This document shows, in pieces, positions 1 through 64,000 of a DNA stretch of 64,000 nucleotides. The notes under the pieces were generated by a model that saw nothing but the letters and a program-made list of their open reading frames with translations, had not been told where the DNA came from and did no database searches. Position numbers and translations under genes: made by a program. How positions within the stretch are numbered: position 1 is the stretch's first letter; each line of letters begins with the position of its first letter. The DNA lies in NCBI GenBank assembly GCA_018268995.1, contig JAFDVL010000097.1, positions 4,395 through 68,394 of the forward strand. Direction: 5' to 3'. This stretch comes from Acidobacteriota bacterium (GTDB taxonomy: Bacteria; Acidobacteriota; Blastocatellia; RBC074).

Positions 1-594
<594 letters not shown>

Positions 595-819
595 AAAACC
601 TCGTGCAGTTAGGGATCAACATTGATCGGTGCCAGAGATCATAGCTTGCGGCGAATCAACCGTGCAAGGTGGCAAAAGTGCGTGTTCTGAAACCTTTTGC
701 TTTTACCTGTCACTTACCCCTACGAGCGTACGATAGGCGTCTCGCCTGTTGGAAAAGATAAATTGAAGAACTACGAAATATCGGACAGGCGGATGCCCGT
801 CCTACCTTGAGGAGATTTT

Positions 820-1629
820 ATGACGAACTATTTGAGAGCTGTTGTGCTTACCTTGACGGCTATTTTCTGTATCAGTTGTGCTTCATTGGCGCAGCGGCAA
901 GATCGAGGTTTGACCTGTGAAAACAGTTGGAATGGGCGTGGCGACGGACAGCGCCATTGTGAAATCAAGGAATTACCATTGCAAGCAAGCGGCGTTGTCA
1001 AAGTGGACGGACGTCAGAACGGCGGCGTGAGCATCAAAGGTTGGGATCGAAATGAGATTTTAGTCCGCGCCAAAATCGAGGCGCAGGCCCCGACCGAATC
1101 CGAAGCCCATGCGCTCGGCAATCAGGTTCGCATTGAAACTGCGGGGGCCAATATTTATGCCGATGGCCCGCAATCACGTGATAAAAGCTGGTGGTCGGTC
1201 AGCTACGAAGTATTTGTCCCGCGTCGGTCTGATCTGGAATTGAAAGCCCACAATGGCGGCATCAGCATCAGCGGCGTTGGCGGCAATATGATTTTTGAGA
1301 CCACGAACGGCGGCGTTTCGTTGCAGGATGTCAGCGGCAAAGTGCAGGGCCGCACCAGCAATGGCGGACTGTCTGTCCGGCTCTCCGGCAATCGTTGGGA
1401 AGGTGAGGGGCTGGATGTTCGCACGACCAACGGTGGTGTCAACCTGGTGCTCCCCGAAAATTATTCGGCGCGGCTGGAAACCAGCACCGTAAATGGAGGA
1501 TTTAATTTAGGGATTCCCGTCGTAATGCAAGGCAAAATTGATAAGAGCGTTTCCACTGATCTTGGCAGCGGTGGCGCAACGCTTCGATTGACGACCACGA
1601 ACGGTGGCGTCTCTGTGAAAAGGCAATAA
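820..1629 (+). CDS. Secreted DUF4097-type putative adhesin (beta-helical NGG repeat protein)
   Basis: SD gaggag lies upstream of the ATG. The N-terminus is a hydrophobic signal sequence (LTLTAIFCISCASLAQ). There are at least 6 repeats of the T(T/S)NGG(V/L/I)S(V/L/I) motif. Confidence 0.75.
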   Translation: MTNYLRAVVLTLTAIFCISCASLAQRQDRGLTCENSWNGRGDGQRHCEIKELPLQASGVVKVDGRQNGGVSIKGWDRNEILVRAKIEAQAPTESEAHALGNQVRIETAGANIYADGPQSRDKSWWSVSYEVFVPRRSDLELKAHNGGISISGVGGNMIFETTNGGVSLQDVSGKVQGRTSNGGLSVRLSGNRWEGEGLDVRTTNGGVNLVLPENYSARLETSTVNGGFNLGIPVVMQGKIDKSVSTDLGSGGATLRLTTTNGGVSVKRQ

Positions 1630-1644
1630 AAACATTTTTTGCGA

Positions 1645-1689
1645 AGAAGTCCAGGATCGTCAGAAGGGAATTCGGCTGCCTGGACTTCT
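1645..1689 (+). terminator. Possible terminator hairpin after the DUF4097 gene
   Basis: An 11-bp perfect stem pairs agaagtccagg (1645-1655) with cctggacttct (1679-1689) around a 23-nt loop. The downstream T-tract (aaattttc) is weak. Confidence 0.35.
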
Positions 1690-1998
1690 CACAAATTTTC
1701 AGCCCCTTCCTGACCTTCCTCATTTTCCCATTCAAGTTTTTCTATTTCCTGCTCGCTTACAGTAACGAGAGCAGCAGTTGAGCGGCCCAACGCGATTGTC
1801 ACATCCGGTTTGTGATGTTGAATTTCCTCAGTCAGTTTTGGTTCGCCTCAGCAAGTCAACTTAAGAAGTGCGTTCTTCCCCAGGCTGCCTCACCCAAACA
1901 GCTCACTAACTAAAGCAAAGCGCAGTTGTCATCCATTTCAATTGTCTTTGGCTGCGTGGGCGCATTCAACCAACTCAACTTCACAAGGAGATAGAATC

Positions 1999-4221
1999 AT
2001 GAAAAAACTCGTTCTCTGGTGCCTCAGCTTAATTATGACCTTTGGCGTTGCTCTCCCACCGTTTGCCACACAGGCTCAAACCTCTCGCAACGACGATGAA
2101 GAATCCAATCAAACACGCGTGCAGGGACGCATTCTCAAAACCTTTCAGGAAGCCGAACCGACAAAATCCGGCGCGCCACAGGCAGGCGCAAACGCTACGC
2201 CCACGCAAGGCCGCAAGCCGCGTCCGATTTGGGTCGAATCTGCCTTACAGCGCAGTCTGGATTTCCTTTCAAAACAGGATCGCACGACCAGCGAACCCGC
2301 TCCAGCCAATCCACGTGAGCGCAATGCCCGTGTTGATTTCGCTTTGGTCAGTGCTGAGCAGGATGACTTGGGTCAGACACACTTGCGACTGAATCAACTC
2401 CGCGATGGCGTGCGCGTATTTGGTGGCCAGGTTATTGCGCACCTTGATGCTAAAAATATGCGTGCTGTCAGCGGGCGCGAATTCGATGAATTCAATCTGG
2501 AAACCAAAGCGGGACTCAGCCCTGATCAGGCTTTGGAAGCCGCGAAAAATGCGTTGAAGTTCAAAGGTGAATTCGCTGAAGAACCCAAGGCAGAATTAGT
2601 TGTTTTGCCGAATGAATTTTTCAAAGGCGAAGAAGACAAAGGTGCAACGCTGGTCTATCACATCGAACTAAAAATCGAAGACGGAACCGATGCTACCGCG
2701 CATCATCAATATTTCATCAATGCCAAAGATGGCAGTGTGGTGTGGCATTTTGATGCGCTGCCGCACGGCACGGGGTACAGCCTGTACAGCGGCGCACAGG
2801 CAATCAATACGGAATCCGCTTTCAGCTTTCCATTCTTGAATTACCGGATGCGTGACACCTCGCGTGGCAATGCGGAAGTTCGGGATATGAATGGCAGTTC
2901 CTCCGGCAATGGAACGTTATTTCAGAAGAACCTGATTGACGTGTGGGGCAACGGCACGAACGCCAATGATGAATCTGCCGCCGTTGACGTTTTCTTTGGG
3001 ATGGCTCGAACCTGGGATTATTACAAGTACGTGCATGGTCGCGATGGCATTGATGGCGCGGGTTACAAAATGGTAGCGCGGGTGCATTACGGCTCCAATT
3101 ACAATAATGCGTTTTGGAATGGCACGAACATCACGTTTGGTGATGGCAACGGCACATCTTTTAGCCCGTTGGTTTCGCTGGATGTGGTTGCACACGAAAT
3201 CACGCACGGCGTGACAGAAAAGACGGCGGGATTGATTTACTCAAAAGAATCCGGCGCGTTGAATGAATCGTTCTCCGATATTTTCGGCACGATGGTCGAA
3301 TATTACTCTGGCATCAATCCTGATTACTTGATCGGCGAAGATTGCTATACGCCCGGAACCAGCGGCGATGCGTTGCGCAGCATGTCGAATCCGACGTTGT
3401 ACGGCGACCCGGATCACTACTCGAATCGCTACACTGGTTCTGGCGACAACGGTGGCGTGCATACGAATAGCGGAATCCCGAACAATGCCTATTACCTGTT
3501 GGCAATCGGCGGCACGAACGGCACCAGCGGAATTTCCGTGACTGGTATCGGACGGTTCAAAGCCCGCGCTATTTTCTACCGCGCTTTGACCACCTACCTT
3601 GGCCCCAGCAGCCGCTTCATTGATGCGCGTCGCTGGACGTTGCAAGCCGCCGCCGATCTGTATGGTTCAGGCAGCACTGAATACAACGCCGTCGCACAGG
3701 CCTGGCGTGCAGTTGGTATCCCGTACATCGTTTATGGCGCGATTCGTGCGAAATGGGATAGTCTGGGCGCGGAAACCGGATTCCTGGGAATGCCGACGAC
3801 CGATGAACTCAGCACAGCTTGCGGTGGTGGACGTTTCAATCATTTTGTTGGGGGATCAATTTACTGGACACCCGCAACGGGCGCACACGAAGTTCACGGC
3901 GCAATCCGCAGCAAATGGGCGAGCCTCGGTTGGGAATGCAGCTTCCTCGGCTTCCCGCTGACCGATGAATCCGTGACGCCGGATGGTATTGGTCGTTACA
4001 ACCACTTCCAGGGCGGTTCGGTTTATTGGACGCCTGCGACAGGCGCGCACGAAGTTCACGGTGCAATCCGCGACAAGTGGGCGAGTCTGGGTTGGGAGCG
4101 CAGTGCGCTGGGTTATCCGACCAGTGATGAACAGGCGTATGCCTCAGGCCGCGTCAGCAATTTTCAGGGCGGCAGGATTTATTGGTTCCCTGTGATCGGA
4201 ACAATTGTTGTGTATGGCTAA
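1999..4221 (+). CDS. Secreted M4 (thermolysin-like) zinc metalloprotease with three C-terminal LGFP repeats
   Basis: SD aaggag precedes ATG 1999, followed by the signal peptide MKKLVLWCLSLIMTFGVALPPFATQAQ. It carries the zinc motif VVAHEITHGV plus the third ligand region NESFSDIFG. The C-terminus has 3 repeats of WxSLG..FLGxPxxDE...GRxNHFxGGSIYW. Confidence 0.9.
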   Translation: MKKLVLWCLSLIMTFGVALPPFATQAQTSRNDDEESNQTRVQGRILKTFQEAEPTKSGAPQAGANATPTQGRKPRPIWVESALQRSLDFLSKQDRTTSEPAPANPRERNARVDFALVSAEQDDLGQTHLRLNQLRDGVRVFGGQVIAHLDAKNMRAVSGREFDEFNLETKAGLSPDQALEAAKNALKFKGEFAEEPKAELVVLPNEFFKGEEDKGATLVYHIELKIEDGTDATAHHQYFINAKDGSVVWHFDALPHGTGYSLYSGAQAINTESAFSFPFLNYRMRDTSRGNAEVRDMNGSSSGNGTLFQKNLIDVWGNGTNANDESAAVDVFFGMARTWDYYKYVHGRDGIDGAGYKMVARVHYGSNYNNAFWNGTNITFGDGNGTSFSPLVSLDVVAHEITHGVTEKTAGLIYSKESGALNESFSDIFGTMVEYYSGINPDYLIGEDCYTPGTSGDALRSMSNPTLYGDPDHYSNRYTGSGDNGGVHTNSGIPNNAYYLLAIGGTNGTSGISVTGIGRFKARAIFYRALTTYLGPSSRFIDARRWTLQAAADLYGSGSTEYNAVAQAWRAVGIPYIVYGAIRAKWDSLGAETGFLGMPTTDELSTACGGGRFNHFVGGSIYWTPATGAHEVHGAIRSKWASLGWECSFLGFPLTDESVTPDGIGRYNHFQGGSVYWTPATGAHEVHGAIRDKWASLGWERSALGYPTSDEQAYASGRVSNFQGGRIYWFPVIGTIVVYG

Positions 4222-4222
4222 A

Positions 4223-4294
4223 ATGTATGACAGGCAGCCTGCCTGTCGCTGGCTGAAAAGCCACTGCGGCGACAGGCGAGCCGCCTGTCGTACA
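4223..4294. repeat. Pair of GACAGGC-N5-GCCTGTC mini-palindromes (REP-like) downstream of the protease gene
   Basis: The two copies are gacaggcagcctgcctgtc (4229-4247) and gacaggcgagccgcctgtc (4271-4289). The outer arms atgtatgacagg and cctgtcgtacat can also pair. Related copies lie at 733-749 and 783-802. Confidence 0.55.
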
Positions 4295-4335
4295 TCAGGT
4301 GTTCTGTCTTAAATTCACTATTGTCCAATGGGGTT

Positions 4336-4404
4336 CAGGTTGAGAGTTCTCGCTTCAGGGGGTTGCGCCGATGGCAAAACGCTGAAGCGAGAACTCTCAA
4401 CCTG
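4336..4404. terminator. 23-bp perfect inverted repeat between convergent genes (bidirectional terminator or REP-like hairpin)
   Basis: caggttgagagttctcgcttcag (4336-4358) pairs perfectly with ctgaagcgagaactctcaacctg (4382-4404). The repeat sits 3 nt after the helicase stop codon. There is no clear U-tract on either strand. Confidence 0.45.
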
Positions 4405-4407
4405 ATT

Positions 4408-6510
4408 CTACGGTTCACTTGATTCTTCGAGAGGGGCAAGGACTGTCGTCAGCGAGCGCCCCTGAAATTGGAGCACAAAGTTCGCCTCATCGAATGCTGC
4501 ATTCACGCTTGCGCGACGGGCCTCAATCGGCAACTGATCCTGAAATCGTCCCAATTCAAACCAGCTTTCCATCTGTTTCCAGCGTCGCCGTAAACAAGCC
4601 TGAACTTGCGCACCCGTGAAGTTCAATTGACCGGACGGAACAATGCCGTTCACCGCCAAATACAAATCGTTGTAATCCTTGACGCGCACGCAATACAGCA
4701 TTTCCAATACATCGCCGAGCAACAATCCATATGCCTCACCTGAACAATGAAATACCCACGTCACAGCCCGTTCAGCATCGTTTTCAGCAGGTTCTGTCAC
4801 GAACGCGATGTCGTGCGGGGTTTTCGCCTGTGGTGCGCCGAGTATTTTAGCTACGGCTTGCGCGAGCGTCGGCGTCATCGGACGCCAGGCGGAACGGCGA
4901 TGTGGCAGTGAAGAATTGCTTGTTTGCGAAGCCTCGCGCACCATCAGTTTGCGCCCGGAAACGCGTGCCGATTGTCGCGCATGGCCGCCGAACAAGAAGG
5001 TGCCACCGGGCTGCACTGCGCGTTCGACCTCGCCAAGCTTGCGCCCCGTCTCTTCGTCAATCACGTCAATCGTCACGCGGGTAAGATCAAGCAGGTTCGT
5101 GTAAATTGCGCGCTGCTCAAACAACTCACTCCACGCCGCACCAGGCTTGAGCAGGCCGTTGGTCGTGGCCACGAAATAATTCTTCAATGTCAGATGCTCA
5201 ATGATTTGGTCGTACTGCGCTTTGGGTAGCAACGGCGCGCCGTGCAAATTGGCAAACAACCCGAATGCATGGTTGAGATCAATCTCACCGTATTTCGTTT
5301 GCTTGACGTATGAACAAAGCTGCTGCACGACGATTGAAGGGCGAAAAAAGTAATTTGATGGTTCGATAATTTCCCCAGCCTGCGCCGCCGCGACATAAAT
5401 CTGAAGCAGCACGCGTTCGGTTTCGTTGCGATGACAACAGATAACTGAGGTGCGCGCTGTGCGCCGATTGCCGCGTCCGATGCGTTGCAGAAAGGCGCTC
5501 AGATTTCCAGGCGCACCGATCAGCACAATCAAATCCACATCGCCGATGTCAATGCCAAGCTCAAGCGTCGAAGTCGCAAAACACAACGCGACTTCAGATT
5601 GTGCGAATTGCGTTTCGGCGTGGCGACGGACTTTGGCATCCAGGCTCGCGTGATGCACAAACACGCGGTCGCCAAATGGTGTTCCGTTGCGCATCTCGAA
5701 CGCCCACTGTTCGCATTCAGCGCGACTCTGACAAAACGCGAGCACTTTTTTGATGCCGCGCGATTTGAGTTCGGCGAAGAGGGAATGCAACGTCGCAACA
5801 CTTTCGAGTTCAACCAGTCCTGCGTCCAGCGCGCGCTGCCCGGCGACTTGAATCACGAGCGGATCGTTGAAATACCGCGCGGCAACGCTGGCCGGATCGT
5901 GAATTGTGGCGGACAGCGCGCAGTATTGCAGCGCTTCGTTCGTGATGTCGCCACGCGACAACGCATATCGTTTCAGCCGTCGCAGCCGATTCAGCAAAAT
6001 ACGCAACTGATCGCCGCGCGCCGTATTGTCGAAGATGTGCAACTCATCAATGACCACCGCGCGCAGGTCCTTCAGCATCCGGGGATGATTCGCCAGCAAT
6101 GAATCAAACGACTCCGGCGTCGTGATGAGCAGTGCAGGCGGACGCGATGAATTCAATGCAGGTTCATCGCCCGTTTTGACCTGCACCGTGAGCGCAAGCT
6201 TTTCGAGCGGTTGCTGCAACCGCCGCGCCAAATCGCGTGCGAGCGCCCGTGTTGGGACAATGTAGAGAATCGAAAGCTGCCGTAATGGTTTGAGATTTTG
6301 TTTGAGCGTTTCGAGGAGCGGGGCCAGCGCGGCTTCGGTTTTGCCGCTGGCAGTGGCGGAAACGAGGACGCAATTATGACCTTCGAGCAGCGGTGGGATG
6401 GCCTGTGTTTGAATCTCGGTGAAGCGCCCGAACCGCGCAAACAGCGCATCCCACGTGTGCGGCAGGCGAGCTTTCAAATGTCGTTGGTAAGCGTCTCTGT
6501 CATCCATCAA
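4408..6510 (-). CDS. Lhr-like superfamily-2 DExH helicase (BrxHI/SngC-like), 700 aa
   Basis: All SF2 motifs are present: Q motif FTEIQTQAIP, motif I SATASGKTEA, Ia VPTRALARD, II VIDELH, III LSAT, V ATSTLELGIDIG and VI QRIGRGNRR. A C-terminal extension of about 330 aa follows. This is the last gene of the 4-gene operon. Confidence 0.85.
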   Translation of the reverse strand: MMDDRDAYQRHLKARLPHTWDALFARFGRFTEIQTQAIPPLLEGHNCVLVSATASGKTEAALAPLLETLKQNLKPLRQLSILYIVPTRALARDLARRLQQPLEKLALTVQVKTGDEPALNSSRPPALLITTPESFDSLLANHPRMLKDLRAVVIDELHIFDNTARGDQLRILLNRLRRLKRYALSRGDITNEALQYCALSATIHDPASVAARYFNDPLVIQVAGQRALDAGLVELESVATLHSLFAELKSRGIKKVLAFCQSRAECEQWAFEMRNGTPFGDRVFVHHASLDAKVRRHAETQFAQSEVALCFATSTLELGIDIGDVDLIVLIGAPGNLSAFLQRIGRGNRRTARTSVICCHRNETERVLLQIYVAAAQAGEIIEPSNYFFRPSIVVQQLCSYVKQTKYGEIDLNHAFGLFANLHGAPLLPKAQYDQIIEHLTLKNYFVATTNGLLKPGAAWSELFEQRAIYTNLLDLTRVTIDVIDEETGRKLGEVERAVQPGGTFLFGGHARQSARVSGRKLMVREASQTSNSSLPHRRSAWRPMTPTLAQAVAKILGAPQAKTPHDIAFVTEPAENDAERAVTWVFHCSGEAYGLLLGDVLEMLYCVRVKDYNDLYLAVNGIVPSGQLNFTGAQVQACLRRRWKQMESWFELGRFQDQLPIEARRASVNAAFDEANFVLQFQGRSLTTVLAPLEESSEP

Positions 6511-6531
6511 AAGACCGCCTTTTGGCTGCCA

Positions 6532-7962
6532 TCAAAACCTGCCCAGCATCACTTTCCGCAATTCACTTACCGCTTGCGTCGCGCTGTAATCCACATGCGC
6601 AAAACACAAATCATAAATCTCCGTCGCCAAGCGAATCGTCTGCCGCAAATTGATGAGCCGCCCCTCCAAGCATTCCAGCAATCCTTGTGACACGTCCAAA
6701 AACTGCTCGCTGCGCTCATAGCCGTAGGCTTGCCGATGCAGCACATACAAGCGCGCCATCAAATCATCCAACGCAGCGGCATCTAAACTCGTCGTCAGCT
6801 TGATAATCTGGTCATCGCGCAACCAACGCTGATAGTCGAACGTGCTGGCCGATGGCGTGACGGCGAACATCACCAGCAATTGACTGCGATCCTGAAAACG
6901 AAAGGGCATTGAATTCTGCGTGTGATGCTGCAACTGCGCTTCGCTGAGCTTGCAATCGGCGCGCGACGCGAGTGCTGTGTACATCAACGCGCGAAAGAAA
7001 TTGTCGGCGCGTTCCTGACCGCGTTCGTTCAGCAGGCTGTAATGTTCTGATTCATCGAGCAACAATGCTAATCCAGCATAGCCCGCCTGCTGTGCGATCC
7101 ATCCCAAACCGCTGAGCAAATAACAATACTGATCCGCCGACGTGGTCATCATCGAAAGCGCGCGCAGCGGAAATTCTTTTTGTTTCGCAGGCATCGCCCT
7201 GCGCACGGCGCTGATGTAAACCTTCTCGCCGGAAATCCAATCCAGCAACGAATCCAATGCCTCACCTGGCTTTTCGCGTAGCAGCGAATAGTTGTACAAC
7301 GCCGCGCTGAATTCTGTGCCTTTGATCTTTTCCATCAGCGGAGCATAGATGTGCGCATCGCTCAGAATCCGATCAAACAACGGCACGAGCGTGCCAACAT
7401 CAGTCGAGTCGGGATAGCGCAAGTTGCGAATCAGCGAGTTGTAAATGCGTTGTGGACGATTCGGCGGGACTTCGCGCAGGTCGAGGCTGGTTTGCGCAAC
7501 GAGGAAGTTTTTTTCTAACGCCTCCTGTGCGGCCAATTCGAAGAAATGACTTTTGCCTTGTCCGTATTCGCCCAGGATGACCCGCACATCGCCGCCGTGT
7601 TCGGCGACATTATCGAAGGCTTGATGCAGACTGGCACGCTCTGCTTCGAGTCCTGCGCTCAATTCTCGAATGCGTTTGTGCGGCACGACACCGTAGCGCA
7701 ACGCTTCAATCGTGCGGCGCGCCGAGATTCGTTGTTCCTGTTCCGGCGTGCGCGCCACTTCGACACGCGGCTGAATGATGGGACGCGGCGGCGCAGTCGT
7801 TTTGGCGGCTTCGACGACGGTCAGCATATTCGTTTGCACGACGGCCCGAATGCCGTTATCAAAACGAACTGTTGCGTCGCGGCCTGCGTTCCGTAATTCC
7901 AGAATTAGCCCGCGCCCAAACACGGGATGAGTAACAATTGATCCAATCATAGTGAATCTCAA
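6532..7962 (-). CDS. DUF2791/BrxD-type P-loop ATPase with an N-terminal UvrD/PcrA-like Tudor motif, 476 aa (alternative ATG start at 7950)
   Basis: The N-terminus reads VTHPVFGRGLILEL...ATVRFDNG. It then has ARRTIEALRYGVVP, Walker A GEYGQGKSH and Walker B GLALLLDESE. It is a paralogue of the upstream gene. Confidence 0.75.
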   Translation of the reverse strand: MRFTMIGSIVTHPVFGRGLILELRNAGRDATVRFDNGIRAVVQTNMLTVVEAAKTTAPPRPIIQPRVEVARTPEQEQRISARRTIEALRYGVVPHKRIRELSAGLEAERASLHQAFDNVAEHGGDVRVILGEYGQGKSHFFELAAQEALEKNFLVAQTSLDLREVPPNRPQRIYNSLIRNLRYPDSTDVGTLVPLFDRILSDAHIYAPLMEKIKGTEFSAALYNYSLLREKPGEALDSLLDWISGEKVYISAVRRAMPAKQKEFPLRALSMMTTSADQYCYLLSGLGWIAQQAGYAGLALLLDESEHYSLLNERGQERADNFFRALMYTALASRADCKLSEAQLQHHTQNSMPFRFQDRSQLLVMFAVTPSASTFDYQRWLRDDQIIKLTTSLDAAALDDLMARLYVLHRQAYGYERSEQFLDVSQGLLECLEGRLINLRQTIRLATEIYDLCFAHVDYSATQAVSELRKVMLGRF

Positions 7963-7997
7963 ATAGTGATTGCCCTGGCGCTTCGCGTCTCCATCGC

Positions 7998-9281
7998 TTA
8001 ATATTCTCCACCTTGCGAACGACCGAGTTGTTCCGTCACGCCACGCACGACGCTCTGCACATTGTCGGGTTCGTAGATTCTTTCGCCGTCAGCTTTTTGT
8101 TCTGCCAGCATATCAATCAGCGATTTGACGAAATGTCGGCGATGACTCGTAGACAACAGCGATCCGCACGTGTCGGCCAATTGTGCGATGTTTTGTTTTT
8201 GCAGTTCGTGATTGAATTTCATGCCGTACGCCACTTCAAACACCCCCACCAATTTTTCGCCAATCAACCGCAACAACTCTTCGCCCGGATAATCCAGTTG
8301 ATCCAAACTGATTTGCACGCTGAACGGATTTTTGCGCGAGAATTTTACTTTGGAACTGATGCGCTGGCTCAGGGCTTCGTATTGCGGCGCGATGTTCGTG
8401 ACGAAATACGGTGGCACGGCATAGACGAACAACGTCGCTGGCAAACTCTCGCCCGCGCAACGATCAATCACTTCGCGCAGGTTGTCGCACGCGACTTTTT
8501 CGGTCTTCGATGAACCGATGCTGACCATCCGGTCGCCTTCATCAAACAGCAGCACGAGTCCCGCGTAGCCGAGTTCATGCACCATCTGCGACACCGAACG
8601 CAGCATCTTGAAGGCAACAGAACGATCAATGCGTTCGGTGATGCTGAAGGCGCGCACGTCTTTCAGCGCCACGCTTTCGCCGCGCATCCACGCGCCGATG
8701 TTACGCTTCGCTGCGCCGTTATCTTCGGCTACGGCTTTCAGATAAAAGTACACCGCGTGCCGGAACGACGGGCTTTCGATCTTGAAGCGCAGGATCGTGT
8801 CGAGCCACAGTTCGACGCGCTTGTCCAACCCGATGCTCGTCATCATCGTGTCAATGCCGAGCATTTTCATCGTCGTGAAAAAGTGGTTTTCCAGAAACGC
8901 TTCGATGCCTTGCGTGTCGGCGACATTCGGATCCGGGCTATGAAAAATCAGGTTGCTGATGACGGCTTGATAGACCTTCAGTTGATTGTCATACGGGCAT
9001 TCTTTCGGGCTGAGTTCGGTGCGGCTGACGACGTAGCCGTTGTCCCACGCAATGTCGCGCAGCCGATACAAAAAGTGCGACTTGCCGCTGCCATATTCGC
9101 CGACCACGAGCTTGAAGCTTGATCCGCCATCGTGCAAATAACCCTTCAAATACTCGCTTTCGAGCGTGCCGAGCGCCGAATCCATCCCAACCGTATACGC
9201 TTCCAGCCCGCGCGTCGGCGGAATCCCCGATTCGCCCAGCTTGCGAATGATGTGCTGGGCTTCCTGTAGTGTGAGTTGCAT
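7998..9281 (-). CDS. DUF2791/BrxD-type P-loop ATPase, 427 aa
   Basis: A strong SD (AGGAGGattt) precedes the ATG. It has the N-terminal helix AQHIIRKLGESGIPP, Walker A GEYGSGKSH and Walker B GLVLLFDEGD. Confidence 0.75.
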   Translation of the reverse strand: MQLTLQEAQHIIRKLGESGIPPTRGLEAYTVGMDSALGTLESEYLKGYLHDGGSSFKLVVGEYGSGKSHFLYRLRDIAWDNGYVVSRTELSPKECPYDNQLKVYQAVISNLIFHSPDPNVADTQGIEAFLENHFFTTMKMLGIDTMMTSIGLDKRVELWLDTILRFKIESPSFRHAVYFYLKAVAEDNGAAKRNIGAWMRGESVALKDVRAFSITERIDRSVAFKMLRSVSQMVHELGYAGLVLLFDEGDRMVSIGSSKTEKVACDNLREVIDRCAGESLPATLFVYAVPPYFVTNIAPQYEALSQRISSKVKFSRKNPFSVQISLDQLDYPGEELLRLIGEKLVGVFEVAYGMKFNHELQKQNIAQLADTCGSLLSTSHRRHFVKSLIDMLAEQKADGERIYEPDNVQSVVRGVTEQLGRSQGGEY

Positions 9282-9295
9282 AAATCCTCCTGGTG

Positions 9296-9399
9296 GTCGG
9301 TGGCTGGTGGTCGGTGGCCGGTTATCCGTTTTTGGGCGTAGTCAGTCGGGTACTTGCTCTTGTGTACTGATCACCGATCACCGACCACCAGCCACCGAC
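9296..9399 (-). promoter_or_regulatory. Intra-operon hairpin (21-bp perfect stem, 62-nt loop) abutting the SD of the first ATPase gene
   Basis: gtcggtggctggtggtcggtg (9296-9316) pairs perfectly with caccgaccaccagccaccgac (9379-9399). The arms are built from GGTGGYY heptamers. In mRNA sense the 3' arm is followed directly by caccAGGAGGatttATG. Confidence 0.5.
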
Positions 9400-10262
9400 T
9401 ATTTCTCAAAATACAAATCCCTAATAAACGCCCCTTCGGTTGCGCCAGTAGCTAAGAAAATGGCTTTGCTGGAATCAGCACCGACATCAATCGTTGCCGT
9501 GCCGAGGTTGAGGCGATGGCCTTCGTGCGTGAGTTGCTGGTGCTGGCGCAATTTCAGCATGTCATAAGCGAAATGGGTTTTGGGATAGTCTACAAAACGG
9601 CCTTTGTTCGGGTCTTTGCGAAAGGCGAGCGGTTGGCGCACGATGACCAGTTCGCGGAAGACTTCGAGGATCGAAATACGTGTCCCCATTTTTTTATCCG
9701 AGAGCTTCAGCACGCGCACATAAGCTTCGTACAATTCCGCCAGAAGTTCGGCGTAATCTACTTTGCGTTCGCAGATGTCCTTGTACGCCTTTTGATAGGC
9801 GCTGACGACTTTCTCGACCTCCAACTTGATGGGTTTGGTGGCCAGTTGCCGCGAAAACGTGATTGAGACCTGTTTCTTGCGCAGGTCAGGTTCGACGAGG
9901 AACAATTCGGCAATCAATTTATTCGGCGGCCCGTCCAGCGTAATGCCGATGGTGCTGAAGGCTTCGCGCAAATCACGTGCAAAGGTAAACTCCAATTCAG
10001 CCAGATTTTCATCCGCAACGTCGCGCAACGCTTTGATCAGGTCGGTGTAGTTGTTGGGCAACGCAACTTCTTCAGGGGCATTTTCCAGCAGCGCGGTCGC
10101 TTCGTGCAGCGCCACTGCATTATTATGTGGGTCTTTAAGTGCGCGTTGCGCCTGATCCAACGGCTTGATGACGGCTTGGCGCACTTTCACTTCTCCGGCC
10201 AGTTGGCGACGAACTTCTCCAAGCCCCACCGCCAACGCGGAAACGTCCGCTGATTCACTCAT
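9399..10262 (-). CDS. Hypothetical protein, 287 aa, first gene of the ATPase/helicase operon (no domain recognised)
   Basis: ATG at 10262 is preceded by the SD AGGAGaaagcaaa. The listed longer ORF start at 10367 has no SD. The protein has a helical N-terminal third and a mixed alpha/beta C-terminal part ending ...GATEGAFIRDLYFEK. Confidence 0.65.
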   Translation of the reverse strand: MSESADVSALAVGLGEVRRQLAGEVKVRQAVIKPLDQAQRALKDPHNNAVALHEATALLENAPEEVALPNNYTDLIKALRDVADENLAELEFTFARDLREAFSTIGITLDGPPNKLIAELFLVEPDLRKKQVSITFSRQLATKPIKLEVEKVVSAYQKAYKDICERKVDYAELLAELYEAYVRVLKLSDKKMGTRISILEVFRELVIVRQPLAFRKDPNKGRFVDYPKTHFAYDMLKLRQHQQLTHEGHRLNLGTATIDVGADSSKAIFLATGATEGAFIRDLYFEK

Positions 10263-10377
10263 TTTGCTTTCTCCTATGTTGATTGTTGCTATAAAAAATC
10301 GGGTAAGTCTAAGCTGGAAATAGCCGAACACGCAAATTTTCGGGCAGGCCCTCCGCAGGGCCACCACAATTCGCTGA

Positions 10378-10406
10378 TTGAAAAAGCGGCCCTTCCACGG
10401 TATGCT
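10378..10406 (+). promoter_or_regulatory. Candidate sigma70-type promoter of lepA
   Basis: TTGAAA (10378-10383), a 17-nt spacer and TATGCT (10401-10406) lie about 43 nt upstream of the lepA ATG. Confidence 0.35.
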
Positions 10407-10448
10407 CTCTGCTTATTGCCTCAGTAAATATTGGTTTCTGTAGTTTTT

Positions 10449-12248
10449 ATGTCATCGAATCACATTCGCAATTTCTCTATCATCGCTCACATTGATCACG
10501 GCAAAACGACGCTTTCAGATCGCTTGCTGGAAGCTACTAATGCGCTTGAAGCCCGCGAAATGTCGGAACAGGTGCTGGACGCAATGGATCTGGAACGCGA
10601 ACGCGGCATCACGATTAAAGCGCACGCTGTGCGGTTGAATTACACAGCCCAGGACGGCAAAGATTATGTGCTGAACCTGATTGACACGCCGGGACACGTG
10701 GATTTTTCCTACGAAGTTTCGCGCTCCCTTTCGGCCTGTGAAGGCGCGTTGCTGGTCGTGGATGCTTCGCAAGGCGTCGAAGCGCAAACGCTGGCGAATA
10801 CTTATCTGGCGATTGATAACAACCTCGAAATCATTCCCGTTCTGAACAAAATTGATTTGCCCGGTGCTGAGCCGGAAAAGGTGCTGGAACAAATCGAACA
10901 CGTCGTCGGGCTTGGGGTTCATAACGCGGTGCAGGCGTCCGCTAAAAATGGCATCGGCATCACTGATATTCTGGAAGCCGTTGTGCGCGACATTCCGCCC
11001 CCCGCTGGTTCTGTTGATGCACCTCTCAAAGCGCTGATCTTTGATTCATGGTTTGACGCCTATCGTGGTGTGATCGTGATGGTGCGCATGATTGATGGCG
11101 AGTTGAAGCGTGGCATGAAGATTCGTTTGTGGGCGAAAGGCACAACTCACGAAATCGAAGATTTGGGTGTGTTGACGCCGAAGCCGCGCCCGATTGATCG
11201 TTTGCAGGCAGGCGAAGTGGGCTTCATCGTTGCCAATATCAAGACTGTTGCAGACGTGAGCATCGGCGATACCGTGACGGAAGAAAAACGTCCCACGGCA
11301 GAACCTTTCCCTGGCTTTCAGGAAATCAAACCGATGGTGTTTGCCGGGCTATATCCGACCGAGCCGAATCAATACGAAGAGTTGCGCGATGCACTGGAAA
11401 AATTACGGCTCAACGATGCGTCATTCTTTTTCGAGCCCGAAGTTTCTGCGGCGTTGGGCTTTGGTTTTCGCTGCGGCTTTCTTGGCCTCTTGCACATGGA
11501 AATCGTGCAGGAACGATTGGAACGCGAATTCAATGTTGACCTGATTACAACGGCTCCGGGCGTGCGCTATCGCGTGACTGACACAAAAGGCGAAGTCCAC
11601 GAAATTGATAACCCCTCAAAATGGCCTCCTGCGGGAAATGTGGCCAAAATCGAAGAGCCGATTATTCAGGCGATGATTATGACGAATGACGAATTCGTCG
11701 GAAACATTCTGGCCTTGCTCGACGAAAAGCGGGGAATTCAAAAAGGCTTTGATTACATCACGCCAACGCGATTGTTATTGACCTACGAAGTTCCGCTGAA
11801 CGAAATCGTGTTGGATTTTTATGATCGCCTGAAATCTGTTTCGCGCGGGTACGCTTCGCTGGATTATCATCTGGCGGGTTACCGGGACTCGAATCTGGTC
11901 AAGTTGGATGTGTTGGTTGCGGGCGAGCCGGTAGATGCCTTGTCTTTAATTGTCCACAAAGATTTTGCCTACACACGGGGCCGCTCGTTGGTTGAGAAGA
12001 TGCGGACGCTGATTCCACGGCAAATGTTTGAAGTGCCGATTCAGGCCGCCATTGGTTCGCACGTGATCGCGCGCGAAACCGTCAAAGCAATGGGTAAAAA
12101 CGTGCTGGCCAAATGTTACGGCGGCGATATTTCGCGCAAACGCAAACTGCTCGAAAAGCAGAAAGAAGGCAAGAAGCGCATGAAACGCGTCGGCAAAGTA
12201 GAAATTCCCCAGGAAGCCTTTTTAGCTGTGCTGAAAGTCAACGAGTAG
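10449..12248 (+). CDS. lepA: Translation elongation factor 4 (LepA)
   Basis: It carries [28 protein letters not shown] and NKID GTPase motifs. The characteristic LepA C-terminus ...[25 protein letters not shown] is present. Confidence 0.97.
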
Positions 12249-12249
12249 T

Positions 12250-12335
12250 TTGTCATCAGTCACTGGTCATGTGTCATTTGTTTCTCTTCGTAAACAATGA
12301 ATGACACATGACCAATGATTAATGACCAATGATAT
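12250..12335. repeat. Heptad-periodic hairpin element between lepA and the next gene
   Basis: GTCA recurs every 7 nt (tttGTCAtcaGTCActgGTCAtgtGTCAttt), and the opposite arm has TGAC every 7 nt. The perfect 15-bp stem pairs tggtcatgtgtcatt (12264-12278) with aatgacacatgacca (12300-12314). Confidence 0.6.
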
Positions 12336-13002
12336 GATTATCCCAATCTTTCCTTTAACTATTGTCCAGTTTCCTGGGGTCATCACGCCACTTCACATCT
12401 TTGAGCCGCGCTATCGCAAGATGATGAAAGATATTCTGGCTGCTGATAAAACGTTCGGCATTCTTTATCCCGGTGAAGGGAAAGAAGACGAGACGCCGGA
12501 AATTCACCGCGTTGGTTGCACAGTGGAAGTCATCGCACACGAAGAACAATCGGATGGCCGCTCCAATATTTTATGTGCCGGGAAAGATCGCTTTCGCATT
12601 CTAAAGTTAATCGAAGGCGAGCCGTACTATCAGGCCGAAGTGGAAGTTTTTGAAGATGACTTGACCTTTGACAGTTTGACGGAGCCGACTGAGCGCGCCA
12701 AAGAATTGTTCCTGCGAATCATTGCTGCGGGCAAGAAAATGCGCGACCTCAGCGAAGCCGAAGAAAATCAAACGCCTGATTTGCCAGACGATTCGGTTGC
12801 CTTGTCCTTTATCATTTCCGCCAGTCTGGACGTGGAGTTGGACGAAAAACAACTCTGGCTGGAGATGACCAGCACTGGTCGCCGCTTGAGTATCTTAAGC
12901 AATCATTTGAAAGAATTGGTCGAAACTTACGAACTGCGCGCACAGGTGCATAAAATCGCCAGAACCAACGGGCGCGCCGGAAAGCCTCCTGACATTGCCT
13001 AG
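12334..13002 (+). CDS. LON N-terminal (substrate-binding) domain protein
   Basis: The motif IPIFPLTIVQFPGVITPLHIFEPRYRKMM is typical of the Lon N domain. The start is set at 12334 because the 12322 ATG lies inside the heptamer repeat. Confidence 0.8.
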   Translation: MIIPIFPLTIVQFPGVITPLHIFEPRYRKMMKDILAADKTFGILYPGEGKEDETPEIHRVGCTVEVIAHEEQSDGRSNILCAGKDRFRILKLIEGEPYYQAEVEVFEDDLTFDSLTEPTERAKELFLRIIAAGKKMRDLSEAEENQTPDLPDDSVALSFIISASLDVELDEKQLWLEMTSTGRRLSILSNHLKELVETYELRAQVHKIARTNGRAGKPPDIA

Positions 13003-13130
13003 CCACTCCGCGACTTAGATGCCACATCTTTGTTGCCCTCGAATTTCTGTTTGATCTTCCCCTGCTTTACGCATAAGCTTTTTTCGCCCTCAAGAATTCC
13101 GGGTGATTTATGCAATTTGTGGGTCGCTAT

Positions 13131-13781
13131 ATGAAACGATCTGTCATTATTTGTCTGTTTGTTTTGACTGGTTGTGCCAGCTTTTCGGCGCAGGTTCTTC
13201 CCCAAAAAGAAGCTTCTCCGGCGCTGCAATCAACCAAACAAAATACGAAGGTTACTTCAACTGATAAGCTCATTGCCGCAGCCGTTGAGCAGGTTGGCAT
13301 TACGACAGAATACGATCCGGCGTATGTGAAGCTGACGTACCCAAACGGCGATGTGCCCGTCAAAACGGGCGTTTGCGCGGATGTTATTGTGCGGGCATTT
13401 CGCAAGGTGGAAGTAGATTTACAAAAAGAATTGCACGAAGACATGAAACGCAACTTTGCCAGATACCCGAAAAAATGGAAGGCCAGGGCACCTGACACGA
13501 ATATTGACCATCGGCGTGTTCCAAATTTGATGACGTGGTTTGACCGGAAAGGAAAGGCTTTGCCGCTCAGCACCGATGCCAAGGATTATTTGCCCGGCGA
13601 TGTTGTGGCGTGGGATTTGGGCGGCGGGCTGACGCACATCGGTTTGGTTTCTGACCTGAAAGCGGATGGTCAGAATCGTTATTTGATCGTGCATAATATT
13701 GGCTCCGGCGCACAAATCGAAGATCGCTTGTTTGATTGGAAAGTGATCGGGCGGTATCGGTATTTTGGCTCATCGAAATAA
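13131..13781 (+). CDS. DUF1287 family lipoprotein
   Basis: It has a lipobox (FVLTGCAS). The core reads YDPAYVKLTYPNGDVPVKTGVCADVIVRAFRK ... DHRRVPNLMTWF. Confidence 0.8.
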   Translation: MKRSVIICLFVLTGCASFSAQVLPQKEASPALQSTKQNTKVTSTDKLIAAAVEQVGITTEYDPAYVKLTYPNGDVPVKTGVCADVIVRAFRKVEVDLQKELHEDMKRNFARYPKKWKARAPDTNIDHRRVPNLMTWFDRKGKALPLSTDAKDYLPGDVVAWDLGGGLTHIGLVSDLKADGQNRYLIVHNIGSGAQIEDRLFDWKVIGRYRYFGSSK

Positions 13782-13823
13782 AGAGGCAAGGCGGAAGCCT
13801 GACTGTGAAGGCGGGCATTTTTT

Positions 13824-14288
13824 ATGAAGGAATTATTGATAACAACTTTCTTGATCTTTGCGCTTCCTCTTTCTTCGACTCGTGCTGATTTTGCAACTGA
13901 TGCAGTCAAAATCGGCTTCATCAAAAATCGTGGCGAATTTGATGGTTGTGGCTGTTCCTTGTGGCTTGCGACAGATCGCAAGCAGCGCGAATCGCGGCTG
14001 GTATTTGTGGATGATTTGGGAGAAACCGCTCTGATGAATATTGATGGGAAGGACGTGAAGCTGCCTCATCTCAGGCACTATGAACGTCAGGCAAAGCTGA
14101 AAGTCGGAGACAAGTCGTGGTGGGAATATCAAAAGAATGACCTCAAAGTGCGTCTGGATTTTGTCGTCACGAAAGTTTGTCCGCCAAAGGATGAAAGTTG
14201 TGAAGTCACACATTACAATGCGCAACTTTCCGTGACACGCGGAGCGCAAAAACAAATTCTAAAAACTAAAGGAACGTGTGGTTGTTAA
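13824..14288 (+). CDS. Hypothetical secreted protein, 154 aa
   Basis: It has the signal peptide MKELLITTFLIFALPLSSTRA. Cys motifs are DGCGCSLW and a terminal KGTCGC. No family was recognised. Confidence 0.55.
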   Translation: MKELLITTFLIFALPLSSTRADFATDAVKIGFIKNRGEFDGCGCSLWLATDRKQRESRLVFVDDLGETALMNIDGKDVKLPHLRHYERQAKLKVGDKSWWEYQKNDLKVRLDFVVTKVCPPKDESCEVTHYNAQLSVTRGAQKQILKTKGTCGC

Positions 14289-14312
14289 TTTTGTCAACCA
14301 ATCAAACTGCTT

Positions 14313-15575
14313 ATGAATTTTCCTGCCCCTTTGTCGAGTCGCTGGCTATTGCTTGTACTGATCTTGTCCCTTTCTTTCTCTCTTCTTTCTTCCTGCCAGC
14401 GTAAACGCGACATTAATACCTTGCCCGGCATTTGGAACGGCACGATCTATTTGAAAAACCGTGATGAAGTGCCCATGAAACTTGAACTAAAAGTCGAGGG
14501 CAACAACGTCATTGGCACCATTCTCAATGGCGAAGAACGCCTGACTTCTACCAGCGGATCGTTTGACGGAACAAATCTGAAGCTCAAATTTGATTACTAT
14601 GACGCAGAGCTGGAGGCCGGATTTGCACGCCGCGAATTGATCGGCAAAATCACTCGCACCTGGCATCAGACCAAGATGGTACGCGAACTAAAAATGTGGA
14701 AGGGCGGGGAACCCATGATTGTGCCTGCTGCGGCGGAGGGCAAAGATGTCAGCGGCGAATGGGAGATGAAAGTGGGTGAAGGCGAGCAACAGAAAACATG
14801 GCGCTTCGCCGTGCAACAGAAAGATGGCGCGTTGACGGGCACCATTCTTACGCCTTCAGGTGACTGGGGAACCATGGCCGGGCAATTTGCTTATGGCAAA
14901 TTACAAGTGAATAGGTTTGATGTTATCAACGCTCGTTTATTTCGTGCCAAGCTCAACGAACAGGATCAGCTTGAAGGAATGGTAGATTTGGGGCAGGGCG
15001 ATGCGCCGCGCAAAGTTATCGCAACCCGTGTTTCGACTTCAGCTCCGGTTGCGACCCAGAACACTCGTGTCCAAAATCCATTGGAACCCTTCAAATTCAG
15101 TGGCCTTGATCTACAAGGAAAAACTGTTACCTCAGACGATCCGCGATTCAAGAACAAAGTTGTGCTGATGGAAATTACTGGCACCTGGTGCCCGAATTGT
15201 TATGACGAAGCGCCACTGCTGAAAGATTTATATGCCCGTTATCAATCGCAGGGACTGGAAGTTTTGGGACTGTCGTTTGAATACACTGGCGACACGAAAC
15301 GAGACTTGGAGCAGGTCAAAATCTTCAATCAAAAACACGGCATCCCCTATTTGATGCTGCTGGGCGGCTCGACGGAAAACAATGATGTGCAAAAGAAACT
15401 GCCCCAGTTGGAAAACTTCGGCGCGTACCCGACCACGATTTTTATTGGGCGGGACGGACGTGCGAAGAAAATCCATGCGGGTTTTGATGGCCCTGCGACG
15501 GGCGAGCGGCATACGCGGCTGAAGGCGGAATTTGAAGAGACGGTAAAAGAGCTACTGAAAGGAACTGGCGAGTAA
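14313..15575 (+). CDS. TlpA-like thioredoxin-fold lipoprotein (thiol:disulfide oxidoreductase family) with a duplicated N-terminal domain
   Basis: It has a lipobox (LLSSCQ). The CxxC motif is [13 protein letters not shown], followed by a redoxin-like C-terminal region. Confidence 0.8.
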
Positions 15576-15660
15576 CCTGCCGTCATAAATTACTTTCGAA
15601 GAACGTTTATTTTCTTTGCAGGATTTTTCTGATAGCTCGTTCTTCCTTCGGAGGTAATTT

Positions 15661-16620
15661 ATGAAATCAGCAAGCATCAGCCTTTTCGTTTGTTTTTGCC
15701 TTTTAGTAACTTCCTGTAGTCGAGCCAGCCAAAATGCACCCGTCTCCACGAATGTTGCATCTGGTGATTACCGCTTGGGAGAACCTACCTTGCAGGCTGA
15801 CTCAGACGGCCTTACCGGTGGCTCAAAAGTAATTGCTACAAAAGCAACGGCTCAGCCGGAGCAAGTAAAAGAGCAGTCAACGCAAATTTCTGAACCGCAA
15901 CCCACTGACCGCAAAATTATTCGCAACGGCGAATTCACAATAGAGTCCAAAAATCCCACTGAAGATCAGCGCAAAATCCAAGCCATCGCCGAATCCTTTG
16001 GCGGCTTTGTTGTGACCTCTGAGTTTCAGCAAAGCACAGCTTATGTCAGCACGGTTAGTGTGATCGTGCGCGTGCCTTCAGCTCAATTCCAAGCCGCAAC
16101 GGACAAGATTCGGGGTGTAGGCAGTCAAGTTTTGCGCGAAAAGATTTCTGGCAAGGACGTGACAGAAGAATACGTTGATCTTGAGGCACAGTTGCGCGCC
16201 AAAAAGGCATTAGAAGCGCAATTCCTTGAAATCATGAAACAGGCGCGCAAAGTGGAAGACGCGCTTTCAGTTCAGGAGAAACTTTCCGAAGTGCGAACAG
16301 AAATCGAACGGCTGGAAGGTCGTCGTCGTTATCTGGACAATCAGGCGACTCTTTCCACCATCAATGTTGGGTTGCAAACCCCAGCGCCTTTGGTGGCAGC
16401 CACGCAAACGGGCTTTTGGGCCAGTGTTAAGAATTCCTTTGGCGATGGCGTGGATGTGGCGGTTTCCATCGTGCTTGGGTTCATTCATTTCGTGATTGTG
16501 ATGTTGCCAGTGTTCGTTTTGATTCTGCTGCCAGTGGGATTGCTTTTACGTTATTGCTGGCGTCGGTTTGGTTGGCAACGATTCTTCAAGAAAGAACCGA
16601 GAGTTGAGGCGGAAGCTTGA
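15661..16620 (+). CDS. DUF4349 domain lipoprotein
   Basis: It has a lipobox (LLVTSCS). The motif DRKIIRNGEFTIESKNP, a coiled-coil middle region and a C-terminal TM segment (IVLGFIHFVIVMLPVFVLILLPVGLLL) are present. Confidence 0.75.
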   Translation: MKSASISLFVCFCLLVTSCSRASQNAPVSTNVASGDYRLGEPTLQADSDGLTGGSKVIATKATAQPEQVKEQSTQISEPQPTDRKIIRNGEFTIESKNPTEDQRKIQAIAESFGGFVVTSEFQQSTAYVSTVSVIVRVPSAQFQAATDKIRGVGSQVLREKISGKDVTEEYVDLEAQLRAKKALEAQFLEIMKQARKVEDALSVQEKLSEVRTEIERLEGRRRYLDNQATLSTINVGLQTPAPLVAATQTGFWASVKNSFGDGVDVAVSIVLGFIHFVIVMLPVFVLILLPVGLLLRYCWRRFGWQRFFKKEPRVEAEA

Positions 16621-16830
16621 CTGTGAAGGAGGGCGTGTGAGTTTTAGCGCCCTTACTGTCAGGCTTCTGCCAGGGGAACATGCCTTCTGTCAGGGCAAAA
16701 ACACGCTTTTACAGTCAGGCTTCTGCCAGGGCAAAAGGCAAAAAACACGCCCTTACAGTCGGGCTTCTGCCAGGGCAAAGGCAAAAAACACGCCCTCCTT
16801 ACAGTCGGGCTTCTGCCAGGGCAAAGGCAA
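16608..16830. repeat. REP-like element array: one forward half-site plus four tandem ~46-bp reverse-orientation units
   Basis: The forward half-site is ggcggaagcttgactgtgaaggagggcg (16608-16635). Units of the type ttacagtc(a/g)ggcttctgccagggcaaa(a)ggcaaaaaacacgccc start near 16653, 16709, 16753 and 16799. A single related copy lies at 13790-13816. Confidence 0.7.
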
Positions 16831-16838
16831 ATGCCGAA

Positions 16839-16881
16839 CGGGCTGACTTGATCATTTGACCAAGTCAGCCCGTGCTTTTTC
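16839..16881 (+). terminator. Rho-independent terminator (may also serve the convergent minus-strand gene)
   Basis: A 12-bp perfect stem pairs cgggctgacttg with caagtcagcccg around a 10-nt loop. It is followed by tgctttttc. Confidence 0.75.
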
Positions 16882-16897
16882 GGTAGCTCGACAAACG

Positions 16898-17536
16898 TTA
16901 TTCGTCTGCCGAGTCTTTGTCTCGATTCCGCTTTTTGAGCAGGGAAGCCAGCCCTGCCAACCCACTGCCGAGTAATACCAGCGTGGTTGGTTCAGGCACG
17001 GGGGTCATCGGAAGTTTAGCGATAAACTCCTGCGGGCTGCTGTTGCTGCAATCAACGGGGGTGTAAACGCGGAATCCTGAGAAATCGTAGTTACTAAGGT
17101 TTACAGCCTTGGCTAAATTAATCCAATTGGCTGCGCCTTGTGCGACGGGAGTTGAAGGGGTAAATAAGCCCCAAATCGCAAATTGAATATCACCTGTTGC
17201 TGATGGGTTGAGCGCGAATTGATCAAACAGCCAGGCGGCTTGTTGATATTTCGCTACGGCATCGGCCACATTCGCAAAGCGAGCATTGCTGAGATCATTG
17301 AACAGGCTCACCGTCGCCGTCCAGGTTTGGCCGACAGACACGTGATGGGCGAAATCATCGCAAACCATTTTGATCGGCGTGCCATTGATTGATCCACTCG
17401 CTGGTCCGACGTGGTATCCACCCTGCATGGTCGGATTGACGCCCGTAAGTTGCAGGGTGATGGTATCGGCGTGCGCAACGGGTGAGACGCTGAAGCTGGC
17501 CACAAGAATTGCAAAGAGACAAAATAGCGTTTTCAT
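16898..17536 (-). CDS. PEP-CTERM sorting-domain secreted protein
   Basis: It has the signal peptide MKTLFCLFAILVASFSVSPVAHA. The C-terminus reads PVPEPTTLVLLGSGLAGLASLLKKRNR (PEP motif, TM segment and basic tail). Confidence 0.85.
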   Translation of the reverse strand: MKTLFCLFAILVASFSVSPVAHADTITLQLTGVNPTMQGGYHVGPASGSINGTPIKMVCDDFAHHVSVGQTWTATVSLFNDLSNARFANVADAVAKYQQAAWLFDQFALNPSATGDIQFAIWGLFTPSTPVAQGAANWINLAKAVNLSNYDFSGFRVYTPVDCSNSSPQEFIAKLPMTPVPEPTTLVLLGSGLAGLASLLKKRNRDKDSADE

Positions 17537-17826
17537 CGGTAGTAGTTCCAACTATTAATCAATAAGTCATTCTTTAACTTGTTGGGTTGTGCCGGGGCTG
17601 CACAGCGGCAGAAGGGGCGTGGGGAAACTTTTCACTCGTCGTTTATTTCTTCAGCGCAACGACTTCTTTTTGATATGTGTAAGAGCTGCGCATTTCCATT
17701 TTTACAAGTAAATATCGGGGCACGATCAAACATCCTTTCAACTTCGGGAACGAGTGAAAGGTACTGTGCTGAGGTAACAGATTTCTTGCTAAACGATGGT
17801 AATTCGTCTGCGCTCTCGGAAAGTTG

Positions 17827-18444
17827 CTACATTTCCTGTTGCTGTCCAACCGGACAGTAATCCAACAGGCAGCAACGATTGCATTGCGGATTACGAGGAT
17901 GGCAAATACGGCGTCCGTGATGAATCAGATTGATGTGGAGGGAGAGATGTTTATGCGGTGGAATCAGTGGGGCGAGAAGTTGATGCGCCTGTTCGTCGCT
18001 GCACTTTTGCGGAATGATCTCCAGCCGACGCGCAATGCGAAAGATATGGGTATCCATCGGGAAGACCGGCAGATCACAAGCAAAAAGCAAAACACAACGT
18101 GCTGTTTTTGGCCCTACACCTTTGAGCGAGGTCAGAAATTTCAAAGCTTCCGCTGCTCCAAGACTGCGTAAAAACGATAAATCCAAAGTCCCACAGCGTG
18201 CTTTGATCTCTTGCAGAATATTTTTGATGACGACGGATTTGACGTTTGCCAGCCCGCCTGATTTGATTGCCTCGGCGATGGTGGCAGGGCGTGCGCGTCG
18301 AACCTGCTCCCACGCCGGAAAGCGTTTTTTCAGGCTTTCAAAGGCCCGCTGGCTGTTAACGTTGGTGGTGGACTGCGAGAGAATCGTCGCAATCAGTTCG
18401 TCCAGTGGATCAAGGTTTTGATACGGGGCTGGAACGCCATACAC
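17827..18444 (-). CDS. nth: Endonuclease III-like HhH-GPD DNA glycosylase with a 4Fe-4S cluster loop
   Basis: The HhH motif LKGVGPKTARCVLLF carries the catalytic Lys, and MDTHIFRIA carries the Asp. The C-terminal cluster motif is CHPRNPQCNRCCLLDYC. Confidence 0.8.
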   Translation of the reverse strand: MYGVPAPYQNLDPLDELIATILSQSTTNVNSQRAFESLKKRFPAWEQVRRARPATIAEAIKSGGLANVKSVVIKNILQEIKARCGTLDLSFLRSLGAAEALKFLTSLKGVGPKTARCVLLFACDLPVFPMDTHIFRIARRLEIIPQKCSDEQAHQLLAPLIPPHKHLSLHINLIHHGRRICHPRNPQCNRCCLLDYCPVGQQQEM

Positions 18445-18524
18445 GGCTTCGAGATTTTGGACGATGTAGTTAAGTTGGGGCTGTTCCGTATCCAGAAGAG
18501 TTAAGATTTGAAATGGCCAGCTTT

Positions 18525-20069
18525 TTATTGAGCTGCCCAGCGCAGTGTAAACGAGTGCGGTTTTCCCTCTGCTTTAGTGCCTTCGCCAACACGGACAATC
18601 GTCGTAAAGTTATTGCTGGCCGAGGGCTGTTGAATAATGCGAATCGGCGCAGGCCCACTGGCAGCCACCAGTCGAACACTCATTGGAGCCGCAGGCATTG
18701 CTGTGCTGAACGATCCTTTCGGTTCGCGAGGCATTTCGCCCAATACGTGCTGAATAGATGTACTGGTTCCGCGAATCACAATATCGTCCACACCTTTTAC
18801 CAGTCCACGCCACGCGACGGTGCCAGAGCGTACATTGTTTGTTTCAAGTTGCGGAGCGGGTTCAACTTTGACTTGTCGTGCGGCTTCAGCTTTGCGTTGT
18901 TCTTCTGCTCGTTGTTCGGCTTCTTCTTTTTCGCGTTGCTTCTGTCGCTCTTCTGCCTGCTTGCGAAAAGCAGCTTCTTCTTCGTTTTGCAGAACTGCGG
19001 ATTGCTGACGGCGTAAGCGTTCTGCTTCTTTGGCGGCTTCCAGCTTGGCGGTTTCATCCGCAGTTCGTTGCGCTACGATCTGAGTATTCTGTTGCTCAAT
19101 GCGTAGTCGCTCTTCTTCTGCACGCTTTGCGCCTTCGGCTAAATCCCGTTTCAGTGCCTCCTCCAGGCGTTTGGCTTCAACCGGGTTGACTTGCGGGAAC
19201 ATGACCGGCCCATTGGGAGTGCTGGTGCCGCTCGGCCCGGTCTGGAATCCTTTGACCATCAGGCTATTCACTACTTTCTTGATGCCAGTCAGCGGTTTGA
19301 TGACGTTTTCAGCTCCCTCTTTCTCCATCTGGGTCTGCACTTCGCCGCTTAGGGTAACGACCCCGTCTTTCACGTCTACTTTGTAGCGTGTCGTGGCCGC
19401 CGTGGGATTATAAGCCGTCAGAATCTGCTTAATATTATCTGTCAGCGCCTGATCACCAGAAATGGCGGCGATTGCCGCAGGAGAAGTCTCTGCCGCTGGT
19501 GCAACCGAATCAACAGGCGTGACGGGGATTGAGCGCAGGCGCAGCTCCTCGCGTCTTTCGGCTGCCAATCGTACTTCATCGTTTTTTTGCCGTTGCCAGA
19601 TTAAGTATCCGACCACCGTGAAGAATAAGAGCAAAGACCCGCCCACAATCAGCAGCTTTTTTTGTGAATCAGTCAAGAGCGGGAACCTATGCCTGCTTGC
19701 TCCTTCTTCCTCCTGTGGAATCACCACCATTTCCGTTTTGGTCCATTGCGGAATGGCTTCTGTCGTAGGCGTCGCAATTTTTCGTTTTAACTCCTGAATA
19801 GTTTTCTCAAACGATTCATCCTTAACGGGACTTGCCAGTACGGCGGCTTCCGGTTCAATCTGTTGAATTTTCACGGAAGGCGGAATCGGCGCAGCTTGTG
19901 GTTTGTCGGGTGCTTCGCTAATCACATGCGTTTCGCCATATTGATCATCATCATGTGCGGAAACGAAGAGATCCAGCGCTTGTTCAAGTTGTGCCAACGA
20001 TTCATCCAATGTCGGAGCAGATGCTGCTCCTGAATTATCGCCAGATGACCGGTTTGCGTTCGTAGCCAT
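18525..20069 (-). CDS. Membrane protein with a BON domain and an E/K/R/A-rich coiled coil
   Basis: It has a TM segment (LLIVGGSLLLFFTVVGYLIW). The BON-like segment is YKVDVKDGVVTLSGEVQTQMEKEGAENVIKPLTGIKKVVNSL. A charged low-complexity stretch reads AEERQKQREKEEAEQRAEEQRKAEAA. Confidence 0.7.
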   Translation of the reverse strand: MATNANRSSGDNSGAASAPTLDESLAQLEQALDLFVSAHDDDQYGETHVISEAPDKPQAAPIPPSVKIQQIEPEAAVLASPVKDESFEKTIQELKRKIATPTTEAIPQWTKTEMVVIPQEEEGASRHRFPLLTDSQKKLLIVGGSLLLFFTVVGYLIWQRQKNDEVRLAAERREELRLRSIPVTPVDSVAPAAETSPAAIAAISGDQALTDNIKQILTAYNPTAATTRYKVDVKDGVVTLSGEVQTQMEKEGAENVIKPLTGIKKVVNSLMVKGFQTGPSGTSTPNGPVMFPQVNPVEAKRLEEALKRDLAEGAKRAEEERLRIEQQNTQIVAQRTADETAKLEAAKEAERLRRQQSAVLQNEEEAAFRKQAEERQKQREKEEAEQRAEEQRKAEAARQVKVEPAPQLETNNVRSGTVAWRGLVKGVDDIVIRGTSTSIQHVLGEMPREPKGSFSTAMPAAPMSVRLVAASGPAPIRIIQQPSASNNFTTIVRVGEGTKAEGKPHSFTLRWAAQ

Positions 20070-20092
20070 GTAATACCTCGTGAGGATTAGGG

Positions 20093-20854
20093 CTAAATTG
20101 TATTCCTTCGTAGTTCCAAATTTAGGGGGCGCAAGACAACTTCACTCATCCACGCCTGCGCGGGTTGTTCCAGCATTGCAAGAATGACAGAAGCAACCTC
20201 ATTTGCCGTAAGAGCATAACCGATTTCACGTTGCTTGGGGGGATCTGATTGAGCTACTCCCTCACGTTTCGCGGTTTGAGAGAAATTGGTAGCCACTGAT
20301 CCAGGGAGAAGAGCCGCCACGCGAATATTATCATTTCGTACTTCGAGTGCAAGTGATTCTGTGAATCCAATCACGCCAAATTTTGATGCACAGTATGCCG
20401 CCATCTGTTTGATGCCGTTGTGACCCGCGCCTGAAGAGATATTAATGATCTGTCCGCTTTGTTGCCGTTTCATTGTTGGCAGCACAGCGCGGCAGGTTAA
20501 GAACGTTCCTGTCAGGTTGGTATCCAGCACCGTGCGCCAGTCTTCTAATGAGTAACCATCCACTTCACCATTCAGACTAAGTCCGGCGCTGTTGATCAGG
20601 ATGTCAATTTGTCCGAATTGTTCCAGCGTGGAAGAAATGGCTTTTTCGACATCATTTTCTTCCCGCAGGTCGCAGCGGATCGCTAATACGTTCTTGGCTC
20701 CACGTTCTTTGGCTTGCGCCTGAACTCTTTCAAGCTGATCTTGCGACCGGGCGAGTAGGCTAAGACGTGTGCCACGTTCGGCTAATTGCAGCGCGGTTGC
20801 TTCACCGATGCCGGAAGATGCTCCTGTAATGATTGCTACCGCATTGCTCAGCAT
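20093..20854 (-). CDS. Short-chain dehydrogenase/reductase (SDR) family oxidoreductase
   Basis: It carries the TGASSGIGEA cofactor motif, NSAG and the YCASK catalytic motif. Confidence 0.9.
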   Translation of the reverse strand: MLSNAVAIITGASSGIGEATALQLAERGTRLSLLARSQDQLERVQAQAKERGAKNVLAIRCDLREENDVEKAISSTLEQFGQIDILINSAGLSLNGEVDGYSLEDWRTVLDTNLTGTFLTCRAVLPTMKRQQSGQIINISSGAGHNGIKQMAAYCASKFGVIGFTESLALEVRNDNIRVAALLPGSVATNFSQTAKREGVAQSDPPKQREIGYALTANEVASVILAMLEQPAQAWMSEVVLRPLNLELRRNTI

Positions 20855-20856
20855 AA

Positions 20857-21543
20857 CTACTGCAAATGTTGACGGAAAAAAGTCAGCGCACGTTGCCAGG
20901 CATCCTGCGCCGCTTCAGCATTGTAAACTTCCGGGCGCGTGTCATTGAAAAAGGCGTGATCGGCTCCGTCGTAAATCTTCACTTCGCCATCTTTGCCATA
21001 TTGCTGGAACGCCTCACTTAACCGATTCATTTTCTCAACGGTAATCCATTGATCCTTTTCGCCGCCGAAAAACAATACGGGGCAGCTTAAATTTGCGATG
21101 CAGGACAGCTCATCTGGTATCCCGTAAAAGGGAACCGCTGCTTCCACCTGATAATTACAGGCTGTCAGTAGCGTGTAGACACCGCCCATGCAAAACCCGG
21201 TAACACCAACCTTTGTGACATCGCTGGAAGAGCGCAAATGATCAAGGACTGTTTCGAGTTTTGCCAGAGCTTCACCTGGATCAAGTGACGACATCAGCTT
21301 GCCTGCTTCAGCCGCATCTTTCGTTGTGACTCCGTCATAGAGATCAATCGCGACAGTTATAAAACCAGCGGCGGCGAAACGGTCGGCAATCTCTTTGATA
21401 TGCGGGTTCAACCCCCACCATTCGTGAATCAGAATAAGAGCTGGCGCTGATGTTATATTCGCCGGGCGCGCAAGATAGGCGTGTACCTGCGGTTGTGCGC
21501 TAAAAGTTGTTTCGGACGCAGTGATCGGTAGTTCTGTTGTCAT
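20857..21543 (-). CDS. Dienelactone hydrolase family protein
   Basis: It has the nucleophile elbow VGVTGFCMGG and the motif ADHAFFND. The start was moved to ATG 21543 (MTTELPI...), since the upstream part of the listed ORF looks non-coding. Confidence 0.85.
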   Translation of the reverse strand: MTTELPITASETTFSAQPQVHAYLARPANITSAPALILIHEWWGLNPHIKEIADRFAAAGFITVAIDLYDGVTTKDAAEAGKLMSSLDPGEALAKLETVLDHLRSSSDVTKVGVTGFCMGGVYTLLTACNYQVEAAVPFYGIPDELSCIANLSCPVLFFGGEKDQWITVEKMNRLSEAFQQYGKDGEVKIYDGADHAFFNDTRPEVYNAEAAQDAWQRALTFFRQHLQ

Positions 21544-21823
21544 AGCATTTTGGTAATGAGCGTGCCCCACTTGATTAAGTTGACCGCTGGGGCGTAGGAT
21601 TTGAATTAGACGTGAAACAATCTCATTTGGACTAAAAAAATATACCGAGAAGTGGGGACTTGCGCAAGCAGCTTTCCATCGCAATAGCTTTCGTTTCGGT
21701 AGTAACTTTCCTGCCTGTCATGGGCGGAAATGGGTAATGGCAGCGAAGTTTGCCAGAATGTATTGTGGTCATCAATGAAAAAATAGCAGATGGCTGTTGG
21801 CGAACCTTACGCTGTGGAGGAGT

Positions 21824-22816
21824 ATGCTTCATATCACCAATGGCGATAGTGCAGCGGACTTGATTAAGGATGCCGTTTTTTCAGGACAAATCTTGTCCTG
21901 GCGGGATGTTTTGCACGAAGGGCCAGTGCCAGCCGGATTATCCCTCACCCAATTAAGCGATGTGCGCGCCAGCTATATTGCCGCGCAGGGCTGGGGCGCG
22001 CTGGCTACTGTAAAGGCTAGTTTTGCGGAACGCGATGAAACGCTGACTCGCTTTCGAGAGCATGAAGAAATCGTTTTGTGGTTTGAGCATGACCTATATG
22101 ATCAACTGCAATTGATCCAGTTGCTGGATTGGTTTTATGGGCGTGATCGCGGAGCCAGTCGTCTGAGCTTGATTTGCATTGGGGAATATCCGGGCATTCA
22201 TCCTTTTCACGGGCTGGGCCAGTTGAATCCTGATCAATTGGCCTCCCTGTTTCCCGTGCGACGTTCTGTGTCGCCCAAGGAAATGAAAACCGGGCATTTG
22301 GCTTGGCACGCTTTTACTTCGCCTGACCCGACTGAGATTGAAAAAATCCTTGCCACGAATATTTCAGCGCTCCCATTTTTACGAAACGCTTTGCTGCGAC
22401 ATTTGCAACAATTTCCTTCGACTACGAATGGTTTATCCCGAACTGAGCAACAAATCCTGGCTGCTGTGGCTGCTGGTCATCATGGGCCAGGCGAGATTTT
22501 TCAATATGATCAGTCGCAGGAAGAGCAGGTGTTTATGGGCGATTGGACCTTGTGGTGTTATGTGAAAGGCCTATGCGAAGGGGATCTGCCATTGCTGGCG
22601 GTTGAGAATGGCGAGTCATTTTATTTACCCTTCGATGGTCCCAGCCCTGAATTTGGGGCGCAAAAATTAGTGTTAACGGAAGCGGGACAATCCGTTCTGG
22701 CGGATGAATCTGATCACCTGGAACTGAATGGTCTTGATCGCTGGTTAGGCGGCGTGCGGCTACAATATCCAGAAGCTATCTGGCGATGGAGCGGTCATCA
22801 TCTTGTGCAGAGTTGA
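21824..22816 (+). CDS. DUF1835 (plus DUF3658-like) domain protein
   Basis: SD ggagga precedes ATG 21824. The N-terminus MLHITNGDSAADLIK is typical of DUF1835. Confidence 0.65.
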   Translation: MLHITNGDSAADLIKDAVFSGQILSWRDVLHEGPVPAGLSLTQLSDVRASYIAAQGWGALATVKASFAERDETLTRFREHEEIVLWFEHDLYDQLQLIQLLDWFYGRDRGASRLSLICIGEYPGIHPFHGLGQLNPDQLASLFPVRRSVSPKEMKTGHLAWHAFTSPDPTEIEKILATNISALPFLRNALLRHLQQFPSTTNGLSRTEQQILAAVAAGHHGPGEIFQYDQSQEEQVFMGDWTLWCYVKGLCEGDLPLLAVENGESFYLPFDGPSPEFGAQKLVLTEAGQSVLADESDHLELNGLDRWLGGVRLQYPEAIWRWSGHHLVQS

Positions 22817-23274
22817 GCCTTTATCACAGGTGTATTGAGCGCTCGACTCATTCCTTTATTTTTCCATTTTATTCTTAAAATCTTCCGCCCCTTTCCGTCA
22901 TCAATGAGACACAGTGGCTGATTATTGAGGACGCTGCTGATGCTGCGCCGCATTGATGAACGGAAATGGTGGCAGCGCGGAAAAACGCTTCGATCTGTTA
23001 TTTGCGCGCTCTGCGATTGCTTTTTTTACCCGACCTTATTTTCTGCCCTCATTCTCTTTAGGGAGATTCGGCAGAAGAAAAAGGACATTTTGATCGAAGA
23101 TTTTTTATTTTTTTCAACTGGAAAATTGTCTGGCTAGTGCTATACTGCGCGGCGTCTTCGGTCTGTAAAACTCAGTTCGCGTATTGCCAATAATAAATCC
23201 GATCACGATTTGTTCGGAAACAGAAGATTATCTAGTGGTTGTCCTCTCGCAGCCAACGCAGAGGAGGAACAAAC

Positions 23275-23880
23275 ATGAACCAGCCAGAAATCACAGAATT
23301 GCTGCATGCCTTGCACAATGGCAATCAGGATGCTTGGGAACAGCTTACGCCGCTGGTTTATGACAACCTCAAGAAAATCGCGCACAACCGTTTGCGCCGC
23401 GAACGAAACGGCCACACCTTGCAATCCACCGAAATCATTGGCGAACTGTATTTACGCCTGATGGGTGATGAGCGCGATTGGAAGGGGCGGACGCATTTTT
23501 ACGCGCACTGTTCTGTCTTGATGCGCAATATCCTGGTGGAGTGGGCGCGTTCGCGTCCACGTCGTATCGGCGTTCGCGAAGGCCAGCGCGTGACCTTCGA
23601 TAAGGCACTTGTGGTGGCTGCCGGGGAAGAAGAAAACATTATTGTGCAAATCCATGATGCCCTCAAAGACCTGGAAAAACTGTATCCACGCCAGGCGCGG
23701 GTCGTAGAACTGAAATTCTTCGGCGGGCTGACCAATGAAGAAGTCGGTACGGTTCTCGGCTATTCCTCCAAGAGCATTGGACGCGATTGGAAGTTTGCGC
23801 AGACGTGGCTCAAACGACAGATCGGAGGCGCATTACCCCATGACTTCGCAACAACTAGCACTCATTCCCGAATTATTTGA
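23275..23880 (+). CDS. ECF-type RNA polymerase sigma factor (kinase-associated ECF group)
   Basis: SD gaggagga precedes ATG 23275. The N-terminus reads ITELLHALHNGNQDAWEQLTPLVYDNLKKIAHNRLRRERNGHTLQSTEIIGELYLRL. The region 4 HTH reads FFGGLTNEEVGTVLGYSSKSIGRDWKFAQTWL. Confidence 0.9.
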   Translation: MNQPEITELLHALHNGNQDAWEQLTPLVYDNLKKIAHNRLRRERNGHTLQSTEIIGELYLRLMGDERDWKGRTHFYAHCSVLMRNILVEWARSRPRRIGVREGQRVTFDKALVVAAGEEENIIVQIHDALKDLEKLYPRQARVVELKFFGGLTNEEVGTVLGYSSKSIGRDWKFAQTWLKRQIGGALPHDFATTSTHSRII

Positions 23881-26584
23881 TCAGGCGCTTGACCTTGATC
23901 CAACCGCCCGCGAGGACTTCCTTCAACAAGCTTGTGCCGGAGATTTAGAAGTTTATCGCGAAGTGAAATCGCTGTTGGGCGAATCCTTCCAAACCGAAGA
24001 TTTTCTCAAACATTCTGCGCTGAGTCTGGCGACACGCGCCATTGCACAGGAACTCACGCCTTTGCAGCCGGGGGCCAAGCTGGGGCGATACGAAATCCTC
24101 AGTGAATTGGGCCACGGTGGCATGGGCGATGTCTTTCACGCTCGCGATGACATCGGCTTATCCGTCGCCATCAAAGTTTTACCGGATTATTTTGCGCAGG
24201 ACGCAGAGCGCGTGTCTCGTTTTGAAAGTGAAGCGCGCAAGATGGCGCAGCTACATCATCCGAATATTGCTGGAATTCACGGGCGCGACGTGACAGGCGG
24301 CTGGCGATTTCTCGTCTTGGAATATGTCGAAGGTCAGACGCTGGAAGCACGCCTGGCACAAGGCCCGTTGCCGCTGCGCGATGCGTTGAAGGTCTTTGCC
24401 CAAATCGCTGATGCTCTGGCCGCGACATATCGCAAAGACATTGTGCATCGAGACCTCAAACCTTCCAACATTATGCTCACGCCAAATCTGCAAGTGAAGT
24501 TGCTGGATTTCGGCATTGCCAAGCATTTTCATCAACTGGAAATCGAAGCAGGTGTCGCAGTGTCGAACTCTACCTGCTCCACGTTTTCAGAGACGTTGAC
24601 GTTGCCGGGCTTTACTCCGGGTACATTGCCCTACATGAGTCCAGAGCAGCGAATTGGTGGCAAGGTTGACCATACAACCGACCTCTGGGCCTTTGGTGTC
24701 GTGTTTTATGAAGCCCTGACGGGGCAAAATCCATTTCGGCGTGACACGCGTGAAGAAACGGCGAGCGCAATTTTCAGCTTCACTCCCGACTGGCAAAAGT
24801 TGCCACCAGAAACTCCGCGCTGCATTCGTGAATTGCTGCGAACTTGCCTTGCCAAAGACCCCGCACAGCGATTGCAGGACGCGGGTCAGGCGAAAGTGAT
24901 CATTACCGCAGCGCAGCGGGAATTAGATCGCGGTATCGCATTGCCAGACTGGCTCGGCAACCTGACAAAATATTTCTCGCGCCGAGTGATTCTGGGCGTT
25001 GGCTGCGTTGCTGTGCTGATTGCGGCGTATCTCGGCTGGCGTGCATATCAAAATCAGCTTTTGCGGCTCGCGGTAGTCTCATCTGACGCATCCACGTGCG
25101 AGCCTGTGAACCCTGCATCATTGGCAGCGCAACTCAACCGCCTTTCCCGCATTCGTGTGGCAACTGGTTCCGCGAATGCCAATGGCCTGACCTTGCAACT
25201 GTTGCCACGGTGTACAGGCAACGGCTCTGCAACACTGCTGAAGTTGGTAGATGCACAAGGGCTGACGATTTTTGCGCATCTGGTTGAAACGTCGGAACAA
25301 GCTTTAGCGAAACTGACGCCTGTGTTGGCCGGGCTGGCAACGCGTTATCAATCGCGTCCTTCAATGCTGAATGCACAAATAAATCTGGCCGCTCCCTCGT
25401 TTTCGGAACTGAAACCTGAAGAACAAAATATCCTCAATCTGGATAATTGGGATAACGAAACCTTGCTGAACTCGGCGATAGACCTGGTCAATAAACTGGT
25501 CGCGGAGAAAGGCAATTCGGCCACATTGCAGGCAGCGCTAAGTCGCGCGTATCTTTTCAAATTTAGAATTACGCAGGATGCCGCCGATAAGAAGAAATCC
25601 TATGATGCTTACCTGCTGGCGCTGACTATGGAACCTGATTCGGCAGATGCTTTGCTGGCCGCCGGGAATTACTACAATGTGGCTGGAGATGAGAAAGCCA
25701 AGCAGTATTTTCAGGATGTTTTGAAGCAGCGCCCATACGATGCAGAAGCTTATCGCGGCTTGGGGCGAGCGTATGAAATTACAGGAGATATGGAGTCCGC
25801 CGCCGCGAATTTTGTTTCTTCCATCATCTATCGTCCGCAATATTGGGGCGGGTATAACGAACTGGGTGCTTTTTATTTATCACACCAGCAATATCAGCTC
25901 GCGGAACTTTATCTTCTGAGCGCGGCAAAGTTGGTTGATAACCCGGTTGTGCATACCAATTTGGGGAATGCCTATTACTTGCAAGATCGTTTCTCTGAGG
26001 CATTGACGACGTATGAAAATGCCCTGAAACGCTATCCTCGTTTCGAGACCTATATTAATTGCGGGATGATTCGTTATTTTGAAGGCAAGTATCCGCAAGC
26101 AGCTGAATATTTCGGCTTGGCGAAGGAGAAAGCTCCCCAATCACCAGAGGCGTGGGGCTATCTGGGACAGGCGCTTTTCTGGATAAACAATCGTCGCGCC
26201 GAAAGCCAGAATGCTTTGCGTCAGGCGGTACAACTGGCCGGAAGTCAGCTACAGAACAATATTGATCCTACCGATAAAGCCATGATGACGGCGCTACAGG
26301 CGTTGTGGTTAGCCGTTCTCGGACAACATCAGGAAGCAATGCAGGCAATTAATTCTGTCCTGCCTGCTTCGACAGCACCGAACGTCCAAGATCACCTCGA
26401 CATCGTCGAACAGGCGATCCCGATTTTTCACTTAGCCAAACAGGATGAACTTGCACTCACCTGGATCGAACGCTTTTTGAAAAGTGGTGGTAAGGTACGC
26501 TCGCTTGAACGAGAACCGCTAATCGCATCACTTCGCACCGATCCTCGTTACCTCAGAATCGTTGCCCCGTACCAAAATACTTAA
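23840..26584 (+). CDS. Ser/Thr protein kinase with one TM segment and a C-terminal TPR domain
   Basis: Kinase motifs are LGHGGMGDVF, VAIK, HRDLKPSNIM, DFG and PYMSPE. The TM segment is VILGVGCVAVLIAAYLGW. The C-terminal half contains TPR-like repeats. Its start overlaps the sigma gene by 41 nt. Confidence 0.9.
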   Translation: MTSQQLALIPELFDQALDLDPTAREDFLQQACAGDLEVYREVKSLLGESFQTEDFLKHSALSLATRAIAQELTPLQPGAKLGRYEILSELGHGGMGDVFHARDDIGLSVAIKVLPDYFAQDAERVSRFESEARKMAQLHHPNIAGIHGRDVTGGWRFLVLEYVEGQTLEARLAQGPLPLRDALKVFAQIADALAATYRKDIVHRDLKPSNIMLTPNLQVKLLDFGIAKHFHQLEIEAGVAVSNSTCSTFSETLTLPGFTPGTLPYMSPEQRIGGKVDHTTDLWAFGVVFYEALTGQNPFRRDTREETASAIFSFTPDWQKLPPETPRCIRELLRTCLAKDPAQRLQDAGQAKVIITAAQRELDRGIALPDWLGNLTKYFSRRVILGVGCVAVLIAAYLGWRAYQNQLLRLAVVSSDASTCEPVNPASLAAQLNRLSRIRVATGSANANGLTLQLLPRCTGNGSATLLKLVDAQGLTIFAHLVETSEQALAKLTPVLAGLATRYQSRPSMLNAQINLAAPSFSELKPEEQNILNLDNWDNETLLNSAIDLVNKLVAEKGNSATLQAALSRAYLFKFRITQDAADKKKSYDAYLLALTMEPDSADALLAAGNYYNVAGDEKAKQYFQDVLKQRPYDAEAYRGLGRAYEITGDMESAAANFVSSIIYRPQYWGGYNELGAFYLSHQQYQLAELYLLSAAKLVDNPVVHTNLGNAYYLQDRFSEALTTYENALKRYPRFETYINCGMIRYFEGKYPQAAEYFGLAKEKAPQSPEAWGYLGQALFWINNRRAESQNALRQAVQLAGSQLQNNIDPTDKAMMTALQALWLAVLGQHQEAMQAINSVLPASTAPNVQDHLDIVEQAIPIFHLAKQDELALTWIERFLKSGGKVRSLEREPLIASLRTDPRYLRIVAPYQNT

Positions 26585-26605
26585 GCCCAACTAAGGAGTA
26601 TTATC

Positions 26606-26977
26606 ATGGCCCAAAAGACAGTCTCGATTGTAATTAACCGCCTTGCTGACGGGACAACCGAAATCACACTCATCCCTGAAACGACAATTCTTGAAGAAGG
26701 GGACACGCTGCAATTTGAAGCTTTTATCGCGCCGGAATTAGAAGACGAGGCTCCGCGTGCGGTCTTTGAGGAAGATGGACTTTCATTCACGGAATCTGAA
26801 GTTGAACTTCATTCCATTGCTCCGCCACCGCCACCTGATGGAGCGATTCCAATGAATGAAGGCGACGATCTGATTGATGTTTCCGCAGACGATGTGGTGA
26901 GCGAGCACGTGTATTCTGTGCAACTAGACGGTGGTGCGTTGCAATCCGGGCGGATCAAAATTATCCGTCAACAATAG
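26606..26977 (+). CDS. Hypothetical acidic protein, 123 aa
   Basis: A strong SD (aaggag) lies 21 nt after the kinase stop. The protein is rich in D and E and contains a PPPPP stretch. No family was recognised. Confidence 0.55.
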   Translation: MAQKTVSIVINRLADGTTEITLIPETTILEEGDTLQFEAFIAPELEDEAPRAVFEEDGLSFTESEVELHSIAPPPPPDGAIPMNEGDDLIDVSADDVVSEHVYSVQLDGGALQSGRIKIIRQQ

Positions 26978-27020
26978 TGACGGTGCGCATTGGAATGTTG
27001 GAAGGCGTTGGGATGGGAAT

Positions 27021-27998
27021 TTATCGCGCCGCTTGCTGCGCCAGAATCCCTGCGCCGATGACGCCTGCTTCTGAGGCGAGTTGGGCGGCGATGAACTCGC
27101 AATCCGAATAAGCTTCGGCGAAAGACCGACGCTTCGCTTCATCTGCAATTGCCGGAAGCAACAACGAACGTGCTGCCGTATTGCCTGCTACCACAACCAT
27201 TGACAGGTTCAGCATGTTGATCATGTCCGCCACCACCATGCCGATAAAATGGCCGGTGCGATTCATCATCAGCAGGGCTAAATCGTCGCCATTGTGCGCG
27301 GCTTCGATAATGTCGTCGTAGGTGAAATCTTTGTCGTGCTTTTCAAACTCAGAAAGCACTGAGGTTTTATCGCGTTCGAGCCGTGCGTGCGTGCGGCGGA
27401 CGATGTTATGTGCCGAGCAAATGGTTTCCAGACAGCCTCGGCTGCCACAGGAACATTCCAGCCCTTCCGGGTCAACGTTCATATGTCCGATTTCTCCGGC
27501 ATAGCCTGATTTGCCGCGTCGCAATCTCCCATCCAGCACTAAGCCCGCGCCCACACCGTGGCCAATGCGAACGTAAAGAAAATCACCCACATTTTGCGCG
27601 CCCCCGAATTTCATTTCGGCAACCGTTGCGGCATTGGTGTTGTTCTCAAACACGACCGGGACATTGAATGCTTCAACGAATTCTTGATGCAGATCAATTT
27701 CTGCCAGACTCGGCGTATTCGGCATTCGCACCACACGCTGTGTTGTATGGTTTACCAAACCCGGAAAACCGATACCAATCCCTCCAAGCGGCGCGTCAAG
27801 TTCGGCGACGGTCTGTTTGGCAATCGTCAGCAAGCGATCTGCCAGCGCGCGACCATCAATGTTACTGCGGTAAAAATGATGCGGCTCGCGCCGAAAATTC
27901 GACAGATTTCCTGCTGCGTCAATAATGCCAGAACGAATGTGACGACTGCTGAGGTCAATCCCAAGATAGACAGCGTTGGAAGGGGTTTCACTTGTCAT
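27021..27998 (-). CDS. ROK family sugar kinase or regulator
   Basis: It has the N-terminal motif YLGIDLSSRHIRSG, the segment GHGVGAGLVLDGRL and the Zn motif GHMNVDPEGLECSCGSRGCLE. Confidence 0.88.
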   Translation of the reverse strand: MTSETPSNAVYLGIDLSSRHIRSGIIDAAGNLSNFRREPHHFYRSNIDGRALADRLLTIAKQTVAELDAPLGGIGIGFPGLVNHTTQRVVRMPNTPSLAEIDLHQEFVEAFNVPVVFENNTNAATVAEMKFGGAQNVGDFLYVRIGHGVGAGLVLDGRLRRGKSGYAGEIGHMNVDPEGLECSCGSRGCLETICSAHNIVRRTHARLERDKTSVLSEFEKHDKDFTYDDIIEAAHNGDDLALLMMNRTGHFIGMVVADMINMLNLSMVVVAGNTAARSLLLPAIADEAKRRSFAEAYSDCEFIAAQLASEAGVIGAGILAQQAAR

Positions 27999-28052
27999 AA
28001 TCTCACCAAACTGGCGCGACTATAACAACGGCAGTTAGCGACTGTCAATTTA

Positions 28053-28165
28053 GTCATTGGTCATTGGTCATTCGTCCTTTGTTCTTGGCCAGTGGTTTTA
28101 TGGGGAGGAATAACCTCGTGCTGGCTGATGAATTCCGAAGGTAAAGGATGGATGACCAATGATGA
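28053..28165. repeat. Heptad-periodic hairpin element (GTCATTG repeats)
   Basis: The 5' arm runs gtcattg gtcattg gtcattc gtccttt gttcttg. The 3' arm is aaaggatggatgaccaatgatga. The stem is 10 + 6 bp with a 3-nt internal loop. It lies between the aminotransferase stop and the ROK start. Confidence 0.55.
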
Positions 28166-29515
28166 TTACTTTCCTGCCACTGACTTATTCCGAAAGCCTT
28201 TCAGGATGGCGCGGCTGGCTTCGATGAAACGGGTGATGTCTTCGCGTGTATGCGCAGCACTGAGCGATCCCTGACGGCAAGGTTGAGGAAACAAATACAA
28301 ACCGCGCTCGATCAGGGCACGACGATAGACGCGATCCAAATCGAAGTTGTGATGTGACATCAGATCGTGCCAGTCAACCGGAACGTGATCGCAGAAATAC
28401 ACGCAGAAAGCCGACCCTACACGGCTGATTGTTGCTTCGACACCCAATTCATCAAAGATTAATTCCAGACCTTTTTGCAGACGCGAACCTAACGCTTCCA
28501 GTCGTTGATACAAAGCGATGTCATCGCGTTGCAGGATTTCCAGCGTGGCAATCGCCGCCGCCGCAGTAAACGGATGGGCATTATAGCTGCCGATTAAACG
28601 GACACTCCACGCGGGATCAGGCGAATCCAACAGCGCCATCACGCTGGCGCGCCCGCCCACGACGCCTAGAGGGTAGCCGTTGGCAATGGTTTTGCCGAAC
28701 ACCGATAAGTCCGGTTTGATACCCACCACAGATTGATACCCTGCCAACGTCGTCCGAAAGCCTGATTTTACTTCGTCAAAGACGAGTAATGCACCGTACT
28801 GATCGCAAAGTTTGCGCAACGTTGTCAGGTAGCCGGGCTGTGGTGGAATCACACCAACATTGTGCAGGACAGGTTCCGTGATGACACACGCTGTCGGATA
28901 GCGACGCATGATTTCTTCCACCGAAGCCACATCATTGAAATTGACGACATGCACCTGGTTTCTCACGGTTTCAGGAATGCCTGCCGAGGTTTGTGGAAAT
29001 TGATATTCACCTGAATTCTGTCGTGGCCCAATCGTTTCCGGGTCTGGCATCATCGCTTGCGCCACATCATTGTTCCAACCGTTGTATCCGCCCAGCGTCA
29101 CAATAATGTCATCACGTCCCGTCCACGCGCGGCTCAGGCGAATGGCTTGCGCGACTGCCTCATTGCCGCTGCTGGTAAACTGCACTCGCTCCATTGAAGG
29201 CACACAGGCGCGTAGCAGTTCAGCCAGGCGCATATCCCATTCTGTCGCGCCGCTACTCATCAGCGACCATCCGCTTTCCATCGCTTTGCTGACGGCTGCA
29301 TTTACTTCAGGATGGTTGTGTCCCAGAATGTGCGAGGCAAACGCAGCGTGAAAATCCGTGTATTCATTGCCATCCGCATCCCATAAACGATTGCCGAGCG
29401 CGCGCACGAAAACGATAGGAGGATCAATGCGGCGATCCAGCAGGACAGCACCACCCGCAATGGACTTTGCGCTTTGTTCCGTGAGTGTACGTGACTTGGT
29501 GTAACGATCAGACAT
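28166..29515 (-). CDS. Class III pyridoxal-phosphate aminotransferase (glutamate-1-semialdehyde aminomutase-like)
   Basis: It has the conserved LVFDEVKSGFR segment and the PLP-lysine context DLSVFGKTIANGYPLG. The length (449 aa) fits the family. Confidence 0.88.
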   Translation of the reverse strand: MSDRYTKSRTLTEQSAKSIAGGAVLLDRRIDPPIVFVRALGNRLWDADGNEYTDFHAAFASHILGHNHPEVNAAVSKAMESGWSLMSSGATEWDMRLAELLRACVPSMERVQFTSSGNEAVAQAIRLSRAWTGRDDIIVTLGGYNGWNNDVAQAMMPDPETIGPRQNSGEYQFPQTSAGIPETVRNQVHVVNFNDVASVEEIMRRYPTACVITEPVLHNVGVIPPQPGYLTTLRKLCDQYGALLVFDEVKSGFRTTLAGYQSVVGIKPDLSVFGKTIANGYPLGVVGGRASVMALLDSPDPAWSVRLIGSYNAHPFTAAAAIATLEILQRDDIALYQRLEALGSRLQKGLELIFDELGVEATISRVGSAFCVYFCDHVPVDWHDLMSHHNFDLDRVYRRALIERGLYLFPQPCRQGSLSAAHTREDITRFIEASRAILKGFRNKSVAGK

Positions 29516-29790
29516 AATTTTTTGCAGTAAAGGCGGGTTGTTATCAGCAGGATTGATGAGGCTTTAGAGGGGCAAGGGAGCGAGGCAAGTTTACCTGATG
29601 CAAAACTTACGTCAATCATAATTTTTCGAGACTCTGCGATCTGTCTGTTCTGCACATCTTGTGTTGACTCGATTTATTTAAAAAATATTTCTCAACTGCG
29701 GCGGTTTTTTCTCTGCAATTACGCTTTCACCAGTAAGAGCCTCTCTTCCGAGGTATTCTGGAATGTTGTTTATCTATAAGGAGGATTGTT

Positions 29791-30624
29791 ATGACGCATA
29801 TCGTCAAATCCGGCGATACTCTTTCAAAAATTGCCAAATCCAATGGCCTAACAATGGCCGCGTTGCTGGCAGCAAATCCGGCATTGAAAGCAAATCCGAA
29901 TAACCTGAAAGTTGGTCAGAAAATCGTGATTCCAGATGATGACCCCGCTCCTCCTGTTGTGCCGCGACCAAGTCCAGGTTCAACCGATATTCAGCTCGGA
30001 AAATTGTCTGAAAAGTTTGAGACGAGTGGACGCGGCCCCGGCATGGTTTCCAGTGGTATCGGCGACCGGGGAGGTCGTTCGTACGGTTCTTATCAGATGA
30101 CCAGTAAGCCTGCGCCGGGCAGGGTGGGGGAATTTGTTTCGCAACCGGATTTTGTTTTTCGCGCTGAATTCCGCGACCTCAGCCCCGGCAGCGAAGAGTT
30201 TACTGCCAAATGGAAAGCGCTTGCCGCTTCACGCCCTGACGAGTTTCAGGAAAGCCAACACGAATTTATCAAGAGAACGCATTTCGATCCGCTCGTAGAA
30301 AAGGTGAAGCGGCAGGATGGATTGGATATCACGACGCGATCTCATGCGCTTCAGGATGTGGTTTGGTCAACTGCCGTCCAACACGGCCCCGGCAGTGCCG
30401 TGATCCATCTGGCGCTTGCCCGAATTGACGTAGCGCCGGATGACCCGCAATTCGACGAACAACTCATCCGCGCCATTTATGCCGAACGCGGCAAACGAGA
30501 TGAAAATGGAAATCTGGCTCGATTTTCTAAGAATTCTCCTGCGGTTCAGCGCGGCGTGGCAAATCGCTTCAAGCAGGAAGAGAAAGATGCCTTAGCCATG
30601 CTGCGGGCAGAACTTGGTGGGTGA
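29791..30624 (+). CDS. LysM domain protein with an uncharacterised C-terminal domain (possible cell-wall hydrolase)
   Basis: SD aaggagg precedes the ATG. The LysM domain [46 protein letters not shown] starts at residue 3. A Pro-rich linker and a roughly 200-aa domain containing [10 protein letters not shown] follow. Confidence 0.75.
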
Positions 30625-30656
30625 GGGCATATCCAGCCTTCACCCAATCTATCTGC

Positions 30657-33326
30657 TCAGGCGATTTGATGGATGAGTTTGGCAATCAGGCCCGTCCATC
30701 CGGTTTGATGGCTGGCACCGAGTCCTTCACCATTGTCGCCGTTGAAATATTCATGAAATAGCACGAAATCGCGCCAGTGTTTTTCCGTTTGGAATTTGCC
30801 ATTGGTGCCTTCAGCCGGGCCATAAATTGGGCGATGACCTTGCTTGTTTTGGGCAAACAGGTTTGTCATCCGGCGTGCCAGGTCGTGGCTGATTTCTGCG
30901 AGTGAGAGTTTTTCGCCCGATCCTGTTGGATATTCGACCTTGTATTCCTCGCCGAAGAATTGATGAAACTGTTGGAGTGATTCGATCAGCAGGTAATTCA
31001 CCGGGAACCAGATTGGCCCGCGCCAATTTGAGTTGCCGCCAAAAAGCGGAGTTTGTGACTCTGCCGCCTCATAACCCACCTCGTAGATGTTTCCATCCAG
31101 TTGCAGCTTGTATGGATTTTCCAAATGAAATTGCGAAAGCGAACGAATTCCAAATGGCGAAAGAAATTCCCCTTCTGACAGCATAAAACGCAAGACTCGG
31201 TGCAAGCGATCTCGATGTACCAGCGACAAAAATCGTCGGATGCCCGAATCAAAAGCCTGAACTTCAATGTGCATACTGAGTTCAGGGAAATTATCCATGA
31301 AATACTGCATCCGGCGGCGAAAGCCGGGGAAGGCATTGACAGTTTCCTCTTCCAGTGTCGTGGCGGCAAAAAGTGGAATCAGCCCGACCATCGAACGCAC
31401 GCGCAATGGCATGGATTGATTGTTCGGCAAGTGCAGCACGTCATAATAAAAACCGTCTGCTTCATCCCATAAGGCCAGCCCTTGACCGGCCATGTTGTTC
31501 ATCGCGCGGGCGATGTGAACGAAATGCTCAAAAAACTTCGAGGCGACATCTTCATAGGCTGGGTTTTCCTTCGCTAATTCCAGCGCCATGTTCATCAGGT
31601 TCAGGCAGTACATGCCCATCCAGCTTGTCGCATCGGATTGTTCCAGTGATCCGCCACCGGGCAACATGGCGCTGCGGTCAAAGACGCCGATGTTGTCGAG
31701 TCCGAGGAATCCACCCTGAAACACGTTGTTGCCTTCGGTGTCTTTGCGATTGACCCACCAGGTAAAGTTCAGCAGCAGTTTGTGAAAGACGCGTTCGAGA
31801 AAGTTGCGATCCTTGCAGCCCCAGATTTCCTGTTCAAGCTGATAGACGCGCAGGGCTGCCCAGGCGTGTACAGGCGGATTTACATCGGCAAAATTCCATT
31901 CGTACGCCGGGATTTGCCCGTTCGGATGCATATACCATTCGCGCAGCATCAACAGCAGTTGCGTTTTGGCAAACTCCGGGTCAATCATCGCAAGCGGCAC
32001 GCAATGAAAGGCCAAATCCCACGCGGCAAACCACGGATATTCCCACTTGTCAGGCATCGAAATGATGTCGGAGTTGTTGATGTGCTTCCATTCGTTGTTG
32101 CGGCCCCGCTTGCGCGAACGAGGCGGTTCTGGTGTGCCCGGATCGCCGCGCAGCCAACGACGCACGTCGTAGTAATAAAACTGCTTTGACCAGATCATTC
32201 CGGCGAAGGCCTGTCGCTGTACCTGCTTTTGTTCTTCGCTGGCCTTCGATGAAGTAAATGAATCATAGAATTCATCGGCTTCCTGAATGCGCGCGTCGAA
32301 TACTTCATCGAAGTTGAAACTCAGGGCGGGCTTGGGCGCAATGTCATTTGTCAGGCGCAGTTTGATTGTGGCAGTTGCTCCGGCTGCGATGGCGAAATGA
32401 TAGCGCACGCCGACTTTGGTTCCTGATTGTTGTGGATTTACGGCTTCTTTGTTGCCGTTGACGATGTAATCGTTGATGCCGTCTTTGACATACGGCGAGG
32501 GATTCGGAGCATTGTAAAGCCGCTGATAATTCGTGTCGTTTTCGGTGAAGAGGAATTCCGGTTTTACGGTCATGTCATCGCAGATCAATTGCCGTAATCC
32601 ATCGTCAAAATGCCGGGCGCGAATTACAAACGGGTTTTCCTGATCCAGCCGTAAACGCGGCTTACGATCATCTGCACCCCACGCCCATGTGTTGCGATAC
32701 CACAGCGTCGGCACCACATCCAGCAACGCGATTTTGTCGCCGCGATTGGTGGCACTGATGCGAATCAAAATGTCTTCGGGCGAGGCTTTGGCGTATTCGA
32801 CTACCACATCAAAATAGCGGTTTTGATCAAACACACCCGTGTCGAGCAGATCATATTCCGTCTCCTGACGCGTGCGCCGACGATTTTCTTCGACTAGCTT
32901 TTCATAGGGAAATCGAGCCTGCGGATATTTGTAGAGGTACTTTAAATACGAATGCGTCGGCGTAGCGTCGAGGTAAAAATAATATTCCTTCACATCTTCG
33001 CCGTGATTGCCCTGTGGCCCGGTTAAGCCAAACAATCGTTCTTTCAGCATCGAGTCCTGCCCATTCCAAAGTGCCAGCGCGAAACAGAGAATTTGATGCC
33101 GATTGGCAATGCCCGCAATTCCGTCATCGCCCCAGCGATATGCCTTGGATCGTGCGTGCTCGTACGGAAAATAACGCCACGCGTCGCCATTCACGGAGTA
33201 ATCTTCGCGCACCGTACCCCACGCGCGTTCGCTCAGATATGGTCCCCACGCGCGCCAGGGTGTATTCCGTTCCTGAATTTCATTCAATCGTTTTGCTTCA
33301 GCTGTTTGTAAAAGTTTGGTGGACAT
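30657..33326 (-). CDS. GH63-like / MGH1-like glucosidase (cytoplasmic (alpha/alpha)6 glycoside hydrolase)
   Basis: The N-terminus reads [24 protein letters not shown]...[10 protein letters not shown]. The C-terminus reads [24 protein letters not shown]. The length is 889 aa and there is no signal peptide. Confidence 0.8.
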
Positions 33327-33332
33327 AGAAAG

Positions 33333-33428
33333 TTTGAATCAGTACCGCAGTAGGAAGCGCCCAATTTGAATCAGTACCGCGACCAGTAGGGAGCGCTGTT
33401 TTGCGGCATTGGACGCTCTCTACTGATT
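33333..33428. repeat. Direct plus inverted repeat element (AATCAGTA...GAGCG units)
   Basis: tttgaatcagtaccgc occurs twice (33333-33348 and 33365-33380). cagtagggagcg (33384-33395) pairs with cgctctctactg (33414-33425) with one mismatch in 12. Confidence 0.55.
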
Positions 33429-34156
33429 TATTGATAGTCCGCGTATTCGCGCACTTTGCCCATCGAGCGTCGCAAATCCTGAAAAGTAAATCCGAATTCT
33501 TTCAAGGCCGCTTCGCCGTGGCCTGCGTATTTGCGTTTGGTTTTGAATGTGACGGGTTCCTTAAATGTCATCGTCTTTACATCAAGCGGATAGAGTTTGA
33601 TTTCGTACCGATACTTGTCGTAATGCGCTTCGCGGCAATTGGGTTCGGGTGGCTCCACTTCCGAGCACCAGATGAATGTCCACGACGCTACGCCATAGCC
33701 GTATTTTTTCCCCAGATTCCCGAAGTACAATCCGCCCTGAACCGCAGTTTCGATAGATTCCTCATTCAAAATCTGAAATTTTCCCTCTTTCCAACCGATG
33801 ATATGTGCAAAGAAAGTTCCGTCCGATCCACCGGGAGAAACTTCCACAACAAAAATCAGCGGCTGCGATTGTCCAGGAACGGTCATGACTTTGAAGCGAA
33901 GAAAGCTGGAGGCCGGGCCGGGTTCATCTGGCAGGGTCGAGTTTTCCATCTCAATTGAGGAAATTGTTTTCTTGTCCCGCAGCGAGTAAAACTCCAGCTT
34001 GATCGGCTGCGTCGGTGTTTCGATTACCCGGATTCGCACTAAGCCCAGTTCCGGGAAAGTGGCTGTCGCCTGTTGTGCGATCTTTGATTTGGGTTGGGAA
34101 AATGCGGCAATTGCCAAAAAACAAATGGCAATCGCAAGTACGATCAATCTCGTCAT
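33428..34156 (-). CDS. Hypothetical secreted protein, 242 aa
   Basis: It has the signal peptide MTRLIVLAIAICFLAIAAFSQ. No family was recognised. Confidence 0.6.
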   Translation of the reverse strand: MTRLIVLAIAICFLAIAAFSQPKSKIAQQATATFPELGLVRIRVIETPTQPIKLEFYSLRDKKTISSIEMENSTLPDEPGPASSFLRFKVMTVPGQSQPLIFVVEVSPGGSDGTFFAHIIGWKEGKFQILNEESIETAVQGGLYFGNLGKKYGYGVASWTFIWCSEVEPPEPNCREAHYDKYRYEIKLYPLDVKTMTFKEPVTFKTKRKYAGHGEAALKEFGFTFQDLRRSMGKVREYADYQ

Positions 34157-34403
34157 AAATCTTTTCAAGGAAGAGGGCGAATGAACAATCAGGGCTGGAA
34201 CACCACTTGTTACCGCAACGTGGTCTTGCAAGAGGCGTCATCATAGACCAAAACGGAATGAGAAATCTATCATCAGTTTGAGAACCCAAGAGGGATTATT
34301 CGCGGTACATCTTCTGCCACAGGGGATTCACTGCATAAATCATGGGATTGGCTGCAAATTGATAGGTCGTCTCAATTGTCGTATGCCAGAATAAACAACA
34401 AGG

Positions 34404-35573
34404 ATGCAGAAAGATTCTATAAGCCAGACCGGATTTTTTGCCGTTGCTTTTGAGCGGAGGCGCGGAGCTATCTGGGGTTTGCTGTTTCTTTTCTGGTTTG
34501 CTCTGGGCGTGTTTTCTGCCGGTGCTCCGTTCATTGAATTGCCTCAGATCCGAAGACCTGTGCCGCCATCCGCCGGGCTGGGGTTAATCTGGCGGATGTT
34601 TCTCTCGCAATTTGCGATCTGGCTATCGTGGGTGGCCCTGGTTCCTGTGGTGCTTTGGATGCGACGGCGTTTTCCGCTGGAACGAAGCGCGCTTTGGCGG
34701 ACGTTGCTCTTGCATTTGCTGGCCATCGCTGCTCTCTGCCTGGCGCATGCAGGCATCACGCTGTTGCTGACAGATGTGCTTGGTAGTGCTGGTCAGGGGC
34801 CGCCGCTGACGATTCGACTGACTTATTGGTGGACGCGCGATCTGGCATTTTGCGGGTTGTTTTATGGCCTGGTGCTTGGCATCAGCAGCGCGTTGGATTA
34901 TTACCGACAATTTCGCGAGCGCGAGCTGCGGGCTTCACAGCTTGAAACGCAATTGGCCCAGGCAGAGTTGCAGATGCTGAAAATGCAATTGCATCCCCAT
35001 TTTTTGTTCAATACCTTAAATGGAATCACCGGGATGGTACGGGATAACGACAACGCTGCTGCGGTGCAAATGCTGGTTGGATTAAGCGAGCTTCTGCGTC
35101 GGACGCTGGATAATTCCGGGAAGCAGGAAGTTGCGCTGGGCGAAGAACTCGAATGGTTGGAGCTGTATCTAAAGTTACAGCAGATGCGCTTCTCAGATCG
35201 TTTGCAGGTAAGTATGAATGCCGCACCCGAAACCCTGGATGTTCAGGTTCCGAATTTAATTCTTCAGCCTCTGGTTGAGAATGCCATCCGGCATGGTTTA
35301 GCCAGTCGTGCTGCGCCCGGCAGGATTTCCCTGACCGCACAACTTGTCAACGAACGGCTGGAGTTGTGTGTGTGTGATGATGGCATTGGCTTGCCCGATG
35401 GGTGGTCTTTGGAAAACTGTGCAGGGTTAGGATTAAAAAATACCCGTGCCCGCCTGCGACAGCTTTACGCCAATGATTTCCAGCTGAAGATTCAAGATCG
35501 AGAAGCCGGAGGTGTTGAGGCATGGGTGTCTATCCCGCTGCGAAAGGACGCATCCATTGACAGGCAGTCATAA
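34404..35573 (+). CDS. LytS/YehU-family sensor histidine kinase
   Basis: The N-terminal half is multi-TM. It carries the H-box LHPHFLFNTLN, the N-box LILQPLVENAIRHG and the G-box DDGIGLP. Confidence 0.9.
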   Translation: MQKDSISQTGFFAVAFERRRGAIWGLLFLFWFALGVFSAGAPFIELPQIRRPVPPSAGLGLIWRMFLSQFAIWLSWVALVPVVLWMRRRFPLERSALWRTLLLHLLAIAALCLAHAGITLLLTDVLGSAGQGPPLTIRLTYWWTRDLAFCGLFYGLVLGISSALDYYRQFRERELRASQLETQLAQAELQMLKMQLHPHFLFNTLNGITGMVRDNDNAAAVQMLVGLSELLRRTLDNSGKQEVALGEELEWLELYLKLQQMRFSDRLQVSMNAAPETLDVQVPNLILQPLVENAIRHGLASRAAPGRISLTAQLVNERLELCVCDDGIGLPDGWSLENCAGLGLKNTRARLRQLYANDFQLKIQDREAGGVEAWVSIPLRKDASIDRQS

Positions 35574-35586
35574 GAAGATCAAAGCG

Positions 35587-36348
35587 ATGATCGTGGATGA
35601 TGAACCGCCTGCCCGGCGCAACCTTCGTGCTTTAATCAAACACGATGCAGATATTGAGTTGGTCAAAGAATGTGGCAATGGCAAAGAGGCGGTGAGCCAG
35701 ATTCGCGCGCTCAATCCCGACCTGATTTTTCTGGATGTGCAGATGCCGGAGTTGGATGGCTTTGAGGTGTTAGCACAACTTTCTGGTCATCCTTTGCCTG
35801 TGATCATTTTCGTGACGGCCTATGATCAATATGCCTTGCGCGCGTTTGAGGTCAGTGCGTTGGATTATTTGCTGAAGCCCTTCAGCGATGACCGATTTCG
35901 GAAAGCTTTGACGCAGGCGAAGCAGCAAATTGAGCAACAGGACGCAAGCGAACTGGGACGGAAATTGCTGACGCTGATGGGTACGCACCAGCCAGATGCA
36001 CCCCGTTACCTGACGCGCCTGATGGTCAAAACGACGGGGCGTGTGATCTTCCTGAAAGTCGAAGAGCTTGATTGGATCGAAGCTTATGATTACTACGTGC
36101 GTTTGCACACAGGCGGTAAGGCGCATTTGTTGCGGCAAACGATGAACGAATTGGAGCTGGCACTTGATCCAAATCAGTTCGCACGCATTCACCGCTCCAC
36201 CATCGTCAATCTTGATCGCGTCAAAGAGCTTCATCCTCATTTCACAGGCGAATCGCTGGTTATTTTGGAAGATGGGACTGAATTGAAAATCACACGTGGT
36301 CGGCGCGAAGCATTGGAACAGAAACTAAACACCGGGAGCAGAAAATAG
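35587..36348 (+). CDS. LytR/AlgR-family response regulator (receiver + LytTR DNA-binding domain)
   Basis: The receiver domain reads MIVDDEPPARRNL...DLIFLDVQMPELDGFEV. The LytTR domain reads IEAYDYYVRLHT...IHRSTIVNL. A TTG start at 35557 overlapping the kinase gene is an alternative. Confidence 0.9.
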   Translation: MIVDDEPPARRNLRALIKHDADIELVKECGNGKEAVSQIRALNPDLIFLDVQMPELDGFEVLAQLSGHPLPVIIFVTAYDQYALRAFEVSALDYLLKPFSDDRFRKALTQAKQQIEQQDASELGRKLLTLMGTHQPDAPRYLTRLMVKTTGRVIFLKVEELDWIEAYDYYVRLHTGGKAHLLRQTMNELELALDPNQFARIHRSTIVNLDRVKELHPHFTGESLVILEDGTELKITRGRREALEQKLNTGSRK

Positions 36349-36398
36349 CGGCCTTCTGCTCTGACTTTAAAATCACTTAACTGAAATTTGGAGATTAC

Positions 36399-37958
36399 AT
36401 GAAGAAGGGAAAATTCGTGTTGCAGGGATTGCTCTGTCTGCTTGCCGTTGGCTTACCGACGGGGCTGAGTTTCGCGCAACGACGCAGCAACAGTTCGGAA
36501 TCTCAGGAAGCGATTCGACCTCAGGCAAGGCCATCACTGGTTGCTGAGGTGGAGCGTTCTGTTTCTGTTTCTCGCGGCAGCGGCGCACAGGCATTCAAAA
36601 TTACATCCACTATTCTCAAGCAAACACGTCAAATCAACGTTGTTTTGCCTGCGTCGTTTGCACAGAGCGCTCCAGAGCGCCGCTACCCCGTCACTATCGT
36701 GCTGGATGGAGAAGCGAGCGTACCGCCCATTACAGCTGTCAGCGATGAACTCAGCCGCAACGGGCAGATTCCTGAATCCATCATCATTGCGATTCCAAAC
36801 ATTGACCCGCTGCAAGGTCGTGTTCACGATCTTACGCCACCCGGTCTTTCGGTGAGCGGAAGCAGTTTGAACGAAGGCGGCGACCGCTTTCTGGATTTTA
36901 TCGAACAGGAGTTGTTGCCAGCCGTAGATCATCAATTTCGAGGCGGCGCGCCACGCACGTTTATTGGTCATTCCTCCGGCGGCATTCTGGCGACCTATGC
37001 AGCCGCTACGCGCTCGACGTATCGCGCTGTCATTGCCATAGACACCCCCATCAATCTTGGAGAAAACTGGTTGGCGAAGAAGCTGATCGCGCGAGCAAAG
37101 GACGCACCCACGCCGCTGCGTTATGTCTCGCTCGAAGCGAGATTCGGGTGGCCGGACGATGCCTGGAAGCTGCTCAACTCGGCGGCTCCGACCTCATGGA
37201 AACTGCATCGTGAAAAGTTTTGGCCGAAGGAATCGCATGAATCTGTGGTGATGCTGGCCATGTATCTGGGACTGCGCGAGGCGTTCAGCGATTACTCCAT
37301 GCTGGCCGCGCCCGTGACGCCCACGACAAGCATTTTGCCTTATTACACAAAAATCAGCGCGACGCTCGGTGCCAGTGTATTGCCGCCGAGAAAGCTACTG
37401 CAAAACGTTTTGGAAGACCTGCTGATGGAAGGGCGCGGCGCGGCAGCACACGAAGCGTACAACACGCTAGTTGCAGGATATGGCGCACCAGCCAACAGCG
37501 CCAAATTGCTGGCGCAAATTGCCGAAGTCGAGCGTCGCCCACCGCCCACTGAAACGGTCGAAGGTTTGCTTGCCACACCATTTCCCACGCCGGAAGAAGC
37601 GCGCGCGTACCTTGGCGAGTGGGTCGGCGATGTATGGATGAATCCCGAAGAACCACGGAAAGGCAGATTGACGTTACGCATCAATGTTGTGGATGGGCGT
37701 GTTGTGGCCGAAGTCGAAGATGCCCCGCTACCGCCGCCTTATCGTATCCGGCATGTCGAGTACCTGCGTATCACGCCGACCGGGCTGACGTACGGATACA
37801 TGAATGGAATGCGACCACGCGGCGTTTTGCTCTATGAGGGCAAGCTTGAAGGCGATACGCTTTCCGGGAAGATGCGATTCGGCGGCGTTGATTTCCGAAT
37901 GCCGGATGGCTCATTGCCACCGTCGCCTTCGTTTTCCTTCAAACGCGCTCGCAACTAA
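36399..37958 (+). CDS. Secreted alpha/beta hydrolase (putative esterase family) with a C-terminal extension
   Basis: It has the signal peptide MKKGKFVLQGLLCLLAVGLPTGLSFAQ. It also carries RRYPVTIVLDGE and the nucleophile elbow IGHSSGG. Confidence 0.78.
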   Translation: MKKGKFVLQGLLCLLAVGLPTGLSFAQRRSNSSESQEAIRPQARPSLVAEVERSVSVSRGSGAQAFKITSTILKQTRQINVVLPASFAQSAPERRYPVTIVLDGEASVPPITAVSDELSRNGQIPESIIIAIPNIDPLQGRVHDLTPPGLSVSGSSLNEGGDRFLDFIEQELLPAVDHQFRGGAPRTFIGHSSGGILATYAAATRSTYRAVIAIDTPINLGENWLAKKLIARAKDAPTPLRYVSLEARFGWPDDAWKLLNSAAPTSWKLHREKFWPKESHESVVMLAMYLGLREAFSDYSMLAAPVTPTTSILPYYTKISATLGASVLPPRKLLQNVLEDLLMEGRGAAAHEAYNTLVAGYGAPANSAKLLAQIAEVERRPPPTETVEGLLATPFPTPEEARAYLGEWVGDVWMNPEEPRKGRLTLRINVVDGRVVAEVEDAPLPPPYRIRHVEYLRITPTGLTYGYMNGMRPRGVLLYEGKLEGDTLSGKMRFGGVDFRMPDGSLPPSPSFSFKRARN

Positions 37959-38047
37959 ATTTGCATGGGTGGAGGGAAATCTACTGCCACGCCATACACA
38001 TACTGAAAACTGACCTGAGTTATTTTTTCCTTCTGAGGTATCACAAA

Positions 38048-38731
38048 ATGAAAGTTTATCAGTCTTTTATTCTCATATTGATTTTGGCGATCCTCTGCGC
38101 CCTGCAAAGTACAGCGTTCAGCCAACAACGAAAGCGCGCAGATGCAGCAGAAACGGGGATCACTGACCGCGACCGGAAGCGTGACGAATGGCAACGACCA
38201 GCAGAAGTCCTTGAGGCGTTGGACGTGAAACCCGGACATCGCGTGGCCGACATTGGCTGCGGCTCAGGCTATTTTTCCTTTCATCTGGCCGCCCGTGTCG
38301 GCAAGGAAGGGAAGGTCTACGCCGTAGACATTGATCCAGAGGCGATTAAGAAAGTGCAATCGCGCAAGGAACGCGAAAATCTCAAGCAGGTTGAGCCGAT
38401 TTTAGGCGAAAGCGCTGATCCGCATTTGCCGAATGATCTTGATGCCGTCTTGATCGTTGATACTTATCACGAATTTCGTGAGTTTGATCAAACCATGCAA
38501 GCTGTACTTCGCGCGTTGAAGCCGGGCGGACGGTTGGTGCTGATTGATGGCGAAGGCCCGACTGGCAGACCCCGCACCGAATATCATCGGTTGCACACCA
38601 TTCCGGCTGAATTGGTGCGCGAAGAAGTTTCCAAAAATGGCTTTGTCTACAAAGAAAGCCGACCAGGCTTTTTTGATGAAGAGTACGGTAAGCAGATGTA
38701 TTTTCTGATTTTCGAGAAACCCCATTCGTAA
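38048..38731 (+). CDS. Class I SAM-dependent methyltransferase with an N-terminal signal or anchor
   Basis: Motif I is VADIGCGSGYFSFHLA and the post-I motif is VYAVDI. The segment LKPGGRLVLID is also present. Confidence 0.85.
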   Translation: MKVYQSFILILILAILCALQSTAFSQQRKRADAAETGITDRDRKRDEWQRPAEVLEALDVKPGHRVADIGCGSGYFSFHLAARVGKEGKVYAVDIDPEAIKKVQSRKERENLKQVEPILGESADPHLPNDLDAVLIVDTYHEFREFDQTMQAVLRALKPGGRLVLIDGEGPTGRPRTEYHRLHTIPAELVREEVSKNGFVYKESRPGFFDEEYGKQMYFLIFEKPHS

Positions 38732-38735
38732 ACAT

Positions 38736-39839
38736 TTAGCGCAGTAACTCTTTGACGCTGGCCCGAATCATCGTTGGCGCAATATCGTCTCGCACGACAA
38801 CTTCGCCAATCGTCGTCGGCAAAATCAGCGGCACTTTGCCTTGCGAAGCTTTTTTGTCCAGCGTCATTGCGGCAAGAATGTCCGGGACTTGTAAATCAAG
38901 AATCGGGGGCAATTGCCCTAAGGCGTCAACGCCAATCTCGATAGCCTGTCGTTCGTCCTTTGCCAGCAGTCCTGCTTTCGTTGCGATATTCGCTGCTGCT
39001 TTCATGCCATAGCCGACCGCCTCGCCGTGTTTCAAACGGCGATACTGGGTGATGGCTTCCAGTGCATGACCAATGGTGTGACCGTAATTCAAAATCTTTC
39101 GCAGCCCCGATTCGCGTTCATCTGTCGTGACCACCTCGGCTTTAATCTCGCACGACCGCTTGATGATATGCACAAGCGTTTCTGCCTCGAAGGCTTCGAC
39201 TTTCGCCTGATTGTCGCGAATAAAATCAAACAACGCGCGATCCCAGATGACACCATATTTCAAGGCTTCGTACATTCCGGCGCGTAATTCACGGGCTGGC
39301 AGCGTTCGCAACACAGTTGGATCAATGATTACAGCTTTGGGCTGGTGAAATGCCCCGATCAGATTTTTGCCAAGCGGATGATTGACTGCCGTTTTGCCCC
39401 CAACAGAACTGTCAATTTGTGCCAGCAGCGTCGTCGGGATTTGAATAAAATTGATTCCACGCTGAAAACACGCTGCCACGAAGCCCGCCATATCCCCCAC
39501 CACTCCACCGCCCAGCGCCACGATTGCATCACCACGCTCGAAACGATTGGCAATTAAAAACGACCAGGCTCGCTCTGCCGTCTTGAGCGATTTCGCCCGC
39601 TCGCCATCGCCCATCAAATGCGTGAGGGTGGTAAAACCCGCCTGTTTCAGGCTTTTTTCAATGGTCTTACCGTACTGACTATGAACGCGCGGATTGGAAA
39701 TGAGTGCCAGCTTGCGGGTCTTGGGGCCAAGTGCCGCCCGCGCGATTTCGCCCGTGTTTTTCAGGCTTTTTTCTTCAATCGTGATGTCATAACTGCGCTC
39801 GCCCAGCGCAACGTGAACTAAGTTTGTTGCTTGATCCAT
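38736..39839 (-). CDS. aroB: 3-dehydroquinate synthase
   Basis: It carries GGGVVGDMAGFVAA, IPTTLLAQIDSSVGGKTAVNHPLGKNLIGAFHQP and GHTIGHALE. Confidence 0.92.
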   Translation of the reverse strand: MDQATNLVHVALGERSYDITIEEKSLKNTGEIARAALGPKTRKLALISNPRVHSQYGKTIEKSLKQAGFTTLTHLMGDGERAKSLKTAERAWSFLIANRFERGDAIVALGGGVVGDMAGFVAACFQRGINFIQIPTTLLAQIDSSVGGKTAVNHPLGKNLIGAFHQPKAVIIDPTVLRTLPARELRAGMYEALKYGVIWDRALFDFIRDNQAKVEAFEAETLVHIIKRSCEIKAEVVTTDERESGLRKILNYGHTIGHALEAITQYRRLKHGEAVGYGMKAAANIATKAGLLAKDERQAIEIGVDALGQLPPILDLQVPDILAAMTLDKKASQGKVPLILPTTIGEVVVRDDIAPTMIRASVKELLR

Positions 39840-39988
39840 ATCCCGGCAGTATATGGATTTTAGAACGTGTGGCAACGGTCAGGCCTTTTGTGAGGAGATT
39901 TTGGCTTGGAGTTTTCCCCTCTGCGCGATTACCACCGTGATGGTCACCGTGGCAATCGCGCGGCGGCTGAGGACGGCTAAAGGCAAAG

Positions 39989-40384
39989 TTAGTGAGTGGC
40001 AGTGTCGCGCGTATTCTTTTGGACGGCGATGACCGCAAACAGACTTAACGCAAAGGACATGGCAAAGAAGCCTTTTTCGCTCAAGGTCAGCGTGGCATTA
40101 ATTAATCCAACCGTCAGCAACAGAAGCGTCAAGATCGTCGAGAACCAGCTCAGACCATAGTAAACCGCTGTGACGGGAATTCCTTCGGCTTTGTCACGCA
40201 CGCTTTTTTGCACAGAGACAGCGGAAAACAAGCCATACATCAGAATCGTAAAATAGTATCCTTTTTCGTTCAGTTGCATTTGGGCATTCCAGAGTCCGAT
40301 TAAGTATGCGCCTAAGCCCAGCGCCAGGGCTGTCCAGGATGCGCCTAAAAAGGCTGCGGATGGTTTTTGTATTTCAGTGTTCAT
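39989..40384 (-). CDS. YiaA/YiaB-family inner membrane protein
   Basis: SD aaggagg precedes the ATG. It contains two YiaAB two-helix repeats: LNEKGYYFTILMYGLFSAVSVQKSVRD and LSEKGFFAMSFALSLFAVIAVQKNTRD. Confidence 0.75.
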   Translation of the reverse strand: MNTEIQKPSAAFLGASWTALALGLGAYLIGLWNAQMQLNEKGYYFTILMYGLFSAVSVQKSVRDKAEGIPVTAVYYGLSWFSTILTLLLLTVGLINATLTLSEKGFFAMSFALSLFAVIAVQKNTRDTATH

Positions 40385-40759
40385 TGGTAATCCTCCTTGG
40401 TTGTTGATCGAACGATGTCAGTGTAGCGATTTCTTCGCCTGGATATTTGTGCCTTACGACAGTTTTTCAAGTGTCACAAACTGACGCGGGGTCTCATACG
40501 CGCGTTCAGCCTGACCTGAAGCAATCGCGGGTCGTCCCGAAATTGCTTTCGATGTTGTGTGTTTCCTGAATTGGTTGAGCGAAGAAGATGAGCGGAAAAG
40601 GGACGTGCGGTGAAAATAAATTTTTCCTGAAAATTGGCAGGGCGACCGTACCGTAACCTGCCCAGGCTGCGGAAGTTTGAAGAGGAGGTTCGCCGGAGCC
40701 AGTGAATCGTTCGCGCTGCACACGCAGACTCAACAGTCTACGGTACGATTGAGCGGTGG

Positions 40760-41368
40760 TTACTTCACCATTCCGGTCATACCTGCCTCATACAATCGCT
40801 TATCCATGAGGCGACGTTTGCGTTCCATTGGCAAGGTCATTACGCGTGAATGGGGGACAGCACAAAGATGTTCACAGATGTTCCAGAGGTCGTCCTCAGC
40901 GGTCATCCAGTTTGTGCGATCAAAGCGCGTGAGGTTCAGCGGACGAGTCGAAAAGGCACGCAAAGTCTTTTCGCCTTTGAGATTGTAATAGTGCTCAAAA
41001 TACGAAAGTACCAGTTCACGGATGGTGCGATAGACAGGTTCACGAAAGCGCAAGCCTGCATAATTGGATTTTGCAATCGCGCCCCAGTGATTATGTTCGC
41101 GGAAGACAGCTAACAAGTGGTCGTCATCGCGCACAGCTTCTAAATCAACGATCAACGGCGGATGTCCGTGGACGCGCAAGGCGGCAGCGGCAAAAAATGC
41201 GCCTTCGGCACAGTGCGCCAGCCGATCCTGGAGGACGCGGCGCGGGCTGCGGCAGGTTGGGCCGTGTGGCTCTTTGTTGTACGCAATGTCGTGATCCAGA
41301 AAGGACTGAATTTTCTCTGGTCGGGAAAGTTTTTTCATGAGGGCAAGTTCAGCGCGCGTGAAATTCAA
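40760..41368 (-). CDS. Hypothetical protein, possibly a transglutaminase-like Cys-His-Asp fold
   Basis: A TTG start is preceded by the SD AGGAGtcaact. The candidate catalytic context is LAHCAEGAFFAAAAL ... DDHLLAV ... HWGAIAKSN. The family assignment is tentative. Confidence 0.45.
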   Translation of the reverse strand: MNFTRAELALMKKLSRPEKIQSFLDHDIAYNKEPHGPTCRSPRRVLQDRLAHCAEGAFFAAAALRVHGHPPLIVDLEAVRDDDHLLAVFREHNHWGAIAKSNYAGLRFREPVYRTIRELVLSYFEHYYNLKGEKTLRAFSTRPLNLTRFDRTNWMTAEDDLWNICEHLCAVPHSRVMTLPMERKRRLMDKRLYEAGMTGMVK

Positions 41369-41527
41369 AGTTGACTCCTATCGGACAGTTGCGTTCTGAG
41401 GATTAAGGCAGGTATTCTCTCCAATCCCGGAAAGATTGCAAAGCTTGCAACGATTCGCTTGCTTCTTTCGTCTAAGGGAGCGGTTGGTACGCTGGACAGA
41501 ATTTCGATTCACATTTGGAGGGTAGCA

Positions 41528-42565
41528 ATGAAAGTTAGACTATTCGTTCTCGGTCTGCTGATGGCTTTTTCTGTGCAGGCATTTGCTCAGGGAGATGCAA
41601 AGGCACAGGAAATTATCAAAAAAGCGCGCGCGGTCGTTGGCAAGGAAGATAAAATCAAAGGATTGCAAAACATCGTCGCTGAAGGCACGCAAAAAAATAC
41701 GATGGGCAATTTCAACATGGAAGCTTCTCTGGAGCTGACCATGATGATGCCAGATAAAATTCATCGTTCGGTGACACGCAGCTTCGGTGGAAATGATGTT
41801 GTGATGGTTGACGTCTTGAATGGCACCCAGGTTTGGAATGACCGCATTGGTGGCGGCCCCGGTGGTGGCCCTGGCGGTGGTGGTGGCGGTATGCGGGGCA
41901 TGGCTGGCCCTGGCGGCGGCGGCGGATTCCTCTCGCCTGAGCAACAGGATCGTAATCGCCGTAACGATCTGGCCCGTGTCATGCTCGGATGGTTTTTAAT
42001 GGCTCCTGGCGGACTTAATGCTGAATACACCTTTCTGGGTGAAGCCAAAGCGCCGGATGGAACTGCGGACATCATCGGTGTGAAAAATGCCGACGGGCTG
42101 ATTGCCAAGCTGTACATTGATCAGAAAACGCACCAGCTTTTGATGCTCAGCTACAAAGATAAAGATATGCGCTCAATGTTCCAGCAAGGGCAACGTGGCC
42201 CCGGCGGGCAAGGCGGACAACCTGGGCAACCCGGTCAAGGCGGACAGGGCGGTCAACGCGGCCCTGGTGGGATGAGCCGGGAAGAGTTCGATAAATTGCC
42301 GCAGGCAGAAAAAGACAAAATCATGGCCGAACAACGTGCCCGTCAAGAAGCTCGGATGGCGGAAATGAAAACCGCCTATGAAAAAGCTCCTGAAGTGGAT
42401 ATTCAATGGAGCTTTTCTGAATACAAGGAATTTAACGGTTTGAACCTGCCCACAGTTTTGACCAAAGCCACGGGCGGCACTCCAAACGAAGAATGGGTCA
42501 TCAGCAAATTTAAGTTCAACGAGAAGAAAGTGAACGCTGAAAAATTTGAGAAGAAAAATAAATAG
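41528..42565 (+). CDS. Hypothetical secreted protein with two Gly/Pro/Gln-rich low-complexity inserts
   Basis: SD ggaggg precedes the ATG, followed by the signal peptide MKVRLFVLGLLMAFSVQAFAQ. The inserts are GGGPGGGPGGGGGGMRGMAGPGGGGG and GQRGPGGQGGQPGQPGQGGQGGQRGPGG. Confidence 0.6.
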   Translation: MKVRLFVLGLLMAFSVQAFAQGDAKAQEIIKKARAVVGKEDKIKGLQNIVAEGTQKNTMGNFNMEASLELTMMMPDKIHRSVTRSFGGNDVVMVDVLNGTQVWNDRIGGGPGGGPGGGGGGMRGMAGPGGGGGFLSPEQQDRNRRNDLARVMLGWFLMAPGGLNAEYTFLGEAKAPDGTADIIGVKNADGLIAKLYIDQKTHQLLMLSYKDKDMRSMFQQGQRGPGGQGGQPGQPGQGGQGGQRGPGGMSREEFDKLPQAEKDKIMAEQRARQEARMAEMKTAYEKAPEVDIQWSFSEYKEFNGLNLPTVLTKATGGTPNEEWVISKFKFNEKKVNAEKFEKKNK

Positions 42566-42593
42566 AGCAGCGGCACCACCTTTTCACGATTCC

Positions 42594-42623
42594 GGGGCGC
42601 GTGATTTTGCCGTCATGCGCCCC
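42594..42623 (+). terminator. Possible terminator hairpin between convergent genes
   Basis: ggggcgcgtga pairs with tcatgcgcccc with one mismatch. It is followed by gctcttatttct. Confidence 0.4.
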
Positions 42624-42656
42624 GCTCTTATTTCTGACGGTTATCCGTGGCTGCGG

Positions 42657-44936
42657 CTACTTCAATTTCGCGTGTTCTTTTTTCGCTTCAATCAGCACGG
42701 GCAACTCCGCATCAGCGTCTTTCCACAGCTTGAAAAATTCTTCATACGACCAGCGTGCTTTCACCGCATCGTCTTGCAACAGCGCCGCGCGCGCCAAGCC
42801 GAGATGTGCGAGCGGCCAGAGCAGAGAAGCTACATCCCAACCGCGATGGTCAATGATCTTCTGAAATTCGGCGGCAGCTTCTGCACCACGCTTGAGTTGC
42901 AGATAGGCTTGGCCGCGAAGCCAATTAGGGCGCAACATCGCTGCTGACGATGCTTCATACAAACTCGTCGGTTGCAACAGTTCGAGCGCTTTGGCGGGTT
43001 GTCCGCGTTGCAATGCAATCGTCGCGTGCGTCAGCGGCGCAATGACGGACAGTACGAGTGTGTTCTGCGGATTCTCTCGCACGAGTTCGTCGGTCAACGC
43101 TTGTGTCCGCGCCGCATCGCCACTGAGCGCAAATGTCCAGCCCAGAAACGGCTGTCCGAGTCCCAATCCCAAATGCTGACGAAGAAACGTTTGATTGCTC
43201 CGTTGCAACGCGAGCGCGCGTTCGGCTTGCGCTCTGGCTTGTGCGGTTAAGCCGACTTGCGCAGAAAACGCGGCTTCCGTGCTGAGGATGTGGAGTTGTT
43301 CTTCCAGTTGGTTGCGCGCGCCTGCCAGCAGATATGCCTGCTGCATCAATTCGCTTGCCTCGCGTTTGCGTCCAGCGAAGAATTGGGTTTGCGCCTGGAA
43401 CGACAGCGCCTGTGGATACGGGGTTTGCGCGAACCACGCGACTTGCCGCTGCATTTCTGCTTCGTCCTGCCGCGCAAAGGCGATGCGCATCATTGTCATA
43501 CGAAAGAGCGGCGAATTCGGCTGACGCTGTAGATTTTCTTGGGCCATCGCGGCGGCTTCGTCGTAGCGGTTCAGGCGCAGCAACGTACCCGCCAGATTAT
43601 TGCGATTGATGTTGCTGTCGGGGTTGAGGCGCAGCAATTCCTGATACGCTACGACGCTGTCCGCCAAGCGCCCGGCCAAGGCGTGCGCCGTGCCCAAGAC
43701 AAAAAAGCCGCCGAAGTTGTTCGGATGCGAACGAGTCATCATCGTCGCGGCTTCTGTCAGTTTGTCCAATTCTTTGGTCACATAAATGTAGCGCGAGGTC
43801 ATGATGTGATGCCGCTCGATTTCGCTCACCCGGTCGCGCAGTTGCCAAGCCTTTTCCAAGCATGCCACGCCTTCCGCCGATTGATTGCGGATCGCGCCCA
43901 GCAACCGCCAGGCCGAAGCAAATTGCGCGTCCAATTCCACCGCGCGCCGCAAAAACGGCACGGCCTCGCCCGATGTTCCTCGTTGGAACAATGCGACCCC
44001 CATCGAATACGCCTGCAACGCTTCCAACGAAGACGTGGTCGTTTCTTCAATCGGCACGTCGAACTTCTGAATCGAGGCCAGCGATTCGCCCAGCTTCTGG
44101 CGCAATTCGCTCGCGCTGCGACCGAGCGTTCGCAAGACTTGATCCTTGCCGTCGGCTTCAACAAACGCGCGCGCGATAGCGTTTCCCGTGCGGCTGTCAA
44201 TCGCTTCCAGCGACAACGAGTAGCGGCGTTCCAGCTTCGCAATCGTGCCGACGAGTAATACCTTGACGCCGCGTCGCTGACAGATTTCGCGCCCGATGCT
44301 GCGCGTGATGCGTTCATTGTCCGGCTTGCCCATCAGCTTCAACGTGGCGCGCGCGCGTTCGTCGGCGAAGATGTTCAGATACGGCGATTGTTCCAGCGTT
44401 GCCGCCAGCGCCTGTTTGAGCGTGCCGTCCCAAATCGCTTCGCCGGTTTGATTGTCGAAATCCGCCAGCAGAATCGGATCGCGTTCGGTCAGCGTGGGCT
44501 TGCGCGTAAAGTAGAACAAGGCGGCGGCGATGAACACAAGCGGAAGGAGGGCGAACAGCGCCGTGCGATAGCGTTGCGGTTTGGTTGACACAGGCAACTC
44601 AGCCTCTGTTACTTCTCGCACCTCCGCGACAAAGCGATAGCCGTGTTTGGGCACGGTTTCAATGTATGAATTCCCGTTGCCGTCGTCGCCGAGCGTCTTG
44701 CGCAGTTGCGACACGTTCCAGGCCAGCGTGGATTCTTCGACAAATGTTTCCGGCCACACGAGCTTGAGCAATTCCTCTTTTTCGAGCAAGCGTCCGCGCT
44801 GTTCGATCAGCACAAGCAGCAGGTCAAAGGCTTTCGGCTTGAGCGCGACGGGTTGCTCTTCGCGCAGTAATAATCGTTCGGCGACATTCAGACGAAACGC
44901 GCCGAATTCGTATAAATGGTTGATTGGCTGACTCAT
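42657..44936 (-). CDS. CadC-like membrane-anchored transcriptional regulator (OmpR/PhoB-type winged helix + TM + periplasmic TPR domain)
   Basis: The N-terminus reads YEFGAFRLNVAERLLLREEQPVALKPKAFDLLLVLIEQRGRLLEKEELLKLVWPETFVEES...ETVPKHGYRF. The TM segment is ALFALLPLVFIAAALFYF. TPR-like repeats follow. Confidence 0.85.
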   Translation of the reverse strand: MSQPINHLYEFGAFRLNVAERLLLREEQPVALKPKAFDLLLVLIEQRGRLLEKEELLKLVWPETFVEESTLAWNVSQLRKTLGDDGNGNSYIETVPKHGYRFVAEVREVTEAELPVSTKPQRYRTALFALLPLVFIAAALFYFTRKPTLTERDPILLADFDNQTGEAIWDGTLKQALAATLEQSPYLNIFADERARATLKLMGKPDNERITRSIGREICQRRGVKVLLVGTIAKLERRYSLSLEAIDSRTGNAIARAFVEADGKDQVLRTLGRSASELRQKLGESLASIQKFDVPIEETTTSSLEALQAYSMGVALFQRGTSGEAVPFLRRAVELDAQFASAWRLLGAIRNQSAEGVACLEKAWQLRDRVSEIERHHIMTSRYIYVTKELDKLTEAATMMTRSHPNNFGGFFVLGTAHALAGRLADSVVAYQELLRLNPDSNINRNNLAGTLLRLNRYDEAAAMAQENLQRQPNSPLFRMTMMRIAFARQDEAEMQRQVAWFAQTPYPQALSFQAQTQFFAGRKREASELMQQAYLLAGARNQLEEQLHILSTEAAFSAQVGLTAQARAQAERALALQRSNQTFLRQHLGLGLGQPFLGWTFALSGDAARTQALTDELVRENPQNTLVLSVIAPLTHATIALQRGQPAKALELLQPTSLYEASSAAMLRPNWLRGQAYLQLKRGAEAAAEFQKIIDHRGWDVASLLWPLAHLGLARAALLQDDAVKARWSYEEFFKLWKDADAELPVLIEAKKEHAKLK

Positions 44937-45097
44937 AACCGCTCCCCAAAATTTTCCCAGAAATTTCCCAACGGTTTCTCAAGACGGATCAGGCGGCTGA
45001 TACCTACCTTCCATCACGCAATGAGCCAAACAGAAATGCAAAGCTGAAGGCGCATTGTACGGTACGGCGCACGGCAATACCAAACCGTTGCGCCTTG

Positions 45098-45174
45098 GGT
45101 ACGGTACGAGGAGCGGTAGCGACTTGGTCGAGGATTACTCTTCACCAGATCGCTACCGCTCGCTGTACCGTACC
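45098..45174. repeat. 25-nt-arm palindromic element (GTACGGTAC / GCGGTAGCGA type)
   Basis: ggtacggtacgaggagcggtagcga (45098-45122) pairs with tcgctaccgctcgctgtaccgtacc (45150-45174) with 2 mismatches. A partial copy, gtacggtacgg, lies at about 45056-45066. Confidence 0.55.
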
Positions 45175-45244
45175 GACAGCTACGTCGAGCCGCAGCACTC
45201 CAAACGCTTCGCGCTCCTTCAAGCGCACAGGCAAAGAGGGAAAT

Positions 45245-46195
45245 ATGAAACATCACCGTTGGTTGCTCATCATTTTGTCAGCCCTCAGCCTGACCATTGT
45301 CCAAGCGCAAACTTCGCGCACGAACTCGGCAGCGGCGTATCTGGAGCGCGGCAAAAGCTATTTTGAAAAAGGCGAGATGGAACGCGCGCTGGCCGATTTC
45401 GAGTTGGCGCTGCGCTTTGATCCAGACTCGGCGATGGCGTACTCCAATCGCGGTTTGGTTTATTCCCTGCAAGGCGATTTGGAGCGCGCATTGGCTGATT
45501 TGGAGCGCGCGCTCGAACTCAATCCGCGCTTGGACAAAGCCTGGGCGAATCGCAGCAGCATTTGGTATCACAAAGGCAAGTATGAACGTGCAATCAGTGA
45601 CGCTTCGCAAGCGATTGCTCTCAACCCACGTGGTGCTTCCGCCTGGAGCAATCGCGGTATCGCCCGGCACGAACGCGGCGATTTGGAAGGCGCATTGTCT
45701 GACCTGAATCAGTCCCTCAAACTCGACGCCAAACACGCCATCGCTTGGAACAATCGTGGTGCAATCCACTTCAGCAAAGGCGATTGGGACAGCGCGATTC
45801 GTGACAATACGCAGGCGATCAAACTCCAACCCGACTTCGCCGAAGCCTGGGGGGATCGCGGCGCGGCACGAAAATTCAAGGGTGATTTCGCGGGCGCGCT
45901 TGCCGATTACAACCGAGCCATTGAATTGAATCCGCAACTCGACACCGCGTGGTTCAATCGCGCGATGCTTTGGTTGGAGCAGGGAGACAAGGAACGTGCG
46001 CGCGCCGATCTGGACAAAACCATTGAACTGCAAGCCGGCACGGCGGCAGATGCGTTTGCGCAGCGTGGCTTGCTGCGATTGCGGCAAGGGCACGAAGCCG
46101 ACGCGCAAGCGGACTTCGCGCAGGCTCTCCAACGGAACCCGAAATTGCGAGCCGATCTGGAACGAAAAATCGCCGCCGTGCGACTGGCCAAATAA
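45245..46195 (+). CDS. Secreted tetratricopeptide (TPR) repeat protein
   Basis: It has the signal peptide MKHHRWLLIILSALSLTIVQAQ. About 8 consecutive 34-aa units follow, of the form A..D...AL.L.P..A.AW.NRG......GD...A..D. Confidence 0.85.
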   Translation: MKHHRWLLIILSALSLTIVQAQTSRTNSAAAYLERGKSYFEKGEMERALADFELALRFDPDSAMAYSNRGLVYSLQGDLERALADLERALELNPRLDKAWANRSSIWYHKGKYERAISDASQAIALNPRGASAWSNRGIARHERGDLEGALSDLNQSLKLDAKHAIAWNNRGAIHFSKGDWDSAIRDNTQAIKLQPDFAEAWGDRGAARKFKGDFAGALADYNRAIELNPQLDTAWFNRAMLWLEQGDKERARADLDKTIELQAGTAADAFAQRGLLRLRQGHEADAQADFAQALQRNPKLRADLERKIAAVRLAK

Positions 46196-46202
46196 TGAAG
46201 CG

Positions 46203-48560
46203 CTATTTCATCGGTTCCAGCACGAGTTTATGTTTCGCATTCGCCTCGATTTTTTCGCGACTGTAAAGCAACGGAAAATATTGCCCGTTCGCCCAGAGCG
46301 GCATCAAATCGCGGTAATGCGGGCTGCCGACCTGGCCGGATTGACCGGGAACGTTTGTGCCGACGGAGTTATCCCAATTCGACAAATCCAGAATCTCGCG
46401 GAAAGACGCCCCTGCGGTTTGCTTGTAATTCGCTCCGCCCGTTGCGTTCGGTGTGTTGGCATCGCCGCCACGTTCAGGCGCAGGCAGATCGAACAGTGCT
46501 TTCAATTCATTCGTCATCGAAAGCGCGTGCGCAAAGGGCGTTTGATGAACTGCGCCCCAGCGCCATTGGCTGGGATCAGTGCCGAGCCTGCGTTTGGCTT
46601 CCGTGACAGCTTCGTCTAAAGCGTTGAGTATTGCCCGATCTCGCACTGCGCGACTGCTGTCGCCAAACCAGCGAGGCGAGGCGTATTTGAGCGTTTCGAT
46701 GGTTTTGAGCAGCGAAATCCGGGATGCGAATTGCGACCAATATTTTTCTGGCACGTGGGGCTTGAAAATCTGCGCGCTGAGTTTATTGCTCCACATTGCA
46801 AACAACGCCGCTGCCGCCGAGTCTTTGCTCATGACAGCATCCCATTTCGTCAGCATCTCGACATACGGTTGCAAATCCGGTGGGACGCCTGTGACTTCCT
46901 GCAACACCCTGATTAATTCCCGTGCGGGCATGGATGTTTCATCGTGTTGTAATCGCTCGAAATCTGAGATGGTGAACTTGCCTTTGCCCGCTGACAGCAG
47001 TTCGTCAATGCGCCGAAACCGAAACGGAGCGGCCCATTCATAGCCGAGTTCCAGCTTGTAATCTTTGGGCATGATGTTGTGATTCGCAGTGGCAACGTAA
47101 TGCTTTGCCGGATTGTACGCTTGCGGCAAATCCTTAATGCTGCGAAATCCCTGCCATTCGTATTTGCCGCTTGCGCCGGGCACAGGCAAGAGTCCCGACC
47201 AGTTTTTGCGAATCGGTGTCAGCCCTGCCGCAACCCAGCCGATATTGCCGTCCACATCAGCGTAAATCAGATTTTCTGACGGCACTTTCCAACGGTCGAG
47301 CGCCTTGTAAAATTCCTTCCAGTTTTGCGCGCGATTCAGCGAAAGGGAAGCGAGATAGCCTGCTGTTCCAGGTTCCTGCCCAACCCAGCGCAAGGCATAG
47401 GCGCGGTGTCTCGTTTGATCTTCGTAAATGACGGGGCCGTGGTTGGTGAACTTCAAATCAACCGTGACAGGTGCCTGGCCTTTGACCTTGATCTGTTCGC
47501 GTTCGACACGCATCTTCAGCCATTTGCCTTTGTATTTGTATTCGTTCGGATTCGCGGGATTGGTTTCTTCGACGTACAAATCCTGCTGGTCAATGCCGAC
47601 AATTGTGAAGCCGAAGCCGACGCGTTCGTTATGGCCTGCCGCTACGCCGGGCAACGCAGGTTCGCCTGCGCCAATCACGTTCCAGCCGGGGCCAACCAGA
47701 TGCACCAGATAGCGCAGACTGGGCAGGGCAATGGTGCGATGCGGATCGTTGGCGAGCAGCGGTTTTCCTGTCGCCGACATCGTTCCGTCCACAACCCAAT
47801 TGTTGCTGCCTTCGTTTTGCTTGAAGCTGACCGTGCCGCTGGCGGCGGTTGCTGCTTTCAGAATTTGATCGTTGATGTCGGCGAGGTCGAGTCCATTCGG
47901 AATTTCGATCTTGCGCGGCGGATCGGTTTCAATCAATTCGTCTACCAGGTCTTTGCCAACTGCTTTGACGAGTTGTGCCCGCAGCACTTCGGTTGAGATG
48001 TTGCGGGTCATCACGTAACCCGCCATCCGCGTCAGGCAAACTTCAGGCGTCCACAATTCGGGCTGCGTGTTAGTGAGCTGGAATTCAATCGGCAGGCGAT
48101 TGCGGCTCATTTCAATGTTCGCGTTCACACCGCGCACAAACGCCGCGATGATGGATTTGGCATCAGGTGCATAGCTTTCATACTCCTTTTTCATATCACC
48201 GCGATAACGCAACAACCGCGCAAATTTGTCGCGTTCAATCGCGCTGGGGCCGAGGATTTCCGCCAGCTTTCCTTCGCCCGTGCGCCGCCACAAATCCAAT
48301 TGCCACAACCGATCCTGTGCAGCAACAAAGCCTTGAGCAAAAAATAAATCGTCCTGTGTTTCGGCATAAATATGTGCGATGCCCCATTCGTCACGCAGCA
48401 CTTTGACCGACTTTTGCAGGCCGCGAAGCTGCAACGAACCGGAAAGTTGCGCTAACACATTTTGGGCGCGTGTTCTGAGGTCAGGTGCCTGGGCTAAAGT
48501 ATTGACTGGGCTATGAATTAGCCCAACCACCAGAGCAAAAAGAAAGATGACGCGGTTCAT
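46203..48560 (-). CDS. Penicillin acylase family (peptidase S45, Ntn-hydrolase) protein
   Basis: It has the signal peptide [25 protein letters not shown]. The family N-terminus reads [13 protein letters not shown]...[15 protein letters not shown]. The autoprocessing nucleophile context is NEGSNNWVV. Confidence 0.9.
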
Positions 48561-48866
48561 GTTTGCGGGCCTTTCGTTTGGGCTGGGAGCGTACACCGCT
48601 CACGGCATGAAATTGGTTGCACGAAACTTGGTTTACAGAAGGTAGCGATCAGCACGCGAGCCGCGTGTCTTCCACAGATGATGCGTGGCATTGTATGAGA
48701 GGCGGCGGTAGATGCCAAATTTTGGCACAAAAAAATATCGGAAAATACCAGGCAATGGAAGTTTAGCTCTCATGGAATCCTAGCTCCCGTCACTGCAACG
48801 GACATGATGCCTGTGAAAAAACAGGCGGAAAAATAACTACTTACCGAAAAATCGAGGTCTTTATTT

Positions 48867-51800
48867 ATGTTTTCGCACGCCCTGGCGAAATCCTTTGCGC
48901 TTGTCGTTTTTTCCCTTTTTCTCCTCTGTAACACAACAACAATCACCGCTCAGACATTTTCTGATCCCGGCTTTGCCTCTGATCTGGTTGCAACCTTGCC
49001 CGTTTACAAACCTGTCGGGCTGACATTTGCGCCGGATGGGCGAATGTTCATCTGGCAGGAAAATGGCATTGTCCGCGTCTACAAAAACGGTGTTTTGCTG
49101 ACAACGCCGTTTCTGGATATTTCGTCACGGGTCAATGCGGTTGGAGATCGTGGATTGATGGGCCTGGCATTAGACCCGAACTTTGCCACGAATGGCTATG
49201 TGTATCTCTATTACACCTATGAGCCGAATGGAAACCCGAATGATGTTGGTGCAAAGACCTTACGACTCACGCGCGTGAAAGCCGATCCCGCGAATCCTGA
49301 TGTTGCATTAGCCAACAGTGAAACCGTGATTTTGGGAAGCTCAACCACGGCTCCGTGCGCGCAAAATACCGATTGCATCAGCAGCGATTCTGATTCGCAC
49401 ATTGGCGGCACGCTTCGTTTTGGGTTGGATGGCAAACTTTATCTCAGCACAGGCGATGGTGCTTCGTATTCGTTTGAAGACCCACTGGCCCTGCGGAGCC
49501 AGAGCCTGAGTTCGCTCAACGGCAAGATTCTACGCATCAATACCGATGGAACTGCGCCGAGCGACAATCCATTTTATGACGGCACCAATTCGGTGAAATC
49601 AAAAATCTATGCCTATGGATTTCGTAATCCGTATCGGTTTGCGATTCATCCCACAACGGGCGAAGTTTTGGTGGCGGATGTCGGCTGGGCCGCATACGAA
49701 GAAGTCAATCGTGGACGCGGCGCGAATTTCGGTTGGCCTTGTTTTGAAGGCGATAGTCCACAGGTAAGTTATCAGTCGAAATTTCCTTCCACCTGCGGTG
49801 CCATTCCTGCCAGTTCGGTAACCAAGCCGATCTATTTTTACGGGCATAGCGTAGGGCAAGCCATCATCGGCGGCCCTGTGTATTCGGCCACTCAGTTTCC
49901 GGCAGCCTATCGTGGCAATATGTTTTTCTCGGATTATTCCAGCCAGTGGATCAAGCGGCTGGTTTTTGATGCCAGTGGCAACGTCAGCAATGTGCAGACG
50001 TTTGCAACCGGCACGGGCGGCATTGTTTCGATGGAACAAGGACGCGATGGTGCGTTGTATTACATTGTTTTGGAAACCGGGCAAGTTCGCCGAATTCGTT
50101 ATGCCAGCGCTCCGACTGCGGCCATTACTGCCACGCCCACGACCGGTGCATCACCATTGGCTGTGAGCTTTTCCAGCGCAGGTTCAAGCGACCCGAATAA
50201 TCTGGCATTGACCTATCTGTGGGATTTTGGCGACGGCACAACTTCGACGCAGGCGAATCCGGTTCATACCTACACCTCGGCGACTTACACCACATTTACG
50301 GCGAAGCTGACGGTGACGAACAGCAGCAATGGGACTGCTTCGGCGACTGTGACCGTCTCTGTGGGCAATCGCCCGCCCGTCGCGACGATTACCGCCCCAA
50401 CCAATGGCACCGTAGCGCGTCCGGGCGATACGATTACTTATCGCGGCACGGCAAGCGATCCCGATGAAACTTTGTCGGCTAATGCAATGAGCTGGCAATT
50501 GCTGTTGCATCACGATGATCACGTACATCCCTATCAAGCTGTTACGGGGGCCAGCGGCAGTTTTGTGGTCGAAGATCACGGCGCGGGAACCTTTTATTAT
50601 GAGATTCTGTTGACAGTGACCGACAGTCGCGGCGCTACCAACACGAAATCTGTGAATGTGAATGTCGCCAGCAGTAACACCAGCACGATGACATATTTAA
50701 GCGATCTGAACTGGGCTTCGGCCACGAATGGCTGGGGGCCAGTCGAAAAAGATCGCAGCAATGGCGAACAGGGAGCGACTGATGGCAGAACGATTGCGCT
50801 GAACGGCGTCACGTACCAAAAAGGTCTGGGCGTTCACGCAAACTCGGATGTGCGTTTTGCCTTGAACGGGGCATATAAAACGTTTGCTGCCGATGTCGGC
50901 GTAGACGATGAGGTGGGCAGCTACGGCTCCGTTGTCTTTCAAGTGTACGCTGATGGCACGTTGCTCTATGACAGCGGCACGATGCTTGGCTCATCTGCTA
51001 CAAAACAACTAAGCGTAGATGTCACAGGCCGCAACGAATTACGCTTGTTTGTTTCGACCGCAGGCGACAACGATTGGTATGATCACGCTGACTGGGCGAA
51101 TGCGCGTCTGCTCACTGGCGCAACGCAAAACACGCCGCCAACCGTGAGTCTGACTGCGCCCGTCAACAATGCTTCGTTTACCGCTCCGGCGAATATCACG
51201 ATTACCGCCAATGCCGCCGACAGCGATGGCACGATCAGCCGGGTGGAGTTTTATCAAGGCTCGACTTTGATTGGGACAGATACATCCAGTCCGTACGCGT
51301 TCACCTGGAATAGCGTTGGGGCAGGGAATTACACGCTTTCAGCCAAAGCCTTCGACAATTCTGGTGCCGCGACAACGTCGGGAACCGTAAACATCACAGT
51401 CAATGCCCCCTCGAACGCTGCCCCAAGCGCAAGCATCACTGCACCCACGAATAATGCTGTGTTTACAGCTCCGGCGAGTATCACGATCAATGCCAATGCG
51501 GGCGATAGCGATGGCATGGTTGCGAAAGTCGAGTTTTACAACGGCTCGACCTTGCTCGGTACTGATACGCTTGCGCCGTATTCCTTCACCTGGGCGAATG
51601 TGGCGGCAGGGACATATGCCCTGACCGTCAAAGCCACCGATGATCGCGGCGCGGTGACGACTTCCAGCGTTGTGAACATCACGGTGAATGCTCCTGTCAG
51701 CGGCTTGCCTGCGCCGTGGCAGAAGCAGGATGTCGGCGGTGTGGGCGTAGCCGGAGACACGACCTATGCCAATGGACAGTTCACGCTGAAAGGTTCCGGT

Positions 51801-52253
51801 TCTGACATCTGGGACTTCAGCGATAGTTTCCATTTCGTCTGGCAGCCGCTGGCCCGCGATGGCGAAATCGTGGCGCGTGTCGTGAACGTGCAAAACACCG
51901 ATGCGTGGGCCAAATCGGGCGTGATGATTCGCAGCAGTCTGGCCGCCAATGCGCCCTATGCTGCGATGCTGATTACGCCCAGCCGAGGACTGAGCTATCA
52001 ATGGCGGTACTTTATCAATGGCAATAGCGGCAGCCAGAATAGCAGCGCCGCTACCGTGCCGAGATGGGTACGACTTGTGCGGCAGGGAGAGAATCTGAGC
52101 GGCTATACATCCACTGATGGTGTGACCTGGACGTTGCTGCAAACACAAACCATTCCTGATTTGCCGGGCACGGTGTACATCGGGTTAGCCGTAACATCGC
52201 ATAACAACGGAATGCTTTGTACGGCGACGTTTGATAATGTCGTGGTGAAATAG
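48867..52253 (+). CDS. Secreted multidomain protein: PQQ-dependent sugar (glucose/sorbosone) dehydrogenase beta-propeller + PKD + NPCBM-like + two Ig-like repeats + concanavalin-like C-terminal domain
   Basis: It has a signal peptide. Propeller motifs are [62 protein letters not shown] and GFRNPYRF. The PKD domain reads [11 protein letters not shown]. The NPCBM-like domain reads [25 protein letters not shown]. Confidence 0.85.
51134..51695 (+). repeat. Tandem duplication (2 x about 282 nt) encoding Ig-like modules inside the CDS
   Basis: The first unit reads [57 protein letters not shown]. The second reads [57 protein letters not shown]. Confidence 0.8.
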
Positions 52254-52625
52254 TTCAGCCTCAAAAGAGGGGTTTGACCATTTGGTTAGGGGGGAAGCGG
52301 CATATTGCGAGCTTGCCCCTCTATCTATCTCTTGTAAACGCGCCATCGGTAACAATAGCTTTCCTCACAATTCCGACACATTTGACTCGCCTCGAAGGCT
52401 GTTTTTCCTACACAACATTCAACTATGGGTGGATTCCGCCTGGAATTGACTGCCCATTCGTTCTGTTAGGGCTATGCCCTGCGTTGTGCCGTCCGCTGCA
52501 TCAATGCGGGCGGCGGTCTTCCAAATTTCCAGGTGTTCTGGCTTCTCCGACCGGGATTGGTGATAAGAAAAACAGAAATGTCGCGCATCACCCTTGTGCG
52601 CCCACAATCATTCAGGTTTTTGTTT

Positions 52626-55600
52626 ATGCGTAGCTTCTCCCTCACCCGTCCTCTCAAAATCGCATTCCTTGTTTTTGTGTCTTTGTTGCTGAGTCTTGCG
52701 GCCAGTGCGTTTACGCCGTTGGGCCGACGCGTGGCGGCTGGCATTTTGCCAGCTGCGCCTAAATTGAAAACGAGGACTTTCGGGACAACCCGATTGAACG
52801 CGCGACCTGCTCCTGCCCTGGACTTGCTGGCTGGACTGAATGGGGTTGGTTTAGAGGCGACAGGTTTGGCCGCCCGTCCCGCCGGATTGGCAGTGGTGCC
52901 CGTCGGACCGTTGGCAATCACGGCGTCCAGCACCGCCACTCAACTTACCGGCATCGCCAACCCGTTCAACGGTGTGGATGTCGGTTTCCGGGCGGCTCTG
53001 ACCTTTGCCGACCTCGCCGCAGTGCTGGGGAATTTCGACGGCACGCTGTTCAACTACCTCAACGCTATGCCGCACGACGCCATTCTGAAGTACCGTAGCG
53101 GTGCTGCCTCCCCAACGGGAGCGCTCGACGTGGGCGATTATTCGGCCCCGGTGCTGGGCGACCTGGACGGCGATGGCGACCTCGACCTCGTCGTGGGGGA
53201 AAACAACGGCACGGTGCTGTACTTCCGCAACACGGGCACGACGACCGCCCCGGCGTTTGCCCAGCAGACCGGCGCAGCTAACCCGTTCAATGGCATCAGC
53301 GTCGGCATGCATGCGGCTCCGGCGTTGGGCGACGTGGACGGCGACGGCGACCTCGACCTGATCCTTGGGGCGTTGTTCAACGGGCTGCGCTACTACAAGA
53401 ACACGGGAACATCGTTGGCCCCGACCTTCGTGCTGCAAACCAGCCCGATTACCGGTCTGGCGTCCAACAACAGCTACACGTCCCCGGCGCTGGCAGACCT
53501 GGACGGCGACGGCGACCTCGACCTCACCATCGGAAATGTGGACGGTGTTTTGCGGTACTTCAAAAACACCGGAACGGCGACCGCACCGGCCTACACCGAG
53601 CAAACCATGAGCCCTGGCTACCCTTTCCCTACCTTCAGCGTGGGGAATCTTGCCAGGCCCGCGTTCGGGGATGTGGATGGCGACGGCGACCTTGACCTCG
53701 TTGTGGGGAGTTATGATGCCGGTCCCATTGGCAGCTTTTACTTTAAGAACACCGGGACGGCGACCGTCCCCGCCTACACGCAGCAGCCCAACGTGTCCGG
53801 CCAGTTTTTCAATGAGATCGGATTCGTGTTCACTTTATCCCCGGCACTCGCGGACACGGACGCCGATGGCGACGTTGACATGGTCATGGGGAATTTCGAG
53901 GGAAAGCTGTTTTACTGCCAGGCGAACCGCTCGCCGGTCGTGGACAACGCGATTCCCGACCAGACACTCACTGGCCCGGGAACGCTCAGCTATGTTGTGC
54001 CGGCTGACCGGTTTCTAGATCGAGACCGCGATACCCTGACTTATTCCGCCAGGTTGACCAACGGAAATCCCTTGCCGACGTGGCTGAACTTCACCGCCGC
54101 CACACGGACATTCAGCGGCAACCCCAGCACCACCGCCGTGACACCGCTTCAGATTCGCGTGACGGCTGCCGACGGCGATGGCAGGACCGCCTCCGACGAT
54201 TTTCAACTGACTTTATCCGCCGTCAACGATGCGCCCGTGATCACGCAGGGAGCCTCAGTGTCAGTCACCATGTCTGAGGACGGCAGCCCGACGCCCTTCG
54301 GCTTAACGCTGAATGCCGCCGATGCTGATGGCGACACGCTCACCTGGAGTATTGCAACCCCGGCCATGAATGGCACCGCAACGGCAACGGGAATCGGCAC
54401 GTCGAAAGCGATTAGCTACACGCCGAATCCCAATTTCAACGGGCCGGACAGCTTTGCGGTGCAAGTTTCGGACGGCAACGGCGGCACTGACTCCATCACG
54501 GTGAACGTGACGGTTCAGCCGGTGAACGATCCACCGACGATGGTTTCAGCCGGAGGCCCTTACTCGATCCTTGAAGGACAGGGGGTAACTCTTTCCGCGT
54601 CCGCGACTGACCCCGATGGCGACACACTTAGTTACAGTTGGGACATCAATGGCGACGGCACGTTCGGCGACGCGACCGGGCAGAATCCGACGCTCAGTTG
54701 GACGCAACTCAGCGCGCTTGGGATCAACGACGGACTTGCGACGCGCAACGTCAAGGTGCGCGTCACTGATACTGCAAGTCCGGCGGTTGATTCGGGGGCC
54801 ACGACGCTGACGATCAACAATGCACCGCCGACGCTGATGCTCAGCGGGGCGTCTTCAGTATCAGTAGGTCAAACCTATACACTCAATCTTTCGCCGAACG
54901 ATCCTGGGCAAGACACCATTTCAAGCTGGACGATTAACTGGGGCGACGGTTCTTCCCCCCAGGTCGTTTCAGGAAACCCGTCGAATGTTACGCATTCCTA
55001 TCTTGCAACGGGTAACTTCACCATCAGCGCAACCGCCACCGATGAGGACGGCACATACGCCGCAGACAATACAGTAGCCGTCATGGTCACCTGCACCAGC
55101 AATCCCGTGGTCGTTAACGGCAATGACAGCGGCGCGGGCAGTTTGCGCCAAGCCATTACCATCGCCTGTCCGGGCAGCACGATCACCTTTGCGAATGGAA
55201 TTAATCTCATCACACTGACTTCGGGCGAACTGGTCATCAACAAGAATCTGACGATTCAGGGGCCGGGCGCGAATCTGCTGACCATTCAGCGCAGCACGGC
55301 GATGGGCACGCCCCATTTTCGTATCTTCGCTATCAGCAATGTGACAGCCACGATTTCCGGCCTGACCATGACGAACGGCAATGCGGATGGCGGCGGGGCT
55401 GGCTTCATAAATTCCGGCAACCTGACAGTTACTGACTGCCTGATCACAGGCAACACGACCAGTAACGGGGGCGCTGGTTTTGCCAATAAAGCCACGCTGA
55501 TGATGACGGGTTGTACGATCAGTAACAACAGCTCGACCAGCATTGGGACGGGTGGGATATGGAATCTGGGTGACGCTGCTCCCACCGTCGCGACATTGAT

Positions 55601-58600
55601 CAATTGCACCATCAGCGGCAATACAACCGCCCCCACCGCAGGCCAAACAGGCGGTGGCATTGATAATACCTCCGTTACTTTTCCCGCTACCGTCACCTTG
55701 ATTAATTGTACGGTTGCAAATAACACCGTTGGCAGTAATACGAATGGCGGAGGACTGTATAGCGGGAAGTTCGGCTCGTTTAATGCCAGCATCCAGCTCA
55801 AAAACACCATCGTTGCCAATAACACCGCCCCGCAAGTGCGGCAAGATATGGGCGGAACGATCACTTCGCAAGGCTTCAACCTAATTTCCGACACCAGCTT
55901 GATGGCAGTTGCAGGTGACCTACTTAGCACCAACCCATTACTTGCGCCTCTTGGTAATTACGGTGGTTCGACACCGACGCATCATTTGCTGCCCGGCTCG
56001 CCTGCGATTGACGCGGGCGGTGCGGCCAATGATCCCGTCAGCGGCAATCCCCTCACCACCGATCAGCGCGGCTTTGCACGTCCGGTTGATCTCAGCATTG
56101 CCAATGCGACGAACGGGAATGGCTCCGACATCGGCGCGTACGAAGTCGCTGCCAGCTCATCTGATTGTACGACTGCGCCCGCAAATTTGACGGCGTGGTT
56201 TCCGGCAGATGCCAATGCCAATGACATCAAGAGCGGCAACGTGGGCACGCTCAACGGCACGGCGATGATTGATACGTCTATTGCAGGACGTGTGGGCGCG
56301 GGGGCATTCAGTTTCCCCGGTCTCGATGCAGCGTATGTTTCCGTTCCCGACAATGCCTCGCTCAATGTGGGCACAGGCGATTTCTCGCTTGATGCGTGGA
56401 TCAAACTGAATGACGCCGATAAGGCACCCGTGCGCACGATCCAGGACAAACGGATCAATGCGGCCACTGGCGCACCGACGGGCTATCACTTCTTTGTCGC
56501 GCAGGATTTCCTGGGCATTCAACTCGGCGATGGCACCGGCTACAGCAATTTCGTTGCCACGACCGGCGATGTTGCCGATGGCAACTGGCATCACGTTACC
56601 GCGACCGTGGATCGGGATTCCACTACGGGCGGCAAACTCTATGTGGATGGCGCGCTCGTGCTGACGTTCAATCCGACCGCTCGCGCTGGCTCGCTCAGCA
56701 ACTCGGAAGAGTTTCGCATTGGTGGTCGCCATGCCATCGGCAGCGCGAATTTCAAAGGCTACATTGATGAAGTCGAACTTTTCACGCGCGTGCTGACACA
56801 GGCCGAAGTGTTGGCGCTTTCGGATGCGAGCTATGCGGGCAAAGGAAAATGCTACGCCAACCTCGCGCTCACGAAGACGGATAACAGCAACACCGCCGTC
56901 GCGGGCAACAACATCACGTACACGATTCAGATCACAAACAACGGGCGCAGCGATGTCACAGGCGCAAGCGTCACCGACAACCTGCCTGCCAGCCTGAGCG
57001 GCGCATCATGGACGTGTACAGGTACAACAGGCGCAAGTTGCACTGCGATGGGCAGTGGCAATATCAGCGACACGGTGACAATCCCTGCGGGCGGCAACGT
57101 CACCTACACCCTGCAAGCCATCCTCGACGCCAATGCCACCGGGATGCTGGAAAATACGGCAAGCGTCGCCGCGCCGAGCGGTGTGCTGGAGTTGGACGGC
57201 ACGAATAACAGCCAAAAGGACACCGATACGATTCTCATTCCGACGACCACCACGCCGCTGATGGCACAAACCCTCTGCGCGGGCGGTACGGTGCAGTTCT
57301 CGACCACAGCTTCCGGCAGTGGCCCGTTCATGTTTGTCTGGAAAAAAGGGACGACAGTGCTGATGAGCGGCATCACAAACAACGCCAATACGAGCATGCT
57401 GACGCTCACCAACGTGCAGGTAGCGGATAGTGATACCTATAGCGTCGAGGTCACAGGCGCGGCCAACGCGGCCCTGCAAAGCGCACCACTGATGGTCAAT
57501 GCGCTGCCACCAACGCCCATGATCAGCGGCAATCTCAGTTTCTGCACTGGTGGCAGCACGACCTTGACTGCGACCGGGACGGGTACGTTTATGTGGTTCA
57601 AGGACAACATGCTCATCCCCGGACAAAACAGCAACATGCTGACGGTGACGGAAGCAGGCAGCTACACCGTCAAAGTCACCGACGCCAATAGCTGTGCGTC
57701 GGCGACTTCCCAACCCGCTGTTGTCACGGTCAATGCGAACCCGGTGCCCATCATTGATGGCCCAACGGAAGTCTGCGCTAATGCGACCAACCTGAGCTTC
57801 AGCGGCAATGGCGGCGCGTCTTCCTATGCCTGGGAAATTACCGACGGCAACGGCTCCATTGTGGGTTCTACCACCAGTCAGTTCGTCAACATCACGGCGG
57901 GTGCGAGCGGTTCCTTCACCCTTAAACTGACCCTCACCAATGGCTTTGGCTGCCCGGCTTCGATCACCAAAGTCGTGACGATCAAACCAGTCCCGACCGT
58001 CAATCCGGTCACCCCTTCCGCGATTTGCAGCGGCAGCTTGACCAACATCGCGCTCACCGGGACGGCAGACGCGTCCTTCAGTTGGACGGCCAGTTTGCAC
58101 AGCGGCAATGTGACGGGCTTCAGCGGTGGGATGGGGGCGACCATTGCGCAAACCCTGACGGGCAGTGGCGTCGTCAAATACTCCGTCACCGCCACACTCA
58201 ACGGCTGTCCGAGCGCTCCCGTTGAGATTTTGCAAACCGTCAATGCCCAGCCCACCATCTCGAATCCAAGTGAGCAGATTGTGTTGCAGGGCGGCACGGC
58301 GACTTTTTCCGTCACGCCGGGGGGGACGCCCACGCCGACCGTGCAGTGGTTTGTCTCGACCGATGGCGGCACGACGTTCACGCCGCTCCAGGGCCAAACC
58401 AATGCGACGCTCACCCTCGCCAATGTCACGCTGGCGATGAATGGCAATCTCTATCGGGCGGTCGCCGACAATGGTTGCCAGCCCGCCACCAGCACCGCTG
58501 CACGCCTGACGGTCAATACGCTCAAAGTGGATGTGGGCGATCCGTTACTGTGCCTCTCGGCCAATGGACTGGTTGGCGTGACCGCGACGATCACCAATAA

Positions 58601-59747
58601 CAATGCGGCTCCGGTCAATGCCAGCTTCACCGCCACGCTGCCCACGACCTTGACGGGCTTGCCGGGGACGGGGCTGGCCTCCATCAATCCGGGCGGCATC
58701 AACGTCACGGCAGCGGCAGTCACCTGGACGGGGACGGTTCCCGCGAGCACGACGGTTATCATCACCTACAAAGCGCAAGTCGCAGCAGGGACTCCGGCCA
58801 ATATGCCGATCTGTATAGATTCCGAAGTGGTCTTCAACGGCGGCCCCAGAGGCACGGTGCAGGAATGCAAAGTGCTCGGCTGCCCGGCAGGCCCGGTCAA
58901 TGTGCAGGTGAGCGATCAGAAGGCCGGATCGCTACTGGTCTTCCCCTATTACACCTCCAAAGCCTCGACCAAGGCCGACACCCGGATGACGATCAGCAAC
59001 ATCGGCGAAAACGTGGCGACTATCCATCTCTTCTTTATTGACGGCGCGACGTGCGCGCAAAGCGATACGTTCCTGTGCCTGACGCCGAATGCGAGCTTCG
59101 CCTTCAAGGCCTCGGAGTTCGATGCCGAGACGACGGGCTGGTTGCTGGCGTTTGCGGTAGATCAGCAAGGCCGTCCCATCCAATACAACGGCTTGATTGG
59201 CAATGCGTTCGTGACGGATGGCGAGTACGTGGACAACTACGGGGCCGAATCGTTCCGCGCGAATTCGCCGCTGGTGGCAACGATTGCGGACAATCGGGCG
59301 ACGCTGTTCTTTGACAATAACAGCTACGATGCGGTGCCGAATCAGTTGGCGGTGGAAATCCAAAGCCCGGTGGATGCAGTGGGGCAGAAGCTGGTGACAG
59401 TGGGCTTGCAAGGCGATCTGACCCAGAGCCGGATGACGGGAGCGGCGCAGGTCGGGACGGGCCAGTTGATCAACGGGAATGAGAAGCCGTTCGGCAGTTT
59501 CAGTGCGTGGTTGAATGGCAGTTGTCAGGCGGTGGGCCTGATCAGTGCCAGCACTCCACGAGTGCCGAACGGGCTGAGCGGGATGATTCCGACGGGACAA
59601 GTCGGGACGCTACGCTTCAACCTCGGAGCCGGAGTCGGCGTGCTGATGACGCCGCGCACAACAAATTGGAAGGGCATTCGCACGCTGCACAAAACGGGAC
59701 TGACTACGACCACGATCACTATCCCTGTGGTAGTTCCTGTTTGTTAA
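52626..59747 (+). CDS. Giant (2374 aa) secreted mosaic surface protein: FG-GAP/VCBS repeats, cadherin-like and PKD domains, CSLREA-type parallel beta-helix, LamG, DUF11 and Ig-like repeats, and an unrecognised C-terminal domain
   Basis: ATG 52626 gives the signal peptide MRSFSLTRPLKIAFLVFVSLLLSLAASA. Five GD(L/V)DGDGDLDL...Y(F/Y)(R/K)NTGT units are present. Other domain markers are NDAPV, DPDGDTLSYSWDINGDGTFGD, GAGSLRQAITIACPGSTITF, LamG-like GNWHHVTATVD...GKLYVDGALV, and DUF11-like LALTKTDNSNTAVAGNNITYTIQITNNG. Confidence 0.85.
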   Translation: MRSFSLTRPLKIAFLVFVSLLLSLAASAFTPLGRRVAAGILPAAPKLKTRTFGTTRLNARPAPALDLLAGLNGVGLEATGLAARPAGLAVVPVGPLAITASSTATQLTGIANPFNGVDVGFRAALTFADLAAVLGNFDGTLFNYLNAMPHDAILKYRSGAASPTGALDVGDYSAPVLGDLDGDGDLDLVVGENNGTVLYFRNTGTTTAPAFAQQTGAANPFNGISVGMHAAPALGDVDGDGDLDLILGALFNGLRYYKNTGTSLAPTFVLQTSPITGLASNNSYTSPALADLDGDGDLDLTIGNVDGVLRYFKNTGTATAPAYTEQTMSPGYPFPTFSVGNLARPAFGDVDGDGDLDLVVGSYDAGPIGSFYFKNTGTATVPAYTQQPNVSGQFFNEIGFVFTLSPALADTDADGDVDMVMGNFEGKLFYCQANRSPVVDNAIPDQTLTGPGTLSYVVPADRFLDRDRDTLTYSARLTNGNPLPTWLNFTAATRTFSGNPSTTAVTPLQIRVTAADGDGRTASDDFQLTLSAVNDAPVITQGASVSVTMSEDGSPTPFGLTLNAADADGDTLTWSIATPAMNGTATATGIGTSKAISYTPNPNFNGPDSFAVQVSDGNGGTDSITVNVTVQPVNDPPTMVSAGGPYSILEGQGVTLSASATDPDGDTLSYSWDINGDGTFGDATGQNPTLSWTQLSALGINDGLATRNVKVRVTDTASPAVDSGATTLTINNAPPTLMLSGASSVSVGQTYTLNLSPNDPGQDTISSWTINWGDGSSPQVVSGNPSNVTHSYLATGNFTISATATDEDGTYAADNTVAVMVTCTSNPVVVNGNDSGAGSLRQAITIACPGSTITFANGINLITLTSGELVINKNLTIQGPGANLLTIQRSTAMGTPHFRIFAISNVTATISGLTMTNGNADGGGAGFINSGNLTVTDCLITGNTTSNGGAGFANKATLMMTGCTISNNSSTSIGTGGIWNLGDAAPTVATLINCTISGNTTAPTAGQTGGGIDNTSVTFPATVTLINCTVANNTVGSNTNGGGLYSGKFGSFNASIQLKNTIVANNTAPQVRQDMGGTITSQGFNLISDTSLMAVAGDLLSTNPLLAPLGNYGGSTPTHHLLPGSPAIDAGGAANDPVSGNPLTTDQRGFARPVDLSIANATNGNGSDIGAYEVAASSSDCTTAPANLTAWFPADANANDIKSGNVGTLNGTAMIDTSIAGRVGAGAFSFPGLDAAYVSVPDNASLNVGTGDFSLDAWIKLNDADKAPVRTIQDKRINAATGAPTGYHFFVAQDFLGIQLGDGTGYSNFVATTGDVADGNWHHVTATVDRDSTTGGKLYVDGALVLTFNPTARAGSLSNSEEFRIGGRHAIGSANFKGYIDEVELFTRVLTQAEVLALSDASYAGKGKCYANLALTKTDNSNTAVAGNNITYTIQITNNGRSDVTGASVTDNLPASLSGASWTCTGTTGASCTAMGSGNISDTVTIPAGGNVTYTLQAILDANATGMLENTASVAAPSGVLELDGTNNSQKDTDTILIPTTTTPLMAQTLCAGGTVQFSTTASGSGPFMFVWKKGTTVLMSGITNNANTSMLTLTNVQVADSDTYSVEVTGAANAALQSAPLMVNALPPTPMISGNLSFCTGGSTTLTATGTGTFMWFKDNMLIPGQNSNMLTVTEAGSYTVKVTDANSCASATSQPAVVTVNANPVPIIDGPTEVCANATNLSFSGNGGASSYAWEITDGNGSIVGSTTSQFVNITAGASGSFTLKLTLTNGFGCPASITKVVTIKPVPTVNPVTPSAICSGSLTNIALTGTADASFSWTASLHSGNVTGFSGGMGATIAQTLTGSGVVKYSVTATLNGCPSAPVEILQTVNAQPTISNPSEQIVLQGGTATFSVTPGGTPTPTVQWFVSTDGGTTFTPLQGQTNATLTLANVTLAMNGNLYRAVADNGCQPATSTAARLTVNTLKVDVGDPLLCLSANGLVGVTATITNNNAAPVNASFTATLPTTLTGLPGTGLASINPGGINVTAAAVTWTGTVPASTTVIITYKAQVAAGTPANMPICIDSEVVFNGGPRGTVQECKVLGCPAGPVNVQVSDQKAGSLLVFPYYTSKASTKADTRMTISNIGENVATIHLFFIDGATCAQSDTFLCLTPNASFAFKASEFDAETTGWLLAFAVDQQGRPIQYNGLIGNAFVTDGEYVDNYGAESFRANSPLVATIADNRATLFFDNNSYDAVPNQLAVEIQSPVDAVGQKLVTVGLQGDLTQSRMTGAAQVGTGQLINGNEKPFGSFSAWLNGSCQAVGLISASTPRVPNGLSGMIPTGQVGTLRFNLGAGVGVLMTPRTTNWKGIRTLHKTGLTTTTITIPVVVPVC
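53100..53930 (+). repeat. Five ~170-180-nt periodic FG-GAP/VCBS coding repeats with near-identical GAC-GGC-GAC-CTC-GAC cores
   Basis: Core copies gac(c/g)tggacggcga(t/c)ggcgacctcgacct(c/g) lie at about 53161, 53331 and 53498. More diverged copies lie at about 53670 and 53852. Confidence 0.8.
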
Positions 59748-59783
59748 TGGCGCAATCGCTGTGATTGGGAAAACGCGCCAGCG

Positions 59784-60647
59784 TCAGGGCATGAGGGTGG
59801 AAAAATGTCTGAGCATTCGTTCGGGATTGGCTGGCAGGCCAGTAAACAAAGTAAAGGTTTTTACTGCCTGAAAGACGGTCATTCCAGAGCCATTCAACAC
59901 CTGACAACCCAGTGCTTTGGCGTGGCGAAGTAGCTCGGTTTCCAGGGGCGTGTAAATCACCTCTGACACCCACAGATTGGGATGCAGCAGCGACGCGGAA
60001 ATGGGCAAGCCCGGATGCCCATACATTCCAATCGGTGTCGCCTGCATGCATCCGTTCGCAGTTGCCAGCGCGCTCTCTGGACGAAGGATTGGCTCAGCCC
60101 AATCTTTTGCCAGTTGCTGGTTGCAGTGCGTGGCCAATTGCACCGCGCGTGACTGGGATACGTCATAAACCAGCAAGTGCTGCACACCCAATTGAAAGGC
60201 GGCATATGCCAATGCGGCACCCGCTCCGCCTGCTCCCAGCAAAGCAACTTTTTCGCGTGGCACATCGGGCAGTCCACGTTTGAAGCTTTCGGCAAATCCC
60301 CACCAATCCGTGTTGTGGCCAATGCGTTTGCCGTTTGTGAAAACAACTGTATTGACGGCTCCAATCGCGTTGGCTTCGACTGACAGCTCATCTAATAAGG
60401 GCAGGACAGCTTGTTTACAAGGATGCGTGATGTTCAGCCCTGCAAATCCGCGTGCTTCGGTTTCATCAAGCAATCGGGGCAGGGCACTTGTGTCTGCATT
60501 CATGGTTTGCAGGTCAAGCAACTCGTAGGTGTACGTCAGTCCCTGCGCGCGTCCTTCCTCTTCGTGCAGTCGAGGCGTGCGAGAAGCCTGAATCCCATGT
60601 CCGATTAACCCGGCGAGGACTGTTTGTGCGGGTGGTTTTGTGTTCAT
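59784..60647 (-). CDS. Shikimate dehydrogenase family protein (AroE/YdiB-like)
   Basis: The N-terminus reads LAGLIGHGIQASRTPRLHEEEG. It carries NITHPCKQAV and the Rossmann motif LLGAGGAGAALAYA. It deviates from the canonical SxSPxMHN motif, so its substrate is uncertain. Confidence 0.78.
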   Translation of the reverse strand: MNTKPPAQTVLAGLIGHGIQASRTPRLHEEEGRAQGLTYTYELLDLQTMNADTSALPRLLDETEARGFAGLNITHPCKQAVLPLLDELSVEANAIGAVNTVVFTNGKRIGHNTDWWGFAESFKRGLPDVPREKVALLGAGGAGAALAYAAFQLGVQHLLVYDVSQSRAVQLATHCNQQLAKDWAEPILRPESALATANGCMQATPIGMYGHPGLPISASLLHPNLWVSEVIYTPLETELLRHAKALGCQVLNGSGMTVFQAVKTFTLFTGLPANPERMLRHFSTLMP

Positions 60648-60727
60648 TGCCAAGCAGGAAACGAAATCCAACGGCAAGTTTACCGGGCGATGCCGGTGCT
60701 CCAGCGTAATGAATGTTCAGTTTGTTT

Positions 60728-61228
60728 TCATTTGCGAATGGTCGGGAATAGTTTTCCGTCTGTAGGAAAACTATCAGTCAGGATTTCCTGATCGGTCAAA
60801 AGCCGTCCTTCCCAAACCATGACCTTCCTGGCCCTTACTCGATATGCCATATCTTGTAGCGCCCTTTTTTCAGTGGTCGTCAACCCACCGTCCAGCTTTT
60901 CGAGCGGGTGTAAGATGACCTTGTAGGGTGCATAAGGGGTAAACCGATACTGCCGACAATCTACTTCAGCAAGAAACAATTCCAACGTTTTCTCTGCCGC
61001 CTCGAAATCACCAATAATGGAACGGGGATGATCGAACCCGTTTACGATAACTGTTTCCGAATTTGCCGTGAATTGACTCATTGCTTTCTTGCCATAGGCA
61101 ATGACTGAATATCGTTGTCCTTGTGGGCGAATCAACAATATCGGTATGTCCTGATAACCCTTTACTTGCGTAACGTTTCTGAGAGTTAACTCTTTCGCTC
61201 TAAGCTGGACGTAAACTATATCCTTCAT
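60728..61228 (-). CDS. Hypothetical 166-aa protein resembling domain I of MreB/actin-like ATPases
   Basis: By eye it aligns colinearly with the N-terminal half of MreB. HPRSIIGDFEAAEKTLELFLAEV resembles PMKDGVIADFxVTEKMLqyFI, and VILHPLEKLDGGLTTTEKRALQDMAYRVRARKVMVWE resembles VLVCVPxGxTxVERRAxxEsAxxAGArEVxLIEE. It lacks the DxGTANT phosphate-1 motif. Confidence 0.45.
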   Translation of the reverse strand: MKDIVYVQLRAKELTLRNVTQVKGYQDIPILLIRPQGQRYSVIAYGKKAMSQFTANSETVIVNGFDHPRSIIGDFEAAEKTLELFLAEVDCRQYRFTPYAPYKVILHPLEKLDGGLTTTEKRALQDMAYRVRARKVMVWEGRLLTDQEILTDSFPTDGKLFPTIRK

Positions 61229-61275
61229 TCATTGATACATTTGTCGTAGCCAGAAAGAACCGAACACAATCAGCG

Positions 61276-63303
61276 TTAGCGACGACTGATCGCCGCGCGT
61301 TCGTACATCAGTCCATAGCCGAACTTGTAGAGCGGCGTTTTGGTGTCATAGGGCGTATCTTCGGCCTGTGCTTTGACTTCATCCATTGAGGACGGCAATT
61401 CAAATGGCAAGTGACCTTGAGGCGCGACCTTTCCGGTCAGCACATCAAACAATGCCGCATCGCTGACGCCAAAATTGCCGAGCAGTGCTGCGACTTTGTC
61501 CTTGACGTTTGACAGAATCGCCGGACGATCCAGATAGATGGTTACGACCGTCGGCACTTTTGCACTGGCGGCTTTTATTGCTTCGTAATCAGCATTGCCG
61601 TCCTTGAACCCTAAATCGCCTTCGTGCTGGCGCGCACCAAAAAAGTAATTCGGGTGCAGCAACTCAAACGGCGCAACTGCACGAATCAACGCAAGGTCAG
61701 CGTCTTCCGGTTTTTCGACCACTGTGAAGCCGTAATCGCGTGCGACTTGCGGATTGATTTTGTACAGGTACAGCTTTTTGATTTTGCCGCTGAGCGGGAG
61801 CGCTTTGTTTTTGTTTTCAAGCAGGACAAGCGAACGGCTTTGCGCGGCCAACGCCTCTTTCACAAATGCTGCATTGCCTGCGATGGATTCTGCCTGCGCC
61901 GGATCAACATAGGGATTCTCAAATAATCCCTGCTGGAATTTTTGCAGCATGATTCGATAGGCAGATTCGGCTAAGCGGGCTTCGGTCAGCTTTCCGGCTT
62001 TCACGGCTTCGACCAGAATCCGCGAATCTTCGGTGCCGCCGAATTGATCCAAGCCCGCGTTCACGCCTTTGATGAAGCGTTCGGCTCGCGGCAGGTTTTC
62101 GACGCCCCACGGCATGCCGATGTAGGCTGGCGATGGCGGTTGTCCCGGTGGCAAACCGTTCGCGCAAGGTTCAGTACAATCGTTGGTAATGCCCCAATCA
62201 CTCACAATCACGCCGTTGAATTTGTACCGTCCGCGCAATTCGTCGGTCAGCAAGTGTTTGCTGAAACCTGCGCCCACTTGTTCGAGCTTTTTGCCATTCA
62301 AGGTGACATCGCGCGGAATCGGATACGTTGGCATCACGCCTGCGACATTCGCCGCAAATGCGCCCGTGAACGGGATGATGTGATAAGCAAAATTATTTTT
62401 TGGGAAGACGTTGTACTTGCCATAGGCCGAATGCCCGTCGAAGCCTTCTGGTTGTGCGCCGTATCCCACCCAATGTTTGACGACCGTGATGACACTGTCT
62501 TTATTGATCCCGGTCGCGCCATTTTGAAAGCCGACGATATACGCCTGCACCATTCGTTTCACGAGTTGTGCGTCTTCGCCAAAGGTGCCTGTGATGCGGC
62601 TCCAGCGCGGTTCCGTGCCGAGATCCGCTTGCGGAGACAAGGCCAGGTGAATGCCGACGGCACGATATTCCTGCCGCGCGATGTCGCCAAAACGCTGCAT
62701 CAGTTTTGCGTCGGCCAGCGCGCCAAAGCCTAATGTTTCCGGCCATTGCGAAAAGCCATTGCCGCCCGCCGATGCGCCCAGCACGTATTGAAAGTGATGG
62801 CGTGGATCGGTGCTGATCGTGAGCGGAATGCCAAGGCGAGAGGCTTCAGCAAGTTTCTGCAATTTGTTGTTTTCCTCGGCCAGGACTCGCGGCGCAGCTT
62901 GCAGCCGTGTGATGAAGCTGTTGACCTTTCCCTCCATGATGGCTTTGCGATTGGCTTCAAGGTCATAACTCCCGCCCGCGCCAATCGAACCCATTTGTCC
63001 GCCCGCTCGCAACGTGCCGTGCATCATCGCGCCTGCTTTTTCTTCGAGCGTCATTTGGCTGACCAAATCTTTGGCGCGCGCCTGTGGTGTCTGCCGCGAA
63101 TCTTCATAGACATCCAGCTTCCCGTTTTTATTGAGATCGCGAAACGTGAGCTTTCCGATGGTAAGCGTTGGCGCGGCTTGGGTTGGTGACTGTGCTGTTG
63201 CGATTGGTTGCGATTGGGAATGCCAGACAGCGATGACACCCGCCAAAACGCTGAGTGCAAGGCCAATGCGAAGGCCGACGGGGAATTTATTTATGCGGAT
63301 CAT
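61276..63303 (-). CDS. Glycoside hydrolase family 3 (periplasmic beta-glucosidase/BglX-like)
   Basis: It has a signal or anchor sequence. It carries KHWVGYG and the nucleophile context GVIVSDWG. The C-terminal domain ends FGYGLMY. Confidence 0.9.
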   Translation of the reverse strand: MIRINKFPVGLRIGLALSVLAGVIAVWHSQSQPIATAQSPTQAAPTLTIGKLTFRDLNKNGKLDVYEDSRQTPQARAKDLVSQMTLEEKAGAMMHGTLRAGGQMGSIGAGGSYDLEANRKAIMEGKVNSFITRLQAAPRVLAEENNKLQKLAEASRLGIPLTISTDPRHHFQYVLGASAGGNGFSQWPETLGFGALADAKLMQRFGDIARQEYRAVGIHLALSPQADLGTEPRWSRITGTFGEDAQLVKRMVQAYIVGFQNGATGINKDSVITVVKHWVGYGAQPEGFDGHSAYGKYNVFPKNNFAYHIIPFTGAFAANVAGVMPTYPIPRDVTLNGKKLEQVGAGFSKHLLTDELRGRYKFNGVIVSDWGITNDCTEPCANGLPPGQPPSPAYIGMPWGVENLPRAERFIKGVNAGLDQFGGTEDSRILVEAVKAGKLTEARLAESAYRIMLQKFQQGLFENPYVDPAQAESIAGNAAFVKEALAAQSRSLVLLENKNKALPLSGKIKKLYLYKINPQVARDYGFTVVEKPEDADLALIRAVAPFELLHPNYFFGARQHEGDLGFKDGNADYEAIKAASAKVPTVVTIYLDRPAILSNVKDKVAALLGNFGVSDAALFDVLTGKVAPQGHLPFELPSSMDEVKAQAEDTPYDTKTPLYKFGYGLMYERAAISRR

Positions 63304-63334
63304 TTGGTTGTTCCTTTGTCCTGGTCATCCGAGT

Positions 63335-64000
63335 TTATGCGACGAATTGGCCATTTTTCATGATTTTGAGCAGACGCTCGCGGTGCTGCAAAATTTGCAC
63401 CTCTTGGGTGGGATCACCCTCTACTAACAAGACATCTGCCAGCCAGCCAGCTTTGATGAGACCCACTTCCATTCCCATCAACTCGCCGCCCAACCTGGTC
63501 GCCGCAACTAACGTTTCGATTGGCGTATAACCAAACAGTTTCACAAATAATTCCAGATCACGTGCATTGCGTCCGACCGGATTGTACGGGAATCCGTAAT
63601 CGCCGCCCGGCAACACACGAATGCCGCGTTTGCGCATTTCGGGATAGAGTTTTTGCATTCGTTCGACTTCAGCAAAGACGCCCATTTTCTCGGCCACTTC
63701 ACGCGTGATGCCAAACGCTTCGGCCTCGTGCAGGCGCGAATACCGCAAGCCAACCGCAGGCGCGATGAAGATTTCATTCTTTTTGGCTTCGAGCAAATCC
63801 AATGTTTCTTCATCCGCGTGCGAGCAGTGATACAAAATGCGAAAGCCGTGGCGCAATCCGATCTTGATGGACTCCACCGATTGCGCGTGCCCGGAAAGCC
63901 AGAGGCCGCGCGCGTGCGCTTCATTCGCGGCGGCGGCAACTTCTTCTTCGGTGTACGTCAGATTTTGCGAAGCGCCCGGCGCAAACGCATCATCCCCTGA
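63335..64000 (-). CDS. Amidohydrolase family protein, C-terminal 221 codons (the 5' end lies beyond the window end)
   Basis: The reverse frame stays open from 63877 up to position 64000, reading ...EEEVAAAANEAHARGLWLSGHAQSVES.... The C-terminus LIKAGWLADVLLVEGDPTQEVQIL is typical of metal-dependent amidohydrolases. Confidence 0.7.
   Translation of the reverse strand, partial: SGDDAFAPGASQNLTYTEEEVAAAANEAHARGLWLSGHAQSVESIKIGLRHGFRILYHCSHADEETLDLLEAKKNEIFIAPAVGLRYSRLHEAEAFGITREVAEKMGVFAEVERMQKLYPEMRKRGIRVLPGGDYGFPYNPVGRNARDLELFVKLFGYTPIETLVAATRLGGELMGMEVGLIKAGWLADVLLVEGDPTQEVQILQHRERLLKIMKNGQFVA

Follow-up and report, generated by a model that had tools for sequence, protein, structure and literature searches.

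A four-gene cassette of paired BrxD/SngB-family ATPases, an Lhr-type helicase and an uncharacterised protein in soil bacteria, distantly related to components of Shango and BREX

Analysis of a 64,000-nucleotide stretch of DNA from an Acidobacteriota bacterium (hereafter the window) revealed an operon of four genes, g1 to g4, whose products are a distant, undescribed relative of the SngB-SngC and BrxD-BrxHI ATPase-helicase dyads. With a probability of about 0.45, we regard this cassette as a self-contained four-protein NTPase machine, fixed in the chromosome, which would perform nucleic-acid surveillance at polymerase sites against invading DNA or phage. In the initial annotation the block was read, with caution, as a so far undescribed form of ATPase/helicase module for defence or nucleic-acid surveillance; this conclusion stands, and HMM tests upheld every domain assignment on which it drew. 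No published description of the four-gene cassette was found in the literature. Its features are as follows:

4335..4405, minus strand: terminal hairpin directly 3' of the g4 stop codon, 24-bp perfect stem
4408..6510, minus strand: g4, 700-aa SF2 DExH helicase of Lhr/BrxHI/SngC type with a C-terminal region of ~330 aa
6532..7722, minus strand: ATPase body of g3, second BrxD/SngB-family paralogue
7723..7812, minus strand: variable Pro/Ala-rich linker of g3, from Tudor domain to ATPase, delimited from orthologue N-termini
7813..7950, minus strand: N-terminal Tudor domain of g3, ~46 aa, predicted with AF2 and Foldseek
7998..9281, minus strand: g2, 427-aa BrxD/SngB-family ATPase (PF10923, ORC/Cdc6-type AAA+), without Tudor domain
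9282..9398, minus strand: intercistronic hairpin that fills the g1-g2 spacer and ends at the g2 Shine-Dalgarno site
9399..10262, minus strand: g1, 287-aa protein of an uncharacterised family
10306..10336, minus strand: promoter-like motif 5' of g1, TTTGCG ... TTAGACT

The minus-strand ORFs of g1 (9399-10262), g2 (7998-9281), g3 (6532-7962) and g4 (4408-6510) are separated by 117, 35 and 21 nt, exactly as first described, and the four co-oriented genes constitute a genuine operon. The Shine-Dalgarno sites (AGGAG 5' of g1, AGGAGG 5' of g2) and the divergent lepA neighbour (10431-12248, with GTP_EFTU and LepA_C) were also recovered as claimed. Orthologues place the true start of g3 at the ATG at 7950 ('MIGSIV'), within an ORF that opens at 7962, and the ATG at 6507 is the probable start of g4. 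Upstream of g1, the motif (A)TTTGCGC-N~17-TTAGACT is shared by the nearest Blastocatellia loci (L001, L003, L004, L005, L013, L014, L021, L034, L035 and L058) and may act as a promoter; it was not called by a sigma-70 consensus scan. No GTTC-N7-GTTC box was found by eye in this region, and no SOS-box-like motif is visible there.

Two strong hairpins accompany the genes. The perfect hairpin announced 3' of g4 is present, with a stem of 24 bp in place of the 23 bp first given (dG -51.4 kcal/mol, z = -11.5, equalled by 0/200 shuffles). Because no U-tract follows the stem, it is proposed here as a putative terminator only. This hairpin is common to the end of g4 and the region of a convergent protease gene. 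The 117-nt spacer between g1 and g2 forms a hairpin with a 20-bp perfect stem (dG -55.8 kcal/mol, z = -7.7); related loci with long g1-g2 spacers carry similar hairpins built of other ~7-nt units. Since heptamer arrays are present at other sites of the window too, the spacer hairpin is probably a genome-wide intergenic element type that lies here by chance. Neither this hairpin nor the Tudor domain of g3, the feature that tells most about the cassette, had been mentioned in the initial annotation.

The assignment of both ATPases to the DUF2791/BrxD family was borne out by their matches to PF10923 (g2, 1.8e-49, 169 bits; g3, 5.4e-31, 108 bits; Pfam gathering cutoff 22.2), which span the full length of g2 and begin at aa 81 in g3. 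Both proteins also match the PADLOC models of BrxD (g2 1e-36, g3 1.6e-23) and SngB (g2 4.7e-33, g3 6e-18), and their scores against the NCBIfam BREX_BrxD equivalog NF033438, 129.1 and 80.6 bits respectively, stay below its cutoff of 350. The two ATPases are ancient paralogues with 23% identity to each other; g3 is 26% identical to SngB. The Walker motifs, described at the outset as intact in both, survive in 92% or more of the distinct copies: among those of g2, Walker A is present in 102/102 and Walker B in 100/102, and among those of g3 in 87/89 and 82/89, respectively.

The N-terminus of g3 was modelled by AF2 as five beta-strands with a pLDDT of 97.3, and Foldseek assigned it to the Tudor fold with a probability of 1.0. 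By RMSD and identity, its nearest matches are the Tudor domains of UvrD/UvrD1/PcrA (6yi2, 9dqs, 7egs_B, 7egt_B, 5dma; RMSD 1.7-2.5 Å, identity 20-26%), with TM 0.72-0.77 at RMSD 1.7-2.0 Å for UvrD1, UvrD and PcrA, while the eukaryotic PHF1/PHF19 Tudor domains have a slightly better Foldseek E-value than these. PF21196 is the top Pfam match for this region in 13/20 orthologues at E<1 (best E 0.013), all below the gathering threshold, and the window g3 scores 14-15.6 bits against a gathering score of 23.9. The Tudor motif was found in g3 of every lineage, and the conserved 45 aa are followed in the orthologues by a P/A-rich stretch that varies in length and sequence. The SngB and BrxD models begin at g3 residue ~80 (residue 15 of SngB pairs with residue 85 of g3); the canonical ATPases are therefore without the Tudor domain. 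The corresponding domain of PcrA, tethered by a disordered linker, binds a motif of beta-hairpin form that is present in both RpoB and UvrB (PMC8318588). The strict form of this helicase-interaction motif does not occur in the six-frame translation of the window, and rpoB and uvrB lie outside the window.

Identification of g4 as a helicase of the Lhr/BrxHI/SngC type is confirmed by its matches to DEAD (2e-33), Helicase_C (2e-17) and the PADLOC models of BrxHI (4.7e-78) and SngC (about 1e-64). The BrxHI match joins aa 27-559 to model positions 22-550 of 698 and denotes similarity at the family level only, and by BLASTP g4 and SngC are 33% identical over the helicase core only (E 2e-28). The best NCBIfam match is the ligase-associated DEXH helicase TIGR04121 (6.6e-65, 219 bits against a cutoff of 850). 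DEAD_assoc and WHD_Lhr are unmatched in the window g4; a WHD_Lhr domain from Pfam is recorded for the orthologue of locus L043. The helicase motifs are well kept (DExH 75/75, SAT 74/75, motif VI 71/75, motif I TxSGKTE 68/75). At aa ~484-494, g4 carries V[IV]D[ED]xTGR[KR][LV]G, which resembles the motif [VIL]DxxTGE[VIL][VILT]; it is conserved in Acidobacteriota and was detected in 60/133 g4 by a loose pattern.

The product of g1 is predicted to comprise a long helical N-terminal part (aa 7-104) and an alpha/beta C-terminal domain (AF2 pLDDT 84.8, pTM 0.72). It had zero matches in Pfam, NCBIfam and PADLOC, and a Foldseek search with the model returned no PDB match (best E 0.64, TM<0.25) and none in BFVD. 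The protein had been called an orphan, a label that did not survive: its family counts 272 close clusters and 620 representative clusters at E<=1e-3, and in the surveyed neighbourhoods of its homologues the family member was in every case the first gene of the cassette.

All 117 complete loci (~105 distinct loci) have the order g1-g2-g3-g4, and every partial locus is explained by contig ends. The hosts are soil bacteria, more than 100 genomes, of the Acidobacteriota and Chloroflexota, with sporadic carriers in other phyla (Fischerbacteria, Stahlbacteria, Planctomycetota). The four genes co-diverge with the same rate hierarchy in two phyla (g2 > g3 > g4 ~ g1). The slowest-evolving subunit, g2, retains 77-97% identity across Acidobacteriota and 44-51% to Chloroflexota; it is 97% identical in a genome pair in which LepA is 90% identical, and 77-84% across the order against 72-79% for LepA. 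The initial annotation had raised the possibility of a core-genome block syntenic with lepA: the strong conservation was found, and the synteny with lepA is limited to the closest relative. Inheritance in Blastocatellia/Pyrinomonadales and in Chloroflexota looks vertical.

To our knowledge, the working mechanism of Shango and of the BrxD-BrxHI pair is not known. The cassette described here probably loads a helicase, as a hetero-oligomeric AAA+ complex docked to either RNA polymerase or UvrB. In the mechanism we propose, g2 and g3 would form a hetero-oligomeric ORC/Cdc6-like assembly, which the Tudor domain of g3 would dock onto a partner that exposes a hairpin with the 'helicase interaction motif'; the likeliest partners are the beta subunit of RNA polymerase and UvrB. 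Binding and hydrolysing ATP, g2 and g3 would then load or activate g4 on DNA or on an RNA:DNA hybrid at the docking site, and g1, in place of the TerB-SngA of Shango, could be a system-specific sensor, adaptor or regulator. The role would most likely be a Shango-like surveillance at transcribing polymerases, directed against invading DNA or phage. BrxD itself is an ORC/Cdc6 AAA+ ATPase that has been proposed to load or activate the helicase BrxHI (PMC12839542).

A defence role is suggested by the fact that the only characterised relatives of the cassette are anti-phage systems (Shango), by its patchy distribution at the phylum level (~296 of 185,579 species representatives), by CRISPR-Cas adjoining one distant cassette, and by an internal deletion in sister contigs of one lineage from independent samples. 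On the other hand, the neighbourhood lends this role no support: the 257 proteins encoded beside 34 non-redundant loci have metabolic or housekeeping functions, and no defence or mobile-element family recurs among them. The cassette is also absent from 2.9 million viral contigs, its plasmid relatives are canonical Shango only (~23% identical), it contains no nuclease or other effector domain, as had been noted at the outset, and a g2 more conserved than LepA is unusual for an immune gene. The Tudor-docking step is weakened by the sub-threshold PF21196 match and by the slightly better Foldseek E-value of PHF1/PHF19. Many of these observations would suit a housekeeping or accessory genome maintenance function, which we consider a serious, if tentative, alternative: the same architecture would be aimed at the cell's own stalled transcription complexes, R-loops or lesions, in transcription-coupled repair or R-loop removal in desiccation- and UV-exposed soil lineages, and a module of this kind would have given rise to Shango and BREX-2 as immune derivatives. 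Besides the conservation of g2 at or above the level of LepA, the vertical-looking pattern, the lack of a toxic effector and the absence of viral copies and, in 34 loci, of a defence-island or mobile context, this explanation is favoured by a single syntenic genome in which the core genes beside the cassette are at least as diverged as the cassette itself, by the nearest Tudor domains by RMSD and identity, those of UvrD/UvrD1/PcrA, which act in NER and R-loop suppression (PMC8318588), and by the best NCBIfam match of g4, the ligase-associated DEXH helicase of the DNA-damage response. It accords less well with a cassette that is rare overall and scattered over unrelated phyla, with the internal deletion variant, with an upstream region in which no SOS-box-like motif is visible, and with characterised homologues of the dyad that are all immune components; six other Blastocatellia/Pyrinomonadales assemblies, found via LepA, are not on the cassette list, a weak point since MAGs are incomplete.

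The Tudor domain might be a tether within the complex, binding DNA or a motif-like hairpin in the C-terminal region of g4, with no link to transcription. The resemblance of the g4 motif, conserved in Acidobacteriota, to the helicase-interaction motif speaks for such a tether, which we nevertheless find improbable: the critical Glu is replaced by Arg in g4, Chloroflexota g4 lack the motif while the g3 of the same phylum retains the Tudor domain, and the motif may simply be a hairpin of the beta-barrel that Lhr-like helicases have in common. A detached or decayed accessory pair of type-2/6 BREX, with its core genes elsewhere or lost, would account for BrxD and BrxHI being the best PADLOC matches, the dyad being a tightly linked part of type-2 BREX (PMC12839542), but it is very improbable. 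As had been claimed, the window contains no further PF10923-type ATPase, and PglX and PglZ are absent from the Pfam families listed for its 35 other ORFs (the top 25 of 76); PglX, PglZ, BrxC/PglY and PglW are likewise missing from the flanks of 34 other loci (257 proteins), the BrxD equivalog scores are far from 350 bits, and a four-gene unit kept across phyla with its own first gene is unlike decay. An ordinary Shango with a divergent TerB protein (SngA) as g1 was also considered, given the order accessory gene-ATPase-helicase and the matches of g2 and g3 to SngB and of g4 to SngC. This candidate is effectively refuted: g1 and 33 diverse relatives gave 0/34 TerB or SngA matches in Pfam and PADLOC, in agreement with the initial annotation, and hhalign of the g1 family against a genuine 769-aa SngA (plasmid CP088401) gave a probability of 0.13%. 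Two ATPases, a g3 Tudor domain missing from SngB, identities of only 23-33% and a cassette never found between IS elements on plasmids, where Shango lies, argue in the same direction.

The cassette is a natural minimal variant that retains the ATPase-helicase core of Shango and BREX, with the TerB or BREX partners swapped for a different and widespread family, g1, and with an added Tudor domain, whose relatives of known structure are binders of RNA polymerase and UvrB. This gives a testable form to the idea that BrxD-type AAA+ ATPases may be helicase loaders recruited to transcription and repair complexes. Possible, but rather unlikely, is the furthest-reaching version: a vertically inherited, RNAP-docked machine in which an ORC/Cdc6-like hetero-oligomer loads an Lhr-type helicase would represent a new pathway of transcription-coupled repair or R-loop surveillance, and the cellular relative that gave rise to the ATPase-helicase modules of Shango and BREX-2, with g1 as a sensor of new fold. 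With its very strongly conserved g2 and its location outside defence islands, the cassette is a test case for 'defence-type' modules as fixed cellular machinery, one that would escape neighbourhood-based discovery methods, and the unannotated g1 family, with ~620 representative clusters, now has defined genomic partners.

Among known systems, Shango resembles the cassette in that an accessory gene precedes a PF10923 ATPase and an SF2 helicase of Lhr-like type, all on the same strand, and that no nuclease is obvious. Of its components, the SngC-type helicase is present here, while the TerB-containing SngA and the single SngB are not: the first gene of Shango encodes a 769-aa TerB/SngA protein and g1 an unrelated protein of 287 aa, and the one SngB is represented by two 23%-identical paralogues, one with a UvrD-type Tudor domain. 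The cassette proteins are 23-33% identical to SngB and SngC. Shango is mobile, located between IS elements on 659 mostly conjugative plasmids and also in Pseudomonas defence hotspots, whereas the cassette is chromosomal, lies amid metabolic genes and is far more conserved. The initial annotation had described BrxD and the Lhr-like BrxHI as accessory genes of type 6 BREX; PMC12839542 places the dyad in type-2 BREX. Type-2 BREX (Pgl) shares with the cassette the linked ATPase and helicase and provides its best PADLOC matches; the BrxHI-type helicase of BREX types 2 and 6 is found, a BrxD equivalog is not, nor are their core genes, among them PglW, PglX, PglY and PglZ, in the families listed for the window or in the 34 flanks. 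The cassette further differs by its second ATPase, its Tudor domain and a first gene of its own. Lhr and Lhr-core helicases, TIGR04121 included, have the same SF2 DExH core, followed by a C-terminal winged-helix/beta-barrel region that g4 may share; in contrast to these, g4 is always coupled to two ATPases and g1, and in contrast to the ligase-associated helicase it has no ligase or MPE nuclease neighbour. [quoted passage not shown]

The cassette occupies window positions 4408-10262 and lies next to a divergent lepA gene:

4408-6510, minus strand: g4, a 700-aa Lhr-like helicase
6532-7962, minus strand: g3, a PF10923 ATPase (ORF as first stated)
7998-9281, minus strand: g2, a PF10923 ATPase
9399-10262, minus strand: g1, a 287-aa protein
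10431-12248, divergent from the cassette: lepA

The four ORFs described in the initial annotation are present in the sequence, together with their spacers of 117, 35 and 21 nt, the AGGAG-type ribosome-binding sites preceding g1 and g2, and the neighbouring lepA. Comparison with orthologues places the true start of g3 at the ATG at 7950. The perfect hairpin reported after g4 lies directly 3' of its stop codon, with a stem of 24 bp rather than 23 bp (dG -51.4 kcal/mol, z = -11.5 against shuffles). G+C content is 0.51-0.57 inside the cassette versus 0.47-0.55 across the flanking 10 kb, without a sharp shift at the boundaries. No LexA-type box (GTTC-N7-GTTC, the Acidobacterium form) was visible upstream of g1, scans for sigma-70 promoters and terminators remained at background level, and an Rfam search found no known RNA.

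Back to back with the g4 hairpin, a second inverted repeat (4230-4288; 20-nt arms, 85% complementary, T-rich tail) sits just after a thermolysin-like protease gene (1942-4221) and is probably the terminator of that gene. Elsewhere in the window, a 46-nt unit is repeated head to tail in three copies at 16697-16831 (92% matches, TRF score 213), in the intergenic stretch bounded by ORFs that end at 16620 and 16898, and has no match in Rfam. A giant ORF of 2404 aa (52533-59747) lies near further genes for secreted proteins (penicillin amidase, NPCBM, VgrG3-like C-terminal domain), and the Pfam families matched by the large ORFs of the window, taken together, include PKD-type repeat domains.

Both g2 and g3 are paralogous DUF2791/BrxD-type ATPases, as predicted: g2 matches PF10923 over its full length (1.8e-49) and g3 from residue 81 (5.4e-31), and in PADLOC-DB 2.0.0 each matches both BrxD and SngB, the ATPases of BREX and Shango. 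With an identity of only 23%, the two are ancient paralogues. The assignment of g4 to the Lhr/BrxHI/SngC-type helicases also holds, with DEAD and Helicase_C domains, best PADLOC matches to BrxHI (4.7e-78) and SngC (1e-64), and a ligase-associated DNA-damage DEXH helicase as best NCBIfam match. None of the matches of g2, g3 or g4 reached an equivalog cutoff. The Walker A and B motifs of the ATPases and helicase motifs I, II, III and VI of g4 are kept in nearly all copies.

The N-terminal ~45 residues of g3 hardly vary between orthologues; a variable linker rich in Pro and Ala comes next. The PcrA/UvrD Tudor family PF21196 was the top Pfam match, below threshold, in 13 of 20 orthologues, and the remaining weak Pfam matches were likewise to Tudor/SH3-type domains; a sequence search of this region against PDB sequences yielded nothing usable. 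The AF2 model is a five-strand barrel (pLDDT 97.3) that Foldseek identifies as a Tudor fold with a probability of 1.0. Foldseek E-values were marginally better for the Tudor domains of PHF1/PHF19; the lowest RMSD and highest identity were obtained with UvrD/UvrD1/PcrA Tudor structures, namely M. smegmatis UvrD1 (9dqs), E. coli UvrD (6yi2, and 7egs_B complexed with the RNAP lobe), T. thermophilus UvrD with UvrB (7egt_B) and PcrA (5dma). Direct inspection, used because a Blastocatellia-only Tudor HMM was too narrow for Chloroflexota, showed that all lineages examined carry the motif on their g3-type subunit, Chloroflexota, Fischerbacteria, Planctomycetota and Stahlbacteria included. The models of canonical BrxD and SngB align with g3 only from residue ~80 onwards, and residue 15 of a real SngB aligns with g3 residue 85; the domain is therefore absent from the known ATPases. 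PcrA likewise carries its Tudor domain on a disordered linker, and the domain binds the 'helicase interaction motif', a beta-hairpin present in both RpoB and UvrB (PMC8318588).

No match to g1, or to 34 diverse members of its family, was found in Pfam, NCBIfam or PADLOC. Its AF2 model is confident (pLDDT 84.8), and in it a long helical N-terminal part precedes an alpha/beta domain at the C-terminus; Foldseek searches of the whole model against PDB and BFVD returned only noise, and a search against PDB sequences nothing usable. Contrary to the initial proposal, the protein is no orphan: its 272 close clusters come without exception from Blastocatellia, Pyrinomonadaceae or other Acidobacteriota MAGs, a profile search of 1.84 billion representatives yields 620 clusters at E<=1e-3, and relatives at ~25% identity occupy the same four-gene arrangement.

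The alignment of the divergent g1 family contains no conserved stretch, and the g2 alignment was used for the locus search. With g2 patterns and one genome per GTDB species, ~296 carriers were recovered from Acidobacteriota and many Chloroflexota classes, with single carriers in Fischerbacteria, Stahlbacteria, Planctomycetota and Herpetosiphonaceae. Across 162 loci (105 distinct g2 sequences) the genes keep the order g1-g2-g3-g4 on a single strand without exception; 117 of the loci are complete, and the others are cut by contig ends, save a few frameshift-split copies, mostly in long-read assemblies, and a single variant with an internal deletion. All four genes diverge together, with the same hierarchy of rates in both phyla, a pattern that fits an obligate complex.

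Identity of the cassette genes within and between phyla
Within Chloroflexota: g2 66-96%, g3 50-94%, g4 48-86%, g1 39-81%
Between phyla: g2 44-51%, g3 33-42%, g4 35-43%, g1 24-35%

The spacers of the cassette, mostly that between g3 and g4, are an insertion hotspot in which the four genes are left intact. Insertions occur between g3 and g4 in the related loci L001, L004 and L034, between g2 and g3 in L066 and L068, and in spacers of L023, L089, L103, L062, L076, L031, L079, L090, L072, L100 and L109. Judged by eye from N-terminal sequences, the inserted genes are Uma2/DUF820-like, Rpn-like and PIN/VapBC-like genes, a GNAT toxin with antitoxin, a LAGLIDADG endonuclease, a DUF4143-type ATPase and an AAA plus DUF4435-like pair. 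A hidden fifth gene or effector was rejected, as the gaps hold unrelated selfish genes. The g1-g2 spacer of the window (9282-9398) forms a hairpin whose arms are tandem ~7-nt units opposite their own reverse complements, as do those of L001, L004, L005, L009, L077, L080, L085, L086 and L111. The units differ by genome (ACGGTAG, TCATTAG, TTTCAAA, GGAGTCA, GGTGGYY) and fold strongly throughout (z = -7 to -12). Since other intergenic sites of the window (12300-12332 and 28053-28076) carry such arrays, these hairpins look like a genome-wide repeat class of these Acidobacteriota. In L036 (GCA_044222815.1), which encodes an identical g1, the spacer hairpin contains a run of ~33 C, probably an assembly artefact; the window sequence is normal.

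The analysis establishes which genes are present, that their catalytic motifs are conserved, that g3 has a Tudor fold and that all four genes co-evolve; the mechanism proposed from here on is tentative. The two ATPases may form a hetero-oligomeric AAA+ assembly, which the Tudor domain of g3 would tether to RNA polymerase or UvrB and which would load or activate g4 on DNA or RNA:DNA hybrids. In the place that TerB has in Shango, g1 could act as a system-specific adaptor or sensor. A minor alternative is that g4 itself bears the helicase-interaction motif. At ~aa 484-494 (~nt 5030-5061) it contains a hairpin-like motif, VIDEETGRKLG, resembling the PcrA consensus [VIL]DxxTGE[VIL][VILT], but Arg replaces the key Glu; the motif is kept in Acidobacteriota and missing from Chloroflexota.

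As to its role, we tentatively favour a chromosomally fixed, Shango-like immunity (probability about 0.45); transcription-coupled genome maintenance is somewhat less likely, and the remaining weight falls on minor alternatives. Flanks vary from genome to genome. In 34 non-redundant loci, the Pfam families that recur among the 257 flanking proteins have metabolic or housekeeping roles (PGK, PEP carboxylase, EPSP synthase, ABC transporters and others). PADLOC matches in the flanks are a few generic proteins (one kinase-WD40, ABC ATPases, GlgB, IscS-like, Fic) and one SNF2 helicase per set. The sole defence neighbour observed is a CRISPR-Cas locus (DevR, Cas6, Cas1, Cas2, Cas4) adjoining L040, a distant cassette. 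The same species is represented by two further, independent assemblies (L041 and L042) in which an internal deletion takes away the end of g2, g3 entirely and the beginning of g4; the cassette is therefore dispensable there. No copy was found among 2.9 million viral contigs, and plasmids yielded only canonical Shango at ~23% identity. A position beside lepA throughout the phylum, considered in the initial annotation, is refuted, the adjacency being confined to the closest relative. In the one syntenic genome, flanking genes are 72-90% identical to those of the window, and g1, g2, g3 and g4 are 76%, 97%, 93% and 80% identical; across the order, LepA is 72-79% and g2 77-84% identical. Six Blastocatellia/Pyrinomonadales assemblies among the LepA matches listed are absent from the carrier set, weak evidence for patchiness.

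The feature is real, and the reading given in the initial annotation, a variant ATPase/helicase module for defence or nucleic-acid surveillance, is supported. No description of the cassette was found in the literature on DUF2791, BrxD, SngB/SngC and Shango. Nor does a stand-alone unit of this kind appear in a survey of BREX diversity from 2026, where BrxD is described as an ORC/Cdc6 AAA+ ATPase that forms a tight pair with BrxHI and possibly loads it (PMC12839542). BREX membership fails: no core gene turned up in the window, either among the top 25 of the 76 Pfam families matched by its other ORFs or in a search for further PF10923-like ATPases, in agreement with the initial annotation, and g2 and g3 score far under the cutoff of the BrxD equivalog. 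Canonical Shango on an E. coli plasmid, consistent with the published three-gene definition, comprises a TerB_N protein of 769 aa, a single ATPase of 438 aa and a helicase of 731 aa, flanked by IS elements. No homology could be detected between the g1 family and SngA, the TerB protein of Shango (hhalign probability 0.13%), as had been suspected. Identity to SngB is 26% for g3; that of g4 to SngC is 33% and is confined to the helicase core. The cassette belongs to neither Shango nor BREX and fits best as a new form of the module that pairs a BrxD/SngB ATPase with an Lhr-like helicase.
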